Source: Candidatus Jorgensenbacteria bacterium (GTDB taxonomy: Bacteria > Patescibacteriota > Minisyncoccia > UBA6257 > GWB1-50-10). From it: DNA of 64,000 nucleotides. Below the pieces are notes generated by a model. It was not told the origin of the DNA, did not search any database, and worked only from the letters and a program-made list of their open reading frames with translations. The stretch covers positions 16,650-80,649 of the forward strand of contig JAZDPW010000024.1 in the NCBI GenBank assembly GCA_043797305.1. The letters run 5' to 3'. Shown here one piece after another: positions 1 to 64,000 of this stretch; within the stretch, counting starts at the first letter, position 1; the number at the start of each line of letters is the position of its first letter. The position numbers and the translations under genes were made by a program.

Positions 1-837
1 CTCGTCAGTAACGAGGGACGGCTCGTCAATAATAACATCAAATGTAAATCCTTTGGGCAATAATTGCTGTATGCTTTTTTTAATAGACTTCGCTTCTTCC
101 GGGATAAAGCGAATATCAAGCCAAACGGTACAGTCGTCAGGAATTTTGTTGAGTGTTTTATTGGTAGTATCGATCCCGTTCACGCTCACTGTCGTTGCCC
201 AAACTTCATGATCAGGAACCGGATATTTCTTCCGTAAAATGTTGAGAAATTCGTTTATCTTCCAGATCGCGTTGTTTCCCTCCCAAGGATACGCGCCGTG
301 TGACGATTTTCCTTTGGCACGAATTTTTACCTGCAAAACTCCTTTTATCTTTCGTACAATGTCGAAATTAGTCGGTTCGCCGGCAACAACAAACTCCGCT
401 CTTACTCCTTTCTCAATTTGGTATTTCGCACCGTTAAATCCCCCGATTTCCTCGTCGGTAACCAGCTGCAGCCCAAGAGGATAAGAAACTTTTCCGGCTA
501 CCTCTTTGAAAGTCGCAATAAGACAAGCGGTATTCGCTTTCATGTCCATAGACCCGACACCATAAAGTTTGTCTCTCTCTACTTTCGGAACATATTGATT
601 CTTTTTCCCCGGGATAACGTCCAAATGGCCGGTCAAAATTATTTTAAATTTCCGGGGTCTCTTTTTTGCGTTAAAAATCAACGCACTCTTAATGCCGTTG
701 CGTTCAAACCGTTCTATTGCATACCCCTTCATACTCGACAAGGCTAATCTTAAAACCTTGTCTAACGCTTTCGCATTGCCTGCAATGGACTTTATAGAAA
801 TAAACTTTTTTGTAAGAGATACAATATCCCGTGGCAT
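1..837 (-). CDS. M20 family metallopeptidase (ArgE/DapE/LysK-like); 3' end cut by the window edge
   Basis: Hand translation of the minus strand from ATG at 837: MPRDIVSLTKKFISIKS...ILTGHLDVIPG...LYGVGSMDMKANTACL...LVTDEEIGGF. Clear paralog of the intact 363-aa M20 peptidase at 61168..62259. Absent from the ORF track because it runs off the edge; the plus-strand ORFs 239..484 and 418..747 are its antisense shadows. Confidence 0.75.
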   Translation of the reverse strand, partial: MPRDIVSLTKKFISIKSIAGNAKALDKVLRLALSSMKGYAIERFERNGIKSALIFNAKKRPRKFKIILTGHLDVIPGKKNQYVPKVERDKLYGVGSMDMKANTACLIATFKEVAGKVSYPLGLQLVTDEEIGGFNGAKYQIEKGVRAEFVVAGEPTNFDIVRKIKGVLQVKIRAKGKSSHGAYPWEGNNAIWKINEFLNILRKKYPVPDHEVWATTVSVNGIDTTNKTLNKIPDDCTVWLDIRFIPEEAKSIKKSIQQLLPKGFTFDVIIDEPSLVTDE

Positions 838-895
838 AAATTGAAAAAGCTAGCCGTGCGTTTGCGTAATTATAACGCAAACGCACGGCTTTTGC

Positions 896-2191
896 TTAAC
901 ACACAATCTCGGCATAGACCGCCGAAGAGTTTCCGTGGATTCGGCCCTTACGCACCTCTTCGGTATCCGTCGGCATGAGATTCCGAACCCCTCCAAGAAA
1001 CTTAGGGCATCCATCTACCATACCGAAGAAAACCCGGTCAATGAACGTATAGACCTTTCCGTCGTCCGTGTTGGTGACAACAGGAGTAGTTATCTCCGGC
1101 TGAACGACGTAACTTCCCCGCTGACTAATGCCTCGCGCCAATGCCTTGCTCCCGTCGCGCATAATTCCGGCCGCATGGCCGTAGCACCCGTAAGTACCCT
1201 TAGCGGGCTTGCATCGGAGCATCGCTGCCTTGGGTTTGGTATACCCCTGCTCCCGAAGAAATGCCTCGAACTCCGGGGAGCGGAGTTCCGCCATATCCTT
1301 GATCGGGAATGCCATACCCATCGGTGACATGTATTCCTTGGTGTCATTGATCCGGCGCGAATCGCCTACAGGCCAATCCGGATTATCTATGCTGAAAGTC
1401 AGGGCATTCTCCTTGATAAGCCGACGCATCTCGCTGTCGCTAAGTAGTGGGTGCGTTACCAAGAAGCTCGGGTACTGGAGTTTAATCACCGGATCCGAAG
1501 CCCTAACGTACAGTAGGTACTCGCACTTGCCTCCGTTAGAGGTGAGGTAACAACTAAACTCGTGAGGATCGAAAAAGTGGTCAAATCCAGACAACTCTCT
1601 CACCTCCGCGTCGGTTAGACGCGCGCTACCGTGCCTGCCGAATTCAGACTCCAACATAATTCTGTACTTCGGTTCGGTCACCGCCAGAAGCGCGATAGGT
1701 TTGCCGAATTGTCTTCGGATATCATCCAAGAGCACCAAGAACCGCGTCTTGAAGAAGGAATCCCGCCCGTCCTGCGGAAACAGATTCTCCAAAAGCTGAT
1801 ACATAGCGATGGAGTTTTCGATCTCGAAAACTCCCTTCCGCAGAATCTCGCGGACTGTTTCCTCGGGCATATCGCCTACCTCTTCCAAAAACGTCTCGGG
1901 CAACCCGACCATATCGACTTGGACACACCAGTTGATCGGGCTATCGCCCAAACAGTACTGATAGTCAGTGTCCCACTCGCGGTTTGCCGCCACCAAAGGA
2001 GCAAAGACCCGGTTGTACTCACTGTACAAGTTCCCCATAGCTTCAACCACCACTTCAGGGTACTTGGTCACGTAACCGGGTAGCGTTTGGAACGGCCCCA
2101 ACAAGGATTTGATATCTGTACGGACTACCACACCACCCAACGAGGCGAACGCCGGCTCATTCGCGTGCCGGTCAAGAAGCGACCTAGTCAT
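896..2191 (-). CDS. conserved hypothetical protein, putative ATP-grasp-type amide ligase; paralog of 62379..63779
   Basis: 431-aa ORF. Motifs resemble the ATP-grasp B-loop (LRCKPAKGTYGCYGH, cf. KPxxGxxGxG) and an SYVVQPEI segment. Roughly half of positions are shared by eye with the 466-aa ORF at the other end of the window. It lies immediately upstream of an M20 peptidase, as does its paralog. Confidence 0.45.
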   Translation of the reverse strand: MTRSLLDRHANEPAFASLGGVVVRTDIKSLLGPFQTLPGYVTKYPEVVVEAMGNLYSEYNRVFAPLVAANREWDTDYQYCLGDSPINWCVQVDMVGLPETFLEEVGDMPEETVREILRKGVFEIENSIAMYQLLENLFPQDGRDSFFKTRFLVLLDDIRRQFGKPIALLAVTEPKYRIMLESEFGRHGSARLTDAEVRELSGFDHFFDPHEFSCYLTSNGGKCEYLLYVRASDPVIKLQYPSFLVTHPLLSDSEMRRLIKENALTFSIDNPDWPVGDSRRINDTKEYMSPMGMAFPIKDMAELRSPEFEAFLREQGYTKPKAAMLRCKPAKGTYGCYGHAAGIMRDGSKALARGISQRGSYVVQPEITTPVVTNTDDGKVYTFIDRVFFGMVDGCPKFLGGVRNLMPTDTEEVRKGRIHGNSSAVYAEIVC

Positions 2192-2431
2192 TTTGTCTTC
2201 TCCTATGCGTAAATTGTATTGTCAAAGAACGTTTCCGTTTTAAAACAAATCGGCCGCTCAAGGAGCGGGCATTACTAAATTTCTAAAAATCGAACAAAAC
2301 TCGCTCCTCAAACGGGATACGAGTTCCACCAAACCGATGTTCTATATCGAATGTTCATCTGATTGAAGTATACCAAATACATATGCGTTGTCAATAACAG
2401 CAAAAAAACCTCTATTTCAAGGCTCTCGGAT

Positions 2432-2923
2432 TCAATTAAGGGTTAAATCCAATTTTTTCATTATAATACCGACTGTTTCTTCCGGTGTCTGGCCGGCGTT
2501 ATTAATAACCTCCCCAAAATCCGGAGTGGGTATTCCGATATCATAATGGTGTTTAATCCTGTCCTTTTCCCAATCGGTCGGCTTTCTCCGACCTTGTCCC
2601 GACATCACGGTTTCCATATCCGGAGCCAAGGTAAATACACGAATATCAACATGGCAATCTTTTAATCCTTTGTTCATAAAGTCGTAATTCTCCCGAGACA
2701 GCGGATACGGAACAATGCAGTGAATATTATTACTCACAAAATTCTTTATAACGGATAAAGCGTTTTCGAGGTTTAAAGGAACCGCCTCATCGATCGGCAT
2801 CCACTCTATCATTTCGTGAAAAACGTCTATTTCTATCAGAGCGGATTTTGGTATCTTCCCCGCAAGAATTTTTGCTACCGTGCTCTTGCCAGCGTTTATC
2901 GAACCGTTGATAAAAATAACCAT
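2432..2923 (-). CDS. P-loop kinase, chloramphenicol-phosphotransferase-like (AAA_33/zeta-toxin-like fold)
   Basis: N-terminal Walker A IFINGSINAGKST resembles the CPT-family ILNGGSSAGKS. About 160 aa, typical for this family. Confidence 0.5.
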   Translation of the reverse strand: MVIFINGSINAGKSTVAKILAGKIPKSALIEIDVFHEMIEWMPIDEAVPLNLENALSVIKNFVSNNIHCIVPYPLSRENYDFMNKGLKDCHVDIRVFTLAPDMETVMSGQGRRKPTDWEKDRIKHHYDIGIPTPDFGEVINNAGQTPEETVGIIMKKLDLTLN

Positions 2924-2929
2924 AATAAT

Positions 2930-3667
2930 TTATTCGTGCCGGCGGGCCGCTTCACGGTAAGAGCAATATTCGCAGTTCGGAGAAAGCGCCGGCAAGTCGC
3001 CGGACATGCATTTGTGGGCATCAACGACAGCTCTCTCAACCCAGGCGTCGCTCCCGGTATAAGAGATGATTTCCACCTTGAATTCCAGCTTGCCGTCGAA
3101 AGCTTTTTTGTCCTTGTCGCCGTTTGCGTAAACGAAGTAGCCGGTGTCCGAAACCTTGAATCCGTTCTGGCGCAGGAGCCAGGTATAGATTTCCATCTGC
3201 CGTTTGTAGGATTGACGGTATTCGGCATCGAGGGTTATCTTGGCGTTCGTGCTCGTCGCCTTGTAATCGACGACGATAAGTTCCTTCGCTTCGTTAATCC
3301 AGACATCATCAACCGCGCCGGTGATAAAAAGATTAGTCGGGCGATGCAAAAATCCCACACCCTTGAAGTTTTCCCGCCACTCGTCGATGTTATCGTGGGC
3401 GAAAGGAACGGCTTCCACGCCGTACGCTTTCATCAAAGGGTGAACCGAGCCCGCCGCCCGGTGAATGTCGAACTCTTTTTTCAGCAAGTAGTCCACGGCG
3501 GAATTCAGGGTGAAAGGAAAACCGGGCGGGCGGCCGACGCCCAAGCGGCGGTCAAGATAAAAACAGCGGGGGCACTCCAAAAAAAGTTCTATCTTGCTCC
3601 GCGACAGGCGAAAAGGCTCCGGCGAACCGGGATCGAAAATATTTCTGCTTCGGGTGCCGTTTGCCAT
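2930..3667 (-). CDS. PD-(D/E)XK nuclease, Cas4/RecB-like, with a 4-Cys cluster (orphan, no CRISPR nearby)
   Basis: Motifs AVDDV...EAKELIVVDYK (D/E-x-K core), an N-terminal CPRC and a C-terminal C-x13-CEYC, as in Cas4/AddB Fe-S nuclease domains. Start taken at MANGTRS (ATG at 3667); the ORF-track start at 3739 adds an unlikely leader. Confidence 0.55.
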   Translation of the reverse strand: MANGTRSRNIFDPGSPEPFRLSRSKIELFLECPRCFYLDRRLGVGRPPGFPFTLNSAVDYLLKKEFDIHRAAGSVHPLMKAYGVEAVPFAHDNIDEWRENFKGVGFLHRPTNLFITGAVDDVWINEAKELIVVDYKATSTNAKITLDAEYRQSYKRQMEIYTWLLRQNGFKVSDTGYFVYANGDKDKKAFDGKLEFKVEIISYTGSDAWVERAVVDAHKCMSGDLPALSPNCEYCSYREAARRHE

Positions 3668-4054
3668 GCATTTTAACCGGCAAAAGCGGCGCCGACTCCC
3701 ATGATGAAAATAATCAATCCGAAGAGAAAGAAAAACCAAAATTCGCCTTTCATATAGAAAGAGGATAACACAAGAAATAAAGTTTTCAACCCGGTAGTGA
3801 AAATTGGATTGCTCCGCTACGCGGAGAAGTCCAGAGGAAATCCAATTTCTACTACCGGGTCAATCCCCCGTCTACTTCCTGTTTATCTTTTGCCAAAGAT
3901 AAATGGCAAGAAAAACGCCGACAACAAGCCAGACAATCCAGGAGAGCGTAAAAAGCAGGCCGAAACCGCCGCCCCAGTTCATCATTCCGCCGTCAAATCC
4001 GTAACCCATCATATCGCGTGTATTTCAAAGTTTGATTTTTCGACCTTGCACATA

Positions 4055-6067
4055 TTACAGCTTTCTTTTTTTGAGAAAAACGGCGTTTACCGCGACAATC
4101 ACGGTGCTCATCGACATCAAAAATCCCGCAAGAGCCGGCTCGAGGAAAATACCTTTGAAAGCCAGCGCGCCCGCGGCAAGAGGAATCGCGACCACATTGT
4201 AACCGGTCGCCCAAAAAAGGTTTTGAATCATTTTATTGTAGGTAAGGCGGGATAATTTGATGATTTTGGGAATGTCGCGCGGGTCGTTTTTGACGAGAAT
4301 GATGCCGGCCGACTCGATGGCGACGTTGGTGCCGGCACCGATTGCGATTCCCACGTCGGCTTGGGTCAGGGCCGGCGCGTCGTTTATGCCATCCCCGACC
4401 ATCATCACCTTCCCGCCCTCCGACTGGAGATATTTCACTTTTTCCAGCTTCTCGCCGGGCAAAACCCGCGCGAAATATTCGTCAATTCCCAATTCCGCAG
4501 AAACTTCACGGGCTACGTCTTCCGAATCACCCGTTATCATGGCGACTTTAATCCCCAATTTCTTCAAGGCGGTTACGGCCTCTTTTGCCTCCGGCCGCAC
4601 AACGTCGGCTACCAAGATACTGCCGATTTTTCGTCCGTCCGCTTCCACTTGAATGTCCGCTCCGCCCCGGTGGCCGACGAAAACTTTTTGCCCTTCCACC
4701 TCCGCTTCTCCCCCGACGCCTGCGATGCGCCGGTAGTTTTTCGCATCCGGCACGACAAGTCCGCGAGCCCGCGCCTCCCGAACTATTGCTCTGGCGATAG
4801 GGTGCTCCGAATGGACATCCACGGCGGCGGCGAGAACAAGCGTTTCCTCGGAGCTTACCCGGGTAATTCCAAATTCCCCTTTGGTCAAAGTACCGGTCTT
4901 GTCGAAAAGAACAAGCGTCACATTCCGAGCTGCCTCAAGCGCCAAACGTCTTTTTACCAAAAACCCATTCTCGGCCGCCTTAGTAGTCGAGATTGAAGCG
5001 ACAAGAGGAATAGCAAGCCCCAGGGCGTGAGGACAAGCGACGACGAGAACCGCGACCATCCGGCTTACGGCAAAAGCCGGGTCGGATAAAGTAAGCCAGG
5101 TAATCAAGGTGATACCGCCCACCACAACGGCGATGATGGTAAGGTAATAAGCCGCCCTGTCGGAGAGTACCTGCAGGCGCGACTTCGAAGCTTCGGCTTC
5201 GCGCACCAAGCGCATCACACCGGCCAAAAACGTATCGTCACCGATTTTCGTCACTTTGACCTTGAGTGAACCGTCGCCCAAAATTGTGCCGGCAATAACC
5301 GCATCACCCGCCTTTTTGCGCACCGGCTTGGATTCACCGGTAATGATCGATTCGTCGACATCCGATTCGCCGCTCAAGACCGCTCCGTCGGCGGGAATCT
5401 TCCCGCCGGGTTTTACGAGCATCACGTCGCCGATTTTCAGTTCCGAGAGCGGAATTATTTTCGTTCCGCTCCCTATAATTACTTCCGCGGTATCCGGCAA
5501 AAGCTTCGAAAGCTCCTTTAGGGCGCCTTTTGCGCCCGTTACCGCCCGCATTTCCATCCAATGGCCCAAGAGCATCACCGTAATAAGAGTGGCAAGCTCC
5601 CAATAAAGCGGCTCGCCGCCGCCCAAAAAAGTAACGGCGACACTGTAGAGGTAAGCGGTGGAAATCGCAAGGGCGATCAATGTCATCATCCCCGGCAGCT
5701 TGGCCTTAAGTTCCCGATAGGCCGAGGTAATGAAAATCAATCCGCCGTAGAAAAAGATGACGGACGAAAGAACGAACGACAGATACTCCGAGCCCGGAAA
5801 CTTCGGCGCTTCGTATCTCAAGAGCGACTGGACGATGTCGGAATAAGCGACGACGGGCAGGGACAAAACCAAACTCACCCAAAATCTGGTTTTGAAAATA
5901 TTGGTCGAGTGCCCCTCTCTCCCGTGATTATGGCCGTGACGCTCACGAGAAACTTTCTTTTTCTCGGGGATCAGATTCATACCGCACTCCGGACAGAGCC
6001 CGGGCGCGTCCATTACCACCTTCGGGTGCATGGGACATGTGTATTTTTCCTCTTTCATACCCCGCAA
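4055..6067 (-). CDS. copB: heavy-metal translocating P1B-type ATPase, CopB-like (CPH motif)
   Basis: DKTGTLT phosphorylation motif, TGES, GDGINDAPAL hinge, and transmembrane CPH (ACPHALG). N-terminal CPMHP...CPECGM metal-binding motif. 670 aa. Confidence 0.85.
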   Translation of the reverse strand: MRGMKEEKYTCPMHPKVVMDAPGLCPECGMNLIPEKKKVSRERHGHNHGREGHSTNIFKTRFWVSLVLSLPVVAYSDIVQSLLRYEAPKFPGSEYLSFVLSSVIFFYGGLIFITSAYRELKAKLPGMMTLIALAISTAYLYSVAVTFLGGGEPLYWELATLITVMLLGHWMEMRAVTGAKGALKELSKLLPDTAEVIIGSGTKIIPLSELKIGDVMLVKPGGKIPADGAVLSGESDVDESIITGESKPVRKKAGDAVIAGTILGDGSLKVKVTKIGDDTFLAGVMRLVREAEASKSRLQVLSDRAAYYLTIIAVVVGGITLITWLTLSDPAFAVSRMVAVLVVACPHALGLAIPLVASISTTKAAENGFLVKRRLALEAARNVTLVLFDKTGTLTKGEFGITRVSSEETLVLAAAVDVHSEHPIARAIVREARARGLVVPDAKNYRRIAGVGGEAEVEGQKVFVGHRGGADIQVEADGRKIGSILVADVVRPEAKEAVTALKKLGIKVAMITGDSEDVAREVSAELGIDEYFARVLPGEKLEKVKYLQSEGGKVMMVGDGINDAPALTQADVGIAIGAGTNVAIESAGIILVKNDPRDIPKIIKLSRLTYNKMIQNLFWATGYNVVAIPLAAGALAFKGIFLEPALAGFLMSMSTVIVAVNAVFLKKRKL

Positions 6068-6888
6068 CTGCCGCCGCCTGCGCCTTCCGGCGGATTAAAT
6101 TCGGCGAGAATTCGGTTGAAACCCGAGTAACTCGAAAAATCGGGTCCTAAAATTTCTTTCGGGTCCGCCGTCGCCAAGCTCCGGCCCTTTGATTCGAGAT
6201 AATCGGCGATAACGCGGTAAGTGTCCGGAAACCATGAAGAATTCACCTGAAGCGCCGCCCGGTACATTTCTTCTTCGCTCGCCCCCTCCGCGGCCATAAG
6301 CTCCAGGAGCCCCAGCATCGCCATCCCGTGATTACAATCGGGGAAGTAAGTTGAATTGCCGCAACAAGGCCGATAAATATTCTTTGAGACGCGTAGAACG
6401 AGTTCCTGCTGTTCCTTGGTTAAAACAACAAATTCGTGGCGCGAGTAATGCTCCATCGCGTCACCGCGCGAGAACGTCCAGCCGCCGGTTGAAGCGAAAT
6501 TGCCCGCTCCGCCATAGCGGGGGTCGGCCATCGGTCCCTCCTCAAGAATCGGATTTTTGTTGGCGAGACCAAAAGCCCATAAGAGGTTCAAAACCTCACC
6601 CGAATTCTCGGGCGTCATCACCAAATTGCCGCCTTTCGCAAAGAGATTGCTTGTTTCTTCGCTCGTTCCTCCGCGATTGGAATAAAGCGCCTGGAATTTT
6701 TCTCCGTCAATTACTCCTGTTTTAACGAGCCTGTCACTCAAATCGCCCCACTTTACGGGCAAAACGAACCCGCCGGAAGGCGGAACCGCTTCGGTTTCCC
6801 TTTCATCCAAGCCATTCCGGTAAAAAAACGAAATGGCAATCAAAGAAATGGAAATTAAAATACTTATCGGAATTAATTTTTTGTTCAT
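6055..6888 (-). CDS. membrane-anchored/secreted hypothetical protein with Cys/His cluster (CCGNSTYFPDCNHG), possible metal-binding
   Basis: N-terminal hydrophobic anchor (MNKKLIPISILISISLIAISFF). Overlaps the copB 3' end by 13 nt, so it is operonic. No recognisable catalytic motif. Confidence 0.4.
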   Translation of the reverse strand: MNKKLIPISILISISLIAISFFYRNGLDERETEAVPPSGGFVLPVKWGDLSDRLVKTGVIDGEKFQALYSNRGGTSEETSNLFAKGGNLVMTPENSGEVLNLLWAFGLANKNPILEEGPMADPRYGGAGNFASTGGWTFSRGDAMEHYSRHEFVVLTKEQQELVLRVSKNIYRPCCGNSTYFPDCNHGMAMLGLLELMAAEGASEEEMYRAALQVNSSWFPDTYRVIADYLESKGRSLATADPKEILGPDFSSYSGFNRILAEFNPPEGAGGGSCGV

Positions 6889-6905
6889 AGATATATTTAG
6901 GTATA

Positions 6906-7265
6906 TTAAGGAAGTAAACAACCGCTCTCCTGCGACAACCTTTGAAGACCCTGCTCGCCCTCAAAACGGCGGCCGTCTCCGAAAATCCAGGTCGGATAAC
7001 CCTCTATCCCCGCCGCGACGCATTTTTCAGTTTCCTCGGTGCATTCAACGTAGGGCACCAACCGGAACGAATCGCCGAATCTTTTCTTTTCGTTCTGGCA
7101 GTGCGGACACGAGTAAGCGCCGTACATAACCACTTTTTTCTCCGCAAGGCAGGCGGCAAAACCGTCGTAGGCGCCGCCCTCCGGCCCGCCCGGCGAGAGA
7201 AAAATTGCCACGCCCACGATGACAACGACAATAACCGCAAAAATCAAAACAAGTTTCTTTTCCAT
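6906..7265 (-). CDS. membrane-anchored thioredoxin-fold thiol:disulfide oxidoreductase (CPHC active site)
   Basis: N-terminal TM helix followed by AYSCPHCQNEKK (CxxC of the Trx/glutaredoxin fold). Start taken at MEKK. Confidence 0.6.
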   Translation of the reverse strand: MEKKLVLIFAVIVVVIVGVAIFLSPGGPEGGAYDGFAACLAEKKVVMYGAYSCPHCQNEKKRFGDSFRLVPYVECTEETEKCVAAGIEGYPTWIFGDGRRFEGEQGLQRLSQESGCLLP

Positions 7266-7270
7266 GTCGG

Positions 7271-7741
7271 TCAGCAGCAATTTTTCATTTCATCCTCCAG
7301 TTCGGCGATTTTCCGTTTATCCTGCGCCGGCGGCCTTTCTTTAAGGAAGGGCCTCACGAAGTAAAGATACATGACCGTCATAAGAACCGCCGCTTCAATA
7401 ACGAGAGTGAGCCAGCTCACGTTTGCGAGCGCGAAATAGACAAGAACGAAACCGGGCACGATGACCGCTGTCCTGAATTTCAGGAAATTTTCCGACGCGA
7501 TGTTCAGCCTTTTCTCGCCCTGATAAGCCATACCGACAACGGAGCCTCCCATGAGTACCGCGACCAACAGCCCGTAACTTACGACCGATAACCAACCTAG
7601 AAGAATCCCAACGAGCAACAGGAACCAGGTACCGGAAACGCCGGCGCAAATGGGACAAACTTTAAACGGCAGAAGCTTATTGACGGACCAAGTAATGAAC
7701 GTAATGACCAGGATTGAGATTGTAACGATTATTATTTCCAT
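7271..7741 (-). CDS. integral membrane protein with CxxC (VCPICAG) at a TM boundary, VKOR/DsbB-like candidate
   Basis: 4-5 predicted TM helices, CPIC motif and a C-terminal CC. Sits between the Trx-like gene and ccdA. Assignment by context and motif only. Confidence 0.3.
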   Translation of the reverse strand: MEIIIVTISILVITFITWSVNKLLPFKVCPICAGVSGTWFLLLVGILLGWLSVVSYGLLVAVLMGGSVVGMAYQGEKRLNIASENFLKFRTAVIVPGFVLVYFALANVSWLTLVIEAAVLMTVMYLYFVRPFLKERPPAQDKRKIAELEDEMKNCC

Positions 7742-7758
7742 ATTTTTATTTTAACAAT

Positions 7759-8541
7759 TTAGATGAGGAATATAAGAAATCCGAGAAGGATCATCGCGAT
7801 TCCCCCGCCGAGACGCATTTCTTTTCTTTCTTCCCTCTGCCAGTTCTGCACTTTTTCAAGCAACGCATCGTTCGAAGCAATAAGAAGGATGATGACAAGC
7901 GGCAGAATGAAAATCAGGTTGTAGAGGAGAAGATAACCCAGGCCCGCGGCATAAGTCGCCGAATCGTGAAGAAGTCCCAATACCATAAGATAAGGCCCGC
8001 CGGTGCAAGGAAACTCGCAGAGTCCCACGAGCGCCCCGAGAACGAAAGCGGTCGGCACTGAGGCCTTTTCCATCAGTTCGGCAATTTTGTGATGAACGGC
8101 ACCGGGAATCTTGAGCTTAATCGGAAACCGGGGAAAAAACTCGTTTATGATGTTTATCGCTCCCAGGACGATAAGAAGCACGGCGCCGACTTTAGCCATG
8201 AAGTTCGGCGTGTTGAAAAGGTGGAGCGCCCGCAAAATCCCCAGGCCAATCATGACGTAAACGACGAAGAGTCCGGCAACGTAAGCGCCGCCGATTTTCA
8301 GTATCCCCGAGCGCAATTTTCCGATGCTGAAGAGAAAAGCGATGGTGAGAATGAGAACCGAGAACGCGCAGGGATTTATGCTGTCGATTACGGCCGCGAC
8401 CGCAATAAGCGGCAGAAGCAATTTTCCGCCGTCGCTCACGCCCCACAAAAATTCCTGTCCCGTTCCGGTGAAACGGAAGAAAAGGAAAATCCCGAGGAAC
8501 AGAGCGGCGAGAACGATTGGAACGATTATTTTCTTTCTCAT
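7759..8541 (-). CDS. ccdA: cytochrome c-type biogenesis protein CcdA / DsbD transmembrane domain
   Basis: Polytopic membrane protein carrying the two conserved cysteines of the DsbD/CcdA family (DSINPCAFSVL and CEFPCTGGPYL). Confidence 0.75.
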   Translation of the reverse strand: MRKKIIVPIVLAALFLGIFLFFRFTGTGQEFLWGVSDGGKLLLPLIAVAAVIDSINPCAFSVLILTIAFLFSIGKLRSGILKIGGAYVAGLFVVYVMIGLGILRALHLFNTPNFMAKVGAVLLIVLGAINIINEFFPRFPIKLKIPGAVHHKIAELMEKASVPTAFVLGALVGLCEFPCTGGPYLMVLGLLHDSATYAAGLGYLLLYNLIFILPLVIILLIASNDALLEKVQNWQREERKEMRLGGGIAMILLGFLIFLI

Positions 8542-9047
8542 GGAGTTACGGTCGCTTTAATTCCGAGCACGACGATTAGGTTCCCCGACTCGTCTTCAAG
8601 ATAAATTTCCCTCTCTACAGGTCCCACGCCGGCCGGACCGTGGGCAGCCGGGTCAAAAACCACCGAAATAACGGTTTCTTCCCCGGGCTCTATAACGCTC
8701 TTCAACGGCGGCACGAACCCACCGTGCCCCGGCATTCCGAAGGGACCAATTCTCCCCCCGCCGTCTTTTAAGAAATAGGCGGCGGTACACATACAGGAAG
8801 TGTACATTCTCTCTATTTTTACGACCTCGCCGCTCCCGTTCCTGATTTTGAAGTCGTGACTGACGTCACCCGAGGCCATGCTGATTGTTCCGAAGTCGAA
8901 AGACCGTTCCTCGGACACGATTGCGGAGCTTATGTCGGCACGGAAGTTTCCGCCGACTTCCGGCGCCGGCTTGGTAAGGAGTATGAGGCCGAGGCTTCCC
9001 AGGATAACCACCGCGGCGATTATTAACGATTTATTTTTTGTATTCAT
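8538..9047 (-). CDS. DUF1573 domain protein (membrane-anchored, periplasmic)
   Basis: N-terminal anchor followed by a conserved SCMCT CxC motif in an approximately 100-aa beta-rich domain typical of DUF1573. Overlaps ccdA by 4 nt. Confidence 0.55.
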   Translation of the reverse strand: MNTKNKSLIIAAVVILGSLGLILLTKPAPEVGGNFRADISSAIVSEERSFDFGTISMASGDVSHDFKIRNGSGEVVKIERMYTSCMCTAAYFLKDGGGRIGPFGMPGHGGFVPPLKSVIEPGEETVISVVFDPAAHGPAGVGPVEREIYLEDESGNLIVVLGIKATVTP

Positions 9048-9126
9048 GATTTTTTACGGTTAAAAACAAAAGGCCCCAAAATTTGGGTCAAAAAACGCGC
9101 TAAAGCGAACTTTCGAGGGTTCGGCT

Positions 9127-9522
9127 TCAACGCGCCAAAGCGAAAGTCGGGCTTGTTTCCAGAAGCGAAAACCACCTTCTTATTTTCCGCAGGGACGGCG
9201 ATTGCTCTCCGTCGCTTCCGGATGAACCCGAGAAAAACGGAACGGCAAGAACGGTTTTCCCTCGCAAACCGATTAGGGACGAGGAAAGAAAACCGAGAAT
9301 CAGAAAAAGAGTAAGAAGTCCGAGGTTATTGAAAACGGCGCTCGAAAAGTTCTTGAAAAAGCCGATGTGAAAAGAGGCGAAACCAAACAGGTTTTCCGGA
9401 CAGGCCGCTCCTTCCATAAGCGAGACGAGGCAGTGAGCCGAACCGTTCGCCATCACCGAAAAACCGAAAAGAGCCACCAGGAAAAAGCTCGAGAGTAAAA
9501 TAGATTTCAAAACAAACTCCAT
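9127..9522 (-). CDS. hypothetical membrane protein
   Basis: Start taken at MEFVLKSILL (the longer ORF-track start would overlap the enolase 3' end). Three hydrophobic segments and a Cys pair (SAHCLVSLMEGAACP). Confidence 0.35.
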   Translation of the reverse strand: MEFVLKSILLSSFFLVALFGFSVMANGSAHCLVSLMEGAACPENLFGFASFHIGFFKNFSSAVFNNLGLLTLFLILGFLSSSLIGLRGKTVLAVPFFSGSSGSDGEQSPSLRKIRRWFSLLETSPTFALAR

Positions 9523-9544
9523 ATCATAATTATACACCGGTTTT

Positions 9545-10741
9545 TCAGGAAAACAAACGGATGAACTCCCGAAACTTGGATAACCTTTCTCCGGCCGGGG
9601 CGCCGATTTTGACGCCGTAGGCGCCGGCTGCTTTTGCAAAATGAATCAGGAAATTGTCTTCTGTCTCCCCCGACCGGTGCGAGACAATACACTTTAATCC
9701 GTTCTCGTGGGCCACCGTCATTGCCGCGCAGGTTTCCGAAACGGTGCCGATTTGATTAGGTTTTATTATTACGCCGCCTATCATCTTCCCCGCGGCCGCC
9801 GCCTTGATGAGCTCCAGGTCGGTAACCGTAAGGTCGTCGCCTATCACCAGTTTTCCGCCGCCCGAACCCGAAGAAAGTTTCACAAAACCCGTTCCGTCGT
9901 TCTCGTCAAAGGGGTCTTCAATCGAACGAAGAAGCGGTGCCTTCCGGAAATAATCCGAATAAACACCCTCAAGTTCGCTCGAAGTGAGTTTCTTCCTCTC
10001 AAAAACGTAATAACCTCCTTCATAAAAACTCGAGGCAGCGGCATCAAGTCCGAGAGAGAATTCTCCGGCAAGACCGTTTTTCTCTATTTCCCCGCCCAAG
10101 AGTTCAATCGGCTCGAAGTTGTTCTTAAAGTCCAGGGAATAACCGTTTTCATCGCCGAGCTTCAGGTTCGGCAAGCCGTACCGCTCTTTCAGGGTTTGCC
10201 CCACCGATTCGTAAAGTCCCGAAAGCTTGCGGCAGGTTTCGGCAACTTTCCCCTTCGACTCGGCCACGACCAAAAATTCCTGGATATCGAGGTTGCTCTC
10301 GGCATGAACGCCACCCTCGATGAAATTGGAAAAAATCCGGGGCGGTTCCGATTCGGCACTGCGGGGGAAAAACTCGCTTCTTAACGTCTGCCAAAGCTCA
10401 AGCCCGTTTCCGCCCGCAAGAGCGCGGGCGAAAGCGAGCGACAAGCCAAGCATCAGATTCCCGCCGAGCTTGGCTTTGTTCGGCGTTCCGTCGAGAACGA
10501 TAAGAAATCCGTCAAACTCCTTGATATTCCCGAAATCTTTTCCGACAAGCTTTTCCTCTATGTTTTTGAGAGCTTTTTTCGCTTCATCCGGCGGCAAAAC
10601 CGCCGCCTCCCGGCTGCCGCGGCTCTTCCCGGAAGGGATTTGGGCGAAAAATTCGCCGCCCCCGGCTTTAATTCCGACTTCAATCGTCGGCTCTCCCCGA
10701 GAATCCGATATTCGTTTTAAAATTACGTCGTCAATTTTCAT
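9545..10741 (-). CDS. eno: enolase (phosphopyruvate hydratase), short form
   Basis: N-terminal ISDSRGEPTIEV (cf. LDSRGNPTVEV), SHRSGETED, IKPNQIGT. 398 aa. Confidence 0.9.
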   Translation of the reverse strand: MKIDDVILKRISDSRGEPTIEVGIKAGGGEFFAQIPSGKSRGSREAAVLPPDEAKKALKNIEEKLVGKDFGNIKEFDGFLIVLDGTPNKAKLGGNLMLGLSLAFARALAGGNGLELWQTLRSEFFPRSAESEPPRIFSNFIEGGVHAESNLDIQEFLVVAESKGKVAETCRKLSGLYESVGQTLKERYGLPNLKLGDENGYSLDFKNNFEPIELLGGEIEKNGLAGEFSLGLDAAASSFYEGGYYVFERKKLTSSELEGVYSDYFRKAPLLRSIEDPFDENDGTGFVKLSSGSGGGKLVIGDDLTVTDLELIKAAAAGKMIGGVIIKPNQIGTVSETCAAMTVAHENGLKCIVSHRSGETEDNFLIHFAKAAGAYGVKIGAPAGERLSKFREFIRLFS

Positions 10742-10743
10742 TC

Positions 10744-12144
10744 CTATGTTATTTTATCGGCAATAATCCTGACTGCAAAGTAAATGTAGAAAACGGCCGC
10801 AAAAATCATGACGACATTCACGAGCAAATTCGGCCTTAATTCTTTCGGCAAACGCCGATTGTTCAAAAAGATAATGAGAGGGGTGTAAATCGCCATTACG
10901 AATCCACCCAGAACGGCGCTTATGGTTAAGAGAACCAGGGGCTGCTCCAGAGGAATTAAGAGAGCGTTCAAGACGACGATTCCGACAATAAGACCGTAAT
11001 AAAGCTGACTCAAAGAAAGTTTTTTAAACCAGGAAAAATATTTTTCGAAAGGACCGGTGCGAGAATTAACGAATAAAATGTCGCTTACGATTCGGGTGAA
11101 GGCGTCTATTACGGTCCACATTACTGAAAAAAGCATCAGGAAAGCCATTACCAGAAAGACGTTGAATCCTATTTTCCCCCAGTGCTCGCCGAAAATATGC
11201 GCCTGGACGACGGCTACGTTAAGACCCTCGGGCACGAGACCGAGCGGCGTAAGAACGACATAAGCGTTGATGCTAAGAAGAAGAAGCGTAATCAAACCCA
11301 AAAACCAGAAAATAACACCCTGGTCAATGAGCACGTAGCGCATCCAGGCACGCCAGCGTTTGATATTTTCTCGGCTCGGATTAAAAGCGTAACCGGTAGC
11401 CGCAACCGCTTCCGGCCTCGCCGTAATCGGATTGATTATCCGCCCGACATAATGACCCATGCCGGCTTGCTTGTCCCGATACCAAAGCGAAGTGCAAAGA
11501 TTTAAGAGACCGCCGGCGCCGGCAAAAACAATGGCACCCAAGAAAACACCCAAATCAATGCCTTCCGGAATCCAGCCGAAGTTCAGGGCTCCCTTCAGGC
11601 CGGCAAGAAGAGAGCTTCCATCAAGCGTGAAAAAACTTATTGCAAGCAACAAAACAAAAAAAGCGGGTACGGTGATTTTGAGTGTTTTTTCCAAAACAAC
11701 GTAAGCAATCCGGCCGGCAAAAGTCAGAACCAAAACCAAGCCGAGAGTTGCCCAAGCCCAATGAAGATAGCTGCCGAAACCGAAAAGTTCGCGAAGAGTC
11801 GTGCCCATGGCCGCCGCCCAGCCGGGCCAGATGTAGAGAAGAATTGCCGAAACCAGCCAGAAAGGAACGAGCCACTTCCAAGATCGGGCGGAAGTGGTGA
11901 AAAAACTTTCGCCGGTCGCCAAAGCGTGGCGAGCCACTTCATAGTTTATGAAAAACTGGAGAGTGATGCCCAAAACCGCGGCCCACAAAAGACCAAGACC
12001 GTATTTGGTGACAAGATGCGGCCACATGATAAGTTCGCCCGTGCCGATGGCAAGACCCATAACGACAATGCCGACGCCAATAGACCTGCTCCAATGAGGC
12101 GCCGGCGGCAAGTCTCTGATTTGCAGGGGCGTATATTCGCTCAT
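10744..12144 (-). CDS. polytopic membrane transporter, possibly Nramp-related divalent-cation transporter
   Basis: 466 aa with about 11 predicted TM helices. N-terminal GxGxL...P segment is reminiscent of Nramp TM1, but the DPGN signature is absent, so the family call is weak. Confidence 0.3.
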   Translation of the reverse strand: MSEYTPLQIRDLPPAPHWSRSIGVGIVVMGLAIGTGELIMWPHLVTKYGLGLLWAAVLGITLQFFINYEVARHALATGESFFTTSARSWKWLVPFWLVSAILLYIWPGWAAAMGTTLRELFGFGSYLHWAWATLGLVLVLTFAGRIAYVVLEKTLKITVPAFFVLLLAISFFTLDGSSLLAGLKGALNFGWIPEGIDLGVFLGAIVFAGAGGLLNLCTSLWYRDKQAGMGHYVGRIINPITARPEAVAATGYAFNPSRENIKRWRAWMRYVLIDQGVIFWFLGLITLLLLSINAYVVLTPLGLVPEGLNVAVVQAHIFGEHWGKIGFNVFLVMAFLMLFSVMWTVIDAFTRIVSDILFVNSRTGPFEKYFSWFKKLSLSQLYYGLIVGIVVLNALLIPLEQPLVLLTISAVLGGFVMAIYTPLIIFLNNRRLPKELRPNLLVNVVMIFAAVFYIYFAVRIIADKIT

Positions 12145-13136
12145 TTCACCAGATTCACCGGCTTACCCGCTAAAAATCCTTCGATGTTCTCGAGTGTCTT
12201 TGCGAGAATCCTTTCCACTGCTTCCTGGGAATTGAAGGCGGTATGCGGCGTTATCAAGACATTGGGCATCCGCATCAAGACATGGTCCTCGAGCATCACT
12301 TTCATTTCTTCGGAGTCGCGTTTTTCTCTCGCAAAAACCATTTCCTCTTTGACTTCCACTTCTTCTTCAAGAACATCCAATCCTGCCCCAGCCAAAATCC
12401 CCTCCTGGAGAGCCAAAACCAGAGCTTCCGTTTCCACGATGCCGCCCCGGGCGGTATTTACCAGATACGCTCCCTTTTTAATGAGGCGGACGTTGTCTTT
12501 GTTGATGAGGTGATGGGTTTCTTTCGTATAGGGGCAGTGAATGGTGATGACGTCGCTTGAAGATAAGAGTTTTTCAAGCGGGATATATTCGTAACCCTGC
12601 TCTTTGGCGAATTTCTCGTCCGGATAGACATCGGTCGCAACCACTTTCATTCCGAAACCTTTGGCGATTTTTATCGCCTCCTTGCCGATGCGGCCGGTGC
12701 CGACAACACCGAGCGTTTTCCCCTTCAAGTCCGTCCCCCTCAAACCCTCAAACTGAAAAGAGCCCGTTTCTTTTATCCGGTCCACGGCGGCGTAAATTTT
12801 CCGGGTGAGATTCAAAATGAGGCCGAAAGCGAATTCGGCAACGGTATTATCGCCGTAGCCGGGCACGTAAGCGACCGGAATGTTGCGCTTTTTGCAGGCC
12901 TCGAGGTCGATGTGGTCAAAACCGGTGGAACGGGTGGTAAGAAACTTCAGATTCGGAAAATGCCCCAGAACTTTGTCCGTCACCCGCGAGCTACCGAAAA
13001 CGGAAATAATTTCAAACGAGTTATCCTCGGGAAGATTGTCTTCGTTCAGCGTTTCCTTACTCAAATAAACGTCGCCGAGGCGCTTCTTGATTACTTCTTC
13101 CTCCCATCCTTCAATTTCAAAAAAAGCAATCTTCAT
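12141..13136 (-). CDS. D-isomer-specific 2-hydroxyacid dehydrogenase (glycerate/hydroxypyruvate or phosphoglycerate dehydrogenase family)
   Basis: NAD-binding GVVGTGRIGKEAIKIAKGFGMKV. Catalytic R...E...H pattern (NTARGGIVE, PHTA). 331 aa. Confidence 0.85.
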   Translation of the reverse strand: MKIAFFEIEGWEEEVIKKRLGDVYLSKETLNEDNLPEDNSFEIISVFGSSRVTDKVLGHFPNLKFLTTRSTGFDHIDLEACKKRNIPVAYVPGYGDNTVAEFAFGLILNLTRKIYAAVDRIKETGSFQFEGLRGTDLKGKTLGVVGTGRIGKEAIKIAKGFGMKVVATDVYPDEKFAKEQGYEYIPLEKLLSSSDVITIHCPYTKETHHLINKDNVRLIKKGAYLVNTARGGIVETEALVLALQEGILAGAGLDVLEEEVEVKEEMVFAREKRDSEEMKVMLEDHVLMRMPNVLITPHTAFNSQEAVERILAKTLENIEGFLAGKPVNLVK

Positions 13137-13252
13137 ATGTATCTATTATACAACTTATCTAAAAATCTTTCGGAAGAATATCCTCACCTTAAATATAAAG
13201 CTTTGCCACAACGTGCGACCAAGGTAGAAGTATTTTTTGAGATACCAGAGGT

Positions 13253-15019
13253 TCATAAAAATTCCGCTTTATAGCACGCATCGCAATAAATAATTTCCGG
13301 TTTCTCGGGCGCAAATGTAGTTTCGAACTCGTTCGTGCACCGTCCATTATGACCGTGCCCAACACTCTCACACATACAAGCTCTATGCCAAAGACGAAAA
13401 CCGTTCCGCCAGGAAAACCGTTCGGCAAGCCGGCAATTCGGGCAGAGCCGCGGCAGAGTAATATTCATATCGCGGTAGAACGCCAACTCTTCCGCGGTAA
13501 TGCGGAATGCGGTTACACACTGGTCGGCGCAGGTGCCTTTATGGGCGCAACCAATAGTCTCTTTCGTAATGGAATCACCAACATCCCGAATGTGATCGGG
13601 TAATTCCTCCGGTACCAACGTTATCTCATATGACCGCCGTTCCGGTTCACGCCATTGCCATCCTTCGGCAAGCGTTTCCGCTTTCGTTTTCGGGTACCAC
13701 GGGAATGCGAAGGTTTCATTATAGGCATATGCAGAAAGCTCGATCGGGAAAAATTCGCCGTATTTGTAGATACGTCCCTTCTTATCGCGATACGGCACCT
13801 CATCCATTTGCCGCCGGATGCGCCCGATAAGCTGTTCGTATTTTTCTTTCGTATACTGTTTGTTCAAGATGCAGTGTTTCTTGTTCCGCATGCTGATACA
13901 CCCGAACATATCCGACGAACCGACTACCCAATCGCAATACCATACGTCGTGGCTCCGGCCGCCCCCCGCTGAAAAGAATATTCGTTGATTGTTGCCGGTG
14001 ATAGCCATGGTTTCGTACATCAATTCCGAAGTGTCCCCGCCCCCACTCACATCGTAGCTGTCCTTCAAATTTAATCCCCCGAAAAACAGGTATTTGCAGT
14101 TTTCCACGCCATCAAGCGCTGAAAAGCAGGTCTTGCAATTTTTCGCGTCGCGAATGATGTCACCGGTTACGTTTTGGCTATTCAGCACGTGAGCGGGGCG
14201 GTGCGGGGTTGCAAGATACAACTCCCGGAATTTTTTCTTGGCTTCCTGTAATTTTTTATAACTCCCCAAATCCCACGCCGTGAGGCGGGTTCGATATTCT
14301 TCTTTTGAGAATTGCTTGTTGAAAAGGCAATACTTTTTCTTGCGGAGATTCACGCACCCGAAGCAGTCCGAGCAACCAACGCAGTTATAAAGAAACGAAG
14401 AATCAAGACATTCATCGGAGAAATACCCGTACCGAACCCGATACATCCGGTTCGAGTGGAGAACTTCGTAGACGGAGTCAGAATTGTCGGCTACATAACA
14501 ATCGAAGGCGTTCCGAGAAAGGAGGAGGGCGTAGCAATTCTGCGCATCTTCTGAAAAATAAGACCAAAATACATTGAAGCAATTTTTCAAGTTTACCGAA
14601 GCGTGGGAGAAATCGCTGTTAATAATATTCGTTGCTCCTGTTAGGGCCGGACGCGGCACCGCCTCCATAAGACGCCGATATTGCTCAAAGAACGGTTTCT
14701 TGAAATCATAATCCCGGCCGTAATCCATGGGATCCCATTTATCGGATATGTAGCACTCGCGACAGTACACCGTAAAAGGTCCACCGGGGGCGTGAATTGT
14801 GATAATCGGCTTGCCACACAGGTCACACTTACGGCGATACAAAGAAATATATTCCCGCCACGCCATCCGGCGCATGTTCCGGCACTCCGGGCAAAACGTC
14901 GGCGGCGGGACATCAACTTTCCTGTAGAAATCAAAATCTTGAGCGTCAATGTTAAATGATGCTTTGCAATTTTGACAAACTTTTGTTTCAGAAGCAGACA
15001 TAATTCTTATGTAAAACAA
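13253..15019 (-). CDS. cysteine-rich protein with repeated zinc-ribbon-like CxxC modules, function unknown
   Basis: 588 aa with more than 30 Cys. Repeated module NCxGCSDCFGCVNLRKKKYCLFNKQFSKEEY / MFGCISMRNKKHCILNKQYTKEKY, plus N- and C-terminal CxxC pairs. Confidence 0.5.
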   Translation of the reverse strand: MFYIRIMSASETKVCQNCKASFNIDAQDFDFYRKVDVPPPTFCPECRNMRRMAWREYISLYRRKCDLCGKPIITIHAPGGPFTVYCRECYISDKWDPMDYGRDYDFKKPFFEQYRRLMEAVPRPALTGATNIINSDFSHASVNLKNCFNVFWSYFSEDAQNCYALLLSRNAFDCYVADNSDSVYEVLHSNRMYRVRYGYFSDECLDSSFLYNCVGCSDCFGCVNLRKKKYCLFNKQFSKEEYRTRLTAWDLGSYKKLQEAKKKFRELYLATPHRPAHVLNSQNVTGDIIRDAKNCKTCFSALDGVENCKYLFFGGLNLKDSYDVSGGGDTSELMYETMAITGNNQRIFFSAGGGRSHDVWYCDWVVGSSDMFGCISMRNKKHCILNKQYTKEKYEQLIGRIRRQMDEVPYRDKKGRIYKYGEFFPIELSAYAYNETFAFPWYPKTKAETLAEGWQWREPERRSYEITLVPEELPDHIRDVGDSITKETIGCAHKGTCADQCVTAFRITAEELAFYRDMNITLPRLCPNCRLAERFSWRNGFRLWHRACMCESVGHGHNGRCTNEFETTFAPEKPEIIYCDACYKAEFL

Positions 15020-15194
15020 GCGAAATCCTGAGCGAAGGCGAAGGGCTCCAGCTCAATCGTGAACGATTTTTTACAATTCTGACACCGTTTATTCTCCGAA
15101 ATCATCAACTAAAATTATACCACCGTGTTCACCAAACCCATTAAGACCTGTTTACGATAAATACTCGCCATTTATCGTGTTAAATCAAGAAGAC

Positions 15195-15222
15195 GGGGTG
15201 TTATGACATGTCATAACACCCC
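15195..15222. repeat. 28-bp perfect palindrome GGGGTGTTATGACATGTCATAACACCCC; on the minus strand it also acts as the ppsA terminator stem
   Basis: Read directly. On the minus strand it is followed by a T-rich tract, 35 nt after the ppsA stop. Confidence 0.8.
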
Positions 15223-15254
15223 GTGAAGCCTTGTTTTTTTCCGCTTACTTTGCC

Positions 15255-17627
15255 CTACTCTACTTTTTTGATGGCGACAATTGTCCTGATAACCGTATCG
15301 GGGTTCAGGGAAATGCTTTCGATTTTTTCCTTGACCAGGAATTTGGCGAACTCCGGAAAATCGCTGGGCGCCTGGCCGCAGATGCCGATGTACTTTTTCC
15401 GCTTGCGGCACTTTTCGATAACTTTGCTTACCATTTCTTTCACCGCCGGGGAATTCTCGTTCCCGATGCGGGCGACGATTCCCGAATCCCGGTCGAGGCC
15501 TAAGACGAGCTGGGTTAAATCATTCGAACCGATGGACATACCGTCGCAAACATCCAAAAATTCGTCGGCAAGAGACACGTTCGAGGGAATTTCGCACATT
15601 ATATAAACCTTCAGGCCGTCTTTGCCCCGCCGCAGGCCGTTTTTCGCCATCACCGCCAAGACTTTTTTGGCTTCTTCCGGCGTCCGACAGAAAGGAATCA
15701 TGGCGACGGCGTTTTTCAAACCGAACTTCTCGCGCACCCGCCGCAACGCCTTGCATTCCAAGCCGAAGGCTTCTTCGAATTTCGGGTCATAATAGCGCGA
15801 AGCGCCCCGCCAGCCGAGCATCGGATTTTCCTCGGCGGGCTCGTAAAGTTCGCCGCCGATGAGTTTTCTGTATTCGTTCGTCTTGAAATCCGAAAAGCGG
15901 ATTATCGCCTCCTCCGGGTAAAAGGCGGCGGCAATTTTGGCGACGCCTTCAGAGAGCTCGTCGACGTAAAACTGGGTTTTGTTCCGATAACCCGGCGTCA
16001 GGGAATCTATTTTGGCAATCAGCTTTTTATCTTTAATTTTCTTGTAGTCAATGAGCGCGTTCGGGTGAATTCTGATGTGCGATGCAATGATAAATTCCAG
16101 CCGGCCCAGACCCACTCCCTTGACCGGCAAGTAATGATTTTTGAAAGCTTCGTCCGGCGAGCCGATGTTTACCATCACCTTGGTTCTCGTCTTCGGAATT
16201 TTGTCCAGGTGGTGCTCCAAAACCTCAAATGGGACTTTGCCGGAGTAAACCAACCCCTCGCCGCTCGAGACGCAGTCGACGGTGATGACCGCTCCGGTCT
16301 TGAGCTTCCTTGTCGCGTTTTCCGTCCCGACCACGCAGGGAATGCCGAGCTCGCGCGAGACGATTGCCGCATGCGATGTCCTCCCACCCTTGTCGGTCAC
16401 GATGGCCGAGGCAATTTTCATAATCGGCTCCCAGTCCGGGTCGGTAATGTCGGTTACGAGCACCTCGTCCTTTTTGAATTTTCCGATGTCTTTGACGTCT
16501 TTTATGATTTTTGTCCGGCCGGATGCGATTTTCGTGCCGACGGCAACGCCGGAGACAAGAACTTTCCCCTTTCCCTTAAGATGATATTCGAGATAAAGCT
16601 TCTTTTTGCCCAGGGAGTGGACCGTCTCCGGTCTCGCTTGAAGAATGAAAAGTTCTTTCGTCTTGCCGTCCTTCGCCCACTCGATGTCCATCGGCTGGTA
16701 ATGTCTGTAAACGCGGGAGAAATATTTTTCTATAATCATGCTCCACTCGGCGAGTTTGATAATTTCCGCTTCGTTCAAGGAAAAGGAGTTCCTGTCGCGG
16801 GCGGAAACTTCCGCCAGCTTCGTGCCCGTCTTTCCGTAAACGAGTTTTATGTTTTTGGGGCCCAGGTTTTTCGCAATAACCGGATGAAAACCCTCCTCAA
16901 GCGTCGGTTTGAAAACGATAAATTCGTCCGGCGTCACTTTCCCCTGGACAACCATCTCACCCAAACCGTAGGAAGAGTTTATGATAATAACCTTGTCGAA
17001 ACCGGTTTCGGTGTCGATTGTAAAAATAACGCCCGATGAAGCGATGTCCGAACGAATCATTCTCTGAACGCCGACCGAAAGCGCTACGTCAAAGTGGGAA
17101 AATCCCTTATCGGCCCGGTAAGAAATCGCCCGGTCGGTGAAAAGCGAAGCGATGCATTTCCTTACGGCTATTGCGAGTTCCTCTTCGCCTCGAACGTTCA
17201 AATACGTTTCTTGCTGGCCGGCGAAAGAAGCGCCGGGCAAATCCTCCGCCGTTGCGGAAGAGCGGACCGCCACATCAACTCCCTTGCTGTACTTTTTTTC
17301 CATCCGGCGGTAAGCCAGATTGATTTCCTTGGTTATTTCCTTCGGCAAAACAAGCGACAAAATAAGCGTCCGAATCATCCGGCCGCGCTTTTTCAAATCG
17401 TTGACGTTTTTGAGGTTTAAACCCTTTAGAATCTCCTTAATTTTGAGGTCGGCTCCGTTTTCCTTGAGGAAAAAACGGTAAGCGGCGGCGGTAAGAGCAA
17501 AACCGTTGGGAATTTTCACCCCGAGTTTTGTAAGGTGGGAATACATCTCGCCTAGGGCGGCGTTTTTGCCGCCGACTTTCGGCACGTCTTTCATTCCAAT
17601 TTTCGAAAACGGGAGGATAAATTTCAT
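15255..17627 (-). CDS. ppsA: phosphoenolpyruvate synthase (pyruvate, water dikinase)
   Basis: 790 aa. N-terminal ATP-grasp nucleotide-binding domain, central phosphohistidine swivel GGRTSHAAIVSRELGIPCVVG, C-terminal PEP-utilizing TIM domain. Confidence 0.85.
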   Translation of the reverse strand: MKFILPFSKIGMKDVPKVGGKNAALGEMYSHLTKLGVKIPNGFALTAAAYRFFLKENGADLKIKEILKGLNLKNVNDLKKRGRMIRTLILSLVLPKEITKEINLAYRRMEKKYSKGVDVAVRSSATAEDLPGASFAGQQETYLNVRGEEELAIAVRKCIASLFTDRAISYRADKGFSHFDVALSVGVQRMIRSDIASSGVIFTIDTETGFDKVIIINSSYGLGEMVVQGKVTPDEFIVFKPTLEEGFHPVIAKNLGPKNIKLVYGKTGTKLAEVSARDRNSFSLNEAEIIKLAEWSMIIEKYFSRVYRHYQPMDIEWAKDGKTKELFILQARPETVHSLGKKKLYLEYHLKGKGKVLVSGVAVGTKIASGRTKIIKDVKDIGKFKKDEVLVTDITDPDWEPIMKIASAIVTDKGGRTSHAAIVSRELGIPCVVGTENATRKLKTGAVITVDCVSSGEGLVYSGKVPFEVLEHHLDKIPKTRTKVMVNIGSPDEAFKNHYLPVKGVGLGRLEFIIASHIRIHPNALIDYKKIKDKKLIAKIDSLTPGYRNKTQFYVDELSEGVAKIAAAFYPEEAIIRFSDFKTNEYRKLIGGELYEPAEENPMLGWRGASRYYDPKFEEAFGLECKALRRVREKFGLKNAVAMIPFCRTPEEAKKVLAVMAKNGLRRGKDGLKVYIMCEIPSNVSLADEFLDVCDGMSIGSNDLTQLVLGLDRDSGIVARIGNENSPAVKEMVSKVIEKCRKRKKYIGICGQAPSDFPEFAKFLVKEKIESISLNPDTVIRTIVAIKKVE

Positions 17628-17631
17628 GATT

Positions 17632-18957
17632 TTATTCTTTTAGGGCGATTATCAAATCGGAAACGTTGGAACCGGTCTTGCCGGTCGAAATCTGGTCACC
17701 TGAGGCGGCAAAAAAGTTGTAAGAGTCGTGTTCCTCGAGATACTTTTCCGGCTTGAGGCCCTTTTCCTTCGCTTTTTCTCTCGTTATTTTATCACAAATC
17801 GCGCCAGCCATATCGGTGTTGTCTTCCCCGTCGGAAGCGAGGGCCACAACCGCTTCCCCGCTTTCAATAAACCGGAGAGCCGAGAGAGCGAGCTCCTGAT
17901 TCCGGCCGCCCAACCCTGTTGGGCGAGCCTCGCCCCACTGGGGCGGGCCGCCTTGCCACAAGACCACCGTCGTCTCTCCGCCGTAAAGTAAAATCATGCC
18001 GCTTGCCGCCCGGTGGAGTTCTTCAACCAAATTCTTGCCGACCTCGCTCGCCTCGCCCTGAAGATTGGAACTGCGGATAGCCGGGGCATACCCGAGTTTT
18101 TCCGCCTCCGCCGCCATCGCCTCAAGAGCGATTTTGTTGGAGACGAAAAGAATATTGGAAACTCTTTCGAAATACTTCTTTTCTTTCGGAGTTTCGATGA
18201 GGCTGTTTTGGGAAATGCCGCAATTTTCCCAAGCCTTGTATTTTGTCAAAATTCTTTCGGCGTCCCCAACCGTTGTCGCATCGGGCACTGTCGGACCGGA
18301 TGCCACAAAGCTTAAATCATTCCCCGGCACGTCAGAAAAAATCAAAGCCACGACTTCCGACGGATAGGCGTACTTCGCCAAGTTTCCGCCCCTGGCGAGA
18401 GAAATGTGTTTTCTTACCGTATTTACTTCTTCTATAGTAGCTCCTCCGGAGTAAAGGCATTTAATAAGTTCAGCCTCGGCCGCGCAGGTGTGCTCCTTCG
18501 GCTGGCAAAGTAGGGTGGAGCCGCCGCCGGATATGAGAAAAATTATCAGGTCGTCTTTCTCCGATTTTTCCAGAAGCTTTATGACTTCTTTCGTGGCGCT
18601 GACGTTCTCTTCGGTAGGCAGAGGGTGGGTGCCGGAAAAAGTCCTGATTTTCTCGAGTTTTCCCTTGCGAAGGTCTATCACCACGCCGTCCGTAATTTTG
18701 TCTTTCAGAACCTTCTGAAGGGCCCCGGCGGCTTCGAGCGAACACTTGCCGACACCGACGACAAAGATCCTTTTCCCTTGTTCCAAATCAAAAAACCTGT
18801 CTCCGATTTTGAGTTCATTGCCCCGGAGACCGATTTTTTCGGCCACCACTCTTTCGGTATCAATTGCCTCCAGGCCGGCTTCGGCAATTTGAAGAAGGCG
18901 TTCTCGGGTAGGGCTTACCGCGAGCGCCTTGGAGTTTTTTATTTTCATTCCTTTCAT
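17632..18957 (-). CDS. glycerate 2-kinase, MOFRL family
   Basis: 441 aa. Conserved IFLISGGGSTL (MOFRL LISGGGSAL motif) and C-terminal domain. Confidence 0.7.
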   Translation of the reverse strand: MKGMKIKNSKALAVSPTRERLLQIAEAGLEAIDTERVVAEKIGLRGNELKIGDRFFDLEQGKRIFVVGVGKCSLEAAGALQKVLKDKITDGVVIDLRKGKLEKIRTFSGTHPLPTEENVSATKEVIKLLEKSEKDDLIIFLISGGGSTLLCQPKEHTCAAEAELIKCLYSGGATIEEVNTVRKHISLARGGNLAKYAYPSEVVALIFSDVPGNDLSFVASGPTVPDATTVGDAERILTKYKAWENCGISQNSLIETPKEKKYFERVSNILFVSNKIALEAMAAEAEKLGYAPAIRSSNLQGEASEVGKNLVEELHRAASGMILLYGGETTVVLWQGGPPQWGEARPTGLGGRNQELALSALRFIESGEAVVALASDGEDNTDMAGAICDKITREKAKEKGLKPEKYLEEHDSYNFFAASGDQISTGKTGSNVSDLIIALKE

Positions 18958-18969
18958 TATACCAATTGC

Positions 18970-19191
18970 TTACCAACTGGTTATTTTCCACTGAACCCGG
19001 CCGATAATGCCGTTTTTCAGGCGGACTTTGATGCCGCGCGGATGACTCGCCCCGGGACTCAAAACTTCATCCACGAACCCTTGGGTGTAATTTTTCGTTC
19101 CGTAATTCTTTTTTTCGATAATCCAGACAAAATCTCCCGGGTGAATCTCGCTGCGCTTCGGCGGCTTAGAATTATCAGTCGAGTTTCTCAT
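18970..19191 (-). CDS. YwbE/DUF2196-like small conserved protein
   Basis: 73 aa. C-terminal HPRGIKVRLKNGIIGRV matches the HprGI.V.L..G..GRV signature of the YwbE family. Confidence 0.5.
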   Translation of the reverse strand: MRNSTDNSKPPKRSEIHPGDFVWIIEKKNYGTKNYTQGFVDEVLSPGASHPRGIKVRLKNGIIGRVQWKITSW

Positions 19192-20497
19192 TCGGTTTAT
19201 CCAAGTTTGGCAGATAACCCCACTTCCTCAGCAAATTTATTTCCCAAATATTCCTCAAACCTATGTCCTGCCGGTAAAACATGTGGGGAATTTGAATGTT
19301 TCTCACCCGGCGATAGGCGATTTTTCTCGCCTCCGGAATGTCTTTGCCGCTGCCGGTAGCAATCAAGTTCCAGCCCGATATACCAGCCACTCTCCATATG
19401 CCGTTGTCATTTCTCACGTCCCCGATGTGAACTCCCTCGCGGTCTTCTTTCTCGAAACGGATGGCGATGTCCCGGTAAGTTTCCGCCGTTTCCATGTCGT
19501 TGCCTTCGGAAAGAGCCGGCGGAGTGAAAATCACCACCCCGATCTGGAATCCTTCTTTGGTCCTGAGCGTAAAATTCCGGCCGCAAGCCAGGCGATAAAG
19601 CCAGTCGCCGGCATTGTCCAAAATTCCTTCAAGCTGAATCTGAATGGTCGGGTAACCGAACCGGGCGGTGAATTCCAGCGGGTAAATGTCGTTTTTGTTG
19701 ACGATGCAGTTCAAGTCGATGTAGCCGATGTACCCGGATTTCTGGAGAACGGGCGTCATTTTCTCCAGCGTACTTTCGAAAATCTTGTTCGAATTTTCCC
19801 AAAACATCATCGTCCCCGCTTCTCCTGTCATCGGGCCGAGGTTGCCGGTAAAAATTCTTTTGTGTTCGAAGTTAACGTTGATGGGGTGGATAAATTTTTC
19901 TCCGTTAAAGAAGGCGCCGACTGCGATTTCTATCCCAGCTACGAATTCCTGAATCAGGAACCTCGGAATTTTTTTGCGCAGCGTCTTTTTGTTGTGCCGC
20001 AAAAAATCCAGCAAATCGCTCGCGTCGTCTTCTTCGGAAATTATGACCAATCTTTTGTTGTACGATTGTTCTTTTCCGCTCGGCTTGAACACATAACGCC
20101 TGGGCGTCCTTTTGATGAAACTTATCGCCGCCTTGTAATCGTTGAATTCCCGGCTGGGAAGGGTATTGATGCCGAATTTTCGCAATTCGTCCTGTCCGAA
20201 CTCGCGCTTTATTTCCAGCTTGTCCGTATAGCGGCTGCCGCCGATTACGCGTTTGCCGGCTTTGCGCAGCGCTTGAGCCGATTCGCCGTAATTCGAGTCG
20301 TCGAAAATGATGACGTCCGCCCACGAAACGTGGTGACGCCAGTTCTTGACCTTCTCGAAAAAACCGTCGTAGACGTCTTTACTCTTCGGGTCCTTGAAAT
20401 AAAACTTCACCTCGTGGCCTTCTTCCACCAGTTTCAAGGCCAGGTCACCGCTCAAACTGTCCTTGGAAACAAACAGGAATTTTCTGCGTTTTTTCAT
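19175..20497 (-). CDS. ATP-grasp enzyme, PurD (phosphoribosylamine-glycine ligase)-like
   Basis: B-loop RYVFKPSGKEQSYNKRLV, LIQEFVAGIEIAVG (cf. PurD VIEEFLDGEE), YIDLNCIVNKNDIYPLEFTARFGYP (cf. LEFNCRFGDPE). 440 aa. Confidence 0.5.
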   Translation of the reverse strand: MKKRRKFLFVSKDSLSGDLALKLVEEGHEVKFYFKDPKSKDVYDGFFEKVKNWRHHVSWADVIIFDDSNYGESAQALRKAGKRVIGGSRYTDKLEIKREFGQDELRKFGINTLPSREFNDYKAAISFIKRTPRRYVFKPSGKEQSYNKRLVIISEEDDASDLLDFLRHNKKTLRKKIPRFLIQEFVAGIEIAVGAFFNGEKFIHPINVNFEHKRIFTGNLGPMTGEAGTMMFWENSNKIFESTLEKMTPVLQKSGYIGYIDLNCIVNKNDIYPLEFTARFGYPTIQIQLEGILDNAGDWLYRLACGRNFTLRTKEGFQIGVVIFTPPALSEGNDMETAETYRDIAIRFEKEDREGVHIGDVRNDNGIWRVAGISGWNLIATGSGKDIPEARKIAYRRVRNIQIPHMFYRQDIGLRNIWEINLLRKWGYLPNLDKPNEKLD

Positions 20498-20529
20498 TTC
20501 AAAACCTTAACATCCGGTTTTTATGAAAC

Positions 20530-21231
20530 TCACTCTCTTCTTATGATTAACTCTTCCTCGGAATTCTCCTTTTTAATATTCCCGATTACGGTCTCAGCCA
20601 CAAAATCGGGCTCCATATGCTTGTCGTAATCCGCCGGCTTCTGCTCGTCGAACAAACCGGTTTTCATCCCGCCCGGGTATATTGCCAACACTTTGATATT
20701 TTCCGGCTGCACCTCGAGACGAAGCGATTTCGTGAAACCGACGGCGGCATATTTGCTCGCGCAATAACCCGAAGAACCGGGACGGCCTTGAAGCGCACTC
20801 GTGGAAAGAATGTTTATTATCGTTCCGGATTGCTGCTTTTTCATCTGAATAAGAGCCGCTTTCGAGCCGTGTATCGTGCCGAACAAATTAACCTCTATCA
20901 TGTCGTGCACTCTCTTTAAATCCATCTTTTCTACGGGGGCGTGAGGAATCCAAATCCCGGCGTTGTTGATCCAAACGTCAATGCGGCCGAATTTCTGAAT
21001 GGTAAAATTCGCCAATTTGTTTATTTCGTTCTCTTCCGTTACGTCGGCGGTGAAAAAATCTGCTTTCAATTCCCGGCCCAATTCTTCCAGTCCTTCGCCT
21101 GACCGCGAACTTAAAATCAGTCGTGCGCCCTCTTTGGTAAAAGCAAAAGCCAGCGCCCTGCCCAAGCCGCGACTTGCACCGGTGATTACGACAACTTTGC
21201 CTTTAATGGTCATTTCTGTTTTCTCTACCAT
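20530..21231 (-). CDS. SDR family short-chain dehydrogenase/reductase
   Basis: N-terminal VVVITGASRGLGRALA (TGxxxGxG), NNAG, and YxxxK (YCASKYA). Confidence 0.85.
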   Translation of the reverse strand: MVEKTEMTIKGKVVVITGASRGLGRALAFAFTKEGARLILSSRSGEGLEELGRELKADFFTADVTEENEINKLANFTIQKFGRIDVWINNAGIWIPHAPVEKMDLKRVHDMIEVNLFGTIHGSKAALIQMKKQQSGTIINILSTSALQGRPGSSGYCASKYAAVGFTKSLRLEVQPENIKVLAIYPGGMKTGLFDEQKPADYDKHMEPDFVAETVIGNIKKENSEEELIIRRE

Positions 21232-21351
21232 CTCCGCTCCCGGTTACGATAACCGTTTTGTTCTTCAGGTTCATGATACATATATATTATCACTTTCTTG
21301 ATGAAGATTTAATAGATTTTTATCCAAAAACTGGCGGGATCTGTACGCCTC

Positions 21352-21381
21352 AAAAATTATGTCCATATGGACATAATTTTT
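21352..21381. repeat. 30-bp perfect palindrome AAAAATTATGTCCATATGGACATAATTTTT at the left edge of the GC-rich island
   Basis: Read directly. Centred on CATATG. Confidence 0.9.
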
Positions 21382-21393
21382 GAGGACACGGAG

Positions 21394-21438
21394 TTTTTAA
21401 AAACAGATGCGGGGGCCGATGATTCATCGGTCCCCCGC
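21394..21438 (-). terminator. rho-independent terminator of gene 21480..21920
   Basis: Minus strand: GCGGGGGACCGATGA-ATCA-TCGGCCCCCGC followed by ATCTGTTTTTAAAAA. Confidence 0.65.
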
Positions 21439-21479
21439 CTGCTCCCGCTCTTGTTGTCCCGGGAAAGCGGAATCCGGGG

Positions 21480-21920
21480 TCAGGTCGCGCCGACCGGTCG
21501 GCCGGCGGGAACGCCGCGCATCGCCTCCTTCTCGACGACCTCCGTGCCACGGTAGGCGCGGATCATCATGATGATGGCGAGAATCAATGCCGCGATCTCC
21601 GTCTTGTAGAGAAACGGCGCGCAGAGGTTCTCCGGCACCTGATACGTCTCGCCCGCGTGGACGACGATGTCCATGTCGCTCGGACCCTTGAGCCACCGAC
21701 TCGGGTCACTGAGCGCCTTGTTGCCCCTCACCATCGGCCACCGGTACCAGCGGCCCCGACTCAGCCAGCCAGAGACACCGGAACCCGCACAGAGGGCGTT
21801 GGTAGCTGACGCCAAGCTCTCGCCTTCCTTGAAGGTATGAGTCAGCGGCAGGTTGTACCTCGACCCGGTGGCTGCGACGAGAGCGAGCGCGAGTAAAACG
21901 AGAAACCAGTCCGTCTTCAC
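21480..21920 (-). CDS. secreted/membrane-anchored hypothetical protein (GC-rich island)
   Basis: GTG start with AAGGAGG 4 nt upstream. Signal peptide VKTDWFLVLLALALVAATG and a C-terminal hydrophobic segment. High GC3. Confidence 0.55.
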   Translation of the reverse strand: MKTDWFLVLLALALVAATGSRYNLPLTHTFKEGESLASATNALCAGSGVSGWLSRGRWYRWPMVRGNKALSDPSRWLKGPSDMDIVVHAGETYQVPENLCAPFLYKTEIAALILAIIMMIRAYRGTEVVEKEAMRGVPAGRPVGAT

Positions 21921-21954
21921 TGTGCCTCCTTGGGTCAGAGTTGGACTTGTGCTG

Positions 21955-22034
21955 TCCTTAGAATGAAAAAATTTGAACAACCTGTCAAGTTTTTAAAATG
22001 GAAGCGGGGAACCGATGTTGAGTCGGCTCCCCGC
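21955..22034 (-). promoter_or_regulatory. intergenic cassette: terminator hairpin of the LysM gene, then a TTGACA -35 and a conserved CAAATTTTTTCATTCTA block upstream of gene 21480..21920
   Basis: Minus strand: GCGGGGAGCCGAC...TCGGTTCCCCGC, then TTCCATTTTAAAAAC, then TTGACA-17nt-CATTCT, then AAGGAGG-4nt-GTG. Confidence 0.5.
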
Positions 22035-22080
22035 TTTTGCTTCCGCTTGTGCTTTCCGCCTTAGTAGGCGGGTTCCCTTG

Positions 22081-23448
22081 TTAGGAGGCCGCAGGCGTCT
22101 CCACGGTCTCGGGCTCCGGCGCGGACTGGATGTCCGGCTCGGGCTCGGCGACGGGCTCGTCGACCCCTGCGAGGGTCGCGCGCCCGCTGAAACCGAGGAA
22201 GTTCGCGCCGGGCTCGACGGGCGCCTTGGTCTCGATGACGACATAATCGCCCTCGATGACCGGCTCGTCATCGAGGAACCCGATGACGCGGTTGCCGACT
22301 GCCCGCACGGTGACCCGCCGGCTCGCCTGCCGCCGCGCCCGCTCGGCCTGCTCGACGGCCTCCCAGTCGGGGGCCGAGTGGATAGCGGCGTACTCGAACG
22401 GCTCAATGAGCGCGCCCTCGATCCAGTTCCGCCGGTACTGGATCACGTTCGCGCAGAACCCGAGCACGCAGACACCCTTGAACTCGTCCACGATCTCGTC
22501 GCCCCGACGGACGACGACGTCCAGGATCCATCCCGGCTCGCGCACGAGGACGACCTCGCGACGCGTGTCGTCACCGTAGGTCACCTCGAAGGTCCGACCG
22601 GGGCGCGACGAGATGAGGACGCGCCGTTCGTTCTGGCGCTCGAAGGTGAGATCGAACATGTCCGCGCCCTGGTGAAGACGCTGGTAGGCGGCCTGTGCCG
22701 CGTCGTCGAGAATCTCTTCTCGATTCGCCTCGGTCACACCCTCGAACTGAGAGGGTGGACCAGCCATGACACCGTCCTCAACCCCATCGGGCAGCGGCGG
22801 CATGTGGCCTCGCATGATCACGAAGTCGGCCCGGCGCTGCTCGGCCAGGCGACGCTCGTGTGAGACTCGCTCATTGTCGAGCAGCTCGTCCATGTTCCTC
22901 AGCTCCGATCGGAGAGACTTGATGGTCTCCTCGAGTCTCGCGACGACCCTCCTGAAACGCCGATTGTCGGCGAAGAAGCAGACGACCGCCACGAGGGCGA
23001 TGACGAGGAGTGCCCACACCCACCAGGGGCCGAGAGAGGACGCTTCCTCTGCGCCGGCGACCGAACCGGCGGCGACGGGTACCGGCGCTTCCGAGGCCGG
23101 TACGACCACTGAGCTTGCACCCTGACATCCCACCGTGGGGATGGCGAGGTGCTCGCCCGGGAAGACCAGCACGATCTGCCGCCCGTTACGAACGGACAGC
23201 CGACCCTGCTCCTCGAGGTAGGGATTGAAACCGTAGATCTCCTCCCAGCGAAGCGCGTCACCGCACTTCTCGTAGGCGAGGTCCCAGAGGGTCGAACCCT
23301 TCACAACCACGAACTCCTCCGTGGTCACGACGACCTGCTGTGTCGGCGGCACTGCCTCATACTGGCGCAGAGCGGCCCCTCCGAAGATAAGCGGCGCTGG
23401 GATCAGACAGCCGAGGACGAAGAGCACCTTCTTGAGGAACTTCTTCAC
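22081..23448 (-). CDS. LysM domain-containing membrane protein
   Basis: GTG start with GGAGGTG upstream. Signal peptide, then LysM domain (GSTLWDLAYEKCGDALRWEEIYGFNPYL...QIVLVFPGEHLAIP), a TM helix (WWVWALLVIALVAVVCFF) and a charged coiled-coil-like segment. The plus-strand ORF 22015..22863 is its antisense shadow (GC3 supports the minus strand). Confidence 0.7.
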   Translation of the reverse strand: MKKFLKKVLFVLGCLIPAPLIFGGAALRQYEAVPPTQQVVVTTEEFVVVKGSTLWDLAYEKCGDALRWEEIYGFNPYLEEQGRLSVRNGRQIVLVFPGEHLAIPTVGCQGASSVVVPASEAPVPVAAGSVAGAEEASSLGPWWVWALLVIALVAVVCFFADNRRFRRVVARLEETIKSLRSELRNMDELLDNERVSHERRLAEQRRADFVIMRGHMPPLPDGVEDGVMAGPPSQFEGVTEANREEILDDAAQAAYQRLHQGADMFDLTFERQNERRVLISSRPGRTFEVTYGDDTRREVVLVREPGWILDVVVRRGDEIVDEFKGVCVLGFCANVIQYRRNWIEGALIEPFEYAAIHSAPDWEAVEQAERARRQASRRVTVRAVGNRVIGFLDDEPVIEGDYVVIETKAPVEPGANFLGFSGRATLAGVDEPVAEPEPDIQSAPEPETVETPAAS

Positions 23449-23507
23449 GTTCCACCTCCATATGAAATTGTGAGGTACAGAAAAACGGCTTTCACCGTTA
23501 CCTTATT

Positions 23508-23585
23508 ATTATAATTTATATTTTTGAAAATGTCAAGCTAAATTAAAAAAGAAGCGGGGGCGCGGTGTGGAAACGCACGCCCCCA
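23508..23585 (-). promoter_or_regulatory. intergenic cassette: rho-independent terminator followed by a consensus sigma70 promoter TTGACA-17-TATAAT for the LysM gene
   Basis: Minus strand: GGGGGCGTGCG...CGCGCCCCC then GCTTCTTTTTT, then TTGACA(23536..23531)-ttttcaaaaatataaat-TATAAT(23513..23508), then GGAGGTGG upstream of the GTG. Confidence 0.7.
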
Positions 23586-23604
23586 TTGCTCTTCTGCGAC
23601 CGGC

Positions 23605-23778
23605 TCACGAGATGTCCTCTCTTGCTCGCTCCTCGCGACCAATCGCCTTGAATTCCTTGACGATTGCGGGAAGGAGGAAAATCAGGAGGACAACCTTCGC
23701 TAATCGCGAAGGAATCGAAACGCAGGCGAAGAAGCCTAGCGCCACGAGAACCTCCGCGACAACTGAATTGAGCTTCAT
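23605..23778 (-). CDS. small membrane protein (57 aa)
   Basis: ATG with GAGGAGG 5 nt upstream: MKLNSVVAEVLVALGFFACV...LLIFLLPAIV. Flanked by a terminator hairpin downstream and a promoter upstream. Confidence 0.5.
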   Translation of the reverse strand: MKLNSVVAEVLVALGFFACVSIPSRLAKVVLLIFLLPAIVKEFKAIGREERAREDIS

Positions 23779-23807
23779 AACCGCCTCCTCGGGGCAAGGG
23801 TTGCTAT

Positions 23808-23885
23808 CTATAGAATGAAAAAATTGACGCGACTTGTCAAATAAAAACGAAGGAGGGGCGCGGTGCTTCCGCACTCACGCCCCTC
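23808..23885 (-). promoter_or_regulatory. intergenic cassette: terminator hairpin followed by TTGACA -35 and the same conserved CAATTTTTTCATTCTA block as at 21955..21995
   Basis: Minus strand: GAGGGGCGTGAGTGCGGAAGCACCGCGCCCCTC then CTTCGTTTTTAT, then TTGACA-17nt-CATTCT, then GAGGAGG-5nt-ATG of the 57-aa gene. Confidence 0.55.
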
Positions 23886-23910
23886 TTGCTTATTCCTCGA
23901 CGGCTTGCCG

Positions 23911-24636
23911 CTACGAACTGCGGCGGCAGTCGACGTACTCGGCCGGGTCGAGGCCGAGCTCAACGAGATCGAGTCCCCGCCGGCAGGCCTTGAAGGCGAT
24001 CAGGTCGACCACTTCTTCGGCGCCGCTGACCTCGAGAAGCTGCAGGCGGACGTCGTTCAGGACAGCCCGCTTGAACTCCGCGGACGTCGTGCCGATCGCT
24101 CCCAACTTGCCGTCTCCGTCGCTCCGGAAGAAGATGGAAACGCTGTTGGACTCGAAGACGTTGCCGGGTGGGTTCAGGAGGTAAGCGATCTCCTCAACGA
24201 CATCGAAGGGGTCGTCGAGATAGACGAGTTCCAACCCTCCGTCGGCGAGCGCATGCCAGTGGCACGGTTCGGCCTTGAGCCGGACCAGCCGCGGCATGGA
24301 GAGAACAGCGAGGAACCTCTTCGCGAGTTCCCGCCGCTCGACCTCCGCGAGCGCTTCGGAAACCGTCGGTCTCTGCGCCGGCGGAGTCCGACTCTCCTCG
24401 ATGAGCTGGTTGGTCGACTCGACTATCCGGTCGAGGCGAACCCGCTCGCGGCAGATATCCACGAACTGCCGCTCATAGTCGGAGGGCGGAGTCGCGTAGA
24501 CGGTCTCGATCTCATCACCTACTCTCGGCGTCAGCGTCCTGCCGACCGCGATGTAGATCATGATCATGAGAGATAGCGCGCCGAGTGTTGCGGCGGCGGG
24601 CTTGAGCCACACCGGGAGCCTCTTCATGGTACCCAT
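23911..24636 (-). CDS. membrane-anchored hypothetical protein
   Basis: N-terminal anchor MGTMKRLPVWLKPAAATLGALSLMIMIYIAV. High GC3 on the minus frame. The plus-strand ORFs 23834..24184 and 23863..24576 are judged antisense shadows. Confidence 0.55.
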   Translation of the reverse strand: MGTMKRLPVWLKPAAATLGALSLMIMIYIAVGRTLTPRVGDEIETVYATPPSDYERQFVDICRERVRLDRIVESTNQLIEESRTPPAQRPTVSEALAEVERRELAKRFLAVLSMPRLVRLKAEPCHWHALADGGLELVYLDDPFDVVEEIAYLLNPPGNVFESNSVSIFFRSDGDGKLGAIGTTSAEFKRAVLNDVRLQLLEVSGAEEVVDLIAFKACRRGLDLVELGLDPAEYVDCRRSS

Positions 24637-24816
24637 TCCTTTCGGTTCGGTAGAACCGCGTTGGGGAGGTATGACAATAACGCTCGCATTACACTAAACG
24701 TCTTTCACGTTTCTGTCAAGGTATTTTCCGGGTTGTGCTTGACAAATCCCCCTCTTTGGCTAACCTTACTGAACGGATTTAAGAACCCGTGAGAAAGGTC
24801 AAAAAACAACAAGCAA

Positions 24817-25008
24817 ATGGCGTTTCAGGATAACGACGGCGGCGGTTTTCAGCGGAAAATGTACCAAGGAAACTGGGTTTGCTCAAAATGCGGCAAGGAA
24901 ATCACCGAGCTGCCCTTTGAGCCCGACCCGAATCGGGCCAACCAGTTAAAGTGCAAGGACTGCTTCAAGGAAAATCTTCCTCCGAGAAGAAATTTCGGTC
25001 GCTACTAA
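24817..25008 (+). CDS. small zinc-ribbon protein (CxxC...CxxC)
   Basis: 63 aa with WVCSKCGKE...LKCKDCF. Followed immediately by a canonical hairpin+T-run terminator. Confidence 0.55.
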   Translation: MAFQDNDGGGFQRKMYQGNWVCSKCGKEITELPFEPDPNRANQLKCKDCFKENLPPRRNFGRY

Positions 25009-25020
25009 ACCGAAAAAACA

Positions 25021-25047
25021 AAAACCGCCTCTACGGCGGTTTTTGTT
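25021..25047 (+). terminator. rho-independent terminator of the zinc-ribbon gene
   Basis: AACCGCC-TCTAC-GGCGGTT followed by TTTTTG. Confidence 0.8.
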
Positions 25048-25060
25048 AAGTGTGTAAAAA

Positions 25061-25110
25061 GTGAGGAGCCCGGGCGCAGTGTGCGTCCGGGCTCTCCTCG
25101 CTTGAAAACA
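25061..25110 (-). terminator. rho-independent terminator of gene 25127..25606
   Basis: Minus strand: GAGGAGAGCCCGG...CCGGGCTCCTC followed by ACTTTTTACACAC. Confidence 0.55.
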
Positions 25111-25126
25111 CCCTCGCTCGGATCAC

Positions 25127-25606
25127 CTACACCCGGTCGAGAAATCTGCTCTCGTCGCCGATAGGAAGCCGAGTCTGAGTCGGCTGTCCCATCAGCTCCG
25201 CGAGCATCTTCTCCGCCCTGTCCGAGAAGGGCGGAACGTTGTCCCGGACATCCTTGAGCGTCCGGACGGTGAGGCATCCCCGCTCTCCGAGGAAGTCCCA
25301 GATCTCGCTCTGAAATTCGGCGAGATCCGACTCCACTTCGCAGGCCTTCTTGAGAACGGCGACAAGCTCGTCGTCGCTCGGCCGAGACCCGACGTCGCTG
25401 AACTTCGCCCGGAGGTTTTGCCAACGAGCGGAGAATTCTCTCCTCACGCTCGTTTCCGAATCGTTCGAAGTTGTCGGCTTAAGCGTCCCTCCTTTGGGGC
25501 TGCCGGGGTTGCGAAGAATCGATTCTTCGTTGGAAACGACGCTCTTGTTTAAAACGCCGCTTCCATGGTGCTTATTCAGCGTAGCATAAAACCACCATAA
25601 TGTCAA
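25127..25606 (-). CDS. hypothetical protein (GC-rich), start uncertain
   Basis: ORF of 159 aa. A TTGACA-17-TACGCT promoter-like sequence overlaps its 5' end, so the true start is probably internal. Downstream hairpin+T-run terminator. Confidence 0.35.
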   Translation of the reverse strand: MTLWWFYATLNKHHGSGVLNKSVVSNEESILRNPGSPKGGTLKPTTSNDSETSVRREFSARWQNLRAKFSDVGSRPSDDELVAVLKKACEVESDLAEFQSEIWDFLGERGCLTVRTLKDVRDNVPPFSDRAEKMLAELMGQPTQTRLPIGDESRFLDRV

Positions 25607-25611
25607 ACCAC

Positions 25612-25648
25612 CAAAAACAATCCCGCCCCGACTTTTAGTCGGGGCGGG
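25612..25648 (-). terminator. rho-independent terminator of the DUF378 gene
   Basis: Minus strand: CCCGCCCCGAC-TAAAA-GTCGGGGCGGG followed by ATTGTTTTT. Confidence 0.7.
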
Positions 25649-25675
25649 TTCTGTTCCGGAAAATTGTCCGGTTTA

Positions 25676-25885
25676 TTACATTGATGCGCCTCCCTTCGTG
25701 CAGCACTTGCAGTTCCCGCTGTGGGTAAAAATCTCGTAAAGAGCGGAAAGACCGACCAAGACGTAGACAACGGTCGCTACCGTGTCGCCCAAATACGCCA
25801 CAACGTTCCAGCCGAAAGCGGTCAAAAGCCAGTTCAAACCACCGATGACAAGAAGAACGAAGGCGATTTTGTGTAAAACCTTCAT
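25676..25885 (-). CDS. DUF378 family small membrane protein
   Basis: 69 aa, IAFVLLVIGGLNWLLTAFGWN...YVLVGLSALYEI matches the DUF378 pattern (GGLNWGL...LVGLSALY). Confidence 0.65.
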   Translation of the reverse strand: MKVLHKIAFVLLVIGGLNWLLTAFGWNVVAYLGDTVATVVYVLVGLSALYEIFTHSGNCKCCTKGGASM

Positions 25886-25980
25886 ATTACTAGTTGTTGA
25901 TTACTAGTTGATTTATAGTACCGACCTTTAATGTTTTCATTATTATAGCATAAAGCACTAAAAACCCTTTAAAAACGACA

Positions 25981-26014
25981 GAGCTCCGGGGACCCAATAG
26001 GATTCCCGGAGCTC
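25981..26014 (-). terminator. rho-independent terminator of the ParB-like gene
   Basis: Minus strand: GAGCTCCGGG-loop-CCCGGAGCTC (10-bp stem) followed by TGTCGTTTTT. Confidence 0.65.
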
Positions 26015-26048
26015 GTGCTTTCCGAAGTTAACAAGCGGATTGGTAGAC

Positions 26049-26975
26049 CTAGACATTCAGGCGCTCAAGGTACTCAAGAAACTGTCCAAGCCCGCTCAAG
26101 CATTCCCGAATCTGGCCAACCATTGCATCCCTGTCCTGAGGACTGCGATTCTCGAACATCCGGTCGAAGTTCCCTGCCGGCATATCGAGAATGGCGTCAG
26201 TGCTCTCACCGAGGCGCCGGAGGAAACTGCTCAGATTACGGTAGTCATCCGAGGGCTTCCTCACTCTGCCCTTACCAGCCGATTCCCCGGCTTCCTCGGC
26301 CACCCGCCTTGCATAAACGCGGGCTTGGTTCAGCCTCATCCCTTTCTCGACGATGTGCCGGGCAATCTTCAGTTGAAGCTCGGGAGAAAGGCTGGATAAA
26401 AAAATCGCGACAGAGAAGACGAGTCTCTTTTCTCCATTGTTGGTCGGCCCCATGAGAATCTGAACTTCCGGATGAAGCTTCAGAAGACCGAGGTGTTGGT
26501 AAATCCAGGGAATCGACCGGGCGAACATGTTGGCCACTCTCTCAACCTGCCGCGTTCTTGGGATACCCGCCACCAACCGACCTTTCAGAATCCGGTCGAT
26601 GGCATGGGCAACCTCAAGCGATGTGTGCGGCTGATGAGCCATGTTGGAAACAACCGAATGGACGAACTGCTCGTCTTCGTCTTCCGGGTCTCCGATTATC
26701 GCCTTAATCTCCTCTCGACCCATTCGGACATGACAGATCCAGCGACGCTCGCCATCGATGAGCTCGTAGTCGTGCTCGGGATCACCCTCGATGGGCATCA
26801 CCTCGACCGGTCTTCTCAGACCGACTTCCTTAATGCTTGCCTTCAACTCGCCGAGAGCAACCTCGTCGAAATGGATCCGGGGCTGACCCTTGAAGGGTCT
26901 GATCCGCTTTGTCCGTAAGAAGAGGTAGCCCATCTCTCTTCTTGTTTTGGCTTTCGCCAACGCAGTGTCGGACAT
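26049..26975 (-). CDS. ParB/Srx N-terminal domain protein (ParB-like nuclease/partition-like)
   Basis: N-terminal ParB-like domain with ELIDGERRW (ParB GERRxRA-type motif). 308 aa. Strong AGGAAGGAGG SD. Downstream 10-bp-stem terminator. Confidence 0.55.
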   Translation of the reverse strand: MSDTALAKAKTRREMGYLFLRTKRIRPFKGQPRIHFDEVALGELKASIKEVGLRRPVEVMPIEGDPEHDYELIDGERRWICHVRMGREEIKAIIGDPEDEDEQFVHSVVSNMAHQPHTSLEVAHAIDRILKGRLVAGIPRTRQVERVANMFARSIPWIYQHLGLLKLHPEVQILMGPTNNGEKRLVFSVAIFLSSLSPELQLKIARHIVEKGMRLNQARVYARRVAEEAGESAGKGRVRKPSDDYRNLSSFLRRLGESTDAILDMPAGNFDRMFENRSPQDRDAMVGQIRECLSGLGQFLEYLERLNV

Positions 26976-27061
26976 GGGTCTACCTCCTTCCTAATAAGAT
27001 TATTGTACCGGGAACTGAAATAAAAATAGCATCTCCTGCCAAGAAACGGAAGTCGCTTCCA

Positions 27062-28306
27062 CTATTCGTACCGCAGGGCTTCAATCGGGTCCTTGCGGGC
27101 GGCTTGGCGCGCCGGATAAATGCCGAAGACAAGACCAATCAGAGCCGCCGAGCCGAAACTCAAGAGCGCCGCCCCGACGGGGAAAACGAACGACAAGTTC
27201 AGATTGAAAAATTCCGTGGCAATAAAAGCGGCAACAAAAGAAAGAAGGGCGCCGAAGAAAATCCCGATTGCCCCACCGATTGCGGTAAGGGTCACCGCCT
27301 CCAGAAGAAACTGATTCAAGATGTCCTTGTTCGTCGCGCCGACCGCCTTGCGAAGTCCGATTTCCCTCGTCCGCTCGGTGACGGAAACGAGCATGATGTT
27401 CATAACTCCCACTCCGCCGACAAGAAGGGCAATCGCGACGATGAAAGAGAGAGCGAAAGTGAGAATGTTTACGATTCCGCTAACTTGTTTCAGCAAACTC
27501 TCCTGGGTCATAACGTAAAAATCGTCTTTCTTGGGGTCGGTGATGCCGTGCATTTCTCTCAAGGTGGATTTGATGTCTTCGACGGCCGAGGGCGCCGCCG
27601 CCGCGTCTTCGACCTGTACCCAGACTTCGTTGTAATAATCGATGCCCAAAAGATAAGTCCGGGCGGTGGAATAAGGAACGACAACCATATCGCCGAGATC
27701 AAAAAAGAATATCTGGCCCTCGTCGGGCAGAACGCCCACTACCCGGAAGCTGTCGTTTTTTATCCTTATATTCTTTCCAACCGCATCCGACTCGCCAAAA
27801 AGCTCATCTTTCACCTTTGCTCCGATGACCACCACCTTTTCGCGGTTTCTTATGGCAACTTCGTCAAAATAAACTCCTTCCTCGGGATAAATGTTGAAAA
27901 CCCGGCCCATGAATTCCCCGGAGAAACCCATGATGAAAGGCCGGTAGGTTTCTCCCTCGTAGGAGACACTGCCGGGCACGGAAATAGCCGGGGCAACGTC
28001 GGCAACCAAAGGAACGTTGCTTTTCTTTTTGAGCGCTTCTATGTCTCTGTCTTTCAAGGTGTTGGAAAAAGCAGTGGTGGCAAAGTCGGTTGGACCTTGC
28101 GGCTCGCGGCCGGGCTCGATCCAGACAATATCCGCTCCCAGTGAAGTAATTTCGTCGGTAATGAGGCCCTTCACGCCATCACCGATGGAAACAATGAGGA
28201 TAATGGACACTATCCCGATAACAATGCCCAAAACGGTGAGGGCCGAACGGGATTTGTGGGCAACGATGCCCCTCAAGGCGATTTTCAATGTTTGTTTGGA
28301 ATCCAT
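27062..28306 (-). CDS. ABC transporter permease, MacB/FtsX family
   Basis: N-terminal TM, large periplasmic domain, C-terminal FtsX 3-TM bundle. Paralog of the adjacent gene. Confidence 0.8.
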   Translation of the reverse strand: MDSKQTLKIALRGIVAHKSRSALTVLGIVIGIVSIILIVSIGDGVKGLITDEITSLGADIVWIEPGREPQGPTDFATTAFSNTLKDRDIEALKKKSNVPLVADVAPAISVPGSVSYEGETYRPFIMGFSGEFMGRVFNIYPEEGVYFDEVAIRNREKVVVIGAKVKDELFGESDAVGKNIRIKNDSFRVVGVLPDEGQIFFFDLGDMVVVPYSTARTYLLGIDYYNEVWVQVEDAAAAPSAVEDIKSTLREMHGITDPKKDDFYVMTQESLLKQVSGIVNILTFALSFIVAIALLVGGVGVMNIMLVSVTERTREIGLRKAVGATNKDILNQFLLEAVTLTAIGGAIGIFFGALLSFVAAFIATEFFNLNLSFVFPVGAALLSFGSAALIGLVFGIYPARQAARKDPIEALRYE

Positions 28307-28309
28307 GAT

Positions 28310-29557
28310 TTATTCGTATTGCAACGCTTCTATCGGATCTTTTTTGGCGGCGGCGCGGGCCGGATAGAGGCCGAAAACGAGCCCGACTATGATGGAGACG
28401 ACTATTCCCACAATGGCGGCATCGATCGGGAAAACAAATTTCCATTCGGTACTCACGAGACTGGAAAGAATAAGGGTAATTCCAAAAAGAAACACGATGC
28501 CCAGCAAAACACCAATCAATCCTCCAAGAGTCGTAAGAACGGCCGCCTCAAAAAGGAACTGGAGAAGAATATCACTCCGGGTCGCACCAATCGCTTTGCG
28601 CAAACCAATTTCCTGAGTTCTCTCGGTAATCGAAACAAGCATGATGTTCATAATGCCGATGCCGCCGACAATAAGCGAGATGGCCGCGACTGATGCCAAA
28701 AACAAAGTAAGGGCGCCGGTCACCGACTCGACGGTTGCGGCAATCTCGGCTTGGGTGCCGACGAAAAAGTCGTCTTTTTCCGGGTCGGTAATGTCATGGA
28801 GTGCCCGAAGAGTAACCTCGACATCATAGACGGTTCGGGGAACGTTTTCTTCGGTATCAACCTGAATTATTACCCGGTTGAAATACTTGATGCCGAAAAC
28901 GTATTGCTGGGCAAACGTATGAGGAACGATGACCGTTTCGTCAAAATTGAAAAAAAGAACCTGGCCTTTCGGTGGAGAAACGCCCACGACCTTCAAAGTA
29001 TTCGCCCCGATTCTTATTTTCTCGCCGATGGCTTCTTTGTCACCGAAAAGCTCTTTTTTGACCCGACTGCCGATCACGGCAACGGCTGTCCGGCTTTTTA
29101 CGTCATCATCCGTAAAGAAAGTTCCTGCTTCGGGATAAACGTCGAAAACTTCGGTTACAAGCGGTGAGGCGCCGAGTACCATTGGCCGGAAAGTTTCCCC
29201 TTCGTGAGAAACCGTCTCTATTCCGAAAACAATCGGCATTACTTCCGCCGCGTGGGGCACGTTGGATTTTTTCTCCAGCGCTTCAACCTCTCTTGCTTTT
29301 AATGAATCGCCGTAGAGAGTCTCAATTAGTGACGGGTCGGTCGGGCCTTCCGGCTCCCGGCCGGGAGCAACGGCAATCGTCCGCGACCCCAAGGAAGCAA
29401 CTTGGCCAAGAACCAGGCTCTCCGCCCCCCGGCCGATGGACACCACTAAAACGACGGCGGTAACGCCTATCACTATGCCCAAAATAGTGAGCATCGAGCG
29501 TGATTTATGAGCCCGAATTCCCCGAACGGATATTTTGAAAACGTCTTTTATCCGCAT
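28310..29557 (-). CDS. ABC transporter permease, MacB/FtsX family (second copy)
   Basis: Same architecture and clear similarity to 27062..28306. Confidence 0.8.
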   Translation of the reverse strand: MRIKDVFKISVRGIRAHKSRSMLTILGIVIGVTAVVLVVSIGRGAESLVLGQVASLGSRTIAVAPGREPEGPTDPSLIETLYGDSLKAREVEALEKKSNVPHAAEVMPIVFGIETVSHEGETFRPMVLGASPLVTEVFDVYPEAGTFFTDDDVKSRTAVAVIGSRVKKELFGDKEAIGEKIRIGANTLKVVGVSPPKGQVLFFNFDETVIVPHTFAQQYVFGIKYFNRVIIQVDTEENVPRTVYDVEVTLRALHDITDPEKDDFFVGTQAEIAATVESVTGALTLFLASVAAISLIVGGIGIMNIMLVSITERTQEIGLRKAIGATRSDILLQFLFEAAVLTTLGGLIGVLLGIVFLFGITLILSSLVSTEWKFVFPIDAAIVGIVVSIIVGLVFGLYPARAAAKKDPIEALQYE

Positions 29558-29562
29558 AGGAG

Positions 29563-30279
29563 CTATTTCTTAAAGTGGTCGCCGATTGTCCTTTCTACCA
29601 CTTTTTCGTCGCTTTCCACCTCACCGTCCAAAATTTTTATGATGCGTTCGGCATAATTGGCGGTATAAGTTTCGTGAGTGATAAGGACCACGGTGTGGCC
29701 GTGTTTTTCGTTTAATTCGCGGATTATTTCCATCACCTGGCGGCCCGATTTTGAGTCCAGGTTCCCGGTCGGCTCATCGGCAAAAATAACGGCCGGGTCG
29801 TTTACAAGCGCTCTTGCAATCGCCACCCGCTGGCGTTCGCCGCCGGAGAGCCTGTTCGGTTCGTAACCGGCCCGGTGGGAAAGACCGACCGCCTCAATCG
29901 CTTTTTTGGCCCGTTCCTTGCGTTCGGCCTCCTTCATTCCCCCGTAAATCAGCGGGAGTTCCACGTTTTCCAAAACGCTCACCCGCGGCAGAAGATTGAA
30001 AGTTTGAAAAATGAATCCCATTTTCCTGTTCCGGACATGAGACAGCTCTTCTTCCTTATATTCGTTGATTTCCCGGCCGTCGAAACGGTATTCGCCCGAC
30101 GTTTGCCTGTCTAAAAATCCCAAAATATGGAGAAGAGTGGACTTACCCGAACCGGAAGGCCCCATCACCGCCACAAACTCGCCTTTCTTGATATCAAAAT
30201 TCAAGCCCCGGAGGGCCGGGGTTTCGGTTCCGTCGGCAACGTAGGTTTTTTTCAAGTCCCGGACTTCAATAAGGGGCAT
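29563..30279 (-). CDS. ABC transporter ATP-binding protein (MacB/LolD-like)
   Basis: Walker A GPSGSGKSTLL, signature LSGGERQRVAIARAL, Walker B IFADEPTGNLD. Confidence 0.9.
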   Translation of the reverse strand: MPLIEVRDLKKTYVADGTETPALRGLNFDIKKGEFVAVMGPSGSGKSTLLHILGFLDRQTSGEYRFDGREINEYKEEELSHVRNRKMGFIFQTFNLLPRVSVLENVELPLIYGGMKEAERKERAKKAIEAVGLSHRAGYEPNRLSGGERQRVAIARALVNDPAVIFADEPTGNLDSKSGRQVMEIIRELNEKHGHTVVLITHETYTANYAERIIKILDGEVESDEKVVERTIGDHFKK

Positions 30280-30280
30280 C

Positions 30281-31714
30281 TTACTTGTTTATAAAAGTGA
30301 TAACTTTGTCCCCTTCGTTCAAGCCGCCCAGTATTTCAATTACGCCGTCCGAACCGCGAAGGCCGACAGTAACGTCAACTTGAGAAACCAAACCGTCTTT
30401 TTCCACCCTTACGTAAGTCCTGCCGTTCTCGCGAACCACCGCCCGTTGAGGAACGAACAAAACACCGCTTTTTACCTCGGTCAAAATGCTGATGTCGGCG
30501 GTCATGCCGGACTTTAACCGCTCGTCCTTTTCCTTGAATTGAAAAGTCGTTTTGTAAGTCGGCACCCCTTCAATTACGGTCTCAGCCGGATTGATTTCCG
30601 AAACGGTTGCTTCAAAAATCACATCCGAACCGTAGGCATCAAGAACAACCTCCGCGGCGCTGCCTATTTTAACTTTAGTGACATCAATCTCGGGAATGTT
30701 CGCTTCAATTTCCAGGCGGCTCGCGGAAATTACCGAAACAACTGATTCGTTTGCGGAAATTATTTCCCCTGTTTTCGCTTCCTGAGCCGTAACGACGCCG
30801 CTTATCGGCGAATAAATGACCGTTTTAGAAAGACGGGCTTTGATGTTGGAAACGGAAGCTTCGTAACTTTGAAGGGCGGCCTCGGAAGAATTGACAACCG
30901 CTTTCTGAAGGGCAATCGCCTGTTCTTTGTCGCTTATGGCGGTGGTGACGGTCTGAACATTGGTCCGGGCGGTGCTCAAGTTCGTCCGATAGGTGCTAAG
31001 CGACGAGTCGCTCACAATACAATCGGCGTTTATGGCTTGGTTTAAGCTATTGAGGAACTTGGCAACGACATTAAGGTAGCTCCAGCCGGTGGTAAGAGCC
31101 GCTTCGAGAGTTTCTTTTGGAGAGGCGGCGGATAAGGAAACAAGCTTTGTTTTCCACTCGTCCAGTCCGACCTCGGAAGAAAGCTTCCCCTCGGTACTCC
31201 CAATCCTCGAGGTTTCATCGCAAGTCGTAAAAGTAAGGGAATAAACCGAGTTTTTCGAGCCGCTAAAAAGTCCGCTCGTTTTCGTCCGCACCGCGTCATC
31301 CGCCTTGATGTAAGCGTCGTTTAAGACGTTCGGGATGCTCGTGTAAAGATTATCGAGCGTGGTTTTCTCTTCGCTCAATTTCGCTTTTTGGGTAGCGAGG
31401 TCCGATTCTGATTTAGAAAGCTCGGTTTCAAGCTCGGAAGAGTCGAGCCGGACAAGAGCCTGACCGGCGTAAACCCAGTCGCCGATTCCCGACGGAACGC
31501 TCGCCACCCGGCCGCTTGTTTCAAAAGCGAGGTCTACGTCCTGGGCCGGTTTTAATTTGCCGGTTACGCTTACTTCTTCCGTAACATCGCCTCTTGTTAC
31601 GGTCGCAAATTCATAGCCCGGTCCCTTGTCGCGGGTTACCAAGAAAATGACCACGATTACGGCTATGATTACGAGAGCAATAATGATGATATTCCGAGTC
31701 CTTAAGATTTTCAT
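30281..31714 (-). CDS. HlyD/MacA-family periplasmic adaptor (membrane fusion) protein
   Basis: N-terminal TM anchor, long coiled-coil region, C-terminal beta-barrel. Start overlaps the ATPase gene. Completes a macAB-like operon. Confidence 0.75.
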   Translation of the reverse strand: MKILRTRNIIIIALVIIAVIVVIFLVTRDKGPGYEFATVTRGDVTEEVSVTGKLKPAQDVDLAFETSGRVASVPSGIGDWVYAGQALVRLDSSELETELSKSESDLATQKAKLSEEKTTLDNLYTSIPNVLNDAYIKADDAVRTKTSGLFSGSKNSVYSLTFTTCDETSRIGSTEGKLSSEVGLDEWKTKLVSLSAASPKETLEAALTTGWSYLNVVAKFLNSLNQAINADCIVSDSSLSTYRTNLSTARTNVQTVTTAISDKEQAIALQKAVVNSSEAALQSYEASVSNIKARLSKTVIYSPISGVVTAQEAKTGEIISANESVVSVISASRLEIEANIPEIDVTKVKIGSAAEVVLDAYGSDVIFEATVSEINPAETVIEGVPTYKTTFQFKEKDERLKSGMTADISILTEVKSGVLFVPQRAVVRENGRTYVRVEKDGLVSQVDVTVGLRGSDGVIEILGGLNEGDKVITFINK

Positions 31715-31770
31715 TTCCCATATAATAGCAGATTTGCCGGAAAAGAGTAAAGATTTATAATCTTTATATT

Positions 31771-32256
31771 ATGCCGAAAATAAGCGCCGGACTTTTGATG
31801 TATAGAATCCGCGAGGGTAAGCCGGAGTTTTTTTTGGTCCACCCCGGCGGGCCGTTTTGGAAAAATAAGGATGAAGGCGCCTGGAGCATTCCTAAAGGCG
31901 GAATTGAAAAAGACGAAGGGGGTCTTACGGCCGCAAAACGGGAGTTTGAAGAAGAAACCGGGTTTAAGCCGACCCCGAAGGGGCCCCTTCGGGGGGAAGA
32001 ATTTAAGCCGCTTACACCCGTAAGGCAAAGAAGCGGAAAAATAATCCACGCCTGGGCTTTTGTTGGCGACTGCAACCCTGCGACTCTAAAGAGCATAACC
32101 TCCAAAATCAAAGTGCCCTGGGCGAGAGAAGAACTGGAAATTCCGGAAGTGGACAAGGCCGGCTTCTTCCGCCTTGAGGAAGCGGTCAAAAAAATAAACC
32201 CGGCCCAGGCGGCGTTTCTCAAGGAAGCGCTTGACGCCATCCAAAATAAACGCTAA
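31771..32256 (+). CDS. NUDIX hydrolase
   Basis: Nudix box GGIEKDEGGLTAAKREFEEETGF (Gx5Ex7REUxEExGU). Confidence 0.85.
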   Translation: MPKISAGLLMYRIREGKPEFFLVHPGGPFWKNKDEGAWSIPKGGIEKDEGGLTAAKREFEEETGFKPTPKGPLRGEEFKPLTPVRQRSGKIIHAWAFVGDCNPATLKSITSKIKVPWAREELEIPEVDKAGFFRLEEAVKKINPAQAAFLKEALDAIQNKR

Positions 32257-32291
32257 AACAAATACGGTAAGTTCAATCCGAGCGACGGTTT

Positions 32292-32636
32292 GTGACCAAA
32301 GGAGGCAACGTGCCTATGCCGCTCGAATATCACGATCTCTCCGCCGACTTCACTCTTTGGTTTCGCCGCAGAGCAATCGCCGAATGCCGTCTCAAGCTCG
32401 CCAAGAAGAAAGAAAACCGGAAAGACATCAAAAGAGCCAAAGGCGACATCCTGGCGGCGGAAGATGAGATCATCATACTGAGGAGCATCTCCCGCTCCAT
32501 CAAAAGACCCAAGCCGCGCCGCAATATCGGGAAACGACAACGGGACCGGCGAGGTCTCACCCGACGAGGACGGCTGGAGCGAGAGAGGAGGCGGGACCCC
32601 GACGGATGGCGCCGACGGGAAAGGTGGTGGCAGTAA
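32292..32636 (+). CDS. small hypothetical protein with Arg-rich C-terminal tail
   Basis: GGAGG SD before GTG/ATG. Strong hairpin terminator immediately downstream. No homology recognised. C-terminus RRGRLERERRRDPDGWRRRERWW is extremely basic. Confidence 0.35.
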   Translation: MTKGGNVPMPLEYHDLSADFTLWFRRRAIAECRLKLAKKKENRKDIKRAKGDILAAEDEIIILRSISRSIKRPKPRRNIGKRQRDRRGLTRRGRLERERRRDPDGWRRRERWWQ

Positions 32637-32658
32637 CACACCCCCGCAGATAAAGCGA

Positions 32659-32700
32659 GAGGCCCGAGACGAAATTCGTCTCGGGCCTCTTCACTTTCGG
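32659..32700. terminator. rho-independent terminator between convergent genes 32292..32636 (+) and 32714..32914 (-)
   Basis: GAGGCCCGAGACG-AAAT-TCGTCTCGGGCCTC (14-bp stem) followed by TTCACTTTCGG. Confidence 0.7.
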
Positions 32701-32713
32701 ATTCGGGAAAATT

Positions 32714-32914
32714 TTATTCCGCTCTTTTCGGAACGATTAAAATGGCGATTAAATAAACGATGATGGCCGGCAGAATCCCGCTCATGATTGTAATCACGAG
32801 CCAAATTAAACGAAGAAAAACCGGGTCAATTTCAAAATACTCCCCTACGCCGCCCAAGATACCGGCAAAGGTTTTGTTGTTGTTGCTCCGATAAAATTTT
32901 TTGATATGGGTCAT
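32714..32914 (-). CDS. PspC domain membrane protein
   Basis: MTHIKKFYRSNNNKTFAGILGGVGEYFEIDPVFLRLIW... matches the PspC signature (KxLYRSxxxKxIAGVCGGLAEYFGIDP). The ORF-track N-terminal extension to 32953 reads through the tRNA 3' half and is rejected. Confidence 0.75.
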   Translation of the reverse strand: MTHIKKFYRSNNNKTFAGILGGVGEYFEIDPVFLRLIWLVITIMSGILPAIIVYLIAILIVPKRAE

Positions 32915-32973
32915 ATTACGTGTCCGCCCACCAGGATTTGAACCTGGGACCATCTGCTTTCAATTGGCAGCGA

Positions 32974-33088
32974 GGCGAAAATAAATATCCCCGCTACTTG
33001 TCCCCCGTGTAGGATTTGAACCTACGACCATCTGCTTAAAAGGCAGTTGCTCTACCAGACTGAGCTAACGGGGGTATTTATTTTCGCC
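32974..33088. repeat. 14-bp perfect inverted repeat (GGCGAAAATAAATA / TATTTATTTTCGCC on the minus strand) bracketing the inner tRNA-Lys plus 13 nt
   Basis: Arms at 32974..32987 and 33075..33088 read directly from the sequence. They lie inside the intervening region of the interrupted tRNA. Confidence 0.8.
33001..33074 (-). tRNA. tRNA-Lys (anticodon UUU), 74 nt, no encoded CCA
   Basis: Hand fold: acceptor CCCCCGU/ACGGGGG (C1:G72), D-arm GCUC-AGUCUGGU-AGAGC, anticodon stem ACUGC/GCAGA with loop CUUUUAA, T-arm GUAGG-UUCAAAU-CCUAC, discriminator A. Very similar to canonical bacterial tRNA-Lys. Confidence 0.8.
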
Positions 33089-33162
33089 GAGTGAACCAAT
33101 TGCGGCGAAGCCGTAAAGGCAGTTGCTCTACCAGACTGAGCTATGGGCGGTCATTTACCGAG

Positions 33163-33546
33163 CTACGCTTTCCTTTCCTCTTTCGCTCTCTGAATCACCC
33201 TCCAGTGATAGGCAAATAGAGGAACGCCTACAATCATGAGCGCTATGGAATTTGCGGCGGTGCGCTGTCTTTGCGATTCCCTTTCTTTTTCCTGATACTC
33301 AAGCTGCTCCTGTTTGTATTTTTCCTGCTGTTCGGGCGTAAGCTCTTCTTCGGTCGTGGCCGAATCAACGCCGGGCTTTATCACCCGCGGGTACTCCGGA
33401 TAAACTACCACTCGGTCGGCTTTGGTGAATATCCAGGTCTTCAACCCTAAATCAATGAGCCGGACGGTACCGATAACTATCAAAACCAGCCCGAGGAGCG
33501 AGAAAAGGTAGAGATAAATTGTCCGTATTAATTCTTTGCGTTCCAT
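33163..33546 (-). CDS. hypothetical membrane protein (2 TM) with glutamate/lysine-rich linker
   Basis: 127 aa, TM helices near both termini. No motif recognised. Confidence 0.45.
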   Translation of the reverse strand: MERKELIRTIYLYLFSLLGLVLIVIGTVRLIDLGLKTWIFTKADRVVVYPEYPRVIKPGVDSATTEEELTPEQQEKYKQEQLEYQEKERESQRQRTAANSIALMIVGVPLFAYHWRVIQRAKEERKA

Positions 33547-33600
33547 ATTTTTACTATACCAAATTCACTTTTTTTTTGCAACAAACCACTCTAATTAAAG

Positions 33601-33638
33601 CTGCCCCATGTTTTAACATATGTTAAAACATGGGGCAG
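33601..33638. repeat. 38-bp perfect palindrome CTGCCCCATGTTTTAACAT|ATGTTAAAACATGGGGCAG
   Basis: Read directly. Centred on CATATG. Lies between the divergent gene 33163..33546 (minus) and the GIY-YIG pseudogene (plus). Confidence 0.9.
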
Positions 33639-33689
33639 ATAATAGAACTGGATTTCCGGAGTATTCAGGTTATAATCTATGAAGTTTCA

Positions 33690-33950
33690 ATAGTATATGT
33701 ATTCCCCGGCCCGCCTCGCCGAAGACAAGCTTCAGTTTCCTAAAACCTATGTCGGCAGTACCACTGACTTAAAGAGGAGGTTGGCAGAGCATAACAGCGG
33801 GAAAACCATTATTCTCCGCAAGGTATAAGCCATGGAGAGTGATTTATACGGAGGAGTTTGCTAACATAAGTGAAGCTAGAACCAGAGAAAAATATTTCAA
33901 GAGCGCAGCTGGCAGAAGATTGATAAAAAAGTTAATAAACAACGATTCCC
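33690..33950 (+). pseudogene. GIY-YIG nuclease family gene, disrupted (frameshift, N-terminal GIY motif lost)
   Basis: Frame 1 gives ...KTYVGSTTDLKRRLAEHNSGK then a stop. A shifted frame continues PWRVIYTEEFANISEARTREKYFKSAAGRRLIKKL, which matches the C-terminal half of small GIY-YIG (Uri-domain) proteins. The 3' end runs into tRNA-Asn. Confidence 0.6.
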
Positions 33951-34018
33951 CGGTAGCTCAGTGGTAGAGCGACCGCCTGTTAAGCGGTTGGCCGTAGGTT
34001 CGAATCCTACCCGGGGAG
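33947..34018 (+). tRNA. tRNA-Asn (anticodon GUU), 72 nt
   Basis: Hand fold: acceptor UCCCCGG/CCGGGGA, D-arm GCUC-AGUGGUA-GAGC, anticodon stem ACCGC/GCGGU with loop CUGUUAA, T-arm GUAGG-UUCGAAU-CCUAC, discriminator G. Confidence 0.8.
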
Positions 34019-34050
34019 CAATCCTTCGCTAAAGCTTCGGAATTGCAGGC

Positions 34051-34353
34051 ATGTATTATTGTTATATTTTACTAAGCTCAAAATCTCATATCTTCTATTT
34101 TGGTTCTACAAATAATATTGAGGGGAGATTAAAATTGCATAATTCTGGTCAAGTTCAATCAACAAAACCTCACATGCCGTGGAAGTTGGTATGGTATGGC
34201 TCTTTTGAAACAGAAAAACAAGCAAGAGATTTTGAGCAATATCTTAAAACTGGTTCTGGTAAGGCATTTGCATACAAGCGTCTAGTTGCCGAGGCTTTAG
34301 AGAAGGATTTTCTGGAGGGTAGAAAAGGTAGTCCGAAGTCTAAGAAGACGTAG
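34051..34353 (+). CDS. GIY-YIG nuclease family protein (small, Uri-domain only)
   Basis: YYCYILLSSKSHIFYFGSTNNIEGRLKLHNSG...KPWKLVWYGSFETEKQARDFEQYLKTGSGKAF. Intact paralog of the upstream pseudogene. Confidence 0.75.
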   Translation: MYYCYILLSSKSHIFYFGSTNNIEGRLKLHNSGQVQSTKPHMPWKLVWYGSFETEKQARDFEQYLKTGSGKAFAYKRLVAEALEKDFLEGRKGSPKSKKT

Positions 34354-34659
34354 GATACCCTACCCGGGGAGCTGATTAGAAAATCAATGCCGCCTTTTTG
34401 GGCGGCGTTAGATTTTCAATCATCCGGCGAATGCAATGAGCCGGATACAATACCTGGCCTTATGTCAGGTGTTTTTGGTTTCCGATTTTTTGCGGGTGAG
34501 AAGCAAATCGCTAAAGCACTGCTGTTTACACGTCAATCATTCCTCTTGAGTAAGCAAGGAGCCTACCCGCAGAGCCACACTTGACAGAACACTAATAATA
34601 TGATATGCTTAAAGGAGTAGGGTTGCTAAATCGGCCTGTTGACATACGGAGAGTTGCAG

Positions 34660-34863
34660 ATGACTACCACATGGGACAAGGCTGGATCGATCGTCCTGGG
34701 CTTGCTCATGAGCCTGTTCTTCAGAGCCCCGGGAGCGATCCTGATCCTTCTGATCATCTTCGTGTATCAGAGGCACACGAAGAAGAAGGTTTTCTTCTAC
34801 TGCGTTCGTGGTGTGGGGCTGGGATTTGCCATCTTCGTCCTGGCGTACCTGCGCCAGATGTAG
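34660..34863 (+). CDS. small hypothetical membrane protein
   Basis: GGAGAG 7 nt upstream of ATG (MTTTWDKAGSIVLGLLMSLFF...). Followed by a hairpin+T-run terminator. GC-rich patch. The overlapping minus-strand ORF 34609..34923 is judged spurious. Confidence 0.4.
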   Translation: MTTTWDKAGSIVLGLLMSLFFRAPGAILILLIIFVYQRHTKKKVFFYCVRGVGLGFAIFVLAYLRQM

Positions 34864-34873
34864 CACCGTCCTC

Positions 34874-34917
34874 CGCCCGCAGAAGCCGCTCGGCTCTGTC
34901 GGGCGGTTTTCTTTTTC
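34874..34917 (+). terminator. rho-independent terminator
   Basis: CCGCCCG...CGGGCGG stem followed by TTTTCTTTTT. Confidence 0.6.
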
Positions 34918-35045
34918 ATACAAAGCTTAAAACCTCTTCTAATTCTCTCCCCAACTGATGCCAGTCAACAGTTCTAAACACATCCAACAGGCGGAGCACT
35001 TCGACAAGCTCAGTGCAAACCAAAACGTAGGGGTAAATGTAATAT

Positions 35046-36200
35046 CTATTTTTTATTCTTCTCGGATTTACCTGAATTAAGTAGTTTCTTGGGTACTCGC
35101 GGTTCTTCTTCAATTCTTTTTATTCCTTCGCCAACAGGAATATTACCACCAAGGTCATTGATTCGATCTATTTCGGGTCGTACTCTAGTTTCAAAGGAAC
35201 CGATAGCTTCGTTAAACTTTTTCGTCGCCTGTGAAATATTTAGACCTATTCCGCCAACATGACCAAAAAATGTTTCCAATCTACCTTTTAATTCCTCAAC
35301 CTCATTTTTAATCTTCGTTGCATTTTCTGTAACTCTGTACTGTTCCCATCCATTACGGATTAAAAGTATCAGCGGTATTATTATAGACCGACTTGCCAAC
35401 ATTACATTCTTACTTTGGGCTTCAGAGTATAGATCATTGTCGTGTTGAAGAGCTTCTAGTAATGCACTTTCAATCGGGACAAACATAACTACATATGGAA
35501 TTTTCGTGTCAACATATTTCTGATATTCCTTACTCGACAAATCCCTAATTTTCTTTCTTAGGCCGTCAATAAAATTCTCGATGTGCTTAATTCTTTCTTC
35601 TGGTTGTTCTTCTTCGCGTGCTTTCTCGAACTCATACAAACTTGCCAAGCTCGCTTTGGAATCCACCGCGAGGGTCATCCCTCCTGGAAGACGAATAGTA
35701 AAATCTGGCCTTAAAATAGACGAACCTTCACCCGAAACAGTTTCTTGAACATCAAAATCCGTTCCTTTGGCCATCCCCGCTTTCTCAAGTAAATTACTTA
35801 GGGTTGCCTCTCCCCATCTGCCTATAGCAGTACCACTGGAAGAAAGCACCGTCTTGAGCATCTTGGCTGAATCGCTTATTTCCTGACCAGTTTTCAGAAC
35901 TTGCCCAATGCCGGCAACCAGTTTACCCACTTGTTCGTTTTGTTCCTTCTCCAACTTATCAACCCTCGTTCCTACCGATTCAACCAGATTTTTAACGTTT
36001 TTTTCCGCGTCGCCGAATTTCGTGCCAGCTAGTCGCAGAAAATCCTCCGAACTTTGGCGGAGGACGTCGCCTGCAATAACTTTAAATTTATCCTCAAGTT
36101 CCTCCGGGCTCTTTCCTTTACGTTTAAATAAGAACCAACCCGCCAATAAACCGATGACGCCACCCACAACAAACGATATTAAAAACTCTAAATAGATCAT
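35046..36200 (-). CDS. rmuC: DNA recombination protein RmuC family
   Basis: N-terminal TM helix, long coiled-coil, and the RmuC core with TAIGRWGEATLSNLLEKAG (cf. RGNWGExxLERVLE). 384 aa. The start overlaps the stop of the upstream gene (ATGA). Confidence 0.75.
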   Translation of the reverse strand: MIYLEFLISFVVGGVIGLLAGWFLFKRKGKSPEELEDKFKVIAGDVLRQSSEDFLRLAGTKFGDAEKNVKNLVESVGTRVDKLEKEQNEQVGKLVAGIGQVLKTGQEISDSAKMLKTVLSSSGTAIGRWGEATLSNLLEKAGMAKGTDFDVQETVSGEGSSILRPDFTIRLPGGMTLAVDSKASLASLYEFEKAREEEQPEERIKHIENFIDGLRKKIRDLSSKEYQKYVDTKIPYVVMFVPIESALLEALQHDNDLYSEAQSKNVMLASRSIIIPLILLIRNGWEQYRVTENATKIKNEVEELKGRLETFFGHVGGIGLNISQATKKFNEAIGSFETRVRPEIDRINDLGGNIPVGEGIKRIEEEPRVPKKLLNSGKSEKNKK

Positions 36201-38977
36201 TTTAGGGAGTCCTTAATTTTTTGAACTTCGGTGCTTAGTTTTAAATCAATCGTAAGATTATTCTTGATCTTCTCATAAGCATATATTGCCGTAGTATGAT
36301 CGAAGCCAAACAGCTTGCTTATAGACGGGAAAGACAAACCGATTAAATCACGAAGTAGGTAAACGGCAATTTGTCTGGGAATAGCCACGTATGCTTGCCG
36401 TGTCCTTCTCTTTATTTCAGAAACACTAATTCCATAAAATTTAGCCACATTGGCGATTATTCTTTCCTGCAAGCCGAGTAAATTATTTTCCCCTTCTTTT
36501 ATTAGACCCCATCCCTTTGCAGGGAACTTAGCGGTTTGCTTGTATCCATATTTTTTTTCGAGCGCACCTTCTATAATCTGCCTAACCCTCTCTCTTGTAA
36601 TAGGTTGGAATTTTTTAGCGATTTCTTCTAGGGTATGTGGTCTTTGCTCATTTAACCCGAATTTAAGCTCAACCATAAGTTTTTCTCTATCCCCAAGGCC
36701 CTCAGTTATCGTTTTCCACGGGGCATATTGAGTTTTCTCGGCTAATTTAAGTTCTTGCTTCTCCAAATAATTAATCTCTGTTACGAAGTGCTTATAAATA
36801 GATGGGCCGTATTCGTACTTTTTTTGAGAAATGTAGTAAAGCACATCGTAATCTGATCTCTTAGGCAAGGTTCCTTTCTGGATAGCTTCTGGGATCGTTA
36901 CGTTTAACGATTCATTTAGTATTGTTTCTGCTAAGTAAAGTTGTGCAATCGTTGATTTCTCAACGTCAGATTTCTTAGGATTTTCCCCAAAGTACTTAAC
37001 ATTGATGGGGTGGTTTGGGTTAATTAGAATGAAACTGCACGTTGGACTTTCCTGATAAGGATCATATGTGGCCTGGAATGGCATAGTGACTTTTTCATCA
37101 AAATCCCAACCCCGAAATTTGCCAACGAGCCCACTGGGATTTCTAACGGGTTTGTCTTTAATATCAACCCTGGCTTGGGCAGAGTATTCTTTACAATACG
37201 CCTCTATGATTCCAGATTCTTCTGTTTTTTCTCCGATAAAAATAACTGGATATTTAACAATCACTCCGTGCCTGAAATGTTTAGGAGACAAGATGAGCTT
37301 TTGGAGTTTAAGTTTTATATATTTATTTGAACTGGTGAATTTGATCTCGTCACCATTTTTAACGAATCGTGAATCTATGTATAAATTCAGTTTACTTTCT
37401 CTGTTAACAATTGCGCTGAAATAGTCGGGGCTAAAAGCAATACTATTTTCTGGATAGAAAATGTCCTGATGTATAACGGTAACTACCACAGAAGCTTTCC
37501 TTCGTTCAAACGTAGCTACTAACGTGTCTACGGTTTCCGGTCGCGTGCCATAGATTGTAACTGTCTTGATTAAAATATCATCAGCATCTTTATTTGGTTT
37601 TTCGACTTTTATTAATTCCGGAGTAAAGCCAATACTTTTCTTAGAAGAATTTACTCTTATAAGAGAACCTGGTTTAATGACCCGCGTATCTATAGCAAGT
37701 TGGAGCCCATATTTTTTCTTAGCTGTAATCATAATTTGACCTCTGGCGAATTCAATGCCACCTGCCGGTCTTTTCTTGATCACCGCCCTAATCGTCCCAC
37801 TAGCATTTTCGCCTGTAAGTTGAGAATACAATTTATTAAGTTCGTCGAATGCAAGCTTGTGTCTTTCTTGAGTTTCCTCTGACAACCCATCATTGGTGAG
37901 ATTTCGACGCCCTTTATTTAAAATCGGGTATAGCCAATCCTTAATAATTTGTTGTAAGTTTTTATAAAACTCGTGCTGTTGATTAAATCCATCGCGCGTA
38001 TCTGACAGTATTTCCTCAGGATGTTTTTTGCTATTAATCTTAGCCAGAATTATTTCTCTTACACCCGTCAATCTCATGAAACCGTAATACTTATCTGCAC
38101 CAGGAAAATTATCCAAACCGAAAAAGGTCTGATCATATACAGCATCCTTATCGTCATAGACCAATAATCCACTTTCTCTTTCGTCACCAATCATCGATAA
38201 AGGATTACTTGATCTATAGAGGTCCACATCTATTTTTACTGGGGCATAATTTTCAAATTGCATAGGAAATTCTTTGTGTTCCACTAGCTCTCCCTTCTGA
38301 GGGACATATTTTATTACAGCCTCTCTTTTCCCCCCTTTCCGGTTTGTATGCTGTAAAATAATTCTTCGATTATCATTTGTGTTTATTAATCGGAGCGTGT
38401 AAAAACCACTTAGTTTATCGGCCATGTTTTCAAATTCATGGAGGACAGTATCTTTATCGGCAATGAACTCAACAACCGTTCCACTCGAGGAATTTATTCC
38501 CCACTCTTTCGAGAGTATGTTTATATCTTTTCTAATTCTCTCAACATTGATAAATCTTTTTTCTCCTCTCTCATAAAATTTACAAATTGAAGCTTCACCA
38601 TCCTTAATGGATTTAATTGTGCCTTGAGAGTGATAGAAAAGGACATCGGAAATGCCTTGTCCAAATATTCCTCGCACGCCATATCCCGCATAAGCTCCAC
38701 TTTTTTCTGCCCCATAAGTTTCAAATTTATTCTCGAGACCCTTAGTCGTCATACCTTCTGCTTGATCGATTATCCGGACCAGCCGACTCTCCTTGTTTAT
38801 CTGGATAATAATTGGATGTATTGCCTCATTATTGTTGCTTTTAGTTGTTAAAATACGATAACTATCATCAGAATTTGTTATTGGCTCTGTGAGCGTCTTA
38901 AGAATGTTTTTACCAACAGCATTTGAGCTCTTGCGTTTTATATAGCGTGATGCAATTTTGACTTCTATTTCTGACAT
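36197..38977 (-). CDS. 926-aa multidomain protein: N-terminal GHKL (Bergerat-fold, HATPase_c-like) ATPase, large unknown middle, then a sigma-70 region-4-like HTH, then a DnaA domain-IV-like DNA-binding domain
   Basis: GHKL motifs: N-box TEPITNSDDS (ExxxNxxD), G1-like IIDQAEGM, G2 GYGVRGIFGQGIS, SSSGTVVEF. Near the C-terminus, TLEEIAKKFQPITRERVRQIIEGALEKK matches sigma-70 region 4.2. The final 90 aa, ISVSEIKRRTRQAYVAIPRQIAVYLLRDLIGLSFPSISKLFG-FDHTTAIYAYEKIKNNL, align with DnaA domain IV (...[46 protein letters not shown]...). Confidence 0.6.
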   Translation of the reverse strand: MSEIEVKIASRYIKRKSSNAVGKNILKTLTEPITNSDDSYRILTTKSNNNEAIHPIIIQINKESRLVRIIDQAEGMTTKGLENKFETYGAEKSGAYAGYGVRGIFGQGISDVLFYHSQGTIKSIKDGEASICKFYERGEKRFINVERIRKDINILSKEWGINSSSGTVVEFIADKDTVLHEFENMADKLSGFYTLRLINTNDNRRIILQHTNRKGGKREAVIKYVPQKGELVEHKEFPMQFENYAPVKIDVDLYRSSNPLSMIGDERESGLLVYDDKDAVYDQTFFGLDNFPGADKYYGFMRLTGVREIILAKINSKKHPEEILSDTRDGFNQQHEFYKNLQQIIKDWLYPILNKGRRNLTNDGLSEETQERHKLAFDELNKLYSQLTGENASGTIRAVIKKRPAGGIEFARGQIMITAKKKYGLQLAIDTRVIKPGSLIRVNSSKKSIGFTPELIKVEKPNKDADDILIKTVTIYGTRPETVDTLVATFERRKASVVVTVIHQDIFYPENSIAFSPDYFSAIVNRESKLNLYIDSRFVKNGDEIKFTSSNKYIKLKLQKLILSPKHFRHGVIVKYPVIFIGEKTEESGIIEAYCKEYSAQARVDIKDKPVRNPSGLVGKFRGWDFDEKVTMPFQATYDPYQESPTCSFILINPNHPINVKYFGENPKKSDVEKSTIAQLYLAETILNESLNVTIPEAIQKGTLPKRSDYDVLYYISQKKYEYGPSIYKHFVTEINYLEKQELKLAEKTQYAPWKTITEGLGDREKLMVELKFGLNEQRPHTLEEIAKKFQPITRERVRQIIEGALEKKYGYKQTAKFPAKGWGLIKEGENNLLGLQERIIANVAKFYGISVSEIKRRTRQAYVAIPRQIAVYLLRDLIGLSFPSISKLFGFDHTTAIYAYEKIKNNLTIDLKLSTEVQKIKDSLK

Positions 38978-38982
38978 ATTAG

Positions 38983-39633
38983 TTATTGAAACAGGTTTTT
39001 AAATTCTTTCTCTAGCCAGTCCAAGAACGCTAGGACTTTTTTATTCTTAGCCGCCGCGGCCGATTGTTTTAGCTGTTCAAGGTATTTAGATAATAGGTGT
39101 TGGGGAGTATACGGCACAGCTTTCAGGAAGGACAAAACTTCGTAATCAGTAACCGAAAAATCCTTGTTTTGCCATTTTTGGAACAAATGAGATTTTTCCA
39201 TTTCTAAAACGTCATCTTGCGGAGATCGTCCGCGCGAACGTTTTGATGATGAAGCCGCACTTAGTTTTAGTCTGGTGGGATGTTTTAGTAGATCCTCAGT
39301 TTGTAATGCAACCTCCTTTCCCGTTTCTGTCAGACAAAATCCATTCTCGATGTTACCGGTTGCCCAATTTTTTCGTTTAGGATCCGCTAATCTTCTAAGG
39401 GACTTATTGATCCTGTTCGTATCTGGATACTCTTTGAAATTAGCCATGGAGAATTTATTTGGAAACATTTTGAAAAGACCAACAACTATGTGATCGAAAT
39501 ATAGGGGTATTTTTTTTCTTTCTAAGACGATGAGGCTATAAACCACCAATCTGTCCAAATCAAAATTTTCGTAGCTCTTAACAGAGAGTGGTCTGAAACT
39601 AAATATTATTTTTTTGTAATCGATGTTTTTCAT
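38983..39633 (-). CDS. hypothetical protein (216 aa), second gene of the AT-rich operon
   Basis: Long ORF in an AT-rich context, 6 nt upstream of the 926-aa gene, and overlapped by the 72-aa gene by 4 nt. No motif recognised. Confidence 0.45.
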   Translation of the reverse strand: MKNIDYKKIIFSFRPLSVKSYENFDLDRLVVYSLIVLERKKIPLYFDHIVVGLFKMFPNKFSMANFKEYPDTNRINKSLRRLADPKRKNWATGNIENGFCLTETGKEVALQTEDLLKHPTRLKLSAASSSKRSRGRSPQDDVLEMEKSHLFQKWQNKDFSVTDYEVLSFLKAVPYTPQHLLSKYLEQLKQSAAAAKNKKVLAFLDWLEKEFKNLFQ

Positions 39634-39848
39634 AATTTAAATTCTGTTCCGCGTTTTTGCTCACCTCTAAATCTGGCTTCGGCTTTCATTAGTGAATCAC
39701 GGAGCGCTCCGAATATTTTTCGCAGCTGCTCCGGTGTATATTCGTATAAACTTTTATTAGACAGATTTGAAAGGACCCTGATCTCGTTTAAGACTTTTCT
39801 GGTCCTTTTTTCTGCCAAACGTTTAAATCTTTCACTTTTGTTCTCCAT
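39630..39848 (-). CDS. hypothetical small protein (72 aa), first gene of the AT-rich operon
   Basis: ORF with a charged helical character. Its stop overlaps the start of the next gene. Confidence 0.35.
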   Translation of the reverse strand: MENKSERFKRLAEKRTRKVLNEIRVLSNLSNKSLYEYTPEQLRKIFGALRDSLMKAEARFRGEQKRGTEFKL

Positions 39849-39924
39849 AATATTTAATATACTCTTTAATATTATGTTGTAAAGTATATCACAAATACTT
39901 TTATAAAGTCAATACCACGACCTG

Positions 39925-39933
39925 TGGATAACT
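39925..39933 (-). promoter_or_regulatory. perfect DnaA box (TTATCCACA on the minus strand) about 80 nt upstream of the operon start. A second 7/9 match (TTATCCAAT) lies near 40116..40124
   Basis: Plus-strand tgtggataa read directly. An AT-rich tract lies between the box and the first gene. Confidence 0.5.
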
Positions 39934-40244
39934 TCCCTCCGAGGATGCGCCGAAAGGAGGGGTTTTAGGGGAGGAATTGCGGCGCGCCCGAGGCGAAGCC
40001 CCGAAGCCCCGAAGGCCGCCAGCAGGCGGACGAGGGGCGGAGAGGCTGAACAGCTTAATCAATCCCCGAATCAGGGTATTGTCGGGGGTAACGACTTTCC
40101 AGAGAAGCCGCATTTTAATTGGATAAAAATTAGATTTACCCCTTCGTTCTAGAACGTAGGGGTCAACGAAGGGGTAGACGACCCCCTTTTGGGTCAGGAA
40201 TTTTCCATAAAATACCCTCGGACTTGTTCATATGAGCGAGCTAA

Positions 40245-40994
40245 TTATTTTTTAGACTGTTTCCACATGTACCAAAACCACGTGCGATAACTTTCGGCGA
40301 GGTTTTTGCTTTTTATGATAAAGAACGCCGTATTGTCACTGAGTTTTTTTATTTCCAATCCGGTATAAGTGATGAAATAATCGCTAAAAACATGAATGAG
40401 CGAATTTGTCGAATACTCTTTGGGTAAGAAGCGGTATTGCAGATTCCCCGGAAATTTTTTTGGAAATCCCGGGTCAATAACCTTAATTTCATGGTCAAAT
40501 AATTGGAAAAATTTGATTTTCTTGCGACTTGCTTCCTTAAAGAAAGTGATTCGACTTGCTTCAAGCTTGGGCTCAAACCAGCCGCCCTTGGCGCCGACCG
40601 CATAGCTGTCGGCTCCGGTTCTTATAAGATCCCGCCAGATGTTTTTCTGCCCCTCAAGACCGCGATAAATATAGGCCTCTTCCGGGGCAAACCGCTCACT
40701 AAATTTCTTCTTGAGGATGGGAAGGGCTTTTGAAAGCTCCTTTTCTTTTTCGGCGACTATTTCCTTAAGCTTGTCGGGGTCAACGGCGTTGTATTTGTTT
40801 TCTACGGCGGAGAAAACCTGAAAACACAGTCCTTTATTAAGTAGGCGTTGAATTGCATCGTAAGCATTGCGCCTGTGAATCTTGGCCGCAACGGAAATAT
40901 CACTCACGGAAGATTCCCCTCTTTCAACGAGTGTTTCGTAAATTTTTGCCTCGTTGGGGCTCAACCCCAATTCCTCCAGCAGTTTTTGATACAT
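40245..40994 (-). CDS. TrmB family transcriptional regulator
   Basis: N-terminal wHTH LGLSPNEAKIYETLVERGESSVSDISVAAKIHRRNAYDAIQRLLNKGL, typical of TrmB-family HTH. 249 aa. Confidence 0.7.
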   Translation of the reverse strand: MYQKLLEELGLSPNEAKIYETLVERGESSVSDISVAAKIHRRNAYDAIQRLLNKGLCFQVFSAVENKYNAVDPDKLKEIVAEKEKELSKALPILKKKFSERFAPEEAYIYRGLEGQKNIWRDLIRTGADSYAVGAKGGWFEPKLEASRITFFKEASRKKIKFFQLFDHEIKVIDPGFPKKFPGNLQYRFLPKEYSTNSLIHVFSDYFITYTGLEIKKLSDNTAFFIIKSKNLAESYRTWFWYMWKQSKK

Positions 40995-41094
40995 AGATGA
41001 TAATTATATGGCAGGTGTGGTGGTGTTGGCCACTCCATAAGGAGGATATACGATGCGGTTTAGAACGTCAACAATCTAACGAAGGGGGTTTCCG

Positions 41095-41742
41095 ATGAAC
41101 CGGTATCTCTTGATTTTGGGCGGTCTCTTGAGCTTTACGGCACAGACGGGACTGGCCCAGTCCGGGCCGGATTACCAACTGCGAATCCCGACCCACTTCC
41201 AGTTTGGGGCGAGCGGAAACGGAGAGACCGGGAACCAATTTGGACTCGCCGGTTGGGCCATCTTCCCTAACGTCATGGCGGACAAGGGACAGGGCTCATT
41301 CCTGTTTGTAGCCGGAGCGCTGTGGCGAGCCAACCCGAGCGGGAGCTGGATTGAGTTCATGGTTGGGAACCGGTTTAACCGAAGCGGCTACACCGACCCG
41401 CTCGTAAACATCCGCTTCTCCAACAACCACCCCAAAGGCGTCAATCTCTATGGTGAGGCAGGATACTTCTTCCGGGAAATAAGGAAAAGGTCCTACGCGC
41501 TGGTAGCGGTTGACGTGCCGGTGCCAATCGGCAAATCGGGCTTGAGATTGGGGATCGAATCGGAGAACACTCACTTCCCCACCAAGCCGGATTCCTGGGG
41601 CATTGGTCCTCGGGTCGTAATTCCACTTCCACCGGTGCTGTTCTCTAAAATGAGGTTTTCGGTTGCGACGGCGTATCAGTGCTTCCGGACCGACCGGGCC
41701 TTCATAAGGACATACGTCACCACCACCATCAAGAACCCTTAG
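41095..41742 (+). CDS. secreted hypothetical protein (signal peptide, GC-rich gene)
   Basis: MNRYLLILGGLLSFTAQTGLAQS signal peptide. Followed by a terminator at 41796..41830. Confidence 0.5.
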   Translation: MNRYLLILGGLLSFTAQTGLAQSGPDYQLRIPTHFQFGASGNGETGNQFGLAGWAIFPNVMADKGQGSFLFVAGALWRANPSGSWIEFMVGNRFNRSGYTDPLVNIRFSNNHPKGVNLYGEAGYFFREIRKRSYALVAVDVPVPIGKSGLRLGIESENTHFPTKPDSWGIGPRVVIPLPPVLFSKMRFSVATAYQCFRTDRAFIRTYVTTTIKNP

Positions 41743-41795
41743 TGGTAGGAGAAGAGAGCTTTTACCAAACGCACGCAGACCGTGCAAGCACAAGA

Positions 41796-41830
41796 AAGAC
41801 CGTATGGTTTGCCCAGCGGTCTTTTGCTTT
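41796..41830 (+). terminator. rho-independent terminator
   Basis: AAGACCG...CGGTCTT hairpin followed by TTGCTTT. Confidence 0.55.
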
Positions 41831-41996
41831 ATATAAAAGCCAAGACTTTTTCTAAATCTAACTTGATTTGATACCAATCGATGGTTCTAAACGCGTCCAA
41901 CAGAGCAAGCAAAGTATTAACGGAGTATAATAACAAATAATAGAGTTTCTAAAGGTCGCAAGGTAAATCAGAAAGAATTAAAATAAAGATAATAAT

Positions 41997-42449
41997 ATGA
42001 GCAAGAAAGCAATTATTATTGCTTTAGTTGTAATTATCCTTTTAGTCGGCGGCTATTTCATCTTTATAAAGTCGGGTTCGACTCCGGTCACCGGTCAACC
42101 AGAACAGACCAACCCGATCGCCTATACCGATGCGCCTGCTTTCGCCCCAAGCTTCTTGCAATGCAGTCCAAGCGAACTTAAGATACCGTTTACTGGAAAC
42201 AATACGTACGTGATTACTGTCTTTGGCGTAGAAAACGGTAATTGCCATTATGCAGTTAAGGTTGTGGATCAGAATGATGTAGTAATACAAGGCGGAGTAG
42301 TCGGAATCGATTGTAATGTTCCAGAAGGATTAATCACCGAAGATGTTCTCGGCCATCTCTTTGGCGTGGATAAGGCCGAGGGCAAGGAAGCGGTGAAAGC
42401 AGTGCAGGACAAAGTAGAAGCCGACTATTGCAAGAGTTCAGGCCAGTAA
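41997..42449 (+). CDS. membrane-anchored hypothetical protein
   Basis: N-terminal TM helix (AIIIALVVIILLVGGYFIFI), Cys-containing extracytoplasmic domain. Confidence 0.45.
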   Translation: MSKKAIIIALVVIILLVGGYFIFIKSGSTPVTGQPEQTNPIAYTDAPAFAPSFLQCSPSELKIPFTGNNTYVITVFGVENGNCHYAVKVVDQNDVVIQGGVVGIDCNVPEGLITEDVLGHLFGVDKAEGKEAVKAVQDKVEADYCKSSGQ

Positions 42450-42537
42450 TTACATCTGAAATCTCGACAGTCGAAGCTAAACCAAAACCAGCGTGACGAT
42501 GGCAGCCGAGGCTAAGTGGCGTTAGATTCCTGGGCTT

Positions 42538-43515
42538 TTAAAGAATCTTCTTTAGATTCTTAATCATTTCCTCCGAAATCCGGTCAAGGTTGAATTCGTG
42601 CCGCCAACCCCAATCGCTTCTCGCTTTTGAATCGTCGATCGTCTTTGGCCACGAATCGGCTATTTTCTGCCGGTCATCCGGCGTGAAAGTACACTTAAAA
42701 CCCGGAATGTGCCCTGCGACGTTCTCGGCAAGCTCCTTGGCGGAAAAACTGATGGCCGCCAAATTATAAGAAGTCCTTACCGTTATCTTCTCCGGCGGAG
42801 CTTCCATCAACTCCAGGGTGGCCTTGACTGCATCGTCCATATACATCATCGGAAGAACCGTTTTTTCGCCGACGAAACAATCGTAGCTCCCCTTCCTTAG
42901 GGCTTCATAATATATGGCCACCGCATAATCGGTGGTTCCGCCGCCCGGCGGGGTTTTCCAGGATATTATCCCCGGATACCTCAAACTCCTTACATCCAAT
43001 CCGTATTTAATGTGGTAATACTGGCACAATAATTCTCCGGCAACTTTCGTAACTCCGTACATGGTTGTCGGTTCCAGAACCGTTTGCTGGGGGGTGTCGT
43101 AAAGGGGGGTGGTCGGGCCGAAGGCGGCAATCGAACTTGGCCAGAACATTCTCTCTATCTTGTATTCCACCGCCAAATCCAGAACATTTTTCAAGCTCTT
43201 CATATTTACATCCCAGGCAAGGTTGGGACTTTTTTCTCCGACAGCCGACAGGATACCAACCAGATGGTAAACGGTATTGATTTGGTATTTTTCCATCAGT
43301 GATTTTATTTCCTCCTTATTGCCGGCGTCGGCTTTCTCGAAAGGCCCGGCGGCGCGGAACTCATCGCTCGGCTCTTTGCTGTGGCCTACGGCAACAACAT
43401 TACCGCTGCCGAATTTCTCCCGAAGAGCCGGGATAAGCTCGGAACCGATTTGGCCCAAGGCCCCCGTTACCAATATTTTTCTTTCCATACGATGATTATA
43501 CCTCTTCGAAGCCAA
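42538..43515 (-). CDS. NAD-dependent epimerase/dehydratase family protein, L-threonine 3-dehydrogenase-like
   Basis: ILVTGALGQIGSELIPALREKFG closely resembles extended-SDR L-threonine dehydrogenases. YxxxK present (YGVTKVAGE). Confidence 0.6.
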   Translation of the reverse strand: MASKRYNHRMERKILVTGALGQIGSELIPALREKFGSGNVVAVGHSKEPSDEFRAAGPFEKADAGNKEEIKSLMEKYQINTVYHLVGILSAVGEKSPNLAWDVNMKSLKNVLDLAVEYKIERMFWPSSIAAFGPTTPLYDTPQQTVLEPTTMYGVTKVAGELLCQYYHIKYGLDVRSLRYPGIISWKTPPGGGTTDYAVAIYYEALRKGSYDCFVGEKTVLPMMYMDDAVKATLELMEAPPEKITVRTSYNLAAISFSAKELAENVAGHIPGFKCTFTPDDRQKIADSWPKTIDDSKARSDWGWRHEFNLDRISEEMIKNLKKIL

Positions 43516-43550
43516 ACGCCGTTCCCACTGTACGCAAGTCGTATCTTAAT

Positions 43551-43583
43551 ACAAAAAAGCGCCCGTAACGGGCGCTTTTTTGT
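43551..43583. terminator. bidirectional rho-independent terminator
   Basis: AAAAAAGCGCCCGTAACGGGCGCTTTTTT, with A-run and T-run on either side, between convergent genes. Confidence 0.75.
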
Positions 43584-43600
43584 ATTGCAGAGACTTTATT

Positions 43601-44071
43601 TTAGGTAACTTTCCTGGAACGGATGAATTTAACGTAACCCAGGACAAAAGCGATTATGATGCCGATAGTCACGACGAGAAACCTGAACTCGGAATTCTCG
43701 GTCATAAGCCCCCGGACGATGCTGTACATGGTGGTAAAAACTCCGCCCAAAAGAATTCCGTCGGCAATCACCTGAATTTTATTGAGAAGAGTCAAGCTCA
43801 CCACCAAGATGATAATGGAAGCCGCAAGCGAGACAATCGAGACAGTTTGATTATAGGGTTTTATGTCCTCCTGGTATTTTCTCTGGGCCTGGTCGAATTC
43901 CAATCTTATTTCCCCCTGTTCCGCCGTTTCCTCGCAGCAGGATTCCACCTTTTCCAATTCCACCGGGTACTCGGGGGCTTTGGGGCCGGGATAAAAAGTA
44001 TCGATACCCAATCCCACGAAAAGAGCGATAAGCAGAGCCAAAAATATCGTATAGATGAATTTTATTGCCAT
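43601..44071 (-). CDS. hypothetical membrane protein
   Basis: Three TM segments, internal CC pair. No motif recognised. Confidence 0.4.
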   Translation of the reverse strand: MAIKFIYTIFLALLIALFVGLGIDTFYPGPKAPEYPVELEKVESCCEETAEQGEIRLEFDQAQRKYQEDIKPYNQTVSIVSLAASIIILVVSLTLLNKIQVIADGILLGGVFTTMYSIVRGLMTENSEFRFLVVTIGIIIAFVLGYVKFIRSRKVT

Positions 44072-44122
44072 ATCCCTATCTTAACATAAACGCGGTAAAG
44101 GTGTTAGAATAACAAAACAAAA

Positions 44123-44641
44123 ATGGACCGGAAGAAGCGAATATTGATTTTAATCATCGTTCTTATCGCCTTTGCCGGTATTTTTGTCTGGCCGAAAATT
44201 TCCGACAGAAACGGCGATACTGGGTGGCAAACCTTCACCGATAATGAAACCGGAATTTTCTTCAAGTATCCGGAAAAATTCTCCACAACCTACATCGAGG
44301 CCTATGACTGGCCGCCGCGGGTGGAGGTGCTCGACGAACGCTTTTCCTGCACGGAGGCGGGAGAAGAAACGGCCCGGGCGGGAGAAACCAGGAAAGTCGC
44401 GGTTGGCAATCGCGAGTATTGCGTAACAAGCGTGGTTGGGGCGGCCGCCGGGAGCATCTACACCCAATACGCTTTTGCCTTTCCTAAAAACGACAAAACG
44501 GTGATTTTGACTTTCACCGTCCGTTCGGTCCAGTGCGGCAACTATGATGAGCCGCAAAAAATATTATGCGAAGCCGAACGCGAAACGTTCGACGTCAACA
44601 TCGTAATTGATTACATCGCACAATCGGTTTCATTAAATTGA
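44123..44641 (+). CDS. membrane-anchored hypothetical protein
   Basis: N-terminal anchor ILILIIVLIAFAGIFVW. Overlaps the following NUDIX gene by 4 nt. Confidence 0.4.
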   Translation: MDRKKRILILIIVLIAFAGIFVWPKISDRNGDTGWQTFTDNETGIFFKYPEKFSTTYIEAYDWPPRVEVLDERFSCTEAGEETARAGETRKVAVGNREYCVTSVVGAAAGSIYTQYAFAFPKNDKTVILTFTVRSVQCGNYDEPQKILCEAERETFDVNIVIDYIAQSVSLN

Positions 44642-45108
44642 GAAGGCAAATGAAAGACAATATGCCAAAAGTAGGTTTGGGTGTGGTTCTCGTAAATAAG
44701 GAGGGTAAAATTTTGGTGGAGAAAAGAATAGGAAGCCATGCCCAAAAATATTCAATTCCGGGTGGCCATTTGGAGCTTGGAGAAACCTTCGAACACGGCG
44801 CCATCAGGGAAATCAAGGAAGAAACAAGTCTTAATGCCAAAAACCCGAAAGTGATAGGCGTAACGAACAATTTGGAAACTTACGAGTCCGAAGGAGTACA
44901 CTACATATCCGTGATATTATTGGTAACCGAATATACGGGTGAACTGAAAATAATGGAGCCCGATAAGTGCGAAAAGCAGTTATGGGTTGACCCAAAAAAT
45001 CTCCCGGAGCCCCACTTTGACGCAAGCAGGCTGGGAGTGAAGTGCTATCTCAACGGAACTTTCTACGAACAACCGCCGGAAGTGCCGCCGCATTCAAGAC
45101 ATGTGTAG
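44638..45108 (+). CDS. NUDIX hydrolase
   Basis: Nudix box GGHLELGETFEHGAIREIKEETSL. Confidence 0.85.
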   Translation: MRRQMKDNMPKVGLGVVLVNKEGKILVEKRIGSHAQKYSIPGGHLELGETFEHGAIREIKEETSLNAKNPKVIGVTNNLETYESEGVHYISVILLVTEYTGELKIMEPDKCEKQLWVDPKNLPEPHFDASRLGVKCYLNGTFYEQPPEVPPHSRHV

Positions 45109-47786
45109 CAAGAACCGCTCTGGATCATCATGCCGCCGCAGTTGCGGCAAACCGTGCCGGCAAGAGCAAAGCCGTTTTGAAGCTTTTTGCCGTTTACGGA
45201 AACGACGCGAGGCTCCGGTTTTAAGAAATCCTTGTCATCGGGGAGCATTGCCGGCATCTCTTCCTCAAGATGGGCGAGACCCAGTTCGGCCAAATCTTCT
45301 TTCGATAAGTATTTCAGAGCGAGATAGCGGAAAATATAATCAACGATACTTGTCGCAACCATAATGTCCGGGTTTTCGGTGTAACCGGCCGGTTCAAAAC
45401 GGCTGCGAATATATTTATCCGCGAAAACCTTGAGCGGCACGCCGTACTGAAGGGATATCGAAATCGAAAGAGCGAAAGCGTCCAGGAGTCCGGCAAGAGT
45501 GCTCCCCTGCTTCGCCATCCGAATGAAAATTTCCGCGAGGCGTCCGTCGTCATAAGCGCTGTAAGTGAGATAACCGTTGTGACCGGCGATAACGAACTTG
45601 TGAGTTTCGGAACTTCGGGTTGCCGGCAGTCTTTGCCGGCCGTTGGTTTTCACCGCTCCCTTCTTCGAACTCTTTGAGTGCTCGGTCTGAAGCGGTTGGG
45701 AATGCTTCGAACCGTCACGGTAAACGGCAAAAGCCTTGATGCCGAGACGCCATGCCATCACGTAAGCTTCCTGAATTTCTTCTTTGGTTGCCTCATAAGA
45801 CATATTGAAAGTTTTGGAAATGGCGCCGGAGATGAAAGGCTGGACGGAAGCCACCATCCTCACGTGGCCCTGCCAGGAAATCGCCCGCTTGCCTTCCTTC
45901 GGCTTTACGGCCGTGTCAAAAACCGACAAATGTTCTTCCCGAATGTGCGGGGCGCCTTCGACCGTCCCGTGATTTTTAATCCGGTCGGAAATTTCGCTTA
46001 CTTCTTCCGGAGTGTAGCCGAGATTCAAAAGCGCCTGCGGCACGGCTTCGTTCACGATTCTCATCCAGCCGCCGCCGACCAATTGCTTCATCTTGACGAG
46101 TGAGAAATCGGGTTCGATGCCGGTCGTGGCGCAGTCCATCATGAAAGCGATGGTGCCGGTCGGCGCAATCACCGTCACCTGCGAATTCCTAAAACCCTGC
46201 TCTTTGCCCAATTTCAGGGCTTCGTCCCAAACGTTTCTCGCTTCACTTAAGAGGTTCGCGTCGTCAATGAAAGAATCGTCGATTGCCAAAGACGCTTCAC
46301 GGTGCTTTTTGATTACTCTTTCCATCGGTTCGCGATTCAATTCGTAACCGTTGAAAGGCTTCATTTTGCCGGCAATTTCGGCCGAGTAGCGGTAGGCCTC
46401 GCCGCCCATCAAGGATGATATCGCCCCGGCCCAAGCCCGAGCTTCATCCGAATTGTAGGCAAAGCCCTTGGTCATAAGAAGCGCCCCCAGATTGGCAAAA
46501 CCCAAGCCCAATTCCCTGAAATCGCGGGCGTTTTTGGCGATTTTGTCGGTGGGATAGCTTGAACCGTCAACGATAATATCCTGGGCAAGAATGAAGACGC
46601 GAACCGCCTGCTCGAATTCCCGGACGTTGAAAGTGCCGTCGGCATTCAAGAATTTCAAAAGATTAATGGAAGCCAGGTTGCAAGCGGAGTTGTCGAGATG
46701 CATATACTCGCTGCAGGGATTGGAAGCGTTAATCCGGCCGGAATTGGGGCAGGTATGCCAGTCGTTTATAATCGTATCGAATTGAACGCCCGGATCGCCG
46801 GACTCCCAAGCGGCTTGGGCGATTTCCGAAAGATACTCGCGGGCTCTGCGGGTTTCGGCAACTTCTCCCGAGAGCCGAAAACGGGTTTGCCAGTCACCGT
46901 CCTTCTCAACCGCTTTCATGAAATCGTCGGTGATGCGAACGGAGTTGTTGGCATTCTGAAACTGAATTGAATTCCAAGCTTCGTTGTTCAAGTCACTCAT
47001 GTCATAACCGGCTTCCATGAGCGCTTTGACCTTCTTTTCTTCTTCGGCTTTGCAGCGAATGAAATCCAATACGTCGGGGTGGTCGATGTTCATCACCACC
47101 ATCTTGGCGGCGCGACGAGTAGTGCCGCCGGATTTAATCATGCCGGCAACCGAGTCGGCGCCGCGCATAAAAGAAATCGGACCGGAAGAAGAACCACCGC
47201 CGGAGAGAAGTTCGCGCTTCGAACGGAGCGGTGAAACGTTGATACCCGAACCGGAACCGCCTTTGAAAATAATCCCTTCGGTTTTAATCCAATCGAGAAT
47301 GGAATACATGTCGTCTTCAACCGAGAGAATAAAACAAGCGGCGCACTGCGGATTTTCTTTGGCGCCGACATTAAACCAAACCGGCGAGTTGAAAGAAGCT
47401 TTTTGAGTGACGAGAAGGTAAACAAGTTCGTCTTCAAAAATTTGGGCTTGAGCTTTCGTTTCGAAATAACCGAAGTTCTCTCCCCAACCGCGAATCGTTT
47501 TCGCCACCCGGCTTATCATCTGCTTCACGCTCCATTCGCGCCCGGGAGTGTTCAGTTTTCCGCGGAAATATTTGGAGGCGGTGATGTTTACGGCGTTTTC
47601 CGACCAAAAATCGGGAAATTCAACGTCTTTTTGCTCGAATTTGCCGACTTGAGCGGCGCGCTTCACCCAATTTATCTCATCGTAAGGGTGAACGTCTTTT
47701 TTCGTAAAAAATCTTTTAATTTTAAAACCGAAATCGGCGGCGACTTTTTTGGAAACACTGATTGTTGGGTTTTTTATTTCCGACAT
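45063..47786 (-). CDS. nrdJ: ribonucleoside-triphosphate/diphosphate reductase, adenosylcobalamin-dependent (class II)
   Basis: 907 aa. Active-site NPCSEYMHLDNSACNLASINL. C-terminal Zn-ribbon CRNCGG...CYTCLECGG. No nrdB partner present. Confidence 0.7.
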   Translation of the reverse strand: MSEIKNPTISVSKKVAADFGFKIKRFFTKKDVHPYDEINWVKRAAQVGKFEQKDVEFPDFWSENAVNITASKYFRGKLNTPGREWSVKQMISRVAKTIRGWGENFGYFETKAQAQIFEDELVYLLVTQKASFNSPVWFNVGAKENPQCAACFILSVEDDMYSILDWIKTEGIIFKGGSGSGINVSPLRSKRELLSGGGSSSGPISFMRGADSVAGMIKSGGTTRRAAKMVVMNIDHPDVLDFIRCKAEEEKKVKALMEAGYDMSDLNNEAWNSIQFQNANNSVRITDDFMKAVEKDGDWQTRFRLSGEVAETRRAREYLSEIAQAAWESGDPGVQFDTIINDWHTCPNSGRINASNPCSEYMHLDNSACNLASINLLKFLNADGTFNVREFEQAVRVFILAQDIIVDGSSYPTDKIAKNARDFRELGLGFANLGALLMTKGFAYNSDEARAWAGAISSLMGGEAYRYSAEIAGKMKPFNGYELNREPMERVIKKHREASLAIDDSFIDDANLLSEARNVWDEALKLGKEQGFRNSQVTVIAPTGTIAFMMDCATTGIEPDFSLVKMKQLVGGGWMRIVNEAVPQALLNLGYTPEEVSEISDRIKNHGTVEGAPHIREEHLSVFDTAVKPKEGKRAISWQGHVRMVASVQPFISGAISKTFNMSYEATKEEIQEAYVMAWRLGIKAFAVYRDGSKHSQPLQTEHSKSSKKGAVKTNGRQRLPATRSSETHKFVIAGHNGYLTYSAYDDGRLAEIFIRMAKQGSTLAGLLDAFALSISISLQYGVPLKVFADKYIRSRFEPAGYTENPDIMVATSIVDYIFRYLALKYLSKEDLAELGLAHLEEEMPAMLPDDKDFLKPEPRVVSVNGKKLQNGFALAGTVCRNCGGMMIQSGSCYTCLECGGTSGGCS

Positions 47787-47890
47787 ATTAAGAAAAAAAA
47801 TGGGGGTTGACCTCCCTCATTATGGAGGGGGTGGGGGTAAGACCGCAAGTGTTGATAACTCCCCAAAACGACATAACTTGACAGCGTTGT

Positions 47891-49057
47891 CTATTTTGAG
47901 CTCCGGGGAGTGGGCGCGGATTGGACTTCGAACCGGTTTTCTTCCCAGGACGAACGTTCCAAGCTCGAGCCCTTGGGAATTTCCGTCCAAAAAACCGAAT
48001 CGGCAACAGTCCCATCACTCTTATATAGGTAAAGACCGTTTTCGGCATAAGCCAAAGCATAGGAAGCCGGCCATTCGAGGTCCGGCGACGGAGTCCCCGG
48101 CCAGCCGACCGGGTTTACGATGAGAAAATATCTGTTCGCCCCGATGGTTTTCCCCTCCAGGCGGCTTGCGACCACAAAACTTGACTCGCTGCCGGTCGAG
48201 CTCCGCTTCTTTATGTTCCACCCAGTCATGTCCACGGCCAAGGAACCGGGATTGTAGAGTTCCACGAATTCGTATTTTGAATTTTCCGCCGTTCCGACCA
48301 TAATTTCGCTGATTAAAATGCCCACCGCTTCGCTTTTCGGAAGTTCGACTTCCGAAACGTTGCTTTCAACTTCGGAAGTTTTAACTTCTTGGGAAACCGA
48401 ACCTGAGGAAGGCGCGGAATTTTCCTTATCGGGCGTACCACCGGCAACGCTTGCGGTGTACCATGAAAAATCCTTACCCGCTCGCTCCATCGTAAATTTG
48501 TTTTTATTGTCGCCGGCCGGCCAGTCGGGAGCGGCGAGTACTTCGTCGATTAAGTTGCACTCATCGTCGAACAACCGCAAACCCTCTTCGCTGTTTCTCA
48601 AGTTGCCGCTAAAATCTTCGTCGCGCCGGAGAACCAAGAATTCTCCTGAATCTATTTCGTTTGCGGAAAAAATAATTTTTATCTGCTCGTCCTTGTCCAA
48701 AACCTGCCAGCCGGAAATATCAACCGCCCGCCCGCCGATATTTTTGAGTTCAATCCACTCGTTCGAAAAATCTTCTTTACCACCCATCCAGGCGACTTCG
48801 TTAAAAATAATAGGACCTGTAAGGTCTATGGGACTTATAGAATTAATAAAAGAACAGGTTTTTGTTTTAGAGAACTCTTCCGAACTTACCGTTTTCTTTT
48901 TTTCCGCCGCTTCTTCGCTTTTGCCGCTCAAGGAAATTTGGGCAATCATCTTTTCTTCGGGGAAAAACGTCCGGGTAACGACATCGGTATTGCCGGCAAT
49001 AAGAAACCCCAAGATAAGAAAAACGGCCGCAACGAGGGTATGCTTAATCCCCCACAT
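47891..49057 (-). CDS. lamin tail domain (LTD) protein, secreted/membrane-anchored
   Basis: Two LTD-like segments (IIFNEVAWMG...EWIELKNIG and ISEIMVGTAENSKYEFVELYNPG...MTGWNIK). Start taken at MWGIKHTLVAAVFLILGFL because the longer ORF-track start overlaps the divergent gene and its TATAAT. Confidence 0.55.
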   Translation of the reverse strand: MWGIKHTLVAAVFLILGFLIAGNTDVVTRTFFPEEKMIAQISLSGKSEEAAEKKKTVSSEEFSKTKTCSFINSISPIDLTGPIIFNEVAWMGGKEDFSNEWIELKNIGGRAVDISGWQVLDKDEQIKIIFSANEIDSGEFLVLRRDEDFSGNLRNSEEGLRLFDDECNLIDEVLAAPDWPAGDNKNKFTMERAGKDFSWYTASVAGGTPDKENSAPSSGSVSQEVKTSEVESNVSEVELPKSEAVGILISEIMVGTAENSKYEFVELYNPGSLAVDMTGWNIKKRSSTGSESSFVVASRLEGKTIGANRYFLIVNPVGWPGTPSPDLEWPASYALAYAENGLYLYKSDGTVADSVFWTEIPKGSSLERSSWEENRFEVQSAPTPRSSK

Positions 49058-49116
49058 AACAAAAGTATATCCCGCCGCAAACCCGCCCTCAACCGGGAAT
49101 TGGTATAATTTAATCA

Positions 49117-50067
49117 ATGCCAAAGAAACTGCTTTTTATCTTCCTTTTCTCGGCGGCTCTAACAATTAGCGCCTACTTGGGCTTCCAGGAAATCCAAAGA
49201 GCGGCGGCCGACGACAATCCCGGCACCGATATCAGCTCCACCAACAAATACGCCTGGTCGGACATAAGCGAGTGGTGGGATTTTCACTATTACCACAACG
49301 TCGACGTGGGAACGTCCACTATTTCCGGCTACGCTTCCTCCTCGGTCGGCGAAATATCGCTTGATTGCGCGACAAGCCCCTTGGGCAACATCTGCGGTAC
49401 TTCCAATTATAAGGTCACCAACCCGTCGGGCTCCGGCAGTCTTTCCGGCTGCGGCTGGAATGATTCCATCGGCTGGGTAAGCTTTTGGTGCGGCGACGGC
49501 AATTGTGACGGCAGCGGCACCGAAGATGCCTCAAGCGTTTGCGCCAGTTCCAACTACCGGGTAACGATTGACGCGAACGGCCTTTTTAACGGTTACGCCT
49601 GGAGCGACGTTGACGGCTGGGTAAGTTTCAATTGCGCCAACCCGGGTGTCTGCGCCGATTCCAACTACAAAGTTGAGACAAGCTGGCGGGCGGGAGAACT
49701 CACCGGTACATTGGAGTCTTCGATTTTCGACACTCAGGTCGTGGGGGGCGCCACCTTAAACAGCATCCTCTGGCAAGGAGTGCAACCGGCCGGCACCTGC
49801 GTCAAATTCCAAATTGCCGTTTCCGAAAATTCGAGCGGCCCCTGGAATTTCTGGGGACCGGATGCGGCCTGTGACGGCTCGGGCGATACCAATCAATATT
49901 TCGGCAGTTCTTGTCCGGGGCCGGACAGCACGATTCAAATTTCCGGCTGCAACCGCGATTGGATAAAAGACAATCGTTATCTCCGCTACCGGGTGATTCT
50001 CGAATCCGACACGGCGCAAAGTTTGACGCCGAGAATCGACGACATCATTTTGAACTGGTCCAGATAA
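49117..50067 (+). CDS. secreted repeat protein (three ~50-aa Cys/Trp-rich repeats with GWVSF(W/N)C)
   Basis: Signal peptide. Repeats YAWSDISEWWDF, GCGWNDSIGWVSFWC, YAWSDVDGWVSFNC. TATAAT 7 nt upstream of the ATG. Confidence 0.5.
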   Translation: MPKKLLFIFLFSAALTISAYLGFQEIQRAAADDNPGTDISSTNKYAWSDISEWWDFHYYHNVDVGTSTISGYASSSVGEISLDCATSPLGNICGTSNYKVTNPSGSGSLSGCGWNDSIGWVSFWCGDGNCDGSGTEDASSVCASSNYRVTIDANGLFNGYAWSDVDGWVSFNCANPGVCADSNYKVETSWRAGELTGTLESSIFDTQVVGGATLNSILWQGVQPAGTCVKFQIAVSENSSGPWNFWGPDAACDGSGDTNQYFGSSCPGPDSTIQISGCNRDWIKDNRYLRYRVILESDTAQSLTPRIDDIILNWSR

Positions 50068-51494
50068 TGAAATTATATAATTCTCTTTCCAGGAAAAAAG
50101 AGGTTTTCAAGCCGATTAACAAAAGTTACGTCGGGTTGTATACCTGCGGCCCAACGGTTTACAACTACGCCCACATAGGAAATCTCCGAACTTTCATTTT
50201 TGAGGATGTTTTAGAAAAAACTCTTCGGTGGAACGGCTATGACGTGAAAAGAGTAATGAACATAACCGATGTCGGACACCTAACCGGGGATGTCGACACG
50301 GGCAGCGATAAAATCGAAGAAAGCGCCAAAGCTCAAAAGAAAACGCCGGCACAAGTAGCGGCTTTTTACACCCGCGCTTTTCTTAACGACCTCGAGAAGG
50401 TGAACATCAAACGACCGCCCGCCCTTGCTCCCGCAACCAAGTACGTAAAAGAGATGCAGTCGCTCATAAAAGAGCTTTTAAAAAAGGGTTACGCTTATGA
50501 AACCCCGCAAGCGATTTACTTTGATGTGACCAAATTCAAAAACTACGGAAAGCTCTCCGGGCAGTCGCTGAAAGAAAAAATAAAATCAGCTCGCAAAGAA
50601 GTAATTGACGATCCTGCGAAAAAAAATGCGGCTGATTTCGCTCTTTGGTTTAAGCTCGCCGGTCGTTTTAAAAACCATCTCCAGTACTGGAAGTCGCCAT
50701 GGGGTGAAGGGTTCCCGGGCTGGCACATCGAGTGTTCGGCGATTTCCCGCAAATTCCTCGGCCAACCGTTCGACATTCACACCGGCGGAGTCGACCACAT
50801 CGGAACCCACCACGAAAACGAAATTGCTCAGTCAGAAGCCGCTTACGGAAAACCGCTCGCAAAAATATGGATGCATGGGGAATTTTTGATAATAAACAAA
50901 AAACGTATGGGGAAATCCGAGGGTAATTTCATAACGCTCAAGGATATGGAATATAAAGGATACAACCCTCTCGCATTCCGTTATCTGGTTTTAAACACGC
51001 ACTACAGAAAGGGATTAAACTTTGACTGGGAAAGTTTGAAAAATGCGGCTAAAGCATTGAAGAGCATTTATCAATCCATCACTGCTTTTGCGATAAGACA
51101 GGGCGACGATCCTGGAAAATTTGCACTGCCTAAGAAAGCGGAGGAATACAAGAATAAATTTGAGTCGGCAATAAACTCCGATTTAAACACTCCCGGCGCG
51201 CTTGCTATCCTGCATTCGGTAATTAACGCCGAAGATATAAGTCTCGCTGAGAAGATTTTTTTAACCCTGGAGTTCGACAAGGTTTTGGGACTCGGGTTTG
51301 GTAAACACGGAATCGCTCCAAAAATACCCGCGGAAATAAGGAAATTAATCGAAAAGCGGGAGTTATTCAGAGCCAATAAACAGTTTACGCAGGCCGACGC
51401 CTTGAGAAAAAGAATCCGGGTGTTAGGATATGAAGTGGAAGACACGCCCTTAGGGCCGCTAATTTTCCCCATCAGACAAAATTCGTATGGCTAA
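50067..51494 (+). CDS. cysS: cysteine--tRNA ligase
   Basis: [16 protein letters not shown]...[18 protein letters not shown] (HIGH), KMSKS as KMGKSEGN. ATG overlaps the upstream stop (TAATG). The ORF-track 5' extension is rejected. Confidence 0.9.
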
Positions 51495-52836
51495 AGACAA
51501 GATAAAAGTTCCGCCGCAGGACCTTGAAGCCGAACGCTCGGTTTTAGGTTCGGTTCTCATTGATAAAAACGCGATTCTTAAAATCGTGGACACCTTGGAG
51601 CCTTCGGATTTTTATCATCCCCACCATCAGGAAATATACGAATGCGCAGTGGAGCTTTTCGAGAAAGGCGAACCGATTGATATCTTGACCGTTTCCACCC
51701 GCCTCAAGGAAAAGAAAAAGCTGGGCGAAATCGGCGGCGCCGACTATCTTTCGGAACTGGTGAGCGTCGTCCCTACCTCCGCTCACGTAGATCATTATGC
51801 CAGCATCGTCCGGGAAAACCGGGTCCGTCGCGACCTTATTAGGGCCTCATCGGAGATAAACGAGCAAGCCCTCGACCAGGAAGACTTCGAATCGCTTTTG
51901 GACAGGGTTGAAGAAAAAGTTTTCAACATCTCCAGCCGCTCCAAGGCCCAGAAATTCATCCACGTAAAAGACGAATTGACCACTGCCTACGAACGGCTGG
52001 AAAATCTCCACCGCGGCGAAGGTAAAACTCTCCGGGGAATCCCGACTTATTTCAACAGCCTTGATAATATCCTCTCCGGCTTCCAAAAATCGGACCTCAT
52101 TATCATCGGCGCCCGGCCTTCTTTCGGAAAAACTACTTTCGCCCTCGATGTGGCAAGACAAGCCACCCTCCACGGGCACACGGTCGGCGTCTTTTCGCTC
52201 GAAATGTCCCGCGACCAGATAATCGACCGCCTGATTGCGGCTCAGGCCCAAATCCCGCTCTGGCGCCTCCGGACCGGCCGTTTGAACGACGAAATAGAGT
52301 TTGCCTTGATCCAGCAGGCGCTGGACGAAATTTCCAAAACGAACCTCTTTATCGACGATACGCCTTCGCCGGACATTCTTCAGATGCGGTCAATGGCAAG
52401 GCGCCTCCAGGTTGAGCGCGGGCTTGATATGCTCGTCATCGATTATCTCCAGCTTATCCGGCCGCGAACCGATTCGGACAGCATGGTTCACCAGGTTACC
52501 GAAATTTCCCGGGGCCTGAAATCGCTTGCCCGGGAACTTTCTATTCCCATTCTCGCCGTTTCTCAGCTTTCGAGAGGGGTTGAACAAAGAGAAGGCAAAG
52601 TCCCCCGCCTCTCCGATTTGCGGGAATCCGGCTCGCTCGAACAGGATGCCGATGTCGTGCTTTTCCTCTACCGCAAAGACCGCGGTTCAATCGACGTGCC
52701 GGAAGAAGACCAAAACATAGTGGAGGTAATTATCGCCAAACACCGGAACGGGCCCCTGGGCACCGTAAAACTCCGATTCGACCAGGAGAAAGTAACTTTC
52801 CGAAACATCGACACGAAACATATCTTGGAAGAGTAA
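51487..52836 (+). CDS. dnaB: replicative DNA helicase
   Basis: N-terminal DnaB domain (ERSVLGSVLID), Walker A GARPSFGKTTFAL, RecA-like C-terminal domain. 449 aa. Confidence 0.9.
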   Translation: MAKDKIKVPPQDLEAERSVLGSVLIDKNAILKIVDTLEPSDFYHPHHQEIYECAVELFEKGEPIDILTVSTRLKEKKKLGEIGGADYLSELVSVVPTSAHVDHYASIVRENRVRRDLIRASSEINEQALDQEDFESLLDRVEEKVFNISSRSKAQKFIHVKDELTTAYERLENLHRGEGKTLRGIPTYFNSLDNILSGFQKSDLIIIGARPSFGKTTFALDVARQATLHGHTVGVFSLEMSRDQIIDRLIAAQAQIPLWRLRTGRLNDEIEFALIQQALDEISKTNLFIDDTPSPDILQMRSMARRLQVERGLDMLVIDYLQLIRPRTDSDSMVHQVTEISRGLKSLARELSIPILAVSQLSRGVEQREGKVPRLSDLRESGSLEQDADVVLFLYRKDRGSIDVPEEDQNIVEVIIAKHRNGPLGTVKLRFDQEKVTFRNIDTKHILEE

Positions 52837-53433
52837 ATGTTGCCGGAGCCGATTAAAAAATTCATAGAGGTTTTTTCCAAACTCCCCGCCATCGGCCCCC
52901 GGATGGCGACGCGGCTTTCTTTTTACCTTTCCAGCCTGGACAAAAACAGCCTGAAAGAACTGGAAGACGCCTTGGGCGACCTGAAAAAAATAAGCCGCTG
53001 TCCGAATTGTTTCTTTTTGAAAAGCGGCGGTCACCTCTGCCCGATTTGTTCCGACCCCAGAAGGGACAAGAGCCTCATTGCAGTTTTAGAGAAAGATACC
53101 GACCTTTTGTCGATTGAAAAGACCGGAAATTTCAAGGGGCAGTATCTTATAATCGGCGAGTTGAACGAAAGGGAAGGTTTGGGCAGCGCCCACAAACTCC
53201 GAATCAAGCACCTGAAAGAAAGAATCAAGCGCGACCTTAATGGAAAAGCGAAAGAAATAATTCTGGCCTTAAACCCGACCGTTTTCGGAAATTTCACTTC
53301 CGACCTCCTTCGCAAAGAGTTTGAGGGTTACGCCCTAAAAATCACCCGTCTTGGCCGGGGAATCCCCACTGGCGGCGAAATAGAATTCGCCGACGAAGAA
53401 ACCCTCTCGCAAGCGCTTGAGAGACGGAATTAA
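52837..53433 (+). CDS. recR: recombination protein RecR
   Basis: HhH N-terminus (LPAIGPRMATRLSFYL), C4 zinc finger (CPNC...CPIC), Toprim domain. Confidence 0.85.
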   Translation: MLPEPIKKFIEVFSKLPAIGPRMATRLSFYLSSLDKNSLKELEDALGDLKKISRCPNCFFLKSGGHLCPICSDPRRDKSLIAVLEKDTDLLSIEKTGNFKGQYLIIGELNEREGLGSAHKLRIKHLKERIKRDLNGKAKEIILALNPTVFGNFTSDLLRKEFEGYALKITRLGRGIPTGGEIEFADEETLSQALERRN

Positions 53434-53469
53434 ACTCCGCAAGAGGGAGGGAATGGTTTTCCCGACTAT

Positions 53470-53778
53470 TTAGGAAATCTTGGTGATTTCCACCTCGGTG
53501 TAATACTGGCGGTGAGTGTTTTTCACGCGCCGGCGGGTCTTCGAGCTGTATTTAAAAACGATTTTCTTCCTGCTCCGGCCGCTCCCTGCAACCTTCGCCT
53601 CCACTTTGGAGCCTAGGATATAAGGCGAGCCGATTTCCGCATTCTTACCGTCGCCCTTGAAGAGAACTTTGTCAAAAACCACAATCTCGCCGTCCCCGGT
53701 TTCAAGCTTTTCCACTTTCAACTTGTCGCCCGGGGCGACTTTATATTGCTTGCCTCCTGTTTCAATAATCGCGAACAT
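53470..53778 (-). CDS. rplU: 50S ribosomal protein L21
   Basis: MFAIIETGGKQYKVAPGDKLKVEKL matches L21 N-terminus (MYAVIETGGKQY). The ORF-track N-terminal extension is rejected. Confidence 0.85.
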   Translation of the reverse strand: MFAIIETGGKQYKVAPGDKLKVEKLETGDGEIVVFDKVLFKGDGKNAEIGSPYILGSKVEAKVAGSGRSRKKIVFKYSSKTRRRVKNTHRQYYTEVEITKIS

Positions 53779-53866
53779 AGAACGAAATATACCAGCACTC
53801 CTTAAAAAACGCAAACCCCGCCTGTTCATGGACAGGCGGGGTTCTTTAAACAAACAATAGCTCGAG

Positions 53867-54556
53867 CTACCTTTCCGTGTGCTCTCTCAACTTACCGATG
53901 AGATGCACCGCGTAATCCTTACCACCCAGGCCGAAAGCAATACCGCCGGCAATGGCGAGCATCGCTACAAACCCGGTCACGATGGAATTAAGGATGGAAA
54001 CGGCAATACCGAGCTGGGACAGAGCCGCAAAGAATCCGAAGATAACAATCGCCCACCACGTAAGCGTAGCCAAAAAGCTCGCTCCGTGAAGTTTGGTGCT
54101 CTTTACGGACGCTTTGACGACGTGGCGAAGGAAATTACCAACCACAACGGCCGCCAGCATTATAAGGACTGCTCCAATCACATTCCTGCCGATAAAGGTC
54201 GCAATGTCTCTCAAGAAACTGGAGAGAGTAAAGAGGCCAAGAATGTCAGTAGCCGCCAAAAGGAAGACTACCACCAAAAACCAGTAAACCAACCGCCCCA
54301 GGAATTTGCCGCTGTTTATGGAAAGGCCTGCTCTCTCGAAGTATTCCTCGATACCTAAGCTCGTAAGAAGTCTGTCGAGTTTGACAGCCGCGATTATTCT
54401 CTCAACCAAAGCTCCCAAGCCGGAAGCGACGATAAGACCGACGATGAGCACGATAAGCGCGCCCACGATGTCGCCCAAAACGCCGACTGCCGCGACCCAA
54501 AGGTCTTGCAGGGATCCCACAATAACCGATACCCAATCTTGGATAACCATAATCAA
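53867..54556 (-). CDS. membrane protein with repeated conserved TM-helix motif (MscS-N-terminal-like)
   Basis: Several TM helices with repeated GxxLxxxIxxxVxxLxxxGI-like pattern. No channel domain recognised. Confidence 0.35.
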   Translation of the reverse strand: MIMVIQDWVSVIVGSLQDLWVAAVGVLGDIVGALIVLIVGLIVASGLGALVERIIAAVKLDRLLTSLGIEEYFERAGLSINSGKFLGRLVYWFLVVVFLLAATDILGLFTLSSFLRDIATFIGRNVIGAVLIMLAAVVVGNFLRHVVKASVKSTKLHGASFLATLTWWAIVIFGFFAALSQLGIAVSILNSIVTGFVAMLAIAGGIAFGLGGKDYAVHLIGKLREHTER

Positions 54557-54674
54557 TAACTTATGACTTTTGACTCATAACTAACGACAAGTTACTTGTC
54601 ATTAGTCATTTGTCGTTTACAATCGACCTTTTAGCTTTAATGCTTTGCTATTATTATAAACAATCGCGATTGTT

Positions 54675-55076
54675 ATGGAAAACAAACATTTCCACAGGCA
54701 AAAAGGGCTTGAAAAGGAGTTAATTGCCGTAGGTTTGGTCCTGATTTTGGGTCATATTCTCGGTTCGTTTTATGACGGGTACGACCGTTACTTCTTCCTT
54801 GACATCATCGTCCATTTTGCCGGCGGCGCCTGGCTTGCCCTTGCCGTTCTTGCTATTTTCCCTTTCTTCAAGAAAGTTTCCGGTTTCAAAGGATTTCTGC
54901 TACCGATGATTCTAATCATTTTTGCGGCCGGAGCGGCTTGGGAAGTTTTCGAATTCGCGGTTGAACGATATTATTCGGTGAATTTCCAGGGACCGCCGCT
55001 TGATACCCTATCGGACTTAATAATTGACACGCTTGGCGGCATCACCGCCGCGCTCTACGTTAAATTTCGTGGCTGA
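54675..55076 (+). CDS. hypothetical membrane protein
   Basis: 3-4 TM helices. No motif recognised. Confidence 0.35.
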   Translation: MENKHFHRQKGLEKELIAVGLVLILGHILGSFYDGYDRYFFLDIIVHFAGGAWLALAVLAIFPFFKKVSGFKGFLLPMILIIFAAGAAWEVFEFAVERYYSVNFQGPPLDTLSDLIIDTLGGITAALYVKFRG

Positions 55077-56736
55077 CCTTTTCAAGAAGTGACTTGTCCC
55101 GCTCCCGAAGCTGGTCCAACATTTTCATTTCCGGGTCAATGGCAATCGTTTTCCCCAAATACTGACCGGCGGTAAAGTGGGGAAGAAGAACATAATCGGC
55201 GCCGGCCTCATAGAGCGCCTCCGTTTCCCTTTCGGTTCTTGCCCGAACAATCACTTTCGGCCGGCGCGGTAGTTTCCGCATTTCCTTAAGCAGAACGACG
55301 CTGCTTTCAAAATCTGGACTGGTTGAAACAAGCAAAGTTGCATTTGCCAAATTCGCCTTTTCGATAATTTCGGGGTCGGCAATATCACCGAGTAAGACAT
55401 CGAAACCGTGGCGTTTCAGGGAAGCGACTGCTTCGGGGTCGAAGTCAACGACAAGAAGCTTGTCCTTGGGAAGGTTTTGGGCAATGCTCCGGCCGGTCCG
55501 GCCAACGCCAGCAAGAACAATCATTTTTTCGAATTTTTCCTCAGCTCCTTCTTCTTTTGCGTTCTTGCGTTCAAAAATCGAAAGCGGTTTTGAAATTACT
55601 TTGAAAATTTTCTCGGCGTGCAGAATAAGGTAAGTCGAGAGAGTGATGGTAATAATGCCTACGGCGGTAACGAGCGCGACAACGTTCTCGCCGATGTGGC
55701 CGACTTTGAATCCCAGGGCGACGATAATCAAACTGAACTCCGAAATCTGAGCGACGGTCACGCCCGACAAGAAGCTTGTCCGCTTCCGATAACCCAAAAG
55801 CCCCATGATGACAAGGACGATAAGCGGGTTACCAATTAAAACGAAGAGGGATAAAACAATAATGGGGACGGTGAGACCCTCGAAACTCGTAAAAACAATT
55901 GAAGAACCCAGGATTACGAAGAAAATGAGGATGAAAAAGTCCCGCAGGGGCCGAACCCGGCTCGCGATTTGGAAATTCTCCGATGAGTTGGCAAGAGCAA
56001 AACCGGCCAGAAGCCCGGCAATTTCAATCGAAAGGCCGACTTTGGAAACGGCCCCGGCAAAAAGAAATACCCAAGCCAGGCTCACAATGAAAAGGAGGTC
56101 TTCGTGACGAGCAATCTTGTCGAAAAGCCAGGGGAAAAACCGCCTGGAGAGCCAAAAGACCGCTGCAAAGAGGACGAGGCCTTTCAAAACGGCAGAAACC
56201 AGAGTGCTGACGGCAAAACTGCCGCCGGATTCAACGCCGGCCAAAATAATCAAAATCAAAACCGCCGCGAAGTCCTGAATCAAAAGGGAGCCGATGCTTA
56301 TCCGGCCGTACAAACTCGATAAGTCCTTTTTGTCCGACAGGAGCTTAACGATAATAATCGTGCTCGAAAAAGTGAGCGCTGTCGCAATATAGGCGGCCGG
56401 CAGGTAACCAAATCCCAGCTGGCCCGCGATTAAAAACCCAATGAGGAAAGTGAAAATAATTTGGCCCAAACCGACGAGGACCACCGCCTTGCCGGAAACG
56501 AGGAGAGACGAGTAGTTCAACTCAAGACCAACGAGAAACAAAAGAAACATTATTCCCAAATCGGAAAAGACTTGGAAAGTTTCCTTGTCGGCAAGATTGA
56601 AAAAATCGAAATAAGCGATTAAAACTCCGGCGGCGAGATAGGCCAAAATTACCGGCTGGCGCAGCGCTTTGGCGAGAATCCCCAAGATGGCCGCCACAAG
56701 CACCACAATCGCAAGTTCCAGAACGCCGGTTGTCAT
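55060..56736 (-). CDS. cation:proton antiporter (CPA2, KefB-like) with C-terminal TrkA-N/RCK domain
   Basis: About 12 TM helices followed by Rossmann GxGxxG (IVLAGVGRTGRSIAQNL). Confidence 0.8.
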   Translation of the reverse strand: MTTGVLELAIVVLVAAILGILAKALRQPVILAYLAAGVLIAYFDFFNLADKETFQVFSDLGIMFLLFLVGLELNYSSLLVSGKAVVLVGLGQIIFTFLIGFLIAGQLGFGYLPAAYIATALTFSSTIIIVKLLSDKKDLSSLYGRISIGSLLIQDFAAVLILIILAGVESGGSFAVSTLVSAVLKGLVLFAAVFWLSRRFFPWLFDKIARHEDLLFIVSLAWVFLFAGAVSKVGLSIEIAGLLAGFALANSSENFQIASRVRPLRDFFILIFFVILGSSIVFTSFEGLTVPIIVLSLFVLIGNPLIVLVIMGLLGYRKRTSFLSGVTVAQISEFSLIIVALGFKVGHIGENVVALVTAVGIITITLSTYLILHAEKIFKVISKPLSIFERKNAKEEGAEEKFEKMIVLAGVGRTGRSIAQNLPKDKLLVVDFDPEAVASLKRHGFDVLLGDIADPEIIEKANLANATLLVSTSPDFESSVVLLKEMRKLPRRPKVIVRARTERETEALYEAGADYVLLPHFTAGQYLGKTIAIDPEMKMLDQLRERDKSLLEKVSHEI

Positions 56737-56778
56737 TATTTTTTATGATAGCACACCGCCCGGCCGGAATTCTTTCCC

Positions 56779-57711
56779 CTACGCGCTTATAACGTGCTGC
56801 ATCTGCATTTCCTTTTTGGAAAGGTAGAAAAACAAACCAACGACGAGAAAGGTGACAAGGGGCGGCACCCAAGAGTAAATGTGGAGCCCGAAACTTTCGA
56901 AAATCATTATTAATCCCAAAAATCCCACCGAATACATCGCGCCGTTTTTGAGATAAGCGTATTTCCTTACGGTTTTAACTCCGTGAATCGTGAAATACCG
57001 GACTATAAACGCGCCGAGCCCGTTACCGATAAGAATAAGCGGCACGGAGAGGGTGAAAGCGAAAGCGCCGAGGATACCGTCGATTGAGAACGCCATATCA
57101 ATGAGCTCCAAATAAAGAATCTTGCTGATGTCGGTCATACGCCCCTCCGTCAGTTCTTTTTCCTTTTCTTCGGCGTTTTTCTTAAAACCGCTCACAATAA
57201 AAAACGCCGTTGAGCCGATAACGGCGCCGAGCGAGATTAAGGGGTCTGTTTTTATCGTCGACCAGACGATTACGAGCAAAATGATTGAAGCAAGGGCGTA
57301 AAACCAAAAATGGTAGTGCTTGTGAAGGTGGCGTTCGAGAAAGAAAGCGTATTTCTTGGTTTCGATGAAAAGCCAATGGAGAAAAAGGAAAATCAGGAAA
57401 ACGCCGCCGCCGGCAAGTAAAACCGGTGCCTGGCGCTCAATAACTTCGGCCGCTTCCCCGCCCGATTGAAAAGTTGCCGTAAACGCGTCAACGATGCCGA
57501 TGCCGGGTGTCGATAAATAAATGATGAGAAGCGGCAGAATGCCGCGGACCACGAAAACGGCAAACAGAATCCCCCAAAACAGGAACCAGCGCCGCCATTT
57601 TTCCGACATGCCGACCAGGACGTCAGCGTTAACAACAGCGTTGTCAATGCTCGAAATCGTCTCGAAGAGAACGAGTCCCAAAACAACAACGATGATTTCA
57701 CTTAAACCCAT
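56779..57711 (-). CDS. TerC family integral membrane protein
   Basis: Polytopic. TISSIDNAVVNADVL-type motif characteristic of TerC/YkoY proteins. Confidence 0.5.
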   Translation of the reverse strand: MGLSEIIVVVLGLVLFETISSIDNAVVNADVLVGMSEKWRRWFLFWGILFAVFVVRGILPLLIIYLSTPGIGIVDAFTATFQSGGEAAEVIERQAPVLLAGGGVFLIFLFLHWLFIETKKYAFFLERHLHKHYHFWFYALASIILLVIVWSTIKTDPLISLGAVIGSTAFFIVSGFKKNAEEKEKELTEGRMTDISKILYLELIDMAFSIDGILGAFAFTLSVPLILIGNGLGAFIVRYFTIHGVKTVRKYAYLKNGAMYSVGFLGLIMIFESFGLHIYSWVPPLVTFLVVGLFFYLSKKEMQMQHVISA

Positions 57712-57729
57712 TGAAGTTTTATTTAAGCA

Positions 57730-58044
57730 TTACTTCTTTTCTCCGCCGTATCTATTCTTGTCGCGTTTAATGACTTTATCGAAACTTTTTCTTACGGCTT
57801 TGTCCAAATCGATATTGTTAGAGTTTGCGAAGCAAATGAGAGTATAAATAATGTCCCCGATTTCTTCTTCCAGTTCCTGTTCTTTCTCGTCGCTTTTTTT
57901 CGGCTTGTCGCCGTAGAGGTGATTGACCAGTCTCGCGAACTCGCCACATTCCTCATAAAGTCGCGCCAAAATCGACAAAGGCGACCAGTACTTCCAATCG
58001 TTTTCCTTAAACCACTTATCCAGTTCTTCCTGGTACTTTTTCAT
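57730..58044 (-). CDS. MazG-like nucleotide pyrophosphohydrolase (YpjD-type, ~100 aa)
   Basis: EExGE...EExGDxxYTLICFAN...IDLDKAVRKSFDKVIKRDKNR. Matches the all-alpha NTP-PPase pattern. Confidence 0.7.
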   Translation of the reverse strand: MKKYQEELDKWFKENDWKYWSPLSILARLYEECGEFARLVNHLYGDKPKKSDEKEQELEEEIGDIIYTLICFANSNNIDLDKAVRKSFDKVIKRDKNRYGGEKK

Positions 58045-58273
58045 ACGTATATATTAACGCAGTGGATTTTGTAGTGTTTGTTTGAAAAAGTCAGAACCCA
58101 TTTTGAACGGAACTGACCGTCTCCGCTTCCCGCCTGCGCCAAGGCTTCGGCGGGCAGGCGCTCCGGCGGGACGCCCGGGCGAATTTCTGAAAAGGCGATT
58201 GCAGATGAATTTTAGCAGAGAAAATTCAAAAGAAAAAGACCGATCGGTTGTTACACCAATCGGCCACCTCGTA

Positions 58274-59134
58274 TTAGAGGATTTTGTGAAGAACATCCGC
58301 GTAGGGCCTTCCGTCCATCGGCAACCCGACAACTTTCCGGCCGAGGTCTCGGCAAAGAATCGGTCTGCCGGAGTACCGCTCGATTTCATCAAACAGAGTT
58401 GCCGTTTGATGAAGACAGAAACGCGAGAAACCCATTGCCTGTTCGGAGGGGATGGACGCCCAACTTTCCGGCTTGCCGAACGGAAGGAGATACGGAACAC
58501 CGACGTTGTCGCCGCCAACGAGAAGCCGTCCCGAGAGCGGCACGCCGGGGTAAAAATCGCGTTCGCACACTTCGTCAATAACTTCATCGTAAGTGCGAAC
58601 GCAACGGATCTCTCGCTTCGTGCCGTTGATGCGATTGATTCCCTCGACGATTCCGATACCGGCGCAGATGAGCGGCACACGAATGTGTATTCTTGAGAGT
58701 AATTCGATGATTCTCTCAAGAAGCGCACCAGTGAAAACCACATCATCTACAACCACCACTTCGCGCACACCGCTCATCTGCAACCGCCTGATTTGTTGAG
58801 CGAGTGGCGGCGTTCCAGCACGATGGCCTAGTCCACGCGCCTTTCCATCTCTGTCCACCAAGCGAGCGATTTCAATATTGAGTTCGCTCTCAAAGTAGAC
58901 GCGATCCAGCGATAGCGCGGGCAGACCGCTCCCCAAGACCAATTTTGCAAGACCGCGAGAAATTTCATCCTCCGAGACAAACTCGAAGTTTGAAAAAATG
59001 CGGCACATGTAGTCCGAGAATTCTCCCCGCAGTTGGGAGAAGAATTCTCTCGCGGGCAACACGAAGCTGTGTTGCGTTGCCCACTTTTCCATCAGCGAGT
59101 AGATGTCAGCTGACACGACATATGGCTTGTCCAT
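58274..59134 (-). CDS. phosphoribosyltransferase (type I PRTase) domain protein
   Basis: PRPP-binding motif VREVVVVDDVVFTGALL. Start taken at MDKPY, with AGGAGG 5 nt upstream. The gene is visibly GC-richer than its operon neighbours. Overlapping ORFs 58054..58746 and 58082..58696 are rejected. Confidence 0.6.
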   Translation of the reverse strand: MDKPYVVSADIYSLMEKWATQHSFVLPAREFFSQLRGEFSDYMCRIFSNFEFVSEDEISRGLAKLVLGSGLPALSLDRVYFESELNIEIARLVDRDGKARGLGHRAGTPPLAQQIRRLQMSGVREVVVVDDVVFTGALLERIIELLSRIHIRVPLICAGIGIVEGINRINGTKREIRCVRTYDEVIDEVCERDFYPGVPLSGRLLVGGDNVGVPYLLPFGKPESWASIPSEQAMGFSRFCLHQTATLFDEIERYSGRPILCRDLGRKVVGLPMDGRPYADVLHKIL

Positions 59135-59241
59135 GACTTCCTCCTTTTTGTGTTTGTTAAAGAACTCTCCCTTCCCAGAAATAAAAAATCCCTTCTGGGA
59201 AAAGATTGAACGCGGAGGAGTGCAAAAAATATTTAACACCG

Positions 59242-60003
59242 CTAACCACAACCAATCTCTTCCAGGAAGAGTTGATTGTGATGGTGCTTATTTTGGGCGG
59301 AAAGAAACGCCGAAGTTTTCTTCACGGCATATTTTGCGCTATCAAGAACTTTCGCTGTTTTTGCATAACGCAATACAAAGTAAGCAAAGAATGTATCGCC
59401 AGCTCCTATCGTATTTTTGCTTGTGATGATTTTCGATGGTTTAATGGTGTGACGCTTACCGAAAGCAAAAATTTCACATCCTAGTTTGCCATCTGTGATT
59501 AACAAAAGTTTTTGTTTTTGAGCTTCTACATATTGCTTCGGCATATTTTGTAATTCCTCTTTTGTACCTTTGAGGCAAAAAATATTTGCAAAAACTTCCT
59601 TATTCGGCTTCCAAAATTTTTTCTTCCCAAAATCATCACCATTTCTGACATAACCTTGAACATCCAAAAATACTCTGCCTTTGAATGTAGATAAATTCAT
59701 TAAATCGAACTCATCGAGTACGGAAGAAATAAGCAAAAGGGGCGTTTTGATTTGAGAAAACCGAACCCCTTTTTGAGTAGGTCTTTTGAGGACTCTACCA
59801 AATTCTCCTTTTCTTGTTATTAAAATTTGGACTTTCATTTTGGGTCCGGTTTTCATGGCGAAAGACACCCCTTCATTTTTTAGAGCCCGATTCAGATAAA
59901 AAGCAGGCCCGCCATTTTGCTTATCAATGATGAAGCCGTTTTCACTAACAAGCTGATCGGTAGCGAATGTAGAAATAATTGTGATTTTATTTTTTTGTGC
60001 CAT
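59242..60003 (-). CDS. PfkB family carbohydrate/nucleoside kinase (ribokinase-like)
   Basis: C-terminal GAGDTFFAYF (PfkB GAGD signature). Start MAQKNKITIIS overlaps the upstream gene's 3' end by 17 nt. Confidence 0.65.
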   Translation of the reverse strand: MAQKNKITIISTFATDQLVSENGFIIDKQNGGPAFYLNRALKNEGVSFAMKTGPKMKVQILITRKGEFGRVLKRPTQKGVRFSQIKTPLLLISSVLDEFDLMNLSTFKGRVFLDVQGYVRNGDDFGKKKFWKPNKEVFANIFCLKGTKEELQNMPKQYVEAQKQKLLLITDGKLGCEIFAFGKRHTIKPSKIITSKNTIGAGDTFFAYFVLRYAKTAKVLDSAKYAVKKTSAFLSAQNKHHHNQLFLEEIGCG

Positions 60004-60544
60004 ATTTTTGCCTTCCCAACTTAACAGCGAGATCAACTGCTTCTTTAGGATTTTTGGCAACTTCAATTTTTATTCTGTTTCGGCTATCAAGATATTGGCC
60101 TCCAAGTTTTTCACTCCAACCTCCAGTATTTTTTATTACCACAATAGGGATATTTGCTTGATAGGCGATAGCAATTTCTGTGAGCGTTCCAGAGCCGCCG
60201 TTCAGCGCAATTATAGCATCACAACTTAAAACAAGAGTTAGCTCTCTGCCGCCGCCGCGTTCAAGCCCGCTTGCAATAACGACATCAACATTCTTTTTCT
60301 CAAAAATATCAAAACCTTTTCCATAAGTTACGCCGATAGTAAGACCGCGGGCCTTCTTTGCCCCGCGGCAGGCGGCAGTCGAGAGAGAATCGTAATCTTT
60401 TTCCGCGCCAAAAATCAGAGATGCTCCATTTTTGGCAACCCAATATCCGATTTCTTCCGCCAGTTTCTCAAATTTTTTTGAGTATTTGAGATCGGCGACA
60501 GAACCCATTACTCCGATTTGTAGTTTTCTTGATGATTTTTTCAT
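59987..60544 (-). CDS. LOG-family/TIGR00725-type Rossmann-fold protein (SLOG, nucleotide N-glycosidase-like)
   Basis: GVMGSVAD...LNGGSGTLTEIAIAY (PGGxGTxxE-type LOG motif). 185 aa. Confidence 0.6.
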   Translation of the reverse strand: MKKSSRKLQIGVMGSVADLKYSKKFEKLAEEIGYWVAKNGASLIFGAEKDYDSLSTAACRGAKKARGLTIGVTYGKGFDIFEKKNVDVVIASGLERGGGRELTLVLSCDAIIALNGGSGTLTEIAIAYQANIPIVVIKNTGGWSEKLGGQYLDSRNRIKIEVAKNPKEAVDLAVKLGRQKYGTKK

Positions 60545-60585
60545 ATGATTACTTTAGTTTAATAAAGCGACGTGGACAAAAAAAT

Positions 60586-60924
60586 TTAGCGATTCTCTTT
60601 CAACCTTTCCAAGATAAGTTTATAACCACCCATGCCCTTTTTGAGCCATTTATGAACTCGGGCAATAGTGGTAGAACTCATTCCGGTTTCTTGTGCAATT
60701 TTGGTGTAGCGCATTCGCTTCGCCAACATTCGAGCCACCTTCCACCTTTGACCGAGTTCCACTAACTCCTTTTCGGTGAGCAAGTCCCTGAAAAATCGAC
60801 GAGCTTCGTCAACGTCTTTTAATTTAAGAATAACTCCAAAAAGGGCGTCCGTATCTTGGTTTATCCACCTATTATGTTTGTTCTTGACTTCTTTCATACG
60901 CTTTACTATGCTAAAGTGTAGCAA
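60586..60924 (-). CDS. TrpR-related YerC/YecD family protein
   Basis: About 110 aa, LLTEKELVELGQRWKVARMLAKRMRYTKIAQETGMSSTTIARV, matches the YerC/YecD HTH pattern. Confidence 0.6.
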   Translation of the reverse strand: MLHFSIVKRMKEVKNKHNRWINQDTDALFGVILKLKDVDEARRFFRDLLTEKELVELGQRWKVARMLAKRMRYTKIAQETGMSSTTIARVHKWLKKGMGGYKLILERLKENR

Positions 60925-61060
60925 GGAATTAAATTTATGTCAACTTTGCAATCGCCTTTTCAAAACCCCCTGGAATTTCTTGGCGAAAACCAATGCCGAA
61001 GAGTCCTTCCTTCGTCAGGATAAACTCCGCCCCGAGGCAACTTCTTCGGCAAATCAAATT

Positions 61061-61134
61061 TGGTGGACCTAGCGAGAATCGAACTCGCGTCTCGACAATG
61101 CGAATGTCGCGTCATGCCACTAGACCATAGGCCC
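61061..61134 (-). tRNA. tRNA-Ala (anticodon CGC), 74 nt with encoded CCA
   Basis: Hand fold: acceptor GGGCCUA/UAGGUCC with G3:U70 wobble (Ala identity element), 3-bp D-stem, anticodon stem CGACA/UGUCG with loop UUCGCAU, T-arm GCGAG-UUCGAUU-CUCGC, discriminator A, CCA. Confidence 0.65.
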
Positions 61135-61167
61135 CTGCCTACCGACAGGCCGGGCATTTTTTAGATA

Positions 61168-62259
61168 TTAACGGACCTTTGGGGAAATTGAAAGACTGAC
61201 CAAGAAATCCGCGAGGATGCGACTGTATTTTTCCAAACTGGGAATATCGACCCATTCTTCGTCGCTCGCTATTCCCCCGCCGACCGGTCCGAATTCGACT
61301 CCCGGACAACCAACAAGCGTGAAATGTCTTGCGTCCGAAGAGCCGTTTGCGGAAAGCACATTCACCCGCTTTTTCGTGAGTTCTTCCGTCTTTTTCTTTA
61401 GGAGCCGGAGGTAAGGGTTTTTGGCGTCCGTTGCAAGCGCCGGTTCCTTTACTAAAACTTCCAACTTTAGACCTTTGGGAAGAATCTTCTTTAGGTTACC
61501 GACGATTTCTCCCCCTTCTTCCGGAACGTAACGCACGTCGAGCCAAACTTCGCAATCGTCGGGTATTTTATTGAAAGCCTTATTATTCGTACCGATCTTC
61601 GCCACGTTCACGGTAGTGACCCATTTCTCTTTTTCGGGGACCGGATAGTGACTCTCCAGGTTTTTTAAGAACTCGCTGATTTTCCAAATCGCATTTTCTC
61701 CCCGCCAGGGGTAGGCGCCGTGAGCCGTTTTTCCTTTTGCCGAAACTTTTGCCCAAAGAATTCCCTTTGCCTTGTTTTTAATGTTGAAGTCGGTACTTTC
61801 TGCGGCAATAACGAACTCAGCCCCGACTCCTTTTTCTATCTGATATTTCGTGCCGTCGAACCCTCCCACTTCCTCGTCGGTTACAAGCTGCAACCCGAGC
61901 GGATAATCGATTTTCTTCACGACCTCCTTAAAGACGGCAATGAGGCAAGCCACATTCGCTTTCATATCCATGGAACCGACCCCGTATAGCCGGTTACCTT
62001 TTATCCGGGGCAGATATTGGTTTTCCTTACCCGGAATCACATCCAGGTGGCCGTTTAATATGACTTTGAATTTTTTCGGCCTCTTGGGCGTATTGTAAAT
62101 AAGGGCGCTTTTCACGCCTCTGCGTTCGAACTTCTCGACCGTGTATCCTTTCAGGTCCGACAGAGCAAGGTTCAATGCTTTTTCTAAAGCCTCCCTGTCA
62201 TCCGGCGTCGATTTCATCGAAATCAATTTTTTTGCCAGAGGCAATATTTTTTTCAACAT
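61168..62259 (-). CDS. M20 family metallopeptidase (ArgE/DapE/LysK-like)
   Basis: 363 aa. GHLDVIPG, GVGSMDMKANVACL, VTDEEVGG, and a dimerisation-domain insert. Paralog of 1..837. Confidence 0.75.
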   Translation of the reverse strand: MLKKILPLAKKLISMKSTPDDREALEKALNLALSDLKGYTVEKFERRGVKSALIYNTPKRPKKFKVILNGHLDVIPGKENQYLPRIKGNRLYGVGSMDMKANVACLIAVFKEVVKKIDYPLGLQLVTDEEVGGFDGTKYQIEKGVGAEFVIAAESTDFNIKNKAKGILWAKVSAKGKTAHGAYPWRGENAIWKISEFLKNLESHYPVPEKEKWVTTVNVAKIGTNNKAFNKIPDDCEVWLDVRYVPEEGGEIVGNLKKILPKGLKLEVLVKEPALATDAKNPYLRLLKKKTEELTKKRVNVLSANGSSDARHFTLVGCPGVEFGPVGGGIASDEEWVDIPSLEKYSRILADFLVSLSISPKVR

Positions 62260-62378
62260 AAAAACAATGAATTCATACTAAGGCAGTTTTTCTTCGCTTT
62301 CAATACGCTTGTAAAAATGAGTGGGGCCGTGCGCTCGTAAAGTGAGCGCACGGCCCCGTGCTGTAGGCTGGACGAAAG

Positions 62379-63779
62379 TCAGGGCTCGATTTCCGCACAG
62401 ACCGTGGACTTCGAACCGTGGTTCCTGCCTTTCTCCGCCTCCACAGAGTCGAGGGGCATGAGCGACCGGAGACCGCCCAGGAACCGAGGCGCTCCGTTGG
62501 TGAGAGAGAGGAAGTTCCGGTCGATGAAGTTGTACCCTCTCCCTTCGGTCTCGTTCCACACCACTGGAAGCGAGAGCTCCACCTGAATAACGTAGGAGCC
62601 GCGCTTCTTGAGATTCCGGCGAAGCTCGGAGCGGAAGTCCCGGTCCGAAAGCGCTCCGCTCACATGCCCGTAGCACCCGTAAGTACCTTTCATGGGCTTG
62701 CAGCGGAGAAACACCCGGCCTGCTTCCACTTCCCCGACGCTTACCCCGCACGAAACGAGGTATCGTCTCATACCGAAGGACAGGCGAGAACCGTCTTCGA
62801 ACTCCGCATACGACTTCCCTTCCGCCACGTGCCTCGCGAACTCCGGAGAGTAAAAATCCTCCTCGCTCGCGATCGGGCAGGCCATACCCATTGAAGGCAT
62901 GTACTCCTTGGTGTCGTTGATCCTCCTCGCATGCTCCATCCCGGGCGCATCGACGTTCAGGGTGAGAGTGTGGGCCTTGATGACCCGCCGCACTCCGGAG
63001 TCGCCGAGAAGCGGGTGCTCGACCTCGATTTCCGGCCTCTTAAGCTTCCGGACAGGGTCGGAGGTACGGGCATACAAGAGGCAACCGCACTCGCCTCCGT
63101 TCTCTTCGAGATGCTTCCGGAAATCTTCCGGACCGAAGAACCGGTCGAAACCGGAAAGCTCAAAGACTTCGGCGTCGGAGAGAGGTTCGCCTTCCTCCTT
63201 GCCGAATTCCGACTCCCGCATTGCCCTGTACTTCTCGTCGGTGACCGCGAGGAGTGCAATCGGTTTGCCAAACCTCTGCCGAAGTTCGGCAAGCGAAGTC
63301 CGGAACTGGCGCCAGAAGAACGTCTCCTCGCCGTTCCACGCAAATATCCGCTCGAGAAGTTGGTACATGGCCAGCGAATTCTCGAATTCGAAGACCATTC
63401 CCCGCAGAACTTCTCGCACTTCGGCGACGCTCATCTCGGATGCGGTGGCGAGGAAGTCCGACGACAGACCGACCATGTCGACCTGAACACCGAAGTTCAC
63501 GGGCGAGCCACCGGGAAGCCGGCAGTACCGATAGTCGGTTTCCCATTCCCGGTTCGCCTCGATGAGCGGATCGAACGCCCGGTTGTACTCGATGTAGAGC
63601 TCTCCGAGCGCCCGGATAATCGCATCGGGATACCGAACCCGGTATTCCGAGAGGGCGAAGAAGGGGCTAAGAGAAGAGCGGATATCGCTCTTCTCCACCA
63701 CGGGACCCAACGCGGCCTGCGCCGGGCCCCACGCTTCTCCGTCCAAGGCAGCGAAACCATTTTTGCTCTCGAAACTCAT
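62379..63779 (-). CDS. conserved hypothetical protein, putative ATP-grasp-type amide ligase; paralog of 896..2191
   Basis: 466 aa. LRCKPMKGTYGCYGH, SYVIQVEL, shared blocks YNRAFDPLIEANREWETDY, GKPIALLAVT, RRINDTKEYMPSMGMA. The 3' overlapping ORF 62278..62751 is rejected. Confidence 0.45.
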   Translation of the reverse strand: MSFESKNGFAALDGEAWGPAQAALGPVVEKSDIRSSLSPFFALSEYRVRYPDAIIRALGELYIEYNRAFDPLIEANREWETDYRYCRLPGGSPVNFGVQVDMVGLSSDFLATASEMSVAEVREVLRGMVFEFENSLAMYQLLERIFAWNGEETFFWRQFRTSLAELRQRFGKPIALLAVTDEKYRAMRESEFGKEEGEPLSDAEVFELSGFDRFFGPEDFRKHLEENGGECGCLLYARTSDPVRKLKRPEIEVEHPLLGDSGVRRVIKAHTLTLNVDAPGMEHARRINDTKEYMPSMGMACPIASEEDFYSPEFARHVAEGKSYAEFEDGSRLSFGMRRYLVSCGVSVGEVEAGRVFLRCKPMKGTYGCYGHVSGALSDRDFRSELRRNLKKRGSYVIQVELSLPVVWNETEGRGYNFIDRNFLSLTNGAPRFLGGLRSLMPLDSVEAEKGRNHGSKSTVCAEIEP

Positions 63780-64000
63780 AACGCGACCTCCTTGGGGATG
63801 ATTGGGGTGTTTTCGTCCATCTATTTATAAACGCAACTGCTGTCAGACCACAGAACAGTGCTTTTTTAATGAACTTTCTCGGTCTGAAAGTTATTCACGG
63901 ATTGCAGCGGACAACTTTCAACTCAAGAAAAACAAGAACCTCCCCGACGGGGAGGTTCTTTGGATTTCAACTTACGAATTTTCGCCTAAACTGCCTTGAT

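Follow-up and report, generated by a model that had tools for sequence, protein, structure and literature searches.

What do codirectional genes for a LOG-like protein, a PfkB-like kinase, a phosphoribosyltransferase (PRTase)-like protein, and a MazG-type pyrophosphohydrolase do for a Candidatus Jorgensenbacteria bacterium, and do they belong to a single unit? The sequence-only reading of the 64,000-nucleotide stretch analyzed here (the window) had placed all four in one nucleotide-centered operon. Each of the open reading frames that it described was found on the minus strand, the LOG and PfkB genes overlap by 17 nt as it had reported, and domain searches showed its fold labels to be roughly right. 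The single operon did not survive: an intrinsic terminator (58228..58265, minus strand; GGCCGATTGG...CCGATCGGTC, then TTTTTCTTTT) with an 11-bp stem, six GC pairs, and a T-run lies 9 nt past the PRTase stop codon, is the strongest terminator-like site in the region, and, together with the 229-nt spacer between it and the MazG gene, cuts the latter off. At the other end, a predicted sigma-70-type promoter (60915..60943, minus strand; TTGACA, 17-nt spacer, TACACT, extended TG) is the top promoter-like site in positions 57500-61300, with 10 of 12 positions matched, a measure of consensus match only. Between these signals lie four tightly packed or overlapping minus-strand genes, encoding a YerC/HisR-like regulator of the TrpR family (60586..60897; 103 aa), a LOG-like protein of SLOG cluster 4 (59987..60544; 185 aa; Pfam LDcluster4), a compact ribokinase-family kinase (59242..60003; 253 aa; Pfam PfkB), and a divergent protein assigned at the fold level to the type I PRTases (58274..59134; 286 aa). 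The yerC gene, a member of the operon, had been overlooked. Because the promoter and terminator bracket yerC to PRT, MazG falls outside, and the predicted operon is yerC(hisR-like)-LOG-PfkB-PRT, running from the promoter near 60943 to the terminator near 58238.

The MazG gene (57730..58044, minus strand; 104 aa) adjoins this unit and lies 18 nt upstream of a DUF475 gene. Its product is a YpjD-type NTP pyrophosphohydrolase, scoring 59.5 bits against PF03819 (threshold, 22) and standing closest to Bacillus subtilis YpjD (PDB entries 5IE9 and 2GTA [YpjD]; E values of 1e-25 to 1e-27). A HisE-like identity was considered and rejected on sub-cutoff scores against TIGR03188 (16.7 bits; cutoff, 42.7) and PF01503 (18.2 bits; cutoff, 21.3) and on the lack of significant similarity to the CPR HisE of related locus L068. 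No MazG homolog lies within 6 kb of PRT at any of 80 related loci, and MazG is an unrelated neighbor of the operon. With MazG linked at none of these loci and PfkB at 11, the four-gene order expected in relatives is not conserved; the part of the claimed cluster that does hold tightly is the pairing of LOG with PRTase, which lie within 6 kb of each other, and are usually adjacent, at 59 of the 80 loci. YerC is linked at 34 of them, and fusion proteins join several of the parts (LOG-PfkB, P0440; HAD-PRT, P0248; GNAT-PRT, P0262).

The composition of these genes had been taken as the trace of a foreign PRTase gene that displaced an original one. Per-gene values place the PRTase gene (GC, 0.537; GC3, 0.596) at the 51st percentile of the 51 window genes (robust z, +0.1), and the outliers are the AT-rich PfkB (GC3, 0.335; z, -4.6) and LOG (GC3, 0.328; z, -4.7) genes, the two lowest of the 51. 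The local contrast is real, in that the PRTase gene is GC richer than its neighbors, but it is the neighbors that deviate; since the PRTase matches the average composition of the window, an outcome that the earlier reading had itself named as decisive, displacement is refuted. The yerC-LOG-(PfkB)-PRT block is 82 to 89% DNA identical to blocks of other Parcubacteria (L001 to L003), and the PRTase gene shares the degree of DNA identity shown by LOG and yerC, so it has no separate history. Horizontal transfer in a wider sense, either of the PRTase by itself or of the entire cassette between CPR lineages, is a possible but doubtful explanation of the composition of these genes. The identity to L001 to L003 would suit a mobile cassette, given that the flanks are unrelated, differing in every genome, and that other shared proteins are only 33 to 63% identical; low LOG/PfkB GC with higher PRT GC also recurs in relatives regardless of the GC of the locus, PRT GC3 exceeding LOG GC3 in 45 of 59 loci. 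Very strong purifying selection, however, could likewise yield such identity, LOG keeps about 65 to 70% identity even where that of PRT is 35%, and no mobility genes flank the cassette in the 64-kb window.

The regulator points to histidine. The YerC protein scored 86.4 bits against TIGR02531 (YerC/YecD; cutoff, 42.2) and matched Pfam Trp_repressor at an E value of 6e-23, and its top PDB match was the HisR protein of E. eligens (3G1C; E value, 5.8e-19); YerC is HisR, a His-dependent repressor whose operator consensus is cacTTTAnnnnnnTAAAgtg (PMC9413887). A palindrome of this type, O1 (60899..60918; CACTTTAGCATAGTAAAGCG on the minus strand), overlaps the -10 box directly before the yerC ATG with one mismatch to the consensus, in a position kept in relatives, and a second, O2 (60550..60569), sits in the 41-nt yerC-LOG spacer, 5 nt ahead of the LOG ATG; L002 to L008, L016, L043, and L081 have a site in the same place as O2, about 8 nt before LOG. 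The core CTTTA-N6-TAAAG occurs twice in the 64 kb, both times at yerC, against an expectation of 0.11 to 0.17, and 42 times in the 80 related loci against about 2 in shuffled sequences, with 34 of the 42 sites at most 30 nt ahead of yerC or LOG. The arrangement is the same at the independent locus L081, and it is that of the HisR regulon, a 20-bp palindrome standing before the regulated genes and hisR itself. From these sites we infer binding by YerC and control by an effector. The FFEDV of Firmicutes HisR is replaced in CPR YerC proteins by an invariant FFRDL, and two further positions of their presumed effector helix are basic, so the ligand may be something other than histidine.

A second candidate device precedes the PRTase gene. 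Three consecutive His codons (CAC CAT CAC; 59278..59286, minus strand), the putative regulatory codons of a leader, open onto a predicted attenuator RNA (59178..59282, minus strand) with a 1:2 helix at 59282-59245, region 2 at 59263-59252, region 3, which pairs with region 2, at 59209-59198, and a terminator hairpin at 59207-59187 followed by a U-tract at 59186-59178; the energies are -18.8 (1:2), -28.8 (2:3), and -6.5 (terminator) kcal/mol. Roughly 150 nt ahead of PRT are conserved as DNA and encode M...HHHxQLFLEEIGCG*, a free ORF of 25 to 30 aa in every locus without PfkB. Elsewhere the His run is fused to whichever gene precedes PRT, be it PfkB, YerC, or HAD; HH occurs in the C-terminal tail of 44 of 120 kinase homologs, and the last 13 or 14 residues of the kinase studied here are a predicted fused leader peptide. 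A His run ends 60 to 140 nt before PRT in 29 of 54 loci, compared with 39 of the 669 genes used as controls (p, 1e-18). Of 27 leader regions, 25 had a terminator with a U-tract; these terminators come in three or more unrelated sequence versions, and each version is complementary to the 3' part of its own leader. Among 16 sequences, from which the tested helices were themselves derived, the antiterminator was 91% paired, compared with 33 to 64% when slid, and showed double changes at four pairs (11 cells against 3.0 +/- 1.4 in shuffles that ignore phylogeny, a value reached by none of 500), while the terminator helix was 98% paired with two compensatory pairs. The leader ORF with consecutive codons and the terminator with its mutually exclusive antiterminator are both present, and we infer attenuator function from these elements, their alternative pairings, and their covariation. 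The Jorgensenbacteria locus itself has a weak terminator with two G.U pairs, and its leader, instead of being a short peptide, forms the tail of a 253-aa ORF; attenuation in this genome may therefore be leaky or vestigial. An Rfam search of positions 57600-61300 (E value of at most 1) returned a tRNA-Ala gene alone and no His leader, T-box, or riboswitch, and across the rest of the window nothing further reached the gathering score.

Histidine also marks the surroundings of the cluster in relatives. A HisRS gene lies beside it in 28 of the 80 loci, a bona fide HutH gene in 12, and HisG, HisE, HisI, HisD, or histidinol-phosphatase genes in five; in L063, the order is HisG>LOG>PfkB>HAD>PRT>HisS. 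No gene for HisG, HisD, HisE, HisI, or HisB-N was found in the 64-kb window, and Parcubacteria have been reported to lack most amino acid pathways (PMC4508563; PMC3812714). These neighbors, the HisR-type operators, and the His-codon leader with its attenuator had likewise been overlooked in the sequence-only reading.

We therefore favor, with moderate confidence, the view that the operon is a histidine-starvation-induced phosphoribosyl-handling unit of Patescibacteria that is controlled via a repressor and an attenuator. Histidine shortage would switch it on through both devices. YerC is predicted to bind O1, over its own -10 box, and O2, before LOG. At the attenuator, a ribosome stalled at HHH would mask region 1, leaving region 2 (GGAAGAGAUUGG) to pair with region 3 (CCAAUCUUUUCC), and this 2:3 pairing would block the terminator hairpin and U-tract, which precede the PRTase start by 50 nt; when tRNA-His is charged, the ribosome would arrive at the stop codon and cover region 2, and the terminator would form. 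The products placed under this control would be the PRTase-like and LOG-like pair conserved across CPR, with the ribokinase-family kinase as an optional member, and they would make, phosphorylate, and cleave a 5-phosphoribosyl N-glycoside tied to histidine supply. In the version that we prefer, the enzymes would serve the nucleotide side of histidine metabolism, namely, PRPP, adenylate, and AICAR-type ribotide turnover; in the alternative version, they would catalyze a ribotide-mediated salvage step. The AICAR/adenylate idea requires a histidine pathway, and most carriers may be without one. Also against the favored view, His-run leaders were seen upstream of just 29 of the 54 PRT genes and YerC at just 34 of the 80 loci. 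The cluster occurs throughout the candidate phyla radiation (CPR), a group of tiny, host-dependent bacteria, and its two apparent histidine-starvation switches hint at an unrecognized histidine-linked pathway.

The enzymes themselves agree with the nucleotide or ribose-phosphate character first proposed for them, at the level of fold. The LOG-like protein, whose identity across CPR phyla is 74 to 92%, scored 103.4 bits against Pfam PF18306 (LDcluster4; cutoff, 26.3) over residues 7 to 169 and profile positions 1 to 150 of 151, and its homologs are annotated likewise. A comparison of TIGR00725 with TIGR00730 had been suggested for its assignment; it is closer to TIGR00725, its best NCBIfam match (78.9 bits, full length; E value, 2.8e-22), yet reaches the cutoff of neither (106.9 bits for TIGR00725; 27.8 bits against a cutoff of 96.35 for TIGR00730), and PF03641 gave 17.5 bits against a cutoff of 27. 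The series R(E)...CD...GGSGTLTE, containing the catalytic Arg of LOGs and the Glu of their PGGxGTxxE motif, is invariant in 60 CPR sequences, and the GGGxGxMG motif of LOGs is replaced by GAEKDxDSLS. The kinase scored 37.3 bits against PF00294 (PfkB; cutoff, 25.8) over its C-terminal 97 residues only and contains the GAGD motif as TIGAGDTF. Its predicted structure (pLDDT, 90.8, with residues 241 to 253 below 50) has myo-inositol kinases and ribokinases as nearest folds (Foldseek; TM, 0.72), and the model confirms a full ribokinase fold. Against equivalogs for ribokinase, 1-PFK, nucleoside kinase, and HMP-P kinase, it scored at most 33 bits, with cutoffs of 205 to 450.

The PRTase-like protein is very divergent in sequence, with 19.9 bits against PF00156 (threshold, 26.3) and a few homologs at 22 to 25 bits. 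It has the PRT core fold, and its PRPP loop contains an acidic dyad followed by S/T-G; the dyad and two invariant loop arginines are kept (R91, R105, D130, D131, and G136, each with a conservation of at least 96% among 134 diverse representatives); the nearest folds are APRT, OPRT, and XPRT. The substrate prediction that had been proposed for this protein failed with every curated sequence model: none for APRT, HGPRT, OPRT, UPRT, or ComF was matched, with scores of 20.5 bits for an APRT subfamily (cutoff, 146), 17.3 for archaeal HPT (cutoff, 200), and 17.5 for ComF (cutoff, 233). About 150 residues are additional in this family, which also has an invariant acidic/Cys motif unique to it; its conserved C-terminal region, with the motifs DExCERDFYPGxPxxGR and PYxxPFGxPxxWASIP, is matched by no structure in the PDB.

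Those nearest folds could also suit generic purine or pyrimidine salvage by a nucleobase PRTase, a PpnN-like nucleosidase, and a ribokinase or nucleoside kinase, to which the histidine signals would be incidental. Such a function is natural in organisms without de novo nucleotide synthesis, as is the case for CPR (PMC3812714), and among the neighbors in relatives are an IU-nucleoside hydrolase, a uridine-phosphorylase-like protein, and HAD proteins that weakly resemble nucleotidases. We nevertheless consider it unlikely: the failure of every curated PRTase model and the extra residues with their motif argue against a known salvage enzyme, and two independent His-specific devices, like the HisRS, HutH, and HisG neighbors, would be left unexplained. 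Salvage would, however, overlap with our favored explanation if it served histidine metabolism.

It is more improbable still that the His run and palindromes have no regulatory role, with the HHH...GCG tail belonging to PfkB or forming a peptide or protein of its own and the hairpins being ordinary intergenic ones. The peptide C terminus QLFLEEIGCG is more strongly conserved than a classical leader would require, the terminator is weak in the Jorgensenbacteria locus, and the covariation controls are blind to phylogeny; the conserved peptide is encoded where the RNA helices lie, however, so that nucleotide constraint explains its conservation. Moreover, the kinase model shows the tail as disordered, and the tail is a free ORF where PfkB is absent and moves to the ends of YerC or HAD in other lineages, where only the His run stays unchanged. 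The terminator and antiterminator pairs covary and recur in unrelated sequence versions. The further suggestion of a conflict or signaling system built of SLOG, PRTase, and MazG domains can be set aside as highly improbable, since, although SLOG-superfamily and PRTase domains recur in predicted conflict systems (reportedly described by Burroughs et al. in 2015) and a few homologs touch the Pfam PRTase-CE model, a PADLOC-DB search of the five proteins gave no match (PRTase_III-A reached an E value of 0.002 with no passing stretch), MazG is unlinked, the locus lacks an effector, a sensor NTPase, and a toxin-like partner, the regulation is of an amino acid type, and the genes are core-like, occur in single copy, show extreme conservation, and are spread vertically through CPR.

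Each component of the proposed unit resembles a known system and departs from it. The kinase shares its TM of 0.72, short length, and GAGD anion hole with the compact Thermococcus kodakarensis myo-inositol 3-kinase (3W4S) and Thermotoga maritima TM0415, but identity is only 14 to 17% and no equivalog model fits. The LOG-like protein has the Rossmann-like SLOG fold and the Arg...Asp...GGxGTxxE motif of the LOG and PpnN phosphoribohydrolases (TIGR00730 and PF03641), but it scores far under their cutoffs, its first glycine-rich motif has become the CPR-specific GAEKDxDSLS, and its nearest solved relatives are Moco carrier or binding proteins and TM1055 rather than LOGs. With that TIGR00725 family (Chlamydomonas Moco carrier protein 2IZ5, Rippkaea Moco-binding protein 6Y01, and T. 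maritima TM1055, 1RCU) it has its top sequence similarity (E values of 1e-12 to 7e-11) and LDcluster4 membership in common, but it falls below the NCBIfam cutoff and has different operon partners; Moco metabolism is not expected in the Patescibacteria/CPR hosts of this protein. Only about 125 to 130 of the 286 residues of the PRTase-like protein align with the type I PRTs (APRT, OPRT, XPRT, and UPRT), and its extra C-terminal region has the invariant residues D187, C190, R192, D193, F194, Y215, and W225. The HisG/HisZ ATP-phosphoribosyltransferase would be comparable as a PRPP-dependent, histidine-regulated first-step enzyme whose gene often adjoins a HisRS(-like) gene in relatives, but it is a type IV PRTase unrelated to the type I fold, and a true HisG lies beside the PRTase-like gene in four or five loci, so simple replacement of HisG is unlikely.

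As in the HisR (YerC) regulon of Firmicutes, Actinobacteria, and Synergistetes (PMC9413887), a TIGR02531 regulator is combined with a 20-bp TTTA-N6-TAAA operator and an autoregulatory site at the regulator's own promoter, whereas the CPR targets are the LOG-like, kinase, and PRTase-like genes rather than his or transport genes and the presumed effector helix differs as described above. With the enterobacterial his attenuator (hisL) and other ribosome-mediated amino acid attenuators, the CPR element shares a short frame with consecutive His codons and, after it, 1:2, 2:3, and 3:4 helices that exclude one another, the 3:4 helix being the terminator with its U-tract just before the regulated gene. 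It differs from hisL in matching no Rfam family, the His leader included, in having only two to four His codons, in preceding a PRTase-like gene of a CPR bacterium rather than his biosynthesis genes, and in that its leader is often carried in frame on the C terminus of the preceding PfkB, YerC, or HAD protein.

The sequence-only reading had drawn a four-gene nucleotide operon encoding a LOG-like protein (59987-60544), a PfkB kinase (59242-60003), a PRTase (58274-59134), and MazG (57730-58044), and all four open reading frames were found on the minus strand, with LOG and PfkB overlapping by 17 nt; the operon itself did not stand as drawn. A fifth gene, the hisR-like yerC (60586-60897, minus strand), had been missed and lies downstream of the region's most promoter-like site (TTGACA-17-TACACT, 60943-60915, minus strand), and MazG lies beyond both the region's best terminator (58265-58238, minus strand; an 11-bp stem plus T-run, 9 nt past the PRTase stop) and a 229-nt spacer, 18 nt from a DUF475 gene. 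Linkage was surveyed within 6 kb in 80 loci from genomes with a PRTase homologue, all Patescibacteria save evident mislabels: LOG was near the PRTase in 59 loci and usually adjacent, YerC in 34, PfkB in 11, and MazG in none. The order Trp_repressor > LDcluster4 > PRT appeared in two independently annotated loci with unrelated flanks, and PfkB, cleanly deleted or reduced to remnants in several relatives, is an accessory gene. MazG, small and of the YpjD type, is an ordinary neighbor of the house-cleaning kind; profile scores together with sequence and structure comparisons led us to reject it as an analogue of HisE. At the margins of the operon, a tRNA-Ala(CGC) gene (61061-61134, minus strand), whose overlying listed ORFs are spurious, separates an M20 (ArgE/DapE-like) deacylase gene from the yerC promoter, and the spacer that separates MazG from the operon terminator contains a GC-rich imperfect inverted repeat (58125-58174) seen nowhere else in the window.

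YerC scored above the TIGR02531 cutoff, and its nearest PDB entry was 3G1C. A published study equates YerC with HisR, an L-histidine-dependent and often autoregulatory repressor with the operator consensus cacTTTAnnnnnnTAAAgtg (PMC9413887). Exactly two matches to this consensus occur in the window, against 0.11 to 0.17 expected: palindrome O1 (60899-60918) overlaps the -10 box, and palindrome O2 (60550-60569) lies 5 nt before the LOG start. Related loci yielded 42 exact-core sites compared with approximately 2 in shuffles, 34 of them ahead of yerC or LOG at a distance of 30 nt or less, and one further related locus, L081, displays the same pattern. DNA recognition by YerC looks conserved. The motif FFRDL is invariant in CPR YerC (the window and 34 loci), whereas the Firmicutes HisR structures (3G1C and 3FRW) carry FFEDV, and two more acid-to-base changes (R/K) fall in the presumed effector helix; these substitutions suggest that the co-repressor may be other than histidine itself. 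In six relatives (L013, L018, L023, L027, L031, and L050), the YerC reading frame closes with a His run (e.g., ...NLHHHNSSKFE), and the spacer between yerC and LOG has a strong hairpin terminator of -8 to -19 kcal/mol; clades lacking the His tail, the window among them, have a second HisR-type operator (O2 in the window) at the hairpin's place. Terminator and operator look like interchangeable ways of placing LOG under the same control.

A second regulatory element precedes the PRTase gene. Approximately 150 nt upstream of it are kept at the nucleotide level, also in relatives that lack PfkB, where the region is a free ORF of 25 to 30 amino acids (M...HHHxQLFLEEIGCG-stop); in the window, it continues the PfkB reading frame as a C-terminal tail (...SAQNK-HHHNQLFLEEIGCG-stop, with His codons at 59286-59278), the only disordered stretch of the kinase model. 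An HH tail was present in 44 of 120 PfkB homologues; where YerC or a HAD gene precedes the PRTase, the His run sits on that gene, and in distant lineages the run alone is constant and the rest has changed (e.g., ...HHHHASSGVI-stop and ...HHHISSFREEINFG-stop). When ORFs with a stop 60 to 140 nt before the gene start were counted, HH near the end was found for 29 of 54 PRTase genes compared with 39 of 669 control genes (p 1e-18). The leader RNA is predicted to adopt three alternative helices, evaluated in 16 aligned sequences. Helix 1:2 (59282-59245, -18.8 kcal/mol) contains the His codons and was 83% paired. The antiterminator 2:3, in which region 2 (59263-59252) pairs with region 3 (59209-59198) at -28.8 kcal/mol with region 1 masked, was 91% paired, against 33 to 64% when slid, with double changes at four pairs (11 cells versus 3.0 +/- 1.4 in shuffles, a value reached by 0 of 500). 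The terminator 3:4 (59207-59187, U-tract to 59178) was 98% paired with two compensatory pairs; its stability of -6.5 kcal/mol is exceeded in relatives (-9 to -20 kcal/mol), and of 27 leader regions, 25 had a terminator with U-tract. The leader terminator comes in no fewer than three versions of unrelated sequence, each complementary to the 3' part of its own leader. No Rfam family, whether riboswitch, T-box, or His leader, matched upstream of PRT.

The enzymes belong to known superfamilies yet fit none of the functional family definitions. The LOG-like, PRTase-like, and kinase proteins each share 100% identity with proteins recorded under Candidatus Jorgensenbacteria, a member of the CPR, all from one 81.9-kb contig. 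The LOG-like protein matched Pfam LDcluster4 (SLOG cluster 4; 103 bits), its top NCBIfam match was TIGR00725 (E 2.8e-22, under cutoff), and the true LOG models of NCBIfam and Pfam were touched weakly. Its nearest solved structures are the Moco-binding or carrier proteins 6Y01 and 2IZ5 and Thermotoga maritima TM1055, none of them a LOG; across the family the Arg/Glu motif of LOGs is kept, and identity is 74 to 92% across CPR phyla. The kinase passed the Pfam PfkB threshold across its C-terminal third, and its structure model (pLDDT 90.8) is a compact, complete ribokinase fold, closest to archaeal and Thermotoga myo-inositol kinases and then to ribokinases, at 14 to 17% identity. Since a profile-versus-PDB sequence search of the PRTase gave weak PRPP-loop matches and nothing more, its fold was taken from the structure model. 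This family, of approximately 1,000 clusters at 50% identity, conserves the PRPP-loop dyad (D130, D131, and G136) and the loop arginines R91 and R105. Among 134 representatives, C190 (99%) and C240 (87%) are the only conserved cysteines; an Fe-S or Zn site as in Bacillus subtilis PurF is out, as C178 and C261 are not conserved. Longer PRTase-like paralogues (approximately 310 to 390 amino acids), with DHDFFPF/CERDFFPG and PYxLPF...WA(S/N)IP motifs in common, lie near the main copy in L033, L045, L046, L052, L064, L068, and L070. Natural fusions of HAD with PRTase (P0248), GNAT with PRTase (P0262), and LDcluster4 with PfkB (P0440) join the function of the accessory enzymes to that of the core LOG-PRTase pair.

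A horizontally acquired PRTase gene had been proposed; this idea fails because the gene's composition (GC 0.537, GC3 0.596, 51st percentile, robust z +0.1) matches the window (GC 0.494; median GC3 0.590, interquartile range 0.55 to 0.62, 51 genes). The outliers are instead LOG (GC 0.418, GC3 0.328, z -4.7) and PfkB (GC 0.370, GC3 0.335, z -4.6), which have the two lowest GC3 values among the window genes, with yerC (GC 0.423, GC3 0.471, z -2.1) less extreme. The block yerC-LOG-(PfkB)-PRT (approximately 58203-60949) is 82 to 89% identical in DNA to blocks of other Parcubacteria (L001 to L003), whose flanks are unrelated to those of the window and whose other shared proteins are 33 to 63% identical, and the pattern of low-GC3 LOG and higher-GC3 PRT recurs in relatives; the composition therefore belongs to the cassette, reflecting either transfer among CPR or an unusual constraint, and does not point to a swapped PRTase. 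In L005, L018, L023, L031, and L079, the cassette adjoins a gene for a XerC/D-like tyrosine recombinase, preceded in L018 by a HisR-type palindrome, and the L081 cassette borders MutH, N6_N4 methylase, and HTH_31 genes; such neighbors hint at possible cassette mobility. Elsewhere in the window, a 466-amino-acid ORF directly upstream of the M20 gene (62379-63779, minus strand; GC 0.60, GC3 0.75, robust z +2.9) is a compositionally atypical orphan with no Pfam or NCBIfam match, and the segments 21480-24636 and 35046-39633 are compositional islands far from the median of 0.59, one a high-GC block (GC3 0.77 to 0.84) and the other low in GC (GC3 0.34 to 0.38, with a 926-amino-acid gene).

Clustering of neighbors in the 80 loci placed HisRS beside the cluster in 28, bona fide HutH in 12 (TIGR01225, 651 bits versus 539), and true his genes in 5. 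One locus (L063) reads histidinol-phosphatase < HisD ... HisG > LOG > PfkB > HAD > PRT > HisS, another (L068) PRT > HisS followed by HisG > HisE, and two (L073 and L074) contain HisI. Between hisD and hisG of L063 lies a second LOG gene (2069-2752, minus strand) whose GGSDVGLM... and GGTGTLDE motifs are canonical, so that this his-linked cluster holds both a canonical-motif LOG and a SLOG cluster 4 gene. Other neighbors were two HAD phosphatases, APH-like kinases, GNAT, an IU-nucleoside hydrolase, and a uridine-phosphorylase-like protein; in Saccharibacteria-like loci, a conserved protein of approximately 350 amino acids (cluster c31; L073 1372-2430, L074 876-1859, L059 3499-4707), with no Pfam match, recurs with his or LOG genes on one side and hisS on the other. 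HisG, HisD, HisE, HisI, and HisB-N were absent from the 64-kb window. Most amino acid pathways are reported missing in Parcubacteria, including the complete RAAC4 genome (RAAC4_OD1_1, AWSN01000001), from which locus L027 comes (PMC4508563; PMC3812714).

The operon limits, palindrome positions, leader with an antiterminator and a terminator that covary and exclude each other, and residue conservation in PRTase and LOG are read from the sequence; the regulation and enzymology are what we infer. With ample histidine, YerC would repress at O1 and O2, and a ribosome running to the leader stop would cover region 2, so that transcription would end ahead of the PRTase; were tRNA-His uncharged, the ribosome would stall at the three His codons, leaving region 2 free to sequester the terminator arm, and the PRTase would be made. 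The enzymes would handle a 5-phosphoribosyl N-glycoside, formed from PRPP by the PRTase and cleaved by LOG to base and ribose-5-phosphate, with PfkB or other kinases and HADs interconverting riboside and ribotide. We consider the regulatory architecture and its link to histidine reasonably probable; any single biochemical version is doubtful at best. Because some lineages have true his genes intermixed with those of the module, we prefer a role on the nucleotide side of histidine metabolism, supplying PRPP and adenylate and disposing of AICAR-type ribotides. The module could alternatively perform a ribotide-mediated step of histidine salvage or produce a starvation signal. A broader proposal, which we put forward as improbable in its entirety, is that CPR, regarded as amino acid auxotrophs, have an unrecognized histidine-linked pathway whose foundation is a PRPP-dependent transferase particular to this lineage, together with a LOG-like phosphoribohydrolase, under a HisR-type repressor and His attenuator, with interchangeable kinases, HAD phosphatases, and GNAT and a leader graftable onto the C terminus of any upstream gene; it might make or salvage histidine noncanonically via ribotides or release, on starvation, a base or nucleoside signal that draws host nutrients. 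Simple replacement of HisG by the PRTase is unlikely because true HisG lies alongside it in L025, L063, L068, and L073. The conflict or signaling system also proposed from the sequence is without support and was rejected as a defense system, since PADLOC matched none of the cluster proteins.

The CPR account for much of bacterial diversity, and the sources of their amino acids and nucleotides are still to be established; to our knowledge, almost no regulation has been described in them. Published reconstructions have concluded that they are "auxotrophic or contain novel pathways." Among CPR proteins without known function, the LOG-like and PRTase-like ones rank with the most conserved, and the predicted signals ahead of their genes name a physiological cue, histidine or tRNA-His charging; with this cue, two nameless "hypothetical proteins" yield a hypothesis that can be tested, opening to experiment both the role of conserved CPR genes of this kind and the means by which CPR cope with amino acid limitation. 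The searchable literature contains neither a HisR regulon nor hisL-type attenuation in CPR, to which both would be extended. Each is a known kind of control, here predicted to act on non-his genes; in contrast to the hisL-type attenuator, this leader can be fused to the C terminus of any upstream gene, an unusual evolutionary trick in which the regulatory His codons ride as a disordered C-terminal tail.
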